A DNA stretch of 39,376 bases from Collinsella sp. (GCA_014871605.1 WGSQ01000001.1:1-39376); one strand, 5' to 3'; shown: positions 1-39,376, numbered from the stretch's first letter. Program-made: numbers and translations. The notes: generated from the letters alone by a model not told the origin.

Positions 1-85
1 GCACAAAGTGCGGAGCGGAGGTTCTTTCATGTCCGAGGACGCGCCGGAAAGGAAGGTCGCCCTCGGGCCGGACAGCTAAGACAGC

Positions 86-1138
86 TTACGCGACGGTGTA
101 AACCCAGTTGTGCTTATCCTCGACAGCACCGGACTGGATACCAGTCAGGGTCTCGCGGAGCTTCTTCATCACAGGACCGATCTCGGTGTAGCCAGCCGGG
201 AAGGTCACGGTCTCGTCGGCGCCGTAAACCTTGTTGTCGATCTCGCCAACCGGGGAGATGACGGCAGCGGTGCCGCACAGGCCGCACTCCACAAAGGTGC
301 CGGCCTTGACCTCGGCCCACTCGACGGGACGCTGGTCGACGGTCATGCCCAGGTCCTGAGCAACCTGAACGAGCGAGCGACGGGTGATGGAGGGCAGGAT
401 GGAGTCGGTGTGCGACCGCGGAACGACGAGGGTGCCGTCCTCCTTCACGAACAGGACGTTGGCGCCACCGGTCTCCTCGACATAGGTGCGGGACTCGGAG
501 TCGAGATACAGGTTCTCGGCATAACCCTCGCGGTGAGCTTCCATCGTGGGCTTGAGGGACATGGCGTAGTTCAGGCCGGCCTTGATGTTACCGGTGCCGT
601 GCGGTGCCGCACGGTCATACTCGGAAACGCGCAGCTTGACGGGCTTGAGGCCACCCTTAAAGTACGGACCGACCGGGGTCACGAGAATGCGGAACGTGTA
701 CTCAGGAGCGGGAGCCACGCCGATCACGTCACCGGAGCCGATCATAAACGGACGCACGTACAGGGTCGCACCGGAGCCGAAGGGCGGAACCCACGCGGCG
801 TTGGCAGAAACGACCTGCTTGACGGCCTCAACGAACTTGTCCTTGGGGAACGGGGGCATCTCGAGGCGCTGGGCAGAGTTGTACATGCGCTCGGCGTTCA
901 TGTCGGGGCGGAAGCAGACGATGCTGCCGTCCTCGGCGGTGTAGGCCTTCAGGCCCTCAAAGACCTCCTGACAGTAATGGAAGATGCCGCCGCACTCGGA
1001 GACATGCAGGGTGTGGTCGGTGGTCAGGCCGCCCTCGTCCCACTCGCCATCCTTCCAATGGGCCTCGTAGCTGTAATCGGTCTTCATGTAGCCAAAGCCG
1101 AGGCTACCCCAATCGATATCCTTCTTCTCGACAGTCAT
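86..1138 (-). CDS. ilvE: Branched-chain amino acid aminotransferase (class IV PLP)
   Basis: Motifs HYCQEVFEGLKAY, LYVRPF, GNIKAGLNYA, EETGGANV, SILPSITRRS, GTAAVISPV. Start moved to the ATG at 1138 (MTVEKK), which follows an AAGGAG RBS. Confidence 0.95.
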   Translation of the reverse strand: MTVEKKDIDWGSLGFGYMKTDYSYEAHWKDGEWDEGGLTTDHTLHVSECGGIFHYCQEVFEGLKAYTAEDGSIVCFRPDMNAERMYNSAQRLEMPPFPKDKFVEAVKQVVSANAAWVPPFGSGATLYVRPFMIGSGDVIGVAPAPEYTFRILVTPVGPYFKGGLKPVKLRVSEYDRAAPHGTGNIKAGLNYAMSLKPTMEAHREGYAENLYLDSESRTYVEETGGANVLFVKEDGTLVVPRSHTDSILPSITRRSLVQVAQDLGMTVDQRPVEWAEVKAGTFVECGLCGTAAVISPVGEIDNKVYGADETVTFPAGYTEIGPVMKKLRETLTGIQSGAVEDKHNWVYTVA

Positions 1139-1325
1139 ATGTCGCTCCTTACATACACAGTTGCAAACTCGCGGACCCGCACGCAAGGACCGAGGCCGGC
1201 CGCGTCGCAACGTCGCACGCCCGGAGCGTAGAGCCGGACGGGACACGCGAACAGCATCAAAGCCGATGGCACGTCGATTCGCATGCACGAGATTGTACTC
1301 CCGTACGCGTCTGATAAAACGCTTT

Positions 1326-1343
1326 TCTTTAACTAAGTAAAGT
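1326..1343. promoter_or_regulatory. Palindromic operator-like site CTTTA-N6-TAAAG upstream of ilvE
   Basis: TCTTTAACTAAGTAAAGT. Similar sites at 35240-35259, 35285-35302 and 39290-39307. Confidence 0.55.
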
Positions 1344-1367
1344 ATTTTCATTTGACCGAAACTAAAG

Positions 1368-1397
1368 AGGCCCGCCACCGTAAGCGGTGACGGGCCT
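1368..1397 (-). terminator. Putative intrinsic terminator of dedA
   Basis: Stem AGGCCCGCCACCG/CGGTGACGGGCCT, followed by a T-rich tract on the minus strand. Confidence 0.6.
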
Positions 1398-1426
1398 TGA
1401 CTGCACGGTTTGCGCGCTGGCTCGAG

Positions 1427-2074
1427 TTACGCGTTCTTTTTGCCCAGCTTAGCCTTAACCAGACCGACCACGGTCGGGATGATCGACACGGCAACGATGC
1501 CGATAATCAGCAGCTCAAAGTGCTCCTGCACAAAGGGAATGCCGCCAAAGAAGTAGCCCAGCAGCGTAAAGACCGTCGACCAGGTAATGCCGCCCAGCAC
1601 GTTAAAGACGACAAAGTTGCGCCAGTGCATGCCGCCCATGCCAGCGATAAAGGGCACAAAGGTGCGGATAAACGGGAAGAAGCGACCCAGGAAGATGGCC
1701 AGGTGACCCCACTTGTCCAAGAAGTCCTCGGACTTTTTGATGCGCTCGGGCGTCATGGCCTTAACCTTGCCCGAAGCGATAATCTTTTTGCCAAAGAAGT
1801 GACCGATCATAAAATTGCACTGATCGCCCAAAATGGCAGCGGCCCATGCGGTAGCCAGAAGCGCCACGATGTTAAAGCCGCCATTGTGGGCAAAGAAACC
1901 CGAGGCGAACAGCAGTGAATCGCCGGGAAGGAACGGGAAGAACACCACGCCCGTCTCGATAAAGATGATCAGGAACACGCAGCCGTAGGCCATAAGCGGG
2001 CCGGCGGCGATCCAGCTGGCAATCGCGGTGCGCGGATCTTTGAGCAGCTCGGCGATAAAATTAATGAAACCCAT
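1427..2074 (-). CDS. dedA: DedA/VTT (SNARE-associated) family membrane protein
   Basis: Motifs FIETG..FLPGDSLLFASG, ILGDQ, GRFFPFIRTFVPFIAG. Start set at MGFINF after a GAGG RBS. Confidence 0.9.
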   Translation of the reverse strand: MGFINFIAELLKDPRTAIASWIAAGPLMAYGCVFLIIFIETGVVFFPFLPGDSLLFASGFFAHNGGFNIVALLATAWAAAILGDQCNFMIGHFFGKKIIASGKVKAMTPERIKKSEDFLDKWGHLAIFLGRFFPFIRTFVPFIAGMGGMHWRNFVVFNVLGGITWSTVFTLLGYFFGGIPFVQEHFELLIIGIVAVSIIPTVVGLVKAKLGKKNA

Positions 2075-2298
2075 GAAGTAAAACCTCTCAGTTGTGGGCG
2101 CGGATACGTCCAAGTTGACCAGTATACGGTTGCGGCGTCCCCTCGTGCGCAACCCCACAAAAGCATGACTCCATTACCAGCAAGTTTGCATAACTGACAC
2201 CTGTCACGCAAAGCCGTGAAAGATTGCTCTTCCTAATCCCTAGCGAATCGCTATACTTTATTGAATCGCATTGCCATGGCGCTAAGGGAGGGCGGCCG

Positions 2299-3003
2299 GT
2301 GAGCTTTATCAATACCATTCGCGAGGACATCAAGACCGTCCAGGCACAGGACCCCGCCGCGCAAAACGGCCTGGTCATTTTCCTTTCGTACCCCGGTCTG
2401 CATGCCAAGTGGAACCACGTACCCGAGCACTGGCTCTGGGAGCACGGTCATCGCTCGCTCGCCCGCGTGCTCTCGCAAATCACCCGCCACATCACCGGCG
2501 TCGAGATTCATCCCGCCGCACAGATCGGCAAGCACTTCTTTATCGACCATGCCATGGGCGTCGTCATCGGCGAGACCACCATCGTGGGCGACAACTGCGT
2601 GCTCTACCAGGGCGTCACGCTCGGCGGTACCGGCAACGAGACCGGCAAACGCCACCCAACGCTCGGCGATAACGTCACCGTGGGCACGGGCGCCAAGGTG
2701 CTCGGCAACATCCGCATCGGCAACAACGTCAAAATCGGCGGCAACTCGGTTGTCGTCAAGGACGTGCCCGACAACTGCACCGTCGTGGGCGTGCCGGGAC
2801 GCATCATCAAGCGCAACGGCTGCCGTGTGTTCGAGGAGAGTTTCGACGCCAAGCAGCATCGCGAGTACATGCCCGATGACGCCGCCGAGCAGTCCGCCCT
2901 CAACCGCCAGGGTATCACCGAGAATGCCCGCCGCGTCAAAGAACTCGAGCGAGAGGTGGCCGAGCTCAAGGCCCTCGTCGCCAAGCTCGCGGACGAACGC
3001 TAG
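2299..3003 (+). CDS. cysE: Serine O-acetyltransferase
   Basis: [49 protein letters not shown] hexapeptide region. GTG start after GGGAGG. Confidence 0.93.
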
Positions 3004-3041
3004 GAACGCAAGCGGCACAAAACGACATCGGCATCAACGCA

Positions 3042-3076
3042 AAGGCGCGCCAGGGAATTCATCCCCGGCGCGCCTT
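3042..3076. terminator. Hairpin between convergent cysE and ABC genes (probably a bidirectional terminator)
   Basis: Stem AAGGCGCGCC/GGCGCGCCTT. Confidence 0.6.
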
Positions 3077-3113
3077 ATTTGTGATGTGGCAAAGAGACTG
3101 TCCCTTTGTCACA

Positions 3114-5120
3114 TTATGCGAACTGGCTCAGATAGAGGTCGGCGTAGGCACCCTCGGCAGCCAGCAGCTCCTTATGCGTGCCCTGCTCGATAATGTTGCC
3201 GTGATCCATGACCAAGATCAGGTCGGCGTCCACGATCGTCGACAGGCGATGCGCGATCACAAAGCTCGTGCGCCCGCGCATAAGCGCGTCCATGGCACGG
3301 CCGATGGCAAGCTCGGTACGCGTGTCCACGCTTGAGGTCGCCTCGTCCAGGATGAGAATCGCCGGGTTGTTGAGCAGCACGCGTGCGATGGTCAGCAGCT
3401 GACGCTGGCCCTGGCTGATGCTTTCGGCATCGTTGGCCACGCGCGTGTCGTAGCCCTGCGGCATGGTGCGCACGAAGAAGTCGACCTGCGCGGCACGAGC
3501 GGCGGCCACAATTTCGTCGCGCGTTGCCTCGGGGCAGCCGTAGGCGATGTTTTCGGCAATCGTGCCATCGAATAGCCAGGCGTCTTGCAGCACCATGCCA
3601 AACTGCTGACGTAGCTCGCCGCGATCCATGCGGCTCGTATCCACGCCGTCGAGCGTAATACGCCCGCCGTCAATCTCGTAGAAGCGCATGAGCAGGTTGA
3701 TGAGCGTCGTCTTGCCTGCGCCCGTGGTTCCCACCACCGCGATCTTCTGGCCCGGCTCGGCAGTAAACGACACGTCGCGCATAAGCGGCTTGTCGGGCGA
3801 ATAACCAAAGCGCACATGCTCAAAGGAGACACGGCCCTCGACCTTGCCCGGCAGCTTGGCGGCCTCGTCCGGCAGCGGATCGGCCTCCATCTCGGGCTCA
3901 TCGAGCAGGTCGAACACGCGCTCCGCACTCGCCAGCGCGCTCTGCAGCGAGTTGAAGGTAAACGACAGCTGCGTCATGGGCTCAGATGCCTCGTAGATAA
4001 ACTGGAAGAACGCCTGGAACACGCCGACGGTCATGTGGCCGGCAACCAGCATACTGCAGCCCACAATCGCAATCACGATCTGTGCCAGGCGGCCGATAAA
4101 GCGCACCGCGGGGCCGACGGCGTTAATCATAAAGTCGGCCTTGGCACTCACGCGTGCCAGCTCGCCCGAGGCCTGGTGCACCTCGGCAGAACTTTGGCGC
4201 TCGCGGTTAAACGCGCGAATCACCAGACGGCCCGAGTAGCCTTCCTCGACCGCACTCGTAATCTTGGACACCCACTCTTGGCGCTCACCGGTTACGTCAT
4301 GCGTGCGGCGCGAGCCCACCTTGGTCACCAGCAGCGACAACGCCGTAAAGAACAAAAAGACCAGCGTAAGTGGCACGCTAAACACGAACATCACGCTCAC
4401 GGCGCCCACCACGGTACCGATCGACACCAGAAGCTGCAGCAAGCCGCGCTGCATGCTCTCGGACATCTTGTCCAAGTCGTTGGTCGCACGGCTGACGACC
4501 TCACCGGGACGATGCGCGTCAAAAAAGGCAAGCGGCAGACGGTTGAGCTTTTGTGCGATGCGGTTGCGTAGGCACAGGTTGAGGCGTTCGGCAACGCTCG
4601 ACATCAAAAAGCTCTGGAGCGCGTAGAACGAGGCAGCGGCCGTCCAGATCATAAAGTAGATGAAGATGGTCCTGCCGCAGTTCTCCCAGGTGATGTTGAA
4701 GGTGGTGTCGTTGGCAAACGCCACCTGAATGTGGCTCCACAGCTCATCGATCACGCGGGCGCTATATGCCGGCGCAGCAGTGTTAAAGATGGCATAGAAC
4801 ACAATGCTCGCGAACACGATATAGAAGCGCCAATGGTCGCCGGCAGCCTCGCTCCACAGGCGGCGCACCGTCGCCCAGGTATCTCGAGGCGTCTCGTCCT
4901 CGTCTTCATCGTCCACGTCGCGCATACGCTCTGCCTCGGCGCGGGCGCGCTCGTCCTCGGCACGTTCGTTTTCCTCGTAGAGCGCTTGGCGGCGAGCCTC
5001 GCGCTCGGCTGCAGCCTTGGCGGCGTCATCCAGCTCGGGTGCCACGGCAGCCGTTTCCTCGACCAGTACCGCGGCAGCGGCGTCATCAACGCCGCCCTGC
5101 TTCTTGAGCTCCTCGGTCAT
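3114..5120 (-). CDS. Heterodimeric ABC exporter subunit B (TMD+NBD), multidrug EfrB/TM288-like
   Basis: Walker A GTTGAGKT, degenerate signature ISQGQRQ, Walker B ILDEATS, switch IAHR, N-terminal TM helices. ATG at 5120 follows GGAGGT. Confidence 0.9.
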   Translation of the reverse strand: MTEELKKQGGVDDAAAAVLVEETAAVAPELDDAAKAAAEREARRQALYEENERAEDERARAEAERMRDVDDEDEDETPRDTWATVRRLWSEAAGDHWRFYIVFASIVFYAIFNTAAPAYSARVIDELWSHIQVAFANDTTFNITWENCGRTIFIYFMIWTAAASFYALQSFLMSSVAERLNLCLRNRIAQKLNRLPLAFFDAHRPGEVVSRATNDLDKMSESMQRGLLQLLVSIGTVVGAVSVMFVFSVPLTLVFLFFTALSLLVTKVGSRRTHDVTGERQEWVSKITSAVEEGYSGRLVIRAFNRERQSSAEVHQASGELARVSAKADFMINAVGPAVRFIGRLAQIVIAIVGCSMLVAGHMTVGVFQAFFQFIYEASEPMTQLSFTFNSLQSALASAERVFDLLDEPEMEADPLPDEAAKLPGKVEGRVSFEHVRFGYSPDKPLMRDVSFTAEPGQKIAVVGTTGAGKTTLINLLMRFYEIDGGRITLDGVDTSRMDRGELRQQFGMVLQDAWLFDGTIAENIAYGCPEATRDEIVAAARAAQVDFFVRTMPQGYDTRVANDAESISQGQRQLLTIARVLLNNPAILILDEATSSVDTRTELAIGRAMDALMRGRTSFVIAHRLSTIVDADLILVMDHGNIIEQGTHKELLAAEGAYADLYLSQFA

Positions 5121-5121
5121 G

Positions 5122-6858
5122 CTACTCACCTCCCTTCATCTGCGATTCCGCGATGGCGCGGTACACCTCGCAGGTTTCCATAAGCTCGCCATGCGTGCCC
5201 AAGCCCACAACCTCGCCATCCTTGAGCACGACGATCTGGTCGGCGTGCAAGATCGTCGAGATGCGCTGCGCGATGATGAGCACCGCAGCGTCACGCGTCT
5301 CGTCTTGCAACGCATGACGCAGGGCGGCATCGGTCTTAAAGTCCAGGGCCGAAAAACTGTCATCGAAGATATATAGATCGGCATGCTTCATGAGCGCACG
5401 GGCGATTGCCAAACGCTGGCGCTGGCCGCCCGAAAAGTTCGTACCGCCCTGGGCAACCGGGGTATCGAGCCCCTGCGGTTGGTCGAGTACAAAGGTGCTC
5501 TGGGCAACCTCAAGCGCGTGAAGCATGTCGCCCTCGGTCGCGCCTTCGTTACCAAAGCGAAGGTTGCTCGCCACCGTGCCCGAGAACAGCCACGCCTTCT
5601 GCGGCACATAGGCGATGTGCCCGCGAATCTCACCTTGCGAAAGCTCGCGCAGATCGACACCGTCCAGGCGAATGGCGCCCTTGGTGGCATCGTGGAAGCG
5701 CAGCAAGAGCTTGGCCACCGTCGACTTGCCCGAACCCGTCGAGCCGACGATTGCGGTCGTCTGACCGCGACGACAGGCAAAGCTCAGGTCGCACAGGGTG
5801 TCCTCGTCGGCATCGTCAAAGCGAAACGACATGTGGTCGAACACGGCCACCGCATCGGCTTCGTCTTGGGGCTCGCGCGCCCCGTCATCCAGCGTGCGCT
5901 CGCCATCGACGATGCTCGGCTCAATCTCCAACACCTGCTGCGCACGGTTCAGGCACGCGGCAGCACGCGGAAGTGTCAGCACCACCATCTGCGCCATCAT
6001 CACAAAGAACAGGATCAGGATCGCGTATTCCAACACGGCCGAGATGCTGCCGATTTGCATGGCATGGACGCCCGCGCGGTTGCCGCCCACCCACAGCACC
6101 GCCACCTCGGCGATGTTCATCAAAAAGAAGCTGGAGCTGTCGAGACCCACAAACAGGTGGTTAACCTTGATGGCGTTGGCCGCGTAATCGCTAAACACCT
6201 CGTCCAGGCGCTGCTCCTCGTGGCGCTCCTTGTTAAATGCGCGGATAACGCGCACGCCCACGATATTTTCGCGCAGCACCACGTTCATACGGTCGATAAA
6301 GCTCTGCAGTCGCATAAAGATCGGCGCGGCGTTGGCAACGGTAAAGACCGCCGCCACCAGCACGATCGCAACCACCACGCCCAGCAGCGTGCCCATGGCA
6401 GGATCGATAAACCAGGCAAAGATGATGCCCGCCACGGCCAAGAACGGTACCGGCAGCACCAACTGAATCGTCTGCAGGACAGCTTGCTGAATCACGTTGA
6501 TGTCGTTGAGCGAGCGCGTGATCATCGAACCCGTGCCAAAGCGCTCAAAGTCGCTGGCGGACAGCTCGAGCGACTTGTCGTACACGGCATTGCGGATATC
6601 GCAGGCCACGTTGGCGGCCAGGCGCGCCGAAAGATAGCAGCCCAACACCGCGCCGCCGCTGGCCATGCCGGTCGCGATAAGCATGTAGAGACCGTTGCGC
6701 AAAATGTAGTCGACATCGCCCGTGGTGATACCGGTGTTGACCATGTTCGCCAACATCGTGGGTACCAGCAGTGTGCCAACGTTGTCGATTAGCAGCACCA
6801 ACAACGTCACCGCGACAAGCCTGCGATACGGCTTCATAAACCTCATTAAGAGTCGCAC
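5122..6858 (-). CDS. Heterodimeric ABC exporter subunit A (TMD+NBD), EfrA/TM287-like
   Basis: Walker A GSTGSGKS, signature FSGGQRQR, degenerate Walker B IFDDSFS and switch IIAQR, as expected for the degenerate site of heterodimeric exporters. Confidence 0.9.
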   Translation of the reverse strand: MRLLMRFMKPYRRLVAVTLLVLLIDNVGTLLVPTMLANMVNTGITTGDVDYILRNGLYMLIATGMASGGAVLGCYLSARLAANVACDIRNAVYDKSLELSASDFERFGTGSMITRSLNDINVIQQAVLQTIQLVLPVPFLAVAGIIFAWFIDPAMGTLLGVVVAIVLVAAVFTVANAAPIFMRLQSFIDRMNVVLRENIVGVRVIRAFNKERHEEQRLDEVFSDYAANAIKVNHLFVGLDSSSFFLMNIAEVAVLWVGGNRAGVHAMQIGSISAVLEYAILILFFVMMAQMVVLTLPRAAACLNRAQQVLEIEPSIVDGERTLDDGAREPQDEADAVAVFDHMSFRFDDADEDTLCDLSFACRRGQTTAIVGSTGSGKSTVAKLLLRFHDATKGAIRLDGVDLRELSQGEIRGHIAYVPQKAWLFSGTVASNLRFGNEGATEGDMLHALEVAQSTFVLDQPQGLDTPVAQGGTNFSGGQRQRLAIARALMKHADLYIFDDSFSALDFKTDAALRHALQDETRDAAVLIIAQRISTILHADQIVVLKDGEVVGLGTHGELMETCEVYRAIAESQMKGGE

Positions 6859-7346
6859 GACTCCCCCTCACCTTGATTCTCGGCCTGGCTCTCGGCAGCG
6901 ATATGCTGCTTAAAGGCATCGCACTCATCGCCGAGCGCATGGGAAAATTTTCCGATTAGGCGCATGATTTCGCGCTGTTCCCAGGGCTCGAGCACTTCGA
7001 AAGCCTGTTGCTCGGCTTCTTGCGCCGGCAGCGCATAACGCTCGGCAAATTGCCTGCCCTCTTCGGTCAGGCTCACAACCTTATTCTTACGGCTGCCTTC
7101 GGCAAACCCCAACGTTGCGAAGCCCCGCGCCGTCAAGGTTTTAATTGCCGAGTTGATGGTCTGCTTGCTGTAGAACCATTCGCTTGTCAGACGGCTTACG
7201 GCAATACTGCCGCCCGCCGTGCTGGTATCGACGAGCATCCAGTAAGCGCAGTCCGAAAGACCGCAGGCGCGCGAGAACTCCGAATAGATATGGTCGAGTC
7301 CATTGAGCAACCGGTCGAAGTCGACCAGCGTAACCGCACTATTCAT
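6846..7346 (-). CDS. MarR-family transcriptional regulator
   Basis: wHTH SKQTINSAIKTL..G and wing SRKNKVVSLTEEG. First gene of the exporter operon. Confidence 0.85.
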   Translation of the reverse strand: MNSAVTLVDFDRLLNGLDHIYSEFSRACGLSDCAYWMLVDTSTAGGSIAVSRLTSEWFYSKQTINSAIKTLTARGFATLGFAEGSRKNKVVSLTEEGRQFAERYALPAQEAEQQAFEVLEPWEQREIMRLIGKFSHALGDECDAFKQHIAAESQAENQGEGESCDS

Positions 7347-7362
7347 CTATCCCACCATTCAA

Positions 7363-7422
7363 TTGTCCGATTTTTGACCAATTATGTGTCTCTAGATTAG
7401 TCCGAGTTTTGACTATCGTCAA
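7363..7422 (-). promoter_or_regulatory. Promoter of the marR-ABC operon with two operator-like palindromes
   Basis: TTGACG (7422-7417), 17 bp spacer, TAATCT (7399-7394). Palindromes TAGTC-N8-GACTA (7398-7415) and TTGTC-N8-GACCA (7363-7380). Confidence 0.7.
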
Positions 7423-7527
7423 CAGGCTCTCCGCAAATGCGTGCACTTTTATGGCCTATCGGCAGAAAAAGACCGCCGGCGCGGGGGCGGCGCCAGCGGT
7501 CACGTGAAAATCGGGTTTTATTGCCTG

Positions 7528-7818
7528 TTAAGCGGCGACGGCCTCATAGACCGTAGCGCCCGAGAAGCTGTCATGCAGGCTCTTGCCGGCAATCCACGGC
7601 AGCTCGACGACCTCGCAGACCGTGTTGACCAGCTCGGAGCAGTCAGTAAAGTGGCCCTTGTCGTTGAGGGCCTCGCAATCCTGAACACGCCAATAGCCAT
7701 CGGTGTGCGTGATGTAGTACTCGTGATCGTCAATCGTCACAAAAGCGCGCGTCTTGGAACGCAGCAGCTTCAGAAATCCTTCGAAGTCGGTCTCGACGAC
7801 ATCTCCAGCCTGGAACAT
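7528..7818 (-). CDS. Small acidic hypothetical protein (96 aa)
   Basis: GGAGG RBS before ATG 7818, host-like codon usage, downstream hairpin at about 7471-7501. No motif recognised. Confidence 0.75.
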   Translation of the reverse strand: MFQAGDVVETDFEGFLKLLRSKTRAFVTIDDHEYYITHTDGYWRVQDCEALNDKGHFTDCSELVNTVCEVVELPWIAGKSLHDSFSGATVYEAVAA

Positions 7819-8112
7819 GATGTTACCTCCTGGCTCGGCGCCACCACGGCGCATTGATAAACGTTGGTACTCCTTTAGTAAAACCTTTATCAGAGGTTAT
7901 GCGTTCGTCATTTAGGCAAGTGGTAAAAAACCGCAGGGTAGACGGGATAAAACGTTTAACCATCCCATTTGTTTGTCACATTTTGAAGGTACTTTTATGC
8001 AAACCTACTTTCCCAATTGGAATCTATCCTTTTGGCCGGGTAATTGACCGTCTACCGTTTGAGCCCGACGGGTATGAACGGGGCATCTGCAACGCCACCG
8101 CAAGGAGACACC

Positions 8113-8634
8113 ATGGAGACTATCGAAGCACTCATCCACCGTCGCAGCTGCCGCAAATACAGCGATCGTCCCGTCGAGGCCGAAAAGCTTGCACGTATTA
8201 TCGAAGCCGGCCAATATGCACCGAGCGGCATGGGCCGCCAGCCGGTGACATTTGTCGCCGTCACCGACCCCGTGACCGTCGAGCGTCTCTCACAGCTCAA
8301 CGCCCAGGTCATGGGCAGCAACAGCGACCCCTTCTATGGCGTCAAGACCGTTGTGGTGGTGCTGGTCGACCGCAGTGTGCCCACGCATCTGGAAGACGGC
8401 TCGCTCGCCATGGGCAACTTGCTCAACGCCGCCTATGCACTGGGTGTCGATTCGTGCTGGATTCACCGCGCGCATGAGGTCTTTGACTCGCCCGAGGGCC
8501 TGGAGCTGCTGGCCAGCTGGGGCCTGCCCGCCGACGGCAGCCTGCGCGGTGTCGGTAACTGCATTCTGGGCTATGCCGAGGACACGCTACCCGAGGCAAA
8601 GCCACGCCGCGACAACGTGGTGTATGTAAAGTAG
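8113..8634 (+). CDS. Nitroreductase-family FMN-dependent oxidoreductase
   Basis: RRSCRKY, APSGMGRQP, NLLNAAYALGVDSCWI, ILGY. AAGGAG RBS before ATG 8113. Confidence 0.9.
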   Translation: METIEALIHRRSCRKYSDRPVEAEKLARIIEAGQYAPSGMGRQPVTFVAVTDPVTVERLSQLNAQVMGSNSDPFYGVKTVVVVLVDRSVPTHLEDGSLAMGNLLNAAYALGVDSCWIHRAHEVFDSPEGLELLASWGLPADGSLRGVGNCILGYAEDTLPEAKPRRDNVVYVK

Positions 8635-8751
8635 GAAGGTCCGCCGTTCTACCGAACGGCGGTCGCTCGCTGTTGGCGACTGACATCGAATGAGCCACTG
8701 TCTTGGGCAGCTAAAAAAGCCCCGTCCCAAATTAGCTGCCCCACTCGCAAC

Positions 8752-9327
8752 TTATCCCGCCGATGGAGTTGTCGTCGTTTCGTTCGTGTGAGTCGTTTCG
8801 GCTTCGCTGCCTTGTTCGTCCTCGTCCTTTTGCGCATCGGCGATGGTGGAGGCCGCCGCGACGATGCCGCGCTGAGGTGCGACGCCCGTCTGGGTCTGAG
8901 CGCCCTCGACAACTTCTGTGCCTGCATGCGCGAGCTCGGGCGATTTAAACACCGCGTCCAAGTTGGCGCCACCGCCGGCGTAGCCAAGCGCAGCGAGTGC
9001 GATGACGATCACTGCAACGACGGCCACGATCGGCACATAACGATGCCAACCAGCAGGATTGAGCCCACTGCGGCGAGCCGCCCCGCGGCTGATGTAACCA
9101 AGCGTGCCGTCGTGCTTGAGCTTTGAGCCCACCACGCGTTTGCGGCCCCACAGCGAGGACTCTGCCTGCATTGCCAAGCGGGCGCTTGCCGAAGGGTAGC
9201 CGTATTTAGTGCGCTTGAACGAGCCATCAAACCCCGAGGCGTGTTTGCCCCACGTCACCGATGTTGTGCGTCGGTTGACCGGCGCGGCACTCCGCCTTCT
9301 GCGGCTCGGTTTTGTAGTCTCAGCCAT
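8752..9327 (-). CDS. Hypothetical single-pass membrane protein (basic N-terminus, acidic C-terminus)
   Basis: One hydrophobic segment, VPIVAVVAVIVIALAALG. Start chosen at MAETTK; uncertain. Confidence 0.6.
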   Translation of the reverse strand: MAETTKPSRRRRSAAPVNRRTTSVTWGKHASGFDGSFKRTKYGYPSASARLAMQAESSLWGRKRVVGSKLKHDGTLGYISRGAARRSGLNPAGWHRYVPIVAVVAVIVIALAALGYAGGGANLDAVFKSPELAHAGTEVVEGAQTQTGVAPQRGIVAAASTIADAQKDEDEQGSEAETTHTNETTTTPSAG

Positions 9328-9411
9328 ACGCCCCCGCACGCCGTAACCAAATCGAAACAATAACGCTTTGGACTGTAGCACACGCGTCGCGCGCGGTCAC
9401 GGGCGCCTCGC

Positions 9412-10629
9412 TCAACGGTCATCGTCCTTCAGCAAGCGCCACAGCGTTGTACGGCTTATGCCCAGCACCTCCGCCGCACGGGTTCGGTTGCCGTGGAGAT
9501 GATCTACAACCAGATGCGCGATATCTCGCTCGGTATCGGCCAGCGGTCGCAGGATATACAGGTCGCTTTCGAGTGTCGGGGCACCAAAGGTTGCGGTCTT
9601 AATCACGTCCTCTTGGGCGAGCACTTCCTCCGCCACAGCGCGGTCCACCGTGCCCGCCCCCACCAATATATACAGTCGTTCCGAGACCTCGCGGAGCTGC
9701 AGATAATTGCGCGGCCAGCGGTAAGCATCGAGCGTCTTCGTCGCCGCGGCAGACAGCGTGGGCGCTGCCGTCCCAAATGCGTTAGCGAGATATTCCAAAT
9801 AGCGCGCAACCTTCGTCGACGCGGCTCCCTGCTCGGCGATTGCCGGCGCCACGCTCACCGCACAGGCGAAGCGCTCGGTCACAAAGGCGGCTTGATCACT
9901 TTCGCTGCCGCCCGGCATGTCATTCGCCGTCAGCACCACATGGCAGCGCGTCGCCAACGCGGTGTCGGCCATCGTGGAGACCAGCTCGCGGAGGCGCTGG
10001 GGGCCAACCGCGTTCCAGCCCTCAATGCAAAGGGTCAGCCCCGTTTGGAACAGCGGCGATTCGGCGCTTTTGAGCACATGGCGCCAACCACGCTCGGTGA
10101 GCTCATCGAGCGCAACGGAAACAAAGGGCTGATCGGCAAAAGGACCGTCCAGATAGAGGCGCTTGGCGATCTCGACCTGACCCGCTCCCAGCTCGCCCTC
10201 GAGCATAAGGGGCACACCGCGCGCGTAGCTCTCGGCAACCGGTGCAGCTACCGCAGCGGCACCCTCAACGATGCCGTACGCGCTCGATTCGTAGCGGGCC
10301 TCAACTTCGTCGGCGTTGAGCCACTCGATGCCCGCATGCGCCGCGGCACCGCGCACCTCGCGGACCACGACGACCCAAAGGCCCCCGCCCTCTTTGTCGG
10401 TGGGGCGAACGGTCAGGCTCAGGCGCGTACCCGCATGTCCCATAACCAGACGCGCGCCGTCTCCTATACGGTCGAGGCGTTCGGCAATAAAAGCTGCCAC
10501 ATCCCGCTCAAGCGCCGCGTCATTCATGGTCGAGATCGCGACGTCCCCATGCGCATCGATTGCCAATGCCGAGGCCCCGGCGGCAGCTAGGGCATCGGTC
10601 AAGATGTTCAGTTTGGCATTGCTATCCAT
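9412..10629 (-). CDS. Fis-type HTH regulator with a degenerate sigma54-activator-like AAA+ domain
   Basis: C-terminal GNRTRAAEVLGISRTTLWRLLK; YRWPRNYLQLREVSER resembles WPGNVREL; Walker A-like LEGELGAGQ. Start uncertain (frame is open to 10830). Confidence 0.75.
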   Translation of the reverse strand: MDSNAKLNILTDALAAAGASALAIDAHGDVAISTMNDAALERDVAAFIAERLDRIGDGARLVMGHAGTRLSLTVRPTDKEGGGLWVVVVREVRGAAAHAGIEWLNADEVEARYESSAYGIVEGAAAVAAPVAESYARGVPLMLEGELGAGQVEIAKRLYLDGPFADQPFVSVALDELTERGWRHVLKSAESPLFQTGLTLCIEGWNAVGPQRLRELVSTMADTALATRCHVVLTANDMPGGSESDQAAFVTERFACAVSVAPAIAEQGAASTKVARYLEYLANAFGTAAPTLSAAATKTLDAYRWPRNYLQLREVSERLYILVGAGTVDRAVAEEVLAQEDVIKTATFGAPTLESDLYILRPLADTERDIAHLVVDHLHGNRTRAAEVLGISRTTLWRLLKDDDR

Positions 10630-10895
10630 GATTTGCCCCTGTCCGCGGCGACGTGCAACCGCCGACGGTCGCACGACCGAGTGTTTCAAAATTGAACGAT
10701 ATTGCTCACCAAACACTATAGGGCAGAAAGCGCCGTCCTGCGAGTATAGGTGTTGCCCCGCATCGCCATCCTGGCGGGGCGATAAGAGCTCTTCGGGACT
10801 TATAAACCTGCGGACAAGCCATACCCGCAAGAGCTCCTATCGCTCCACCGCAGGCATGCGCTCACCAGCAACCAGCACGCGAATAAGCTACTTCT

Positions 10896-11930
10896 CTACC
10901 AGATTCCCAGCACGTGCTGCACCCCCAAACTCATGCACGCAATGCCAATCCAGCAGCAAAAGCCCAACGCGATGGGCTTGCCGCCCTTTTTGACCAGCTC
11001 GACGATATCGGTATTAAAGCCAATAGCCGCCATGGCCATCACGATAAAGAACTTCGATAGCTCCTTGATAGGTGCCGTAATGGACACGGGAAGCTGAAGC
11101 ACCGTGGTGATTACGCTCGCCAGCACAAAGAACAGCACAAACATGGGAAACGCGCGTTTGAGGGAGAACGTGCTCTTAGCGTCGCCGCCGGCCTTGCGCG
11201 CCAGACGCATCTGCCAGCAAGCAAGCGCCAGCGTGATGGGAATGATGGCCAGCGTCCTGGTGAGCTTAACCACCGTGGCGCTCTCGAGCACATTGGCGCC
11301 GGGATGCATGCTGTCCCAAGCGCTCGCCGCAGCCGTTACCGACGAGGTGTCGTTGATGGCGGTGCCGGCAAACAGGCCAAAGCCCTCGTTGGTCAGCCCG
11401 AGCATGCCGCCGAGCGTCGGAAACACGAGCGCCGCGATAACGTTAAACAGGAAGATGACCGAAATGGCCTGGGCAATCTCGCGATCGTCGGCATCGATGA
11501 CGGGCGCGGTCGCAGCGATGGCCGAACCGCCGCAAATCGACGAACCCACACCTACAAGCGTCGCGATCTTGCCCGGCACGTTCATAACGCGGCAGAGCAC
11601 AAAGGCGATGACAAGCGAGGTCGAGATCGTCGCCACGATAATCGGCAGCGACTGGGCGCCCTTGGACAGAATCTGGGAGAGGTTCATGCCAAAGCCAAGC
11701 AGGATAACCGCGTACTGCAAGACTTTTTTGGACGTATAGGTGACGCCGGCGGCGAGCTGTTCGCGACGATTCTTGGGAAAGACGAGCGCCAGGACCATGC
11801 CAAAGAGGATGGCGAATACCGGCCCACCGACCACCTCAATCTGTTTGCCGAGCAGCGTTGCGGGGATAGCGATGATCAGGCAGAACAAGACACCCTTCCA
11901 GCGCTCGCGTACGATATTTGCCAGGTGCAT
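10896..11930 (-). CDS. YeiH/UPF0324 family membrane protein (putative sulfate exporter family)
   Basis: GSSICGGSAIAATAP, GTAINDTSSVTAA, VKLTR, multiple TM helices. Confidence 0.9.
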   Translation of the reverse strand: MHLANIVRERWKGVLFCLIIAIPATLLGKQIEVVGGPVFAILFGMVLALVFPKNRREQLAAGVTYTSKKVLQYAVILLGFGMNLSQILSKGAQSLPIIVATISTSLVIAFVLCRVMNVPGKIATLVGVGSSICGGSAIAATAPVIDADDREIAQAISVIFLFNVIAALVFPTLGGMLGLTNEGFGLFAGTAINDTSSVTAAASAWDSMHPGANVLESATVVKLTRTLAIIPITLALACWQMRLARKAGGDAKSTFSLKRAFPMFVLFFVLASVITTVLQLPVSITAPIKELSKFFIVMAMAAIGFNTDIVELVKKGGKPIALGFCCWIGIACMSLGVQHVLGIW

Positions 11931-12093
11931 ATGGGATTCCTTCTTTCTCTTTCACGTTTGCGACGGCTTATGATACGGCAACATTGAGCGCAGCCTTGCG
12001 CAAACACAGACTAAGATGCCGCAATAGTTCTCGGGCGACAGCCGAATTACCCACCGCGGAGAGCTGATTCGCGGCATAATTAACAACTGACAT

Positions 12094-12825
12094 ATGAGTT
12101 TGATAGAACAGTTGCGAGGCGCTATGGAAGAATCGATGCACGTCGGCGAGCAGGAAACGAGCCTACAGGACCAGTCCTACCACACCATTCGACGCAAAAT
12201 CGTCTACCTGGACTACAAGCCGGGCGAAAAGCTGGGCGTCAAGCAACTTTGCGACGACCTGGATATGGGGCGCACGCCCGTGCGCGAGGCTTTGGTTCGC
12301 TTGGCGCAGGAAGGCCTGGTGCGCACCGTGCCCCAGAGCGGCACCTACGTCTCACCCATCAACCTCACCCTTGCCGAGAGTGCTTGTTACATCCGCGAGC
12401 ATCTGGAAAAGCAGGTGATTGTGGAGTGCTGTGCGCGCGCCACGTCGGCCGGCATCGAGCAGCTCGACCGCGCCATCGTGCTGCAGGAAAAGGCCATGGC
12501 CGAAGAGGATCGCATCGGCTTCTTTTTGAGCGACAACCTCATGCATCACATGATTTTTAGCATCGCATGTCGCAGCACCGTGTGGTCGTGGCTCGAAGAG
12601 ACCAATGCCGACCTGGAGCGCTTCCGCTGGCTGCGCGCCGCCACGCAAGTTCTCGACAATCAGGACATCGTGAACGAGCACAAGCAGATTCGCCGCGCTA
12701 TCGCCGGTCGCGACCCCATCGAAGCGAGCTTTTTGGTCAGCAAGCACCTGCACATGATGTTCCGCAACCAAACCGAGGTTCTGGACCAGTTCCCCGAGTA
12801 CTTCGAGACCAGCAAGCTCCGCTAA
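12094..12825 (+). CDS. GntR-family regulator (FCD subtype)
   Basis: PGEKL..LCDDLDMGRTPVREALVRLAQEGLV..PQSGTYV, and EHKQI..AI..D..A..HL in the FCD domain. Alternative starts at 12124 and 12136. Confidence 0.9.
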   Translation: MSLIEQLRGAMEESMHVGEQETSLQDQSYHTIRRKIVYLDYKPGEKLGVKQLCDDLDMGRTPVREALVRLAQEGLVRTVPQSGTYVSPINLTLAESACYIREHLEKQVIVECCARATSAGIEQLDRAIVLQEKAMAEEDRIGFFLSDNLMHHMIFSIACRSTVWSWLEETNADLERFRWLRAATQVLDNQDIVNEHKQIRRAIAGRDPIEASFLVSKHLHMMFRNQTEVLDQFPEYFETSKLR

Positions 12826-12882
12826 CCTGCCAAAACCACCACAAAGGGGACAGGCACCTTTGTGCTGGTTTCTCCGTACAAA

Positions 12883-12920
12883 AAGGCCCGGCTCCGTCTG
12901 ATGACGCGGAGCCGGGCCTT
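12883..12920 (-). terminator. Intrinsic terminator of glmS (possibly bidirectional)
   Basis: 14-bp stem AAGGCCCGGCTCCG/CGGAGCCGGGCCTT with an adjacent T run on the minus strand. Confidence 0.7.
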
Positions 12921-12943
12921 GGTCGTTAGAACGGCGGAACCAA

Positions 12944-14791
<1,848 letters not shown>

Positions 14792-15001
14792 AGGATAAAT
14801 CCCTTCGTTCGCGTGACTGCAAGACGTCCACGCACAGGGGGCGCTGAGACGTATAACGTTCGAGTATTGTACTCACGCAAGCGCAAGCTGATATACCAGA
14901 AGTGGTATCTCAACTTAGATACCACCCGATGCACACATGCCCAGCCGGTCCAAACCGCCACAATGGGGACAGGAACCTTTGTGGTGGCCGCGCTGGCAAC
15001 G

Positions 15002-15054
15002 GCGTTTCCCCAGATAAAACCTGCCAAAATAAACCTGTCCCTTTTTGGTAGGTT
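15002..15054 (-). repeat. REP-like long element, copy A (inverted relative to B and C)
   Basis: Reverse complement is nearly identical to 21793-21845 and 19772-19820. Confidence 0.85.
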
Positions 15055-15059
15055 TGGGA

Positions 15060-15093
15060 TGCTACAATCTGGCTTGTACTTGAAACGCATCAA
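15060..15093 (+). promoter_or_regulatory. Extended -10 and LacI-type operator upstream of the lacI-family gene
   Basis: TG-C-TACAAT (15060-15068); imperfect palindrome TTGAAACGCATCAA with central CG (15080-15093). Confidence 0.55.
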
Positions 15094-15103
15094 AGGGGCC
15101 GCT

Positions 15104-16216
15104 ATGGCAAAGGTAAAAATCAGCGACGTCGCGCGCGAGGCAGGAGTCTCGCTGGGCACGGTATCCAACGCGCTCAACCACCCCGAAAAGCTGCGCCCCG
15201 AGACCCTCAAACTCATCAACGACACCATCAATCGCCTGGGCTACCTGCCCAACCAAAGCGCTCGTCAATTGGCAGGCGGCACCACGAAGTCCTTTGGCCT
15301 CGTCCTCCCCCGCCTCGACCACGGCTTTTCGCTCCAAATTGCCAGCGGTGCCCACAACGAGGCGCGCAAGCACGGCTATGACTTACTCATCGCCAACGCC
15401 GACAACGACGATATTCTCCAGGACCATTACCTGCGCTATTTTATGGGCACCCAGATGTCCGGCGTCATGGTCCAGCCCATGGCGTCTCCCGACTGGCACC
15501 CCGCCATGGCCAAGATGCCCGTGCCGATCGTCTATCTGGACATCCACTGTTCCGAACCCGGTTATTACGTGGCCGCCGACAACGAGGCACAGGGGCGCAT
15601 TATCGCCGAGCTCGCCATCGCCCGCGGCGCGCACCATATCACCGTTGTGGGCAGAGCTGCATTTATGCAGCTCACCCTGCGCGTGCTTGGCATTCACAAG
15701 GCCCTTGCCCTGCACCCCGATATCAAGATCGAAGTCATCGACGCCGGCGAATGGAATACCGCTGCCGACGGCTACGGCATCGGTGCCCAAATCGCCGAGC
15801 GCCCCGCGGACGAGCGCCCCGACTTCGTGGTCGGCCTCACCGACGTACTGGCCTCGGGCGTCATCTCGGCGCTGGTCGATAAAGGCATCTCCGTCCCCGA
15901 GCAGGTCCGCGTGGCCGGCTGCGACGGCAATCCGCTCGCCTGGAGCGGGTCGGTCCCACTCACCACGGTGGCACCGCCGGGCTACGAAATTGGCCGCAAG
16001 GGCGTGCAGCTCCTCATGGAGCAAATCGAGAACAAGCCCGCCGCCAAGACCAAACGCGTCCGCATCGGCTCCGCCGCGCGCACCGTCACCGCGGTCACGG
16101 CCATCGAGGACATCAACCGCCAAGAACTCGTGCGGCCGTTCCTGCTGGAACGCGCCAGCACTCAGGCAAGCAGCCAGGCCGAAGCCACCGCCATCAACCT
16201 GGGCGCCTACCTGTAG
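15104..16216 (+). CDS. LacI-family transcriptional regulator
   Basis: KISDVAREAGVSLGTVSNALN..YLPNQSARQL, and VPEQVRVAGCDG in the C-terminal domain. The real start is at 15104, inside the longer tracked ORF. Confidence 0.93.
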   Translation: MAKVKISDVAREAGVSLGTVSNALNHPEKLRPETLKLINDTINRLGYLPNQSARQLAGGTTKSFGLVLPRLDHGFSLQIASGAHNEARKHGYDLLIANADNDDILQDHYLRYFMGTQMSGVMVQPMASPDWHPAMAKMPVPIVYLDIHCSEPGYYVAADNEAQGRIIAELAIARGAHHITVVGRAAFMQLTLRVLGIHKALALHPDIKIEVIDAGEWNTAADGYGIGAQIAERPADERPDFVVGLTDVLASGVISALVDKGISVPEQVRVAGCDGNPLAWSGSVPLTTVAPPGYEIGRKGVQLLMEQIENKPAAKTKRVRIGSAARTVTAVTAIEDINRQELVRPFLLERASTQASSQAEATAINLGAYL

Positions 16217-16260
16217 TAAAAAGCGCCACAGCGGAAACAGCCCCGCTGTGGCGCTTTTTA
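16217..16260. terminator. Intrinsic terminator after lacI
   Basis: 18-bp inverted repeat TAAAAAGCGCCACAGCGG/CCGCTGTGGCGCTTTTTA. Confidence 0.8.
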
Positions 16261-16302
16261 CTGGCCCCACGCCCATTAGCCAAGGCTACAGCTACGGATA
16301 TT

Positions 16303-16399
16303 TATGGAATTCAATCCATATTTTCATGAATTATTTTGATAAAATGGATTCGGTTCCATATTTTTTGTAATTTCATAAGAATATTGATTTTGCTCCAAT
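16303..16399. promoter_or_regulatory. Three phased TATGGA-N6-TCCATA-like palindromes in an AT-rich island
   Basis: Copies at 16303-16320 (perfect), 16343-16360 and 16382-16399. Confidence 0.6.
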
Positions 16400-16424
16400 G
16401 TTTTCAGAACCAGGGAGAGGCTTT

Positions 16425-17630
16425 ATGGATTTGATTGACCGCAAACAGTACCTCGACTGGCTCATTTCGTGGAAAGACTCGCATGTTATCAAGGTCGTTT
16501 CGGGCGTGCGTAGGTCCGGTAAATCGAAGCTATTCGAGATTTACCGTGGTCATTTGCGCGACCATGGAACCACAGATGCCCAGGTTATATCCCTCAACTT
16601 TGAAGATCTGGAGTTCGAGTCTCTTACGTCGTATAGAGCACTCTACGACTACGTTTCCGCCAGACTCGTCCCCGATAAGATGAACTACGTTTTTCTGGAC
16701 GAGATACAGCATGTCGAGCACTTCGAAAAAGCCGTCGACAGCCTGTTTATCAAAGACAATGTCGATCTCTACATAACCGGTTCCAACGCCTATCTGCTCT
16801 CGAGCGAGCTGGCAACCTTACTATCCGGTCGCTACGTAGAGCTCAAGATGCTGCCCCTCTCCTTTAAAGAGTTTTGCTCGGCAAAAACCAATGGCGGAAA
16901 GGCTCCTACCCAGCTGTTTGACGAGTACATCACCCGGGGCTCCTTTCCCTTTATCGCCGAAACGGGTATCCAGGGCTCCCAGGCGCGCGATTACCTTATG
17001 AGCCTCTACGACACCATAGTCATACGCGACGTTATCGAACGCCTGAAGGTCTCGGACGTCTCGACCCTGCGCGATATCACCAAGTTCCTACTCCATAACG
17101 TCGGAAGTCGAATCTCGGTTAAAAAAATCTCCGATACGCTCTCGTCCAACGGCAACAAAACCGACCAGAAAACCGTCGCCAAGTACCTCAAAGGCCTAAC
17201 AGACAGTCTCGTGCTGTATTCAGCGCCGCGCTACAACGTACGCGGTCGACAGCTTCTTACAACAAACGGCAAATACTACGCCGTCGACCTTGGACTTAGA
17301 GGCGCTCTCGTCAAAACTCAGAGCAGCGACATCGGTCATATCCTCGAAAATGTTGTCTATCTCGAGCTCCTACGCCGCGGATACGACGTCTACGTGGGCG
17401 ATATCGATGATGGGGAAATCGATTTTGTTGCCCTAGGCTCAGACGAGACGGCCTACTTTCAGGTTTCAGCCACCACGCTCGACGAAACTACCCTCAACCG
17501 CGAGCTGGCCCCCTTTAACAAAGTCCGAGACAACTATCCCAAGACACTTCTTACGCTCGACACGCTATTTGCTGACGCAAACTACGAAGGAGTTCGCAAG
17601 CGCAACGTAATCGACTGGCTCTTGGAGTAA
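16425..17630 (+). CDS. AAA+ ATPase (AAA_14 plus DUF4143-like C-terminal domain)
   Basis: Walker A GVRRSGKS, Walker B FLDEIQ, ITGSNA, LSGR, KYYAVDLG, ENVVYLEL, EIDFVA..FQVS. Visibly lower GC than neighbours. Confidence 0.88.
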   Translation: MDLIDRKQYLDWLISWKDSHVIKVVSGVRRSGKSKLFEIYRGHLRDHGTTDAQVISLNFEDLEFESLTSYRALYDYVSARLVPDKMNYVFLDEIQHVEHFEKAVDSLFIKDNVDLYITGSNAYLLSSELATLLSGRYVELKMLPLSFKEFCSAKTNGGKAPTQLFDEYITRGSFPFIAETGIQGSQARDYLMSLYDTIVIRDVIERLKVSDVSTLRDITKFLLHNVGSRISVKKISDTLSSNGNKTDQKTVAKYLKGLTDSLVLYSAPRYNVRGRQLLTTNGKYYAVDLGLRGALVKTQSSDIGHILENVVYLELLRRGYDVYVGDIDDGEIDFVALGSDETAYFQVSATTLDETTLNRELAPFNKVRDNYPKTLLTLDTLFADANYEGVRKRNVIDWLLE

Positions 17631-17898
17631 CTCGTAACGTCCAAAGCCCCGCCGACCCCTTGCCAAGGCAGCTGCCTCGGTCGCTTAAAGCACAAAGCCC
17701 CTCTTATCGGCCAAAACTGTAGTCTAGGCGAGATAAGAGGGGCTGGCTGTATCGACGCTTCCGCGCGGGCGTCGTCGTCACCGCTAGCGGCAGACAACGT
17801 CCACGGGCACGTTCAGAATCTTGGATATAGATGCGGCCACCCGGCTAAGCGGTTGGCCGCATCTTTAGAATGCTATTGAAATGGCTCGGGCGCAAACG

Positions 17899-18549
17899 CT
17901 AGCGCACGGCCTTGACCGCCGCCGTCAGATCGAACAACGAATCGAGCACGGCCTCGCAGCCATCTACCACGTCCTGCGGCAGCGGCACGATATCGGGAAC
18001 AGCAAAGACATGGCAGCCGGCCGTGATGCCCGAGACGCAGCCGTTGCGCGAATCCTCGACCACAGCGCATTCCTCGGGGGCAAAGCCCGCGCGCTCGCAG
18101 GCAAGCAGATACATCTCGGGATCGGGCTTGCCGTGCACGACGTCCTCGCCGCAAGTCACCGTCTCAAACTTGTTAAAGAGGCCGACCATCTTAAGGTTGC
18201 GCTCGGCCGTAACGAGGCGCGACGACGTTGCAAGGCCCACGTGATAGCCCGCAGCCAGCAGGTCGTCTATGCACTCGGCAGCGCCGGCCTTAAGCTCCAG
18301 ATCGGTCTTGACCATCTCGTCGCGAATCTCCTTGTGGCGATGATAGAGCGCCTCGGCGGTTTCTCTGCTGCCGTAATGCGCCTCAAGGATGTCCATGACA
18401 TCGGGCAGTGTGCGACCGATAAACTGATGAATCAGCGTGTCATCAATCGCAACGCCCAGCTCAGCAGCGGGCGCTTTCCATGCCTTGATGCCCAGACGCT
18501 CGGTATCGACCAGCGTTCCGTCCATGTCAAAAATAACAGCCTTAATCAT
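17899..18549 (-). CDS. HAD-family phosphatase (beta-PGM/CbbY-like)
   Basis: VIFDMDGTLVDTE, ATSS, GKPDPEMY, VVEDS. Start at MIKAV after GGAGAGGGG. Confidence 0.9.
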   Translation of the reverse strand: MIKAVIFDMDGTLVDTERLGIKAWKAPAAELGVAIDDTLIHQFIGRTLPDVMDILEAHYGSRETAEALYHRHKEIRDEMVKTDLELKAGAAECIDDLLAAGYHVGLATSSRLVTAERNLKMVGLFNKFETVTCGEDVVHGKPDPEMYLLACERAGFAPEECAVVEDSRNGCVSGITAGCHVFAVPDIVPLPQDVVDGCEAVLDSLFDLTAAVKAVR

Positions 18550-18716
18550 ATCGGTCCCCTCACCGGATTGCATTACTGCCACTCTACCGCACTTTACAAA
18601 CTTGTATATAACGTATATAGCATATTGCACTTTCGTTACATAGATAGAAGTCTTATGACAAGCGGCTCGGTAGGATTATAGTTTTCGACCGAGTACTCAA
18701 TGGTAAGGATCGTTTC

Positions 18717-19595
18717 ATGCTTTCAGACACTACTGCACCTGCAGAGGAGCTTCAGGACAAACTCGCGACGCTCGAGCAGTTGCTTTTGGCATACGGACGC
18801 GTCGCCATCGGCTTTTCCGGTGGCGTCGACAGCAGCTTTTTGGCCGCGGTCTGCGCCCGCATCATGCCTGCCAGTACGCTTCTCGTTCACCTCACCACGC
18901 CGCTCATCGGCACGCCCGAACAGACCTCGTTTGAGCGATCAGTTGACGGGCACACCAATGAGGGGCCGCATTTTAAGCTCCCCGTGCTCAATCTTTCGGT
19001 CGATCAGCTGCAGCTCCCCCAAGTAGCCTGTAACGACGCCAATCGCTGCTACCACTGCAAGCACGCCGGCTTTACCGCGATCGTCAACCACGCCAAGTCG
19101 CTCGGCTTTCCCACCGTCATCGATGGCAGCAATGCAAGTGACCGCGGCGACTACCGCCCTGGTATGCGCGCGGCAAAAGAGCTCGGCGTACGCTCCCCTC
19201 TCATGGAGGTCGGCTTTACCAAGGACGAAGAGCGCGAGCTGCTGCGCACATGGGGCTATCCTGTTTGGAACCTGCCGGCGGGAGCCTGTCTTGCCACGCG
19301 CGTCCCCACGGGCGAGGAGCTTACGCGCGAGAAGGTCTCCCTGATTCGCGCCTGCGAGGATTACCTGCACGATCTTGATTTGGCACAGGTACGCGCGCGC
19401 TTGGTCGGCGGCTGCATGCATATCGAGGCCGCACCCGCAGATGTCGCCAAGATTGCCGCCCTCGGCGGTGCCGACGTCGACGACAGGGGCAAGACCCCGC
19501 TGTCCGCCGCCATCGAATCCGCCCTGCGCGAGCTGGGCTGCGGTCATATCTCCCCCGAGGTCACCCCCTACATCCACGGCAACATGAACCTTTAG
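18717..19595 (+). CDS. larE: LarE-like PP-loop ATP-dependent sulfur transferase
   Basis: PP-loop FSGGVDS, RCYHCK, DGSNASD..DYRPG, SPL, ACLATRVP. Confidence 0.8.
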   Translation: MLSDTTAPAEELQDKLATLEQLLLAYGRVAIGFSGGVDSSFLAAVCARIMPASTLLVHLTTPLIGTPEQTSFERSVDGHTNEGPHFKLPVLNLSVDQLQLPQVACNDANRCYHCKHAGFTAIVNHAKSLGFPTVIDGSNASDRGDYRPGMRAAKELGVRSPLMEVGFTKDEERELLRTWGYPVWNLPAGACLATRVPTGEELTREKVSLIRACEDYLHDLDLAQVRARLVGGCMHIEAAPADVAKIAALGGADVDDRGKTPLSAAIESALRELGCGHISPEVTPYIHGNMNL

Positions 19596-19771
19596 GTTAC
19601 GCCGTTTTACAAACGGCGTAACTGCTCGGCGCTGCGCAGGCCCCGGGCACGGCAATCTGACGTTCAACTTCACGGGCGCGACCAAAAGGTCAGCGCCCGC
19701 TTGTTTCACGTCACCTTACCGCACCCGGAGCCTGCTCGCTCGCATATGCTCAACCTGGACTGCGTTAACTG

Positions 19772-19820
19772 ACCTACCAAAAAGGGACAGGTTTATTATG
19801 GCAGGTTTTATCTGGGGAAA
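19772..19820 (+). repeat. REP-like long element, copy B
   Basis: ACCTACCAAAAAGGGACAGGTTTATTATGGCAGGTTTTATCTGGGGAAA. Confidence 0.85.
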
Positions 19821-19891
19821 TATCGCGAGGCAGTCGCCCCTCTAGCACCCATCAAACTTCGAGAGGCACTAGAGGGGCGACCCAGCTGCAT

Positions 19892-21592
19892 CTACTTCTT
19901 CCGATATCGGCGGTTACGGCTCGTCGATGAACCCATTACTTCGATGAGCCCTTTATCCGCCATTTTTGGCAGATGGTAACGGACGGACGAAATTTTGACC
20001 CCCGATGCAACCGCTATTTCTCGCGCCGTCATATCCACTTCGGCGCTGAGAGCCTCCAGGATCCTATCCGCCGTCGAAGTTGACGACTCTCTGTTCATAT
20101 CGATAATTTCAAACGTGTCATTGCCGCATTTTGACAGGACATGTTTATCCACAAGGTCCCCGCAGATCAGGCGAATGTCATCCGAATCCCACTTCAGGGC
20201 CTCTCGTATTTTTTGAACATCGCATACGCACCCATGCTCCCGCATAAACATGAGCAATGTTTCCTCGCGATCTGTCAGCTCGGTGCCCACATGGCTCTGA
20301 ATCCACGTGCGGTTTTCAGCAAGCTCCGCCCCGTGCCGGGAAAGCAGCACCGTAAACGAATCGGCCTTAACGATAAATTTCGGCCTGCCAAGCGAACGAG
20401 ACTCCATCTCGCGAATCATAGCCGGGATACCAGATCCCTGGCTTTCCGCAACGGCCCCCTCGGCATGCTCTAACGGCGTCGCCCCCATTAGGCTCATAAG
20501 CTTTGGATTTCGGCAGCGCGATTCCCCATCTGCAAGATTGTCCACCGTCTTTCCGCCCCAAAGCCCGCCAGGGTTTTTGATCTCTATTCTGTCTGGATAG
20601 ATATCGACACTCACGGCCTGCCCCACAAACATGGGCGAATATTCTCGATGGATGCAGGCATTTGCCAAGGCCTCGCGCAAAACCTCCTGGGGAACTTCCC
20701 AATCCTCCCTTCTGCCAGCGCCTTGCACTATCGCCGCTTTGCGCAAGTTTCGTCCAATCGCGGCAAGAGCATCTTCGATGCAGGCCGGAATCGGGCCATC
20801 GCACAACTGGCGGTCAATAAACCGGGGTTGCCCGGGCGCAGATTTTTCCACATCGGAATGAACGGCGACATCGATTATCAGTTTGGGATAGAACTGCTGG
20901 GGGTAAATTCCCGCCGACAGAAGCCCTGCGAGCTTCACGGCACCATCCTTTGTAGTGATATTGAGTCTGACCAGCTGCTTTTCCAGCGTATCGGCCCCGC
21001 GCAAAACGCGCGGGGTCTGCAGCCGGCGATTTGCGATAATAGACCGCACGACATCTGGATCCAAATCCTCGACTGTTGCCTCCGAAACCACCGTGCCGTC
21101 TGCATCGCTCGGAAGCAACGCACTCTGCAGCTCATATAGCTCAGCGGGTGACATCTTGATATCTTTATCATCCACGCGCTTGTAGCTACCGTTCTGCACG
21201 CCGCGCGCGCCGATATAGCAAGGCTTCGCTTTAAGCTCAAGTTCAAAGATGCGCACCAGAAGCACCTGGAGCCCGTCGACCTCGCCTCGATCAAGCTCGT
21301 ACCGCGGCGCATGGGTCACCACTGCCGCCGAGCCCCCGTCTCCGATACCCGAAACAAACTGATCGCGTACCCTATCGATAGCAAAGTTAGCCGAAGGAAC
21401 AAATCCTTCGGCTTCGTTCAGGCCCAAAATAATGAGCCCACCCGCAGTGTTCGCAAAAGCGCTCACTGTCTCCCATACGTCTGCGCTCAATTTACTCGTG
21501 CAGGCTTTAACTTCTACCGATGCGTCATCAGTCCCCCGCCTGCGAAGGCGCTCAACGATAAGGCCAAGAGGTTCATCCAGCAGCATTGGCAT
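19892..21592 (-). CDS. Schlafen/AlbA_2-like domain + HATPase_c_4-like domain + wHTH protein
   Basis: VEVK..WETVSAFANTAGGLIILG (AlbA_2-like); LREALANACIHREY, IEIKNPGGL, RNPKL, GSGIP (HATPase_c_4-like); C-terminal MTAREIA..G..SSVRYHL wHTH. Confidence 0.82.
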   Translation of the reverse strand: MPMLLDEPLGLIVERLRRRGTDDASVEVKACTSKLSADVWETVSAFANTAGGLIILGLNEAEGFVPSANFAIDRVRDQFVSGIGDGGSAAVVTHAPRYELDRGEVDGLQVLLVRIFELELKAKPCYIGARGVQNGSYKRVDDKDIKMSPAELYELQSALLPSDADGTVVSEATVEDLDPDVVRSIIANRRLQTPRVLRGADTLEKQLVRLNITTKDGAVKLAGLLSAGIYPQQFYPKLIIDVAVHSDVEKSAPGQPRFIDRQLCDGPIPACIEDALAAIGRNLRKAAIVQGAGRREDWEVPQEVLREALANACIHREYSPMFVGQAVSVDIYPDRIEIKNPGGLWGGKTVDNLADGESRCRNPKLMSLMGATPLEHAEGAVAESQGSGIPAMIREMESRSLGRPKFIVKADSFTVLLSRHGAELAENRTWIQSHVGTELTDREETLLMFMREHGCVCDVQKIREALKWDSDDIRLICGDLVDKHVLSKCGNDTFEIIDMNRESSTSTADRILEALSAEVDMTAREIAVASGVKISSVRYHLPKMADKGLIEVMGSSTSRNRRYRKK

Positions 21593-21596
21593 TCCG

Positions 21597-21756
21597 TCTC
21601 TCTAAAACGATAGATTTATCTCTCTAAAGTATAGTATATCTCTCTAACTTTAGAGAGATAAGCATCTTTTTTTAGAGAGATAAACTGAATTCGCTGGTAG
21701 ATTAACTAAGGCTGTCTATCTAACCGGCCTCCTCTTTAGAGAGACATTTAGAGAGA
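21597..21756. repeat. Seven copies of the 9-bp motif TCTCTCTAA / TTAGAGAGA
   Basis: Forward copies start at 21597, 21619, 21639; reverse copies at 21650, 21672, 21736, 21748. Confidence 0.8.
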
Positions 21757-21792
21757 CGTGCGCGACCTCTATAAGCACGGGCTCCACTCTTT

Positions 21793-21845
21793 AACCTGCC
21801 AAAAAGGGACAGGTTTATTTTGGCAGGTTTTATCTGGGGAAACGC
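21793..21845 (+). repeat. REP-like long element, copy C
   Basis: 12-bp stem AACCTGCCAAAA/TTTTGGCAGGTT around AGGGACAGGTTTA, plus tail TTATCTGGGGAAACGC. Confidence 0.85.
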
Positions 21846-21924
21846 AAATAGGGCCGTGACACCCATACGGCGTCGCGGCCCTTTTCCTTGGAGAAGGATC
21901 AATTGATTGAACGGGATGACCGTT

Positions 21925-22377
21925 CTAGTCTTCGAGTCCGCTATTGATGAGCTCCGCAATCTCAACGGGATCGGTGCTCGCGCGCACCTTGTCACGGAAG
22001 CCGGCGTCCATCAGCATCACGGCAGCCTTGGAGAGCAAGCGCAGGTGCGTGGTTCCTGCCTCGCCGGCAGGCACGTACAGCGCGAGCGCAACATCGACGG
22101 GCACACCATCGAAGCTCGGCCATTCAACGGGCTCGACCAGCTTAAGCACGGCAACGCCCGGCGTGTGGATAGCATCGCTTTTGGCATGTGGAACGGCAAA
22201 ACCGGCGACAAGGCCAGTCTCGGCCTCGTTCTCGCGAGCCATGAAGGCAGTCTCTACGGCAGATGCGTCGTCAGCAAAGCCGAGCTCGACGGCCTGATCG
22301 GACAAATAATGCAGGGCATCCTCGCGCGAGGCGGCGGTATACCCTATCGTCACTTGGTTGGCAGATACAAATCCCAT
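21925..22377 (-). CDS. PTS fructose-family EIIA component
   Basis: ARENEAETG..FAVPHAKS (phospho-His), HLRLLSK. Confidence 0.9.
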   Translation of the reverse strand: MGFVSANQVTIGYTAASREDALHYLSDQAVELGFADDASAVETAFMARENEAETGLVAGFAVPHAKSDAIHTPGVAVLKLVEPVEWPSFDGVPVDVALALYVPAGEAGTTHLRLLSKAAVMLMDAGFRDKVRASTDPVEIAELINSGLED

Positions 22378-22388
22378 GGAAACCTTCC

Positions 22389-23327
22389 TTACAACACAGA
22401 CCTGACCGCAACTTCGATGCCGTCGGCGTCCAAACCGTACTTGTGCAGCAAATCGACCGCAGGGCCGGACTCGCCATACACATCGCGCACGCCGACGCGA
22501 CGCATCGGCACCGGATACTGCTCCGCTAGCACCGAGGCAACGGCCTCGCCAAGACCGCCGATAATCGAATGCTCCTCGGCAGTGACCACGCGACCGGTCT
22601 TCTTGGCGCTGGCTACAACCAGGCGTTCGTCGAGCGGCTTGATCGTATGCATGTTGATGACCTCGGCATCGATGCCATCGGCAGCGAGCGCCTCGGCAGC
22701 CTCAAGCGCCTCGGCGACCATAAGGCCACAAGCGATGATGGTCACATCGGACCCCTCGCGCACGACCACGCCGCGACCAATCTTGAACTCATAGTCCTCG
22801 CAGTCGTTGATGACCGGTGTTGCCAGGCGGCCGAAGCGCATGTAAACCGGGCCCTCAAACTCATAGGCGGCGCGCACACAGGCACGAGCCTCGACGTCGT
22901 CGGCGGGAACGACCACCGTCATACCCGGAATCGTGCGCATGAGTGCGATATCCTCGCAGCACTGGTGCGTGGCGCCGTCCTCGCCCACCGAAATGCCGGC
23001 ATGAGTAGCGCCAATCTTGACGTTGAGGTGCGGGTAGCCGATGGAATTGCGGACCTGCTCGTAGGCGCGACCGGCGGCAAACATCGCAAAGGTGCTCGCA
23101 AAAGCAACGCGGCCCGTGGTCGCGATGCCGGCGGCAAGACCCATCAGGTTGCTCTCGGCAATGCCGGCGTCGCAGAAGCGCTCAGGGTGCGCAGCCTTAA
23201 ACTTACCGGTCTGCGTGGCGGCGGCCAGGTCGGCATCGAGAACCACAAAGTCATCGCGCTCATTGCCCAGCTCGACAAGTGCCTCGCCATAGCTAACGCG
23301 CGTGGCGACTTTCTTGACGTCTGCCAT
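22389..23327 (-). CDS. tkt: Transketolase, C-terminal subunit (pyrimidine-binding and C-terminal domains)
   Basis: LDADL, GIAESN, GEDGATHQ, PVYMRFGR, EEHSIIGGLG. TAATG coupling with the upstream gene. Confidence 0.93.
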   Translation of the reverse strand: MADVKKVATRVSYGEALVELGNERDDFVVLDADLAAATQTGKFKAAHPERFCDAGIAESNLMGLAAGIATTGRVAFASTFAMFAAGRAYEQVRNSIGYPHLNVKIGATHAGISVGEDGATHQCCEDIALMRTIPGMTVVVPADDVEARACVRAAYEFEGPVYMRFGRLATPVINDCEDYEFKIGRGVVVREGSDVTIIACGLMVAEALEAAEALAADGIDAEVINMHTIKPLDERLVVASAKKTGRVVTAEEHSIIGGLGEAVASVLAEQYPVPMRRVGVRDVYGESGPAVDLLHKYGLDADGIEVAVRSVL

Positions 23328-24157
23328 TAGAGCTCCTCCCCTGCTGCTGCGAGCTCGGCCATGGCCTGCTCAAACTGTTCATCGTTGGGTGCCTTGCCGT
23401 GCCAGCCCACCTGGTTTTCCATAAAGGAGACGCCCTTGCCCTTCACCGTCTCGGCGATAATGGCCACGGGCGAGTCGCTCACTTTGCGGGCCTCGGCAAA
23501 GGCGGCGGCAATCTGCGCCATGTCGTTACCGTCGGCGAGCTCGATCACATGCCACTTAAAGGCGCGGAACTTGTCAGCGAGCGGCATGGCCGAGTTGACT
23601 TCATCGATCGTGCCGTCAATCTGCAAGCCGTTGTGGTCGACGACGGCAACAAGATTGTCGAGCGCATGGTTGCCGGCGAACATGGCCGCCTCCCACACCT
23701 GGCCTTCCTCGCACTCACCGTCGCCCAGCAACGTGTAGACACGGTAGCCGTCGCCCCAGTGCTTAGCGGCAAGCGCCATTCCAACTGCAGCAGAGATGCC
23801 CTGACCGAGCGATCCGGTGGACATATCGATGCCAGGGGCGTCGTTCATGTTGGGATGGCCCTGCAGTCGGCTGCCAATATGACGGAGCGTCTCGAGCTCT
23901 TCGACGGGAAAATAGCCGCGATTTGCCAACACCGAATACAGGCCCGGCGCCGCGTGACCCTTGGAGAGCACAAAGCGATCGCGATCGGCCTTGTGAGGGG
24001 CGGCAGGATCGATATTCATTTCCTCAAAGTACAGATACGTCATGATGTCGGCAGCACCGAGCGATCCACCCGGGTGTCCCGACTTGGCCGCGTGAACCGC
24101 AGTCACGACACCCTTCCTGACCTCATTGGCGACCTTCGCCAGCTCCTGGTTGGTCAT
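23327..24157 (-). CDS. tkt: Transketolase, N-terminal (TPP-binding) subunit
   Basis: SGHPGGSL, RDRFVLSKGH, LQGHP, STGSLGQG, TPP motif GDGECEEG..N. Start at MTNQEL. Confidence 0.93.
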   Translation of the reverse strand: MTNQELAKVANEVRKGVVTAVHAAKSGHPGGSLGAADIMTYLYFEEMNIDPAAPHKADRDRFVLSKGHAAPGLYSVLANRGYFPVEELETLRHIGSRLQGHPNMNDAPGIDMSTGSLGQGISAAVGMALAAKHWGDGYRVYTLLGDGECEEGQVWEAAMFAGNHALDNLVAVVDHNGLQIDGTIDEVNSAMPLADKFRAFKWHVIELADGNDMAQIAAAFAEARKVSDSPVAIIAETVKGKGVSFMENQVGWHGKAPNDEQFEQAMAELAAAGEEL

Positions 24158-24220
24158 ACGAATTCCTCTCTTGAGAACAACCCCGGCACCGGATGACGCG
24201 ATGCCGGGGCAATCCACTCG

Positions 24221-24904
24221 TTAAGCCTGAGCGACGACCTTCTGCCAGTCAGCCTCAAAAGAGGCGAGGCCCTGGTCGGTCAGCGGATGATGCAGGCACT
24301 TCTTGAGAGCGGCCATGGGCACGGTCGCAATATCGGCACCGAGTAGCGCGGCCTGGGTCACGTGGTTGGGCGTACGAACCGAGGCGGTGATGATCTCGAC
24401 GGTGTCGTCGACGTTCTTGCCCGTCCAGTCGTAGTTCTTAATGCAGGTCACGACGTTGTCGAGCTGCGAGATACCGTCCTCGGCGATGTCATCGAAACGA
24501 CCGACAAACGGGCTGATGTAGCGAGCACCGGCATTGGCGGCCATAAGGGCCTGCGTCGGCGAGAAGACGAGCGTCATGTTGACGCGCACGCCAGCATCGG
24601 CCAGTGCACGGCAGGCGGCAAGGCCGGCCTCGCACACGGGAAGCTTGACCACGATGTTGGGGGCGAGGGCGGCAAGGCGCTTGCCCTCCTCGATCATACC
24701 CTCGGCAGTGGTAGCGGTAGACTCGGCGGAAACGGGCAGGCCCTCGCAGAGCTCGGCAATCTTGAGCATATGCGGCTCAAAGTCGGCAAGCTTGCCGCCG
24801 GTCTTGGCGTACAGGGACGGGTTGGTGGTAACACCGGCCAGGCAGCCCCAGCTCTTGGCCTCGGCGATCTCGTCCAGATTGGCAGTATCGATAAAGAACT
24901 TCAT
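24221..24904 (-). CDS. tal: Short (MipB/TalC-type) transaldolase
   Basis: FFIDTA, GVTTNPS, VVKLP (Schiff-base Lys), NMTLVFS. VSAE and SPFVGR carry Glu/Phe, which favours transaldolase over FSA (Gln/Tyr). Confidence 0.88.
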   Translation of the reverse strand: MKFFIDTANLDEIAEAKSWGCLAGVTTNPSLYAKTGGKLADFEPHMLKIAELCEGLPVSAESTATTAEGMIEEGKRLAALAPNIVVKLPVCEAGLAACRALADAGVRVNMTLVFSPTQALMAANAGARYISPFVGRFDDIAEDGISQLDNVVTCIKNYDWTGKNVDDTVEIITASVRTPNHVTQAALLGADIATVPMAALKKCLHHPLTDQGLASFEADWQKVVAQA

Positions 24905-25029
24905 GGTGCAAACTCCTTCGAAGGAATCCAAAACTCAAAAAATAGGACAAAGGGGATGTCCCTTTGTCCTATGTGCCGGGCCTGCGGCTGGGACATGCCC
25001 CAGGCCCGGCGTCGTGTAGGAAAAGCTAC

Positions 25030-26304
25030 TTAGTCCTCGAGAGCCTTCTCGATGCGGCTCGTGACGCCCTTGAGGTTAAGACCGACGACGTACTGCTTGA
25101 TCGGGCGCTTGATGTGCTCGATCACAAAGCGCTTGCCGTCGATGTCCTGGGCAGCGAGGTTGCGATAGAGCTTCTCGACCTGCTCCTTGACCTCGGGATC
25201 GTTGAACGCATAGTGGCCGGAGACATCTAGGATCTTCAGGCTGAGCTCATCGTCGGCAAGGATGTCATCGACCTGCAGGTTGACGTCGTCGCCAGTCATC
25301 CACTTGCGCCAGCGCTCGGTCTTGATAGCCTTGACCAGCAGCGTGTGATACAGGTCGGAGGGGTCATCGCACAGACCGTTGTCGACCAGGATCTGCTCGG
25401 TGGCGCAGAGCTTGAGGTAGGCGCGGGTCTCCTCGGTGCCATACTGCGGAGCGACGTTGGAGGCGGTCACGTGTGCCGGGATGTGCTCGAGCAGCGTCGC
25501 GTCGTCCAGATAGTCGGCGTTGTGCTCCTTCAGGCCCACGCCATAGCGCTTGGCCATATCGGCAAGCTCGCGGGCGTTCTTGAAGTTGTAGTGACCGACC
25601 TGCTCCGTCCAGCGGGTAAGGGTGCCGGTCTGGCCGACGATAAAGGTGGGCATGGGGCAGCCGCGCTTCTCGAGCTCGGGCTGCAGCTGAGAAATGAACT
25701 CCTCGTACTTATCGGTAGAGGTCAAGCCGCCATTGGTCTCCTCGGTACCGACCTCATAGGCGACCTCGGGCAGGTTATGCTCGCGACGGTACTGCTCAAG
25801 GTAGTCGATAAGATCGATCGTGCGGCGAAGCACCACGTCGAGCGGAATAACCTTGCCGATCTGATAGGGGTCCTTGGTGGGGTCGACCATCAGCAGGTCA
25901 AAGCCCGCCTCCATGTCGGCGACGAAGGACTTGCGGGCGAGCTCCATGGCCTCGTCCTCGGGCAGGTGGGCGTTACGCTCCTCGTCGCGCTGCCACGGAC
26001 CGCCGTGATCGCGGCACAGGTAGTACGGACCGGTGTAACCCACCTCGTCGGCAACCTTCTTGATGTCGGCGGCAAAGCGCGTCTGGTCCCAACCGTTGAC
26101 GTAGCCGGCGCCCATCTCGTCCATATCGACCTGGTTGCGGCTGGCGATAAACATGGGCGGGAAATCCTCGTCCTTGGCAAGCTCGAACACGGCCTGAATC
26201 AGGTTGGGGCTCATGGGGCCAATGCCGACCATGGTTGCGTGATCGCCGCTATCCTGCAGCTTGAGCATGCCCTGAACGGCCTGACGGATGGTGAGGTTGG
26301 ACAT
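25030..26304 (-). CDS. GatZ/KbaZ-family protein (putative ketose-phosphate C4-epimerase)
   Basis: IASRNQVD..GY, RDHGGPW, AGFDLLMVD, YEVGTEE, KEHNADY, NVAPQ. AGGAG RBS. Confidence 0.8.
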   Translation of the reverse strand: MSNLTIRQAVQGMLKLQDSGDHATMVGIGPMSPNLIQAVFELAKDEDFPPMFIASRNQVDMDEMGAGYVNGWDQTRFAADIKKVADEVGYTGPYYLCRDHGGPWQRDEERNAHLPEDEAMELARKSFVADMEAGFDLLMVDPTKDPYQIGKVIPLDVVLRRTIDLIDYLEQYRREHNLPEVAYEVGTEETNGGLTSTDKYEEFISQLQPELEKRGCPMPTFIVGQTGTLTRWTEQVGHYNFKNARELADMAKRYGVGLKEHNADYLDDATLLEHIPAHVTASNVAPQYGTEETRAYLKLCATEQILVDNGLCDDPSDLYHTLLVKAIKTERWRKWMTGDDVNLQVDDILADDELSLKILDVSGHYAFNDPEVKEQVEKLYRNLAAQDIDGKRFVIEHIKRPIKQYVVGLNLKGVTSRIEKALED

Positions 26305-26448
26305 TTTGTTCTCCTTCTCCAGAGGATTTTTGACAAAAGTTCCCTGGGACCCAGATGTGGGCCCTATCAGTACGGATGGATTTTGTTGTGTAGGGGCGGT
26401 TGTGCGGAGTCAAATCCATCCCTCCGCACAACCGGAGTCCTTAAAGGT

Positions 26449-27921
26449 TTACTTGGCCTGCTTATCGAGCGTGGGCTTCATGGCAATCAGGATTGCAGCG
26501 GCGACCACGGCGCCAATCACGATGTCCAGGCAGAACAGCGCGACGTTGTTGGTGGCAAGGGCGACGATAAAGCCACCGTGCGGGACGTAGCAGTCGATGC
26601 CCTGGAAGGCGGCAAGTGCCGCACCCACGGCAGAGCCGATGCAAATGCCGGGCAGGGTGTGACCGAGGTCCTTGACCGCGAAGGGGATAGCGCCCTCGGT
26701 AATACCGATGCAGCCCATGAACAGCGCGGAGATGCCCATCTGGCGGTCAGCGTCATCGAACTTGTTCTTGGCGATGAGCGCAGCGAGGCCACAGGCGATC
26801 GGGGGAACGGCGACGGCGACGCGGAACATACCGTTAGGACCGTAGATACCGGAGGCCATGATGGCCATGGTGAAGGTCGAGGCGGTCTTGTTGATGGGGC
26901 CACCCATATCGAACGCGGTCATAACGCCAATGACCAGACCCAGGACAACTGCGGAACCGCCCTGCAGGCTGCCGAGCACGCCGGTGAGCCAGTCCATCAC
27001 AAAGCCAAGCGGCGTGGCCAGGATGTAGATATAGGCCATGCCCAGGACAAGCGAGGTCAGAATCGGGATGATCAGGATGGGCATGATGGTCTGGATGGTG
27101 TTGTTGACCTTCCAGGTCTTCATCCAGCGGACAAAGTAGCCGCAGATGACCGCCATGATCATGGCGCCCAAGAAGCCGGTCGAAACGCTGTTGCCGTTAG
27201 GGGTAACGACTGCGTTATTGACCAGGTAGCCCAGGACAAAACCGGGGGCGAGCGCGGGCTTGCCGGCCATCGAGTAGGAGATGTATGCCGCAAGCACCGG
27301 GATCATCATGGAGATGCCGGCCATGCCGATGGTGTTAAGGCTCACCATCAGCGGGTTCGTAACCTCCATGCCGTTGGCGCCGGCGGTACCGGATGCCAGC
27401 GAGAAGGCAAGAAACACGCCGCCGATAACGACAATGGGGATAAAATAGGAAACGCCGGTATTGAATGCATTGAGCAGCGTCTTGCCAGGATCGGCAAAGA
27501 TAGACTGCTTGGACGCCGGTGTCGGGGCCTGCGGGGCAGCGGAGACGGCCTTCTTCTCTGCCTTGGCCTCGGCCTTGGGCGCGTCAACGGCGCCACCCGT
27601 CGCCTTGATGATCTCAATGGCCTGGTCGATGATCTTTACCGGATCGGCGATTACATCAGAGGTGCCGACCTTCAGGAACTTGCCCTCGGCCATCTTCTGC
27701 TCAAAACGGTCCTCGTTCTCGACACCCACGTCGACGGACTCCAGGACCAGGTCGGCGGAGTCCACGTCTTCCTGCGTGAGCTCATTCTCGATACCCAGGC
27801 CACCCTGAGCCTCGACCTTGCACTCGATGCCACGGGCGGCGCATTCATCCTGAATCGCCTTCTGGGCCATATACGTGTGGGCGATACCCACAGTACAGGC
27901 GGCAACGCCTACGATCTTCAT
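26449..27921 (-). CDS. PTS fructose-family EIIBC component
   Basis: EIIB AACTVGIAHTYMA..KVEAQG; Ala/Pro/Lys-rich linker; EIIC GVSYFIP, FDMGGPINK, GITEGAIPFA, PHGG. Start at MKIVG. Confidence 0.93.
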   Translation of the reverse strand: MKIVGVAACTVGIAHTYMAQKAIQDECAARGIECKVEAQGGLGIENELTQEDVDSADLVLESVDVGVENEDRFEQKMAEGKFLKVGTSDVIADPVKIIDQAIEIIKATGGAVDAPKAEAKAEKKAVSAAPQAPTPASKQSIFADPGKTLLNAFNTGVSYFIPIVVIGGVFLAFSLASGTAGANGMEVTNPLMVSLNTIGMAGISMMIPVLAAYISYSMAGKPALAPGFVLGYLVNNAVVTPNGNSVSTGFLGAMIMAVICGYFVRWMKTWKVNNTIQTIMPILIIPILTSLVLGMAYIYILATPLGFVMDWLTGVLGSLQGGSAVVLGLVIGVMTAFDMGGPINKTASTFTMAIMASGIYGPNGMFRVAVAVPPIACGLAALIAKNKFDDADRQMGISALFMGCIGITEGAIPFAVKDLGHTLPGICIGSAVGAALAAFQGIDCYVPHGGFIVALATNNVALFCLDIVIGAVVAAAILIAMKPTLDKQAK

Positions 27922-28084
27922 TGCTTCCCTCTTTTCATAGAGTTGCGTGCGCAAGACACCGTTTGCGGAGGCCTCCGGAGCATCCCCTGCCGTTTGGACT
28001 TGCTGTCTTTTCGACAAGAACAATATAGGTGCTCGTTTTTCTTAATGCCAGCTTATTTCGGTAAACGCGCAGGTCAGAGCGTTG

Positions 28085-28111
28085 GTTATGCGATTTAGTT
28101 ATGCGTTTAAC
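28085..28111. promoter_or_regulatory. Tandem LacI-type operator candidates
   Basis: GTTATGCGTTTAAC (28098-28111; GTTA-N2-CG-N2-TAAC) and the overlapping GTTATGCGATTTAG, between the divergent PTS operon and lacI. Confidence 0.55.
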
Positions 28112-28336
28112 CAAAAATGAATCCTGCGATTTTGCCCTCGATTTCAAAAGTCAAGAAGTATTTGATTTTCTCGGTAGACGGCAGATGCGCATGCCGGTCA
28201 CAAATTTCGACCCCACCCGTATGCCGCATTTGTTGCATACTCATATGAAAGGAAAAAGCCGCTCACCGAAGCGTATCCTTCACCAAGACTCAAAGTCATC
28301 ATGTTGGAAAATGCTCATCTGTCGGAAGGAGTCGCT

Positions 28337-29347
28337 GTGGCAAAACAGCGCGTTACGATCGCAGACGTCGCTCGAGAGGCGGGAACCTCGACGGCAAGCG
28401 TCTCGTATTACCTCAACGACAAACGAGAAAAGCTTAGCGAGAAGACGCAGAACAAAATCGCGCGCGTCATTAAGGAACTCGGATACGTTCCCAACGCCCA
28501 AGCGCAGACGCTCACCGGCAAGCAAACCCACGTCATTGCCATCATCATTTTGGATAACACCAACAAATGGGCGGGGCTCGTTCTCAATGGCATGGAGCAG
28601 GTCATGCTCCCCGCGGGCTACCAGACGGTCGTTTGCACGAGCAACTTTAACCCCGAGACCGAGCTCATGTACGTCGACAAGATGCTCTCGCTGGGCGTCG
28701 ATGGCTTTATCATCCAGCCCACGGCAAACTTCAAAGCCGTGCATGACCGCATTAGACGCGCCGGCAAGCCGGTCGTCTTTTTCGATGCGGCCATCTATAG
28801 CCCAGGTACCAGCTGGATCAAAACCAACCTTTACGACGGCGTGTACAACGCCACACAGGCACTCCTCGACGCCGGCTACGAAGATTTCTTTTCCATTGCC
28901 GCCAACATGACCGAAATGCGCACCCGCATGGAGCGTTTTCAGGGGTATGCCGAGGCGCTGGCAGCGAACGGGCAGCTCTACAAAGCGATTCCCATCGATC
29001 ACAACAAGCCGTCAATCAACGAGCTCACCGAATACTTTAAATTCAAGTTCAATCCCGCCAAGCGAACCCTTATCTTCGTGCAAAATCAGTGGGCACTTCC
29101 CCGTGTCTACAAGGCCCTCCAGCCAATGGCCCATCTGCTTCCGCAGCAAATCGGCCTTTTGGGACTCAACTGCGAAGACTGGACTAATCTCACCACACCG
29201 ACCGTCTCCACCATCATCGAGCCCGTCGACCAAGAAGGTCGCGAAGCAGCCGAGATGCTGCTCGCCCTACTTGACGGAAGCAGCGAACCCGGCGAGCAGC
29301 GCATTCTCGAGTGCAAGCTCAACTGGCTCGACTCCACCTCGATCTAG
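28337..29347 (+). CDS. LacI-family regulator, divergent from the PTS operon
   Basis: VTIADVAREAGTSTASVSYYLN..GYVPNAQAQTL. GTG start after AAGGAG. Confidence 0.93.
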   Translation: MAKQRVTIADVAREAGTSTASVSYYLNDKREKLSEKTQNKIARVIKELGYVPNAQAQTLTGKQTHVIAIIILDNTNKWAGLVLNGMEQVMLPAGYQTVVCTSNFNPETELMYVDKMLSLGVDGFIIQPTANFKAVHDRIRRAGKPVVFFDAAIYSPGTSWIKTNLYDGVYNATQALLDAGYEDFFSIAANMTEMRTRMERFQGYAEALAANGQLYKAIPIDHNKPSINELTEYFKFKFNPAKRTLIFVQNQWALPRVYKALQPMAHLLPQQIGLLGLNCEDWTNLTTPTVSTIIEPVDQEGREAAEMLLALLDGSSEPGEQRILECKLNWLDSTSI

Positions 29348-29466
29348 ACCGCGGGACAAATGAATCAGTAGCGTTTGTCTCAAATCTTAAGTATTTGTTC
29401 GACAGAACGGCCCTTGCCGGCTCCTGCTAGACTGGTAGATTCCCAACCGTCCATCCAGGAGCCTCA

Positions 29467-30450
29467 ATGTCGCGCAAGCCCGCCTACAAGCAAATACTTT
29501 CCATCGGCACCACCGTGGTGCTAGGGTTTGCGCTGTTTACGGGATCGCTTGACGGGGCGCCCAAGCTGCTGTCGCCGCAAAGCGATGAGCAAGCGGCGGC
29601 TCTGGCCGAAAAACAAAACGAGAGCCCCAGCCGCACCGACGACGAGGCAGACCTGGTTGCCCGGCTCGAATCGGGAACGGCGAGCTCCCCGGACCCTCAA
29701 AACGGCCAGGACTCTGGCGATGGCTCCGATTCCGCCGCAACCGACACCGATGACGACGTTTCCGCGGACAGTGCCGCCACCCCCATCGACGAGGTCGAAA
29801 ACCCCGACCTCAACCGCGCCCGCGGTGTTTATCTCAGCAGCATTCCCGACTACGCCGGCAACCCCTACGTTGCCCTTCGCGCCGACAGCACGCACCCGCT
29901 CGGCACACCATCATTCACGCTCGATGAATACGATCGTGCCACCGAAGAGGGCTGCTTTAAGAAATTCTCCAAGCTCGACAGCCTTGGCCGCACCCGCAAA
30001 GCGCTCGCCTGCGTGGGCCCCGAATCGCTCGGTCAAGGCAAGCGCGGCGATATCTCGCGTATCCATCCTGCCGGTTGGCACCAGCAGCGCTACGGCTTTA
30101 TTCCAGGCCAGAGCCTCTACAACCGCTGCCACCTTATCGCCTGGTCGCTCTGCGGCGAAAACGCCAATCGCAAGAATCTCCTCACCGGCACGCGCTATCT
30201 CAACGAAACGGGTATGCTGCCGTTTGAAGAGCAGATCCTCGACTACATCCACGACACAGGCAACCATGTGCTCTACCGCGTCACGCCCATGTATAACGAA
30301 GAGGAACTCGTCTGTCGCGGCGTTCGTCTGGAAGCACAATCGATCGAGGACCACGGCAAGACCCTCTGTTTCCATGTGTACTGCTATAACCTGCAGCCGC
30401 ACGTGCAGATCGACTACGCCACCGGCCGCAACCAGGCCTCGGGGGACTAG
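29467..30450 (+). CDS. Membrane-anchored/secreted DNA/RNA non-specific endonuclease
   Basis: N-terminal hydrophobic segment, acidic linker, LDSLGR, YNRCHLIAWSL..N..NLLTGTRYLN..ML.FE, YRVTP. Confidence 0.85.
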   Translation: MSRKPAYKQILSIGTTVVLGFALFTGSLDGAPKLLSPQSDEQAAALAEKQNESPSRTDDEADLVARLESGTASSPDPQNGQDSGDGSDSAATDTDDDVSADSAATPIDEVENPDLNRARGVYLSSIPDYAGNPYVALRADSTHPLGTPSFTLDEYDRATEEGCFKKFSKLDSLGRTRKALACVGPESLGQGKRGDISRIHPAGWHQQRYGFIPGQSLYNRCHLIAWSLCGENANRKNLLTGTRYLNETGMLPFEEQILDYIHDTGNHVLYRVTPMYNEEELVCRGVRLEAQSIEDHGKTLCFHVYCYNLQPHVQIDYATGRNQASGD

Positions 30451-30494
30451 CCCCCAACCGCGACATGAATCGATTTGCAACCCCAGGGATCAAA

Positions 30495-30527
30495 AAGGGC
30501 CGCCCTGGAGCGCCCAGAGCGGCCCTT
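30495..30527 (-). terminator. Terminator of the EF-G paralog
   Basis: Stem AAGGGCCGC/GCGGCCCTT with a T run on the minus strand. Confidence 0.6.
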
Positions 30528-30561
30528 GCATCGGCGCGTATGTTACAGGCAACGCCACACG

Positions 30562-32637
30562 TTACTTGGCGCGGCCTTCCTCATAGCGCTCGACCAGCTT
30601 GGCCTGAACGTCATAGGGAACCTGCTCATAGCCAGCGGGCTTCATGGTAAAGTCACCCGTGCCGCGCGTGATAGAGCGCAGGCGCGTCGAGTAATCCGTC
30701 AACTCGGCCAGCGGCGCCTGGGCGATGACCACGGTGTCGCCGCGCTCATCGGTCTCCATGCCCGTCACGCGACCGCGCGATGCCGAGATGTCGCCCATCA
30801 CGGCGCCGGCGTAGCTCTCGGGGATAGTCACCGTGATTTCCTCGATGGGCTCCAGCACCACTGGGTCGGCATCGGCGCATGCCTTGCGCAGGCCGATGCG
30901 AGCCGCCGCGCGGAACGCCATCTCATTGGAGTCGACGCTGTGATACGAGCCGTCGTACACAGCCACGCGAATGCCCGTAAGCGGGTAGCCGGCAATGATG
31001 CCGTCCTTCATGGTCTCCTGGACGCCCTTGTCCACGGCGGGGATGAGCGAACGCGGGATGCGGCCACCCACGACCTCGTCCACAAACTCATAGCCGTCGC
31101 TCGTGCCGTCGGGCCCAATGAGCGGCTCCACGCGCAGCCAGCAGTCGCCGTACTGACCGGCACCGCCTGTCTGCTTCTTGTGGCGGCCCTGGGCACTTGC
31201 CGTGCGGCGGATGGTCTCGCGATACGGAATGCGGATCGGCACGCTCTTGGCCGCGACCTTGGTGCGGTCCTCCAGACGGTTAAGCAGCACCGAGACCTGT
31301 GCCTCGCCTACTGCGGAAATGATGGTCTGACCGGTCTCCTCGTCGCGGTCGATGCTCATGGTCGGATCGGCCTTGCATGCCTTCTCGATAAACGTATAGA
31401 GCTTCTCCTCGTCGCCGCGGTTCTCAGCCTCGATGGCGATACGGTACTGCGAGTTGGGGAACTTGAACGCCGCCGCCTCGACCTTACCGGTAATGGAGAG
31501 CGTGTCGCCCGTCTCGGCAGCCAGCTTGGGCGCCACGATGATGTCGCCGGCATAGGCGTGACCGACCTCGGTCATGTCGCGGCCGCACATCACATACAGA
31601 TGAGCCAAACGGTCGCTCTTGCGCGTACGGGCGTTGACGAGCTCAAGACCCGGCTCAAGCGTGCCCGTCAGCACCTTGATAAAGCTGATACGACCCTGCT
31701 GCGGATCTGCCAGCGTCTTAAATACAAACGCCACCGGACGGTCATCGTCACTCGAGATCTTGAGCGAATCGCCGTCGATGAGCGGCATCTCGCCGTAGTC
31801 GGTCGGCGCGGGGAAGTACGTGGCGATGTCGTCCATCAGCGAGTTGACGCCCTGCTCCTTAATGCAATCGCCCGCAAAGACCGGCACAAAGATGCGCTCG
31901 GCAATTGCCTTCGACAGCAGGCCCTCGAGCTCCTCCTGCGTCAGCGTCTCCTCGCCTTCCAAGTACTTCATCATCAGCTCGTCGTCGGCCTCGGCCACCA
32001 GCTCGCACAGATGGTCGTGGGCCTCCTCGGCCTGGGCACGATACTCCTCGGGGATCTCCGATTCAACGGCCTCGACGCCGTTGCAGTGGCGCGCCTTCAT
32101 GCGCACCAGGTCGATGATGCCGTCAAAGTCCTCGCCCTCGCCCCAGGGAAGGGTCACGGCGCCCAGACGCGTGCCAAAGCGCTCCTGCAGCAGGTCCATC
32201 GTGGTCGCAAAGCTGGCCTCGGAGCGCGACAGGCGGTTTACGAACACCGCACGCGCCAGACGCAGGTCCTCGGCGGCATACCAGAGCTTAACCGTCGTAG
32301 GCTGTGGGCCGGCCTCGGCGTCGACCACAAACAGAGCCGTCTCGCAGACGCTCATCGCGGCAAAGGCGTCGCCGATAAAATCGGGGTAGCACGGGGCATC
32401 GAGCACATTGATGCGTGCGCCCTTCCAGTCGATCGGCGCGATGGTCGTCGAGATGGAAAATGCACGCTTGACCTCTTCGGGGTCATAGTCGAGCGTAGGC
32501 TTGGTGCCGTCGTGGCCGCCCAGGCGGGCGGTCTTGCCGGAAAGGTGGAGCATGGCTTCGGCGAGTGAAGTCTTGCCCACCCCGCCTTGGCCTACGAGCA
32601 CCACGTTCCTTACGTTACCGGTCTTGGGAGCACCCAT
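30562..32637 (-). CDS. fusA2: Elongation factor G paralog (EF-G2-like, divergent G domain)
   Basis: G1 GQGGVGKTS, YRETI, HKKQTGGAGQYG, DGSYHSVDSNEMAF, LEPI, LRSITRGTG. AAGGAGG RBS. Not located in an str operon. Confidence 0.9.
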   Translation of the reverse strand: MGAPKTGNVRNVVLVGQGGVGKTSLAEAMLHLSGKTARLGGHDGTKPTLDYDPEEVKRAFSISTTIAPIDWKGARINVLDAPCYPDFIGDAFAAMSVCETALFVVDAEAGPQPTTVKLWYAAEDLRLARAVFVNRLSRSEASFATTMDLLQERFGTRLGAVTLPWGEGEDFDGIIDLVRMKARHCNGVEAVESEIPEEYRAQAEEAHDHLCELVAEADDELMMKYLEGEETLTQEELEGLLSKAIAERIFVPVFAGDCIKEQGVNSLMDDIATYFPAPTDYGEMPLIDGDSLKISSDDDRPVAFVFKTLADPQQGRISFIKVLTGTLEPGLELVNARTRKSDRLAHLYVMCGRDMTEVGHAYAGDIIVAPKLAAETGDTLSITGKVEAAAFKFPNSQYRIAIEAENRGDEEKLYTFIEKACKADPTMSIDRDEETGQTIISAVGEAQVSVLLNRLEDRTKVAAKSVPIRIPYRETIRRTASAQGRHKKQTGGAGQYGDCWLRVEPLIGPDGTSDGYEFVDEVVGGRIPRSLIPAVDKGVQETMKDGIIAGYPLTGIRVAVYDGSYHSVDSNEMAFRAAARIGLRKACADADPVVLEPIEEITVTIPESYAGAVMGDISASRGRVTGMETDERGDTVVIAQAPLAELTDYSTRLRSITRGTGDFTMKPAGYEQVPYDVQAKLVERYEEGRAK

Positions 32638-32880
32638 GATGACCTCCTTGCAGGGCCGCGCGCAATGCGCGACGCCAACGGGGAGAGTTCGCGGTCGGTG
32701 CCATCCCGGGAGCAGCATGGTCGGCAGCCGAGCCGACTCACCCTCCAAATGTCCTATGCCACCACCCTACCCTCACGGGCGGCTGTCCATGCATACCTTT
32801 CGGCGCACGTATGAATACAGGCGGCGAGAGGAAGAGACAGGCTTGTGAGGCGATTATTGAACCCCGTCGATGTAAACAAA

Positions 32881-32914
32881 AAGCCGCCACAGACCGTAAG
32901 GCCTGCGGCGGCTT
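32881..32914 (-). terminator. Terminator of the amino-acid ABC operon
   Basis: Stem AAGCCGCC/GGCGGCTT followed by TTTGTTT on the minus strand. Confidence 0.65.
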
Positions 32915-32950
32915 CGCCTCAATTACTAATAGTTGAGTAAATACCTGAGC

Positions 32951-33715
32951 CTACCCCTCGATACGGCTCAAGAACTCACGGGTGCGCTGCCCACGCGGAT
33001 GGTCGATGACCTGCTCGGCAGGACCCTCCTCGACAATGCGGCCGCCATCCATAAAGACCACGCGGTCGGCAACATCGCGCGCAAACTGCATTGCGTGGGT
33101 CACGATCACCATCGTCATATTCTGCGCGGCAAGGTCTTTAATGACACGCAGCACCTCGGCCGTCAGCTCGGGATCGAGTGCCGAGGTCGGCTCGTCAAAG
33201 AACAGGATCTCCGGGTCGAGCGCTAGGGCGCGGGCAATACTCACGCGCTGCTGCTGACCGCCCGAAAGCTCACACGGCACCTTGTTCTCGTTGCCCACAA
33301 GCCCCATCTGAGCAATCAATTCATGCGCACGAGCTTCTGCCTGCTCGCGCGGGCGCTTAAGCACGCGGATCGGCGCGTCGATGATGTTTTTCATCACGGT
33401 ATAGTGCGGAAACAGATTGTAGTTCTGAAACACTAGGCCAAACCGCGAGCGCGCTTGCTTGGGCACATCGCCCTTCGCATAGACCGCGCCCGAACCCGCA
33501 TCCGTCGCAACGGCAAGGTCACCAAACGAGAGTGAGCCTCCGTCGAGTGTCTCGAGCAGCGTGGCACACCGCAGCAGCGTGGACTTGCCGCCACCCGAAG
33601 GTCCGATAATCGCCACGACCTCGCCACGCTTCACCTCAAGCGAGATATCCTTGAGCACCTCATTGCCGCCAAACGCCTTGCGCGCGTTTTCGATTTTCAT
33701 CACTGAGTTAGTCAT
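32951..33715 (-). CDS. Polar amino-acid ABC transporter, ATP-binding subunit
   Basis: GPSGGGKS, LSGGQQQRV, FDEPTSALDPE, VTH. Confidence 0.93.
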   Translation of the reverse strand: MTNSVMKIENARKAFGGNEVLKDISLEVKRGEVVAIIGPSGGGKSTLLRCATLLETLDGGSLSFGDLAVATDAGSGAVYAKGDVPKQARSRFGLVFQNYNLFPHYTVMKNIIDAPIRVLKRPREQAEARAHELIAQMGLVGNENKVPCELSGGQQQRVSIARALALDPEILFFDEPTSALDPELTAEVLRVIKDLAAQNMTMVIVTHAMQFARDVADRVVFMDGGRIVEEGPAEQVIDHPRGQRTREFLSRIEG

Positions 33716-34361
33716 GATAATAGTCCAGCTTCTTTTCGGCGGCGCCCAGCAGCATCTCGACCACAAAGTTAAAGACCCAGTAGATCAGCGCCGCGATCGC
33801 AAACGGCACCATGCTCACCTGCGAGGCGACCAGCGCCTTGGCCGTCGAGAACATCTCACCCACGCCAATGGCAAACGCCAGCGACGTGTCCTTGACCAGC
33901 GTGATGATCTCGTTGCCCATCGCCGGCAGAATACGCTTGGCGACCTGCGGCATCACGATATACAGAAACGTCTGCACGCGCGAATAGCCCAGCACCTCGG
34001 CAGCCTCGTATTGACCGCGCGGAATGGACTGCAAGCCCGAGCGATAGATCTCGGCAAAGTAACCGGCGTAGTTGATGATGAACGCTACGACGCACGCCGT
34101 CCACTTGGAATCGGGCGTGAGCGAAATGCCAAACACGTAGTACGGGGCAAAGTAGATGGCAAACATCTGCAGCATGAGCGGCGTGCCGCGCATGACCGAG
34201 ATATAGATGCGCGCAATCCAGCGAAGCGGCGCGATTTTGCTCATGCGCATAAACGCCACGGGGATTCCCAGCGGAATCGACCCCAGCAGCGTCAGCACAA
34301 ACAACTGCAAACTGACCAAGAATCCCTGGCCAAGCATCTGCATCATGACCTGAATAGACAT
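33708..34361 (-). CDS. Polar amino-acid ABC transporter permease (HisM/GlnP-like)
   Basis: RGTPLMLQ, EIYRSG..GQYEAA, LVKDTSL. TAATG coupling with the binding-protein gene. Confidence 0.93.
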   Translation of the reverse strand: MSIQVMMQMLGQGFLVSLQLFVLTLLGSIPLGIPVAFMRMSKIAPLRWIARIYISVMRGTPLMLQMFAIYFAPYYVFGISLTPDSKWTACVVAFIINYAGYFAEIYRSGLQSIPRGQYEAAEVLGYSRVQTFLYIVMPQVAKRILPAMGNEIITLVKDTSLAFAIGVGEMFSTAKALVASQVSMVPFAIAALIYWVFNFVVEMLLGAAEKKLDYYHD

Positions 34362-35221
34362 TACTTGAGCACCCAATTATCGAAAGATAGACCATAGCTT
34401 GAATACTTGTCGCACAGGTCCTTGACTGTGCCGTCCTCGTAGAGCGCCTTGAGCGACTCGGTCACGGCGTCGGCTGACTTGGTGTCGCCCTTCTTAAAGC
34501 CGACGGCGTAGTGCTCGCTGGACAGCGGCTCATCAAGCTGCGTATAAGCATCAGGCTTGGCGGCAAGCTGATACTGGGCAATCGAAAGGTCGCAAGCCAC
34601 GGCATCGACCGCGCCGCTCTCGAGCTGCATAAAGGCCGTGTTGTACTCGCCGATCGTGTCGAGCGTGGCAAACGTCGCCGCCAGATCCTTCTGGTCACCC
34701 TCGAGCACATCCTGCGCAGCGGAATCGGTCTGGGTAATCACGGTCTTGCCGGCAAGATCGTCCCAGCCCTTGATGCCCGCGTCCTTCTTGACCACCAGCA
34801 CCTGCTCGTTGAGCATGTACGGCTCGGAGAACGTGTAGTCGTCCTCGCGGCCCTCCATGGTAAAGCCGTTCCAGATGCAGTTGATGGCACCCGAGTTGAG
34901 CAGCGTATCCTTGGCATCCCAGTCGATGGCCTCGTATTTGACCTCCCAGCCCTGCTTATCGGCAACAGCCTTGGCCAGATCGAGATCAAAGCCGGTGTAC
35001 TCGCCATCGTCGCCCACAAAGCCGTACGGAGGATAGGACTTATCAAAGCCCACCACGAGCTTCTTGGACTCCGCAGCGCCCTTCACGTCCTTGGCCGCGG
35101 CAGAACCAGCAGCGGAGCCCTTGCCGGCACCACCGCCGCAGCCTACCAGGCCAAGGCCTAGAACCGTAGCGAGCGAACCGGCTAGACCAACAAACTGACG
35201 ACGAGACATATCGGTATTCAT
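34361..35221 (-). CDS. Polar amino-acid ABC substrate-binding lipoprotein (SBP family 3)
   Basis: Twin-Arg-like SRRQF, lipobox LVGC, YPPYGF, GFDLDLA, WNGFT. Confidence 0.92.
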   Translation of the reverse strand: MNTDMSRRQFVGLAGSLATVLGLGLVGCGGGAGKGSAAGSAAAKDVKGAAESKKLVVGFDKSYPPYGFVGDDGEYTGFDLDLAKAVADKQGWEVKYEAIDWDAKDTLLNSGAINCIWNGFTMEGREDDYTFSEPYMLNEQVLVVKKDAGIKGWDDLAGKTVITQTDSAAQDVLEGDQKDLAATFATLDTIGEYNTAFMQLESGAVDAVACDLSIAQYQLAAKPDAYTQLDEPLSSEHYAVGFKKGDTKSADAVTESLKALYEDGTVKDLCDKYSSYGLSFDNWVLK

Positions 35222-35239
35222 GGTATTCCCCCTTGGTGG

Positions 35240-35302
35240 CACTTTAGTTAAGTAAAGTGAGTCGTGTAACGTTCAGAATCATACACTTTAGCGTGATAGA
35301 GC
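35240..35302. promoter_or_regulatory. Two ACTTTA-N6-TAAAGT-type sites upstream of the amino-acid ABC operon
   Basis: CACTTTA GTTAAG TAAAGTG (35240-35259, perfect arms) and ACTTTA GCGTGA TAGAGC (35285-35302). Confidence 0.6.
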
Positions 35303-35313
35303 ACAAGGCGAGT

Positions 35314-35452
35314 TTGCCCGCCGCGTGAGGGGTGTGGGGGTTAAGTTTCCTGCTCTACAGTCCTGCTCACGACGGAGGCCACATTAAGTGGCCTCCTGTT
35401 CGTGCGGAACTCGCGATAAACTTAACCCCCACACCCCTCACGCGGCGGGCAA
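35314..35452. repeat. 139-bp palindromic element with perfect 35-bp terminal inverted repeats
   Basis: 35314-35348 is the exact reverse complement of 35418-35452. Inner hairpin GGAGGCCAC-ATTAA-GTGGCCTCC. Confidence 0.85.
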
Positions 35453-35559
35453 CCGTCGTTGGGCTTATCACTGACACGAATAAACCGCTTGTATATCGTC
35501 TGCTGGCTTGGCACGGTACAATACTTGCAGCTTTAATTCATGAATAAGTGGAGTTATTG

Positions 35560-37008
35560 ATGGCAGAATCTCGTGCGGAGCGTAGGGCTCGTCGTGCTTT
35601 GATCGAGGCGGCTGAGGGGTCAGAGGAGAAAAAATCTTCTCAGAAATCCAAGTCGTCTCAGGACGCGAAGGGTAAGTCGGCCAAGGGCAAGGCTAAGGCC
35701 AAGCGTCCCGGCTCTCGTCGGAACGAGGATAAGGCATCTCAGACTCGCTCCAAGCGCTCGCATAAAGATCGGGTTTCGTCTGCGCGTAAGGCTGTGGACC
35801 CCAAGTCTCCTTGTTCCATCATGAAAGCTTGCGGTGGGTGTACGGCGCTCAATCGTCCTTATAAGAAGCAACTCGCCGCCAAGCAGGCTGCTATGGAGGA
35901 GCTTTTTGCTTCGCTTTGTGAGCGTGAGGGCATTGCTGTAGATCCTATTCGTGGCATGGGTGTCACCCTGGGCGACCCGGGCAAATATCCTGCGCCGCGT
36001 GGCTTTCGTCACAAGGCTGCCACTCCCTTTGCTCCCGGTAAGGAGGGCGCCGTCCGTTGCGGTTTCTTTGAGCGCGGCACGCACAAGATCGTTGCCGTAC
36101 CCGAATGCCCCGTCGAGGCACCGGGCACCCGTCAGATTCTCAACGGCATCGCACGCGAAGCTGAGCGGCTGCATATTCCCGCCTTTAATGAGGACAAGCA
36201 TCTTGGTTTACTTCGCTATGCCGTCATCCGCTGCGGTTGGCGTACCGACCAGGTCATGGTCACGCTCGTGACCGCTCAGCGCGACTTGCCGCATGCGCAG
36301 GAGTTCTTTGAGGCTGTCGCCGCACTCAATCCGCACATCGTCACCGTCGCCCAAAACATCAACGGACGTCCCGGCAACGCCATCCTCGGCGAGGAAACCC
36401 GCATTGTATATGGCGCCGAGTGCATGCGCGACCAGCTGCTCGGCTGCGAGTTCGATATCTCCCCCACCGCGTTCTACCAGACCAACCCGCAGCAGACCGA
36501 GCTGCTCTATCAGCTCGCGATTGACGGCATGGACCTGCAGCAGGGCGACGTACTCATGGATGCCTATTGCGGTAGCGGAACTATCGGTCTGTGCGCCGCG
36601 AAGGATGCCCAGGACAGAGGCGTCGGCATTATGCTGCTCGGCGTGGAGCGCAACCCGGCGGGCGTTGCCGACGCACGCCGCAATGCCGAGCTCAACGGCC
36701 TCACCCGCAGCGCCTGGTTTATGGCCGACGATGCGACCGACTATATCCTCGATGCCGCCGACAACAACGAACGCGTCGACATTCTTTCCATCGACCCGCC
36801 GCGCGCCGGCTCCACGCCCGAGTTCCTCGAAGCTGCCTGCGCACTTAAACCGCGCCGCATCACCTATATCAGCTGCAACCCCGTGACTCAAGAGCGCGAC
36901 CTGCATCAGCTCCTCGACGGAGGCTACCGACTGCTCAAGATCACGCCCGTCGACATGTTCCCTCACACCGACCACACCGAAACCGTAGCGGTCCTCGAAC
37001 GCCGCTAA
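35560..37008 (+). CDS. rlmD: 23S rRNA m5U methyltransferase, RlmD/TrmA family
   Basis: C-x4-CGGC Fe-S motif, AFYQTN, DAYCGSGTIG, DPPRAG, YISCNP, DMFPHT.H.E. Lys-rich N-terminal extension. Confidence 0.92.
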   Translation: MAESRAERRARRALIEAAEGSEEKKSSQKSKSSQDAKGKSAKGKAKAKRPGSRRNEDKASQTRSKRSHKDRVSSARKAVDPKSPCSIMKACGGCTALNRPYKKQLAAKQAAMEELFASLCEREGIAVDPIRGMGVTLGDPGKYPAPRGFRHKAATPFAPGKEGAVRCGFFERGTHKIVAVPECPVEAPGTRQILNGIAREAERLHIPAFNEDKHLGLLRYAVIRCGWRTDQVMVTLVTAQRDLPHAQEFFEAVAALNPHIVTVAQNINGRPGNAILGEETRIVYGAECMRDQLLGCEFDISPTAFYQTNPQQTELLYQLAIDGMDLQQGDVLMDAYCGSGTIGLCAAKDAQDRGVGIMLLGVERNPAGVADARRNAELNGLTRSAWFMADDATDYILDAADNNERVDILSIDPPRAGSTPEFLEAACALKPRRITYISCNPVTQERDLHQLLDGGYRLLKITPVDMFPHTDHTETVAVLERR

Positions 37009-37034
37009 CCAACCTCAGTAGATTTTTGGGACAA

Positions 37035-37067
37035 GAAAGGGGGCGACCCGCCTGGGCCGCCCCCTTC
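37035..37067. terminator. Hairpin between convergent rlmD and PHP genes
   Basis: Stem AAGGGGGCG/CGCCCCCTT. Confidence 0.55.
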
Positions 37068-37086
37068 GCTTGGTTTATAAACTCCG

Positions 37087-37908
37087 CTACATCCCATTGC
37101 GCAGATCGCACACGCCGGCTGCCGCCATCTCGCGCAGCAGCGTCTCGCGGTCGCGCGTCACGATCAGATCCAACGGGAAGTGAATCTCGTCGAGCATCTT
37201 GCGAGCGTAATCGAGCTTACCAATTGCCATGCCAATGTGCGCATCGGTCGAAACGCCAATGCCCACGCCCAGCTCGGCGCAGCGCTCGGCGATCTTGCGG
37301 CATACGGCCCAATGCTCAGTGTCGACACCGTGTTCAAGACTATGGTTGTTGATCTCGATAATCTTGTGCTTGGCCTTAGCCGCCAACAGCACCTCGTCGA
37401 TATCGAACGGCACGCCCGAACGCCCCGTGTGACCCAGCATGAACACCTTGGGGTGCTCCAGGGCATTGATATACATCTCGGTCGTCTGGGCCAGCGTCGC
37501 GCCTTCAGCAATCTGCGGATTATGCACGCTCGCAACCAAATAATCCAAATTACGCGTAACCAAATCGAACAGCGAATGCTGACGGCTGTACGAATCGCCG
37601 GCAATATCGAGCGTGACAGGGGTGTCCTCGCCAAACAGGCTTCCGTCCAGCGAAACGATATCGGCCTCGGCACCACGCAGCACCAGCACGCCGCTCCAAA
37701 TGCGCGGCCAGATATCCTGGTTGATAAAGAACTGGTAACTGCGCAGGTCATTGGGGCAAGCCGTAACCATAGAGCTCAAATGGTCGGCAGATCCGAGCAC
37801 CTGCAGACCACGCTCTGCCGCCCAGTACACATTCTCCTCAATGGTCGAATATGCATGCGCAGAGAACATCGTATGGGTATGAATGTCACAAGAAAGCAGG
37901 TAGGGCAT
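37087..37908 (-). CDS. PHP-domain phosphatase (YcdX-like)
   Basis: DIHTHT..HAYST, ADH, GAEAD, ASVH, EINN, TDAH. Confidence 0.88.
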   Translation of the reverse strand: MPYLLSCDIHTHTMFSAHAYSTIEENVYWAAERGLQVLGSADHLSSMVTACPNDLRSYQFFINQDIWPRIWSGVLVLRGAEADIVSLDGSLFGEDTPVTLDIAGDSYSRQHSLFDLVTRNLDYLVASVHNPQIAEGATLAQTTEMYINALEHPKVFMLGHTGRSGVPFDIDEVLLAAKAKHKIIEINNHSLEHGVDTEHWAVCRKIAERCAELGVGIGVSTDAHIGMAIGKLDYARKMLDEIHFPLDLIVTRDRETLLREMAAAGVCDLRNGM

Positions 37909-38073
37909 CAGGTCTCCTTATCTGGCACGGCCGTCGCTTATATTCATTGTACGCATAGCCTTCGATAGTCGTAAAACCACTCCATCCCAAAGACACAACG
38001 TCCATGACAACGGGGTCCGGCTTAACACCAAACCCCGTTTCACGTAAAACATTGTAGGCAGATCGCTTTGCTT

Positions 38074-39258
38074 TTAACGATACTCGTCCGCCAACTGTTT
38101 CCAAGCGGGTAGCGAATTGACAATCGTTTCGTAACTCACGCAATAGCCCAGGCGGAACCAACCCGGCATACCAAAGCTGTCCGAGGGAACCGCAAGCAAC
38201 TCATACTTCTTTGCGCGCTCGCAAAACGCATTCGCATCGGGCTCCAACGCTTTCACCCATAGGTAGAACGCGCCATCCGGCTCAACATAGGTGTAGCCAT
38301 ACTCCGCTAGTGCGTCGGTAAGCGCGGTGCGGTTGCGTGCATAGGCCTCAACGTCACTCGGCTCATCGATGCAGTCGATAATTACGCGCTGGAAGAGTGC
38401 CGGTGCGCATACAAAACCCAGCGTACGGGCAGCACCCGCAACAGCCGGCATCAGACGGGCGGCCTGCGGATTGGTGTTGGGAACCAAGATCCACCCCACG
38501 CGCTCACCCGGCAGCGACAGCGACTTGGAATACGAGTAGCACACGATGGTGTGCTCGTAAATCGAGGGCACCCAAGGCACCTCGGCACCGTACACGATTT
38601 CGCGGTACGGCTCATCCGAGATGAGCATAATCGGATTCTCGGGATCGCGCTGAGCGTTGGCCTCGCGCAGAACGTTGGCCAGTCGCGTCAGCGTGTCGCA
38701 TGTATATACGGCACCGGTCGGATTGTTGGGAGAGTCGATGATGACGGCCGCCGTCTTATCGCTGATCGCCTTGAGCACGTTGTCCACGCTCAGCTGGAAC
38801 GTATCTTCATCGGCGAGCGCCTCAACACACGTACAGCCGGCCTTCTCAATCCAAACGCGATACTCCGGAAAGTACGGGGCGATAACAATAACCTCGTCGC
38901 CCGGGTTCGTAACGGCGTTGAGCGTGCAGGTGAGCGAAGCCGCGGCACCCACCGTCATAAAGACGTCTTTGCCCTCATAGCTCGTGCCAAAGCGGCGGTT
39001 GAGCGATTCGGCCACAGCGGCACGACATTGCGGCAGGCCCGGTGCGGGCGTGTAGCCGTGCAGCTGGTCGCTCGGCAGCTCCAGGGCCTTCTTAATCGAC
39101 TCAGCCACGGCAGCGGGCGCCGGAACACTCGGGTTGCCCAGCGAAAAATCGAATACGTTCTCCGCACCGATCTGTGCCTTGCGCTCAAGACCATAGCTAA
39201 AGATCTCGCGAATGATGGAGCTTTCCGCACCGCGAGCATACATAGTTTCGTTGATCAT
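38074..39258 (-). CDS. Class I/II PLP-dependent aminotransferase (aspartate aminotransferase-like)
   Basis: FSLGNP, SPNNPTG, ISDEPY, SYSKSLSLPGERVG. Start at MINETM after AAGGGG; TACAAT -10 at 39288-39283. Confidence 0.92.
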   Translation of the reverse strand: MINETMYARGAESSIIREIFSYGLERKAQIGAENVFDFSLGNPSVPAPAAVAESIKKALELPSDQLHGYTPAPGLPQCRAAVAESLNRRFGTSYEGKDVFMTVGAAASLTCTLNAVTNPGDEVIVIAPYFPEYRVWIEKAGCTCVEALADEDTFQLSVDNVLKAISDKTAAVIIDSPNNPTGAVYTCDTLTRLANVLREANAQRDPENPIMLISDEPYREIVYGAEVPWVPSIYEHTIVCYSYSKSLSLPGERVGWILVPNTNPQAARLMPAVAGAARTLGFVCAPALFQRVIIDCIDEPSDVEAYARNRTALTDALAEYGYTYVEPDGAFYLWVKALEPDANAFCERAKKYELLAVPSDSFGMPGWFRLGYCVSYETIVNSLPAWKQLADEYR

Positions 39259-39320
39259 CTGTTCCCCTTTCGCATAGGCGCTATTGTACGCTTTAGCCGA
39301 GCAAAGTGCCGCAGCAATGT

Positions 39321-39376
39321 TGATTGGGGACAGACTTAAATGCGTGAAAACGCTCATTTAAGTCTGTCCCCAATCA
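39321..39376. repeat. 56-bp palindrome with 22-bp arms containing GGGGACAG
   Basis: TGATTGGGGACAGACTTAAATG / CATTTAAGTCTGTCCCCAATCA. It ends exactly at the window end. Confidence 0.8.

Follow-up and report, generated by a model that had tools for sequence, protein, structure and literature searches.

Which sugar is served by a gene cluster that joins a fructose-family (Fru-type) phosphotransferase system (PTS) to a GatZ/KbaZ-like protein, a transaldolase (Tal) and a split transketolase (Tkt)? Such a cluster lies in a 39,376-nt stretch of the genome of a gut Collinsella sp. (GCA_014871605.1, WGSQ01000001.1:1-39376; hereafter the window), and a sequence-only reading had interpreted it as a candidate operon for the catabolism of D-mannoheptulose, a sugar abundant in avocado. 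On balance, we regard it as an accessory, LacI-controlled catabolic PTS module for a ketose, which would be imported, epimerized at C4 by the GatZ-like protein and drained by Tal and Tkt.

Gene content of the cluster

Profile matches placed all seven proposed genes at the expected positions (Table 1).

Table 1. Features of the cluster in the window, with strand and profile support
Feature	Coordinates	Strand	Support
Fru-type PTS EIIA, final gene	21925-22377	-	PF00359 106.6 bits
TktC, transketolase C-terminal (pyrimidine-binding + C) subunit	22389-23327	-	PF02779 154.1 bits, PF02780 136 bits
TktN, transketolase N-terminal (ThDP-binding) subunit	23327-24217	-	PF00456 219 bits
Tal, short-type transaldolase	24221-24931 (likely start 24904)	-	PF00923 188.7 bits
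Structured spacer: GC-rich hairpin, 13-bp hairpin + U-tract (24972-24942), putative ribosome-binding site	24905-25029	-	
GatZ/KbaZ-like protein, divergent	25030-26304	-	PF08013 56.2 bits (cut-off 26.7)
Fru-family PTS EIIB-EIIC	26449-28023	-	TIGR01427 240.5 bits (cut-off 157.55), PTS_IIB
Divergent promoter/operator region	28024-28300	.	One weak sigma-70-like site
LacI-family repressor, divergent from the operon	28301-29347	+	PF00356 54.9 bits, Peripla_BP_3 60.8 bits

The sequence-only reading had also stressed the lack of a sugar kinase, a GatY/KbaY aldolase and a dehydrogenase, and this holds across the ORFs scanned: neither the 13 ORFs at 18.7–32.7 kb nor the 46 other window ORFs of at least 130 aa matched a PfkB, F_bP_aldolase or dehydrogenase family, and the window contains no galactitol- or GalNAc-type genes. 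The nine PfkB and two class II aldolase matches of the genome are all on other contigs, the two PF01116 copies being on C106 and C175. The genome also holds other tkt and tal/fsa-like copies and encodes an XFP phosphoketolase (601 bits), besides PFK and FBA.

The EIIC, EIIB and EIIA models assign the transporter to the Fru family, with EIIBC just above the TIGR00829 cut-off (77.7 against 76.85 bits) and EIIA slightly under that of TIGR00848 (102.2 against 103.5 bits). Equivalogs of known substrate were not reached, EIIBC staying under every NCBIfam equivalog cut-off (fructose IIC, fructose IIBC, mannosylglycerate IIABC and fructose-like IIBC). The LacI gene also reaches no NCBIfam equivalog cut-off; homologues with 46–55% identity stand at the corresponding divergent site of related loci. 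The weak sigma-70-like site (28051–28022, minus strand) is the only one in the divergent region, where no clean palindrome that could act as an operator was found.

Tal scores 248.6 bits with TIGR00875 (cut-off 245.95) and 199–225 bits against the PDB transaldolases 1wx0, 3r8r, 1vpx and 3s0c, compared with 83–106 bits against FSA entries. Its alignment retains the Glu in ...VSAE... and the Phe in ...ISPFVGR..., positions at which FSA carries Gln and Tyr. On the strength of these scores and residues, Tal is a genuine transaldolase, as had been proposed, and not an FSA. Since the PDB alignments start at residue 10 and a GAAGGAG stretch, a putative ribosome-binding site, lies upstream of the ATG at 24904, this codon is probably the tal start. 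The transketolase is divided between two genes, tktN encoding the ThDP-binding N domain and tktC, which follows it, the Pyr and C domains: TktN matches positions 12–281 of NF004559 (329.7 bits) and TktC positions 316–623 of its 627 (296.1 bits), and the tktN stop overlaps the tktC start.

Transcription of the operon

The operon is transcribed and well expressed in ordinary laboratory cultures. An RNA-seq contig of 4656 nt covers 23360–28015 at a depth of 243, compared with 217 for EF-G (run X7), and in the raw-read runs X23 and X24, selected by species label with no regard to the operon, its depth was about 0.6 of that of EF-G. The 125-nt spacer between the GatZ-like gene and tal contains two strong hairpins (−62.9 kcal/mol, z = −6.97), the second followed by a U-tract and scored as a terminator-like site, an arrangement that may mean either that the cluster is split into two transcription units or that its transcript is processed. 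RNA depth does not drop downstream of the spacer and is about two-fold higher across tal-tkt than across the GatZ-like gene.

A divergent GatZ-fold protein

The GatZ-like gene, also recovered by genome search, is the signature gene of the module and is predicted to encode a metal-dependent ketose-phosphate epimerase or aldolase. The PF08013 match spans residues 13–389, and the sequence E-value against E. coli GatZ (PDB 2fiq) is only 0.0015. With the AF2 model (pLDDT 80, pTM 0.85), the top Foldseek matches were 2fiq and 3txv (E ~1e-14, TM 0.68–0.70), and the predicted fold, a TIM barrel of the class II aldolase type that carries a helical domain at its C terminus, is closest to the GatZ structures. 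In the 2fiq alignment, D99, H100, E188 and H261 correspond to GatZ D87, H88, E171 and H257, the catalytic Asp and Zn ligands according to PMC11907403. All 11 clade members in alignment A1 share these four residues, as do all 14 in alignment A2, which additionally includes members from Listeria, E. faecium and Klebsiella. The retention of the Zn-binding and acid–base residues makes a retro-aldol/aldol activity of the 4-epimerase type plausible, as the sequence-only reading had suggested. On the other hand, E44, K279 and C20, treated as GatZ/KbaZ hallmarks in PMC11907403, are replaced by I53, N283 and G29, and because all three are changed, GatZ activity cannot simply be transferred to this protein.

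E. coli GatZ and KbaZ (PF08013) epimerize fructose-6-P to tagatose-6-P (PMC11907403). The protein resembles them in fold (2fiq, TM 0.70), in the Asp-His/Glu/His set and in its membership of a sugar-PTS catabolic cluster, and differs from them in showing about 20% identity. Its assignment to GatZ/KbaZ proper was rejected, given the missing signature residues, the lack of a GatY/KbaY neighbour (no PF01116 gene in the window) and equivalog scores of 30–48 bits against cut-offs of 569–707 (TIGR02810, 48.4 against 568.8; NF011626, 29.8 against 579; NF012002, 45.8 against 707).

The rhizobial tagatose-6-P 4-epimerase type (PDB 3txv, S. meliloti) likewise has the PF08013 fold and stands alone without GatY, and the two may share the logical role of turning a rare ketose phosphate into a central one, although 3txv is only 19% identical to the GatZ-like protein. 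The tagatose-6-P 4-epimerase pathway of Agrobacterium Atu3167 relies on ABC uptake and a kinase; no paper found in the searchable literature names Atu3167. The closest non-clade homologues examined, 31–33% identical by tblastn, belong to Actinomycetota. All four of their scanned loci carry a PfkB kinase and most also a SIS gene as well as an ABC or permease transporter; a distant Tal occurs in one, and a PTS or Tkt in none.

Distribution of the module and its variable partners

The GatZ-like clade is tight (54–100% identity) and spans Collinsella, Olsenella, Firmicutes (Listeria lmo0634) and Enterobacterales plasmids; its hosts include Erysipelotrichaceae, Enterococcus (an E. faecium plasmid), L. 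pentosus, and Klebsiella and Pantoea plasmids. Its members nearly always adjoin a Fru-type PTS: in the 80 metagenome loci, wherever the upstream flank exists, the gene immediately preceding the GatZ-like gene encodes a Fru-type EIIC, and the coupling recurs in the records from Listeria, E. faecium, Klebsiella and Pantoea.

Linkage to Tal and Tkt recurs across three phyla, with the enzymes present in several non-orthologous forms. These comprise a short Tal with a split Tkt (Collinsella type), a short Tal with a fused Tkt (the E. faecium plasmid and loci L097 and L118), a long TalA/B-type Tal with a fused Tkt (Klebsiella), a long adjacent Tal with tkt-rpiB 4.4 kb away (Pantoea) and a split Tkt without Tal (locus L119). 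Of the 14 dereplicated clusters with enough flank, 7 carry Tkt, and six of these seven also carry Tal; of the 38 fully flanked loci, 14 have Tal and/or Tkt. On the GatZ-like tree, Tkt changes state at least eight times and Tal at least seven, with changes even where two proteins share 90% identity or more. Such repeated gain and loss, together with the 24 loci that lack both, indicates that Tal and Tkt are accessory. The tal/tkt linkage on which the sequence-only reading relied thus recurs across phyla but is facultative, being absent from Listeria and many close relatives; that reading had named poor conservation among close homologues as an outcome that would count against it, and this was found in part.

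A phosphatase recurs in the module as often as Tal/Tkt. A HAD-IA gene lies beside the GatZ-like gene in 13 of the 38 fully flanked loci, the Klebsiella and Pantoea modules each carry a PHP phosphatase and a HAD-IA gene, and locus L114 has a histidine phosphatase; these enzymes have no role in our best explanation. L119-type relatives have two inserted genes, for a dehydrogenase of the MtlD-like kind and a class II aldolase, that separate the GatZ-like gene from the PTS, a hint that these modules are wired differently.

In Listeria monocytogenes, the module corresponds to lmo0630–lmo0635, encoding a PRD regulator, Fru-type EIIA, IIC and IIB, lmo0634 and a HAD hydrolase. Its core is orthologous to that of the window, with a GatZ-like protein of 422 aa that is 66% identical and encoded beside a Fru-type PTS, whereas a PRD-type regulator takes the place of LacI and a HAD phosphatase that of Tal/Tkt. 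PMC2996996 and PMC7054086 report lmo0631-0633 and lmo0634 as conserved in lineages I and II, and searchable papers assign no function to lmo0630–lmo0635. L. monocytogenes is D-tagatose-negative (PMC4875933, Table 1), which counts against a plain tagatose route.

Candidate substrates and pathways

Most likely, judging from its genes and their neighbourhoods, the cluster is an uncharacterized PTS ketose module built around a ketose-phosphate 4-epimerase and feeding the pentose-phosphate pathway. EIIBC and EIIA would import and phosphorylate the sugar, and the divergent GatZ-fold enzyme, acting as an epimerase rather than an aldolase, would use metal-dependent retro-aldol/aldol chemistry to invert the ketose phosphate at C4. 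This would yield an ordinary 3S,4R ketose phosphate, either sedoheptulose-7-P or fructose-6-P, which the co-encoded transaldolase and split transketolase would draw into the non-oxidative pentose-phosphate network.

The substrate is possibly a ketohexose, D-tagatose (or psicose or sorbose), whose 6-phosphate, formed on uptake, would be epimerized to fructose-6-P; Tal and Tkt would then be co-induced because part of the fructose-6-P is burnt through a bifid-shunt-like phosphoketolase route that needs both. The characterized superfamily members GatZ and KbaZ are F6P/T6P 4-epimerases (PMC11907403), and the Klebsiella HAD-IA protein scans as HxpA-like (242.4 bits, under the cut-off of 282), HxpA being the enzyme that removes the phosphate from T6P in E. 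coli. The PTS and GatZ-like core alone, common among the loci, would be enough for such a route. The contention that a tagatose route would not need Tal and Tkt proved weaker than claimed, since the genome encodes a phosphoketolase that could explain them for a hexulose. Against a ketohexose stand the module-bearing L. monocytogenes, which does not ferment D-tagatose, the loss of the GatZ signature residues, and Klebsiella and Pantoea, which attach tal/tkt to the module though a phosphoketolase route is not expected there.

For the Tal/Tkt-bearing versions, the best single candidate is a C7 ketose such as D-mannoheptulose, though so specific a substrate is rather doubtful. In the full form given by the sequence-only reading, the PTS would make D-mannoheptulose-7-P, the GatZ-like enzyme would convert it to sedoheptulose-7-P and Tal/Tkt would assimilate the product. 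We find the idea coherent and a plausible candidate, and the complete scheme fairly unlikely. Its stereochemical analogy (tagatose is to fructose as mannoheptulose is to sedoheptulose) is sound, and sedoheptulose-7-P use at catabolic flux requires both Tal and Tkt, which have been repeatedly recruited, in Pantoea together with rpiB. Signature residues unlike those of the F6P/T6P epimerases and a module in tagatose-negative Listeria also fit, as do the hosts, given that Listeria, Klebsiella, Pantoea and L. pentosus are plant-associated or gut organisms. However, Tal/Tkt are lacking in most fully flanked loci, and the operon is well expressed (about 0.6 of EF-G depth) in unselected culture RNA-seq, heptulose being an unusual ingredient of culture media. 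Canonical Fru-family EIIs phosphorylate ketoses at C1, and a 1-phosphate would be useless to Tal or Tkt. The claim that the model accounts for every gene is right as to the gene list and the absences but leaves the recurring phosphatase unexplained.

No bacterial PTS/epimerase route for a heptulose was found in the searchable literature, nor an assay or growth datum for any member of the GatZ-like clade. The sole bacterial mannoheptulose route found there is an in-silico proposal (Leyn et al. 2017; PMC5507952) that combines an ABC transporter, two kinases, one of them of the ROK type, and a class I aldolase of the LacD family. That scheme resembles the heptulose model in arriving at mannoheptulose by analogy with tagatose and in ending in pentose-phosphate intermediates (E4P); it was rejected for this cluster, as all four components are absent from the window. 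Stretched to the whole PTS and GatZ-fold module, the heptulose idea would describe a dedicated C7-ketose route of gut and plant-associated bacteria, with phosphorylation at C7, C4 epimerization to sedoheptulose-7-P by a new heptulose-7-P 4-epimerase and entry through Tal/Tkt, heptitols such as perseitol being admitted via the dehydrogenase in L119-type variants. We attach a low probability to this generalization; if true, it would make the module the first bacterial pathway of heptulose catabolism that is tractable by experiment.

It is very unlikely that the GatZ-like protein is instead a true aldolase, splitting a ketose phosphate into a C3 unit and an aldose phosphate (erythrose-4-P if the substrate is a heptulose-7-P, for example) to be absorbed by Tal/Tkt. 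The class II aldolase fold with its intact metal/Asp set, the equal need of erythrose-4-P for Tal/Tkt and a dihydroxyacetone-kinase-family gene about 9 kb away in Pantoea are consistent with cleavage. No DHA kinase or triose-handling gene was found in the window or in the scanned metagenome-locus ORFs, however, and to our knowledge the characterized PF08013 members are all epimerases or non-catalytic subunits.

Equally improbable are two unrelated neighbours, a PTS and GatZ-like pair beside a housekeeping tal-tkt unit supplying pentose phosphates: the terminator-like hairpin, the two-fold step in RNA depth, the strong expression without a known inducer and the gain and loss of Tal/Tkt among close relatives would suit them, but EIIA, lying downstream of tktC, ties PTS function to the tal-tkt unit, this pairing has arisen in three phyla from different types of Tal and Tkt, the genome already has other tkt and tal/fsa-like copies, and the unit is not core, as the GatZ-like gene is present in just one of ten other sampled Collinsella genomes.

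Gene content of the operon

With some reserve, we favour reading the operon (see the table) as a PTS module for ketose catabolism, with a probable ketose-phosphate 4-epimerase at its centre, that feeds the non-oxidative pentose-phosphate network. In family scans of the cluster and of the remaining window, PfkB kinases, class II aldolases and dehydrogenases were all absent. Since the cluster genes themselves were all found, both the gene content and the absences listed in the sequence-only reading are confirmed. The PfkB and FBA genes of the source genome, a Collinsella assembly of 304 contigs that is 91% complete, sit on contigs other than the window's. On short contigs of this genome (C216, C227, C213, C235 and C300) there are additional split-tkt genes with 78-92% identity to those of the operon. 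The same set of contigs holds one tkt of 44% identity, a Tal/FSA-like gene of 30% and, adjoining two PfkB genes, an EIIA of 54%; all these reflect strain heterogeneity of the assembly or else paralogous sugar clusters. A clean inverted repeat as LacI operator was sought at 27990-28330 and none was found, and an Rfam search of the whole window matched no family.

Genes of the operon and other genes of the window considered here
Feature	Position	Strand	Remark
Fru-family EIIB-EIIC	26449-28023	-	first in transcription order
GatZ/KbaZ-like, PF08013	25030-26304	-	second
TAL_FSA protein (tal)	24221-24931	-	third
Transketolase N half	23327-24217	-	stop overlaps start of C half
Transketolase C half	22389-23327	-	start overlapped by N-half stop
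Fru-type EIIA	21925-22377	-	last in transcription order
LacI-family gene	28301-29347		divergent from operon
Schlafen AlbA_2 / HATPase_c_4 / wHTH gene	19892-21592	-	adjoins operon
HAD_2 hydrolase	17899-18630	-	
PHP-domain protein	37087-37908	-	27.5% identity to the Klebsiella module's PHP phosphatase

No link to the operon is claimed for the PHP-domain and HAD_2 genes, as they are non-adjacent, 9-15 kb away.

The transaldolase and the GatZ-like enzyme

Judged from its sequence, tal encodes a genuine short transaldolase. Its product scores 199-225 bits against the solved transaldolases 1wx0, 3r8r, 1vpx and 3s0c, as against 124-128 bits for sulfofructose transaldolases and 83-106 bits for entries of fructose-6-phosphate aldolase (FSA), and in alignments to PDB entries it keeps Glu and Phe at the FSA-distinguishing positions. 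Work on TacTal and FSA places Gln and Tyr there in FSA. The higher transaldolase scores and the Glu and Phe residues rule out an FSA identity for this gene. Because the PDB alignments begin at residue 10 of the product, translation probably initiates at the ATG at 24904, just ahead of which lies a GAAGGAG stretch interpreted as a ribosome-binding site.

Within the GatZ superfamily, the GatZ-like enzyme belongs to a separate clade that is highly conserved and whose chemistry cannot be inferred directly from GatZ. PF08013 gives the protein 56 bits and the GatZ/KbaZ equivalogs give it 30-48 bits (cut-offs 569-707), and its sequence E-value against Escherichia coli GatZ (2fiq) is 0.0015. The top structural matches of its AlphaFold model (pLDDT 80, pTM 0.85) are 2fiq and 3txv (TM about 0.7, 19-20% identity), followed by class II FBP/TBP aldolases. 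In the 2fiq alignment, D99-H100, E188 and H261 correspond to GatZ D87-H88, E171 and H257, which excerpts of PMC11907403 give as the catalytic Asp and Zn ligands, whereas the residues named in the same excerpts as GatZ/KbaZ hallmarks, E44, K279 and C20, are replaced by I53, N283 and G29. All seven positions, four catalytic and three hallmark, are invariant among aligned clade members. The match of the catalytic residues to those of GatZ suggests that the retro-aldol/aldol machinery is intact, and the substrate-side residues appear to be in a third state, unlike GatZ and unlike FBA.

Distribution of the clade

The module is widespread and mobile: Coriobacteriia and Firmicutes of the human gut carry it, as do Listeria and plasmids of Enterococcus and Klebsiella. 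A homology search gave 2409 hits at an E-value of 0.001 or better among 7998 scored, with homologs of 66-100% identity present in Olsenella, Collinsella, Eubacterium, Erysipelotrichaceae, Lactiplantibacillus pentosus and streptococci. Across Actinomycetota the clade has a sparse, patchy distribution: 8 of 401 sampled genomes match at 1e-20 or better, and the close clade accounts for two of these eight, the window's own genome and one of 10 other same-genus genomes. The other Actinomycetota matches show 31-33% identity by tblastn. Five of their six loci were retrieved, and in the four whose ORFs were scanned a PfkB kinase always adjoins the gene (4/4), with SIS and ABC/permease transporter genes in most, no PTS or Tkt, and a distant Tal in one.

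The Listeria monocytogenes locus (66% identity) comprises a PRD regulator, EIIA, EIIC, EIIB, the GatZ-like gene and a HAD hydrolase; tal and tkt are absent. We assign it to lmo0630-0635, with lmo0634 as the GatZ-like gene, on the basis of the length and product name of lmo0634, of the published EII genes and of what we take to be the EGD-e gene order. The 422-aa length and the product name appear in excerpts of PMC7054086, and excerpts of PMC2996996 describe lmo0631-0633 as EII genes of the fructose type that lineages I and II both conserve. For the non-pathogenic L. innocua, PMC2996996 records lmo0632 and lmo0633 as present and lmo0631 (EIIA) as absent. A functional assignment for lmo0631-0635 was sought in the searchable literature and none was found.

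On an Enterococcus faecium plasmid (65%), the Listeria-type core is followed by fsa/tal, a fused tkt (detected by tblastn and missing from the PLSDB table) and HAD. Klebsiella plasmids (54%) carry an EI-like ptsP, IIB, IIC, the GatZ-like gene and a long TalA/B-type tal, together with divergent genes for a HAD-IA protein (HxpA-like in the scan, under its cut-off), a fused tkt and a PHP phosphatase, and a Pantoea plasmid (54%) has a Klebsiella-like arrangement with tkt-rpiB 4.4 kb away. The Klebsiella module was observed on IncR and other plasmids, and in pCAV1016-90 (locus L091, 1-11250) it abuts a mer operon and IS26. It is metabolic cargo riding resistance-plasmid backbones; a megablast of its EIIC-GatZ-like-tal stretch against E. 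coli genomes returned no match.

Linkage with Tal, Tkt, HAD and PTS genes

A scan of metagenome contigs with a Listeria-first alignment identified 533 of 586 stretches as relatives, and the best 80 of the 533 were analysed by tblastn with proteins of the window and of the plasmids. Among these best 80, a Fru-type EIIC lies upstream of the GatZ-like gene wherever that flank exists. They form 24 clusters at 90% identity, 14 of which have at least 2.5 kb upstream and at least 3.5 kb downstream; Tal and Tkt are both present in six of the 14, Tkt only in one and neither in seven, and HAD in seven. Under a tighter requirement of at least 5.5 kb of upstream and at least 4.5 kb of downstream flank, 38 loci qualified, the window and the plasmid records among them; they divide into Tal/Tkt only (13), HAD only (12), neither (12) and both (1). 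Mutual exclusion of HAD and Tal/Tkt tested at p = 1 on only five independent pairs. A maximum-likelihood tree with 81 GatZ-like rows requires at least eight changes of state for Tkt, at least seven for Tal and at least five for HAD, some of them between GatZ-like proteins at least 90% identical.

The linkage of tal and tkt in close homologs, on which the proposed D-mannoheptulose route leaned, thus stands in part. It is recurrent, and the separate recruitment of short and long Tal and of split and fused Tkt indicates that it is real and convergent; it is, however, facultative, with 24 of the 38 strictly flanked loci lacking Tal/Tkt. The conserved core is the regulator, the Fru-PTS and the GatZ-like enzyme.

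Subfamily typing of the HAD proteins gave generic HAD-IA matches only (YjjG/CTE7-like), with no GmhB-like or other heptose-specific signal, and the small ORFs 3' of the GatZ-like gene in loci without Tal/Tkt matched no Pfam family. In a variant found at three loci (L119, L125 and L128), the PTS and the GatZ-like gene are separated by genes for an MtlD-like polyol-phosphate dehydrogenase and a class II aldolase, with a mannose-6-P isomerase upstream and a split Tkt downstream; the L119 module (3582-12102) includes the isomerase and EIIA/B/C, and its GatZ-like protein is 73% identical. This arrangement suggests polyol entry in some hosts, the aldolase possibly being a GatY-like partner.

Candidate substrates

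A hexulose (C6) substrate is possible but, in our estimate, doubtful. The window's genome encodes an XFP phosphoketolase (contig C210:93-1178, 601 bits), as well as PFK and two class II FBP aldolases, and host sugar catabolism may run partly via the phosphoketolase route. A bifid-shunt host requires Tal and Tkt for F6P breakdown, so the presence of XFP gives a hexulose route, too, a reason to carry them, which weakens the earlier argument that a tagatose route ending in F6P needs no dedicated TAL/TKT. A hexulose substrate, if true, would be a modest extension of known tagatose-type pathways.

A heptulose (C7) substrate is a coherent candidate, although we consider it unlikely; the product would be a pentose-phosphate intermediate, in the simplest case sedoheptulose-7-P. 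Such a product is favoured by the repeated and convergent recruitment of Tal and Tkt (and once of RpiB), by the altered substrate-side residues of the GatZ-like enzyme and by the D-tagatose-negative phenotype of module-bearing L. monocytogenes (PMC4875933, Table 1). Against the heptulose reading, or neutral to it, Tal/Tkt are dispensable in most relatives, the recurrent phosphatase, drawn from three unrelated families, has no place in the scheme, and ordinary cultures show good expression of the operon. Fru-family EIIs usually phosphorylate ketoses at C1. If true, this reading would show gut-bacterial use of a dietary C7 sugar.

No bacterial PTS/epimerase heptulose pathway was found in the searchable literature, whose coverage leaves out most subscription journals. 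Excerpts of PMC5507952 describe an in-silico mannoheptulose route of a different make-up (ABC, ROK kinase, second kinase and LacD aldolase), and the term 'mannoheptulose-7-phosphate' occurs, among the papers searchable, only in that one and in an avocado review. The PTS ketose module that we favour is of a general kind already known, in which a rare ketose is routed through an epimerase of the GatZ superfamily; for the clade, its apparently obligatory PTS coupling and its recurrent Tal/Tkt/phosphatase partners, the searchable literature yielded no description. Identification of the substrate would annotate thousands of genes (2409 homologs), explain a lineage-variable L. monocytogenes PTS and add a new epimerase for rare-sugar biocatalysis.

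Expression and the GatZ-like/tal spacer

Ten RNA-seq runs, from three studies and under two organism labels, contain 93-94% of the operon's words. In run X7, a biased pick since it was found through holding an operon stretch, one contig, running from tktN to the start of EIIBC, spans 23360-28015 with a depth of 243, and a second spans 21902-22974 with a depth of 320, compared with 217 for EF-G and 0-8 for the lacI region. In the raw-read runs X23 and X24, chosen by species label only, the mean of the operon bins is about 0.6 of that of the EF-G bins, and tal-tkt depth is about two-fold above that of the GatZ-like gene. Run X5, with a different organism label, gave 6-77 for the operon versus 2295 for EF-G.

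The GatZ-like/tal spacer at 24905-25029 holds two strong predicted hairpins, the second with a U-tract. These clearly do not halt tal-tkt-EIIA expression, which may continue past the spacer by read-through, processing or an internal promoter. In the raw-read runs the strand signal is inconsistent, near 55:45 for EF-G and about 90:10 for an endonuclease gene. Across 24912-28068 in X23 and X24, first-mate minus-strand reads dominate the GatZ-like and EIIBC genes and likewise neighbouring plus-strand genes, a bias that could reflect antisense transcription, a long lacI leader or a library artefact.

Neighbouring repeat and Schlafen gene

An imperfect palindromic repeat of roughly 30-50 nt has 29 genomic copies when up to 4 mismatches are allowed, and the window holds three (21794-21844, about 15021 on the minus strand and 19775 on the plus strand). 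Thousands of raw RNA-seq reads match the repeat alone and continue into unrelated sequence (loose ends 21792-21845), which indicates a transcribed REP-like intergenic element present at many loci. Copies of the repeat border the Schlafen gene, where local GC falls to 0.54. This gene is missing from the X23/X24 strain, in which reads join 19993 to 21586 with a depth of about 0 between.
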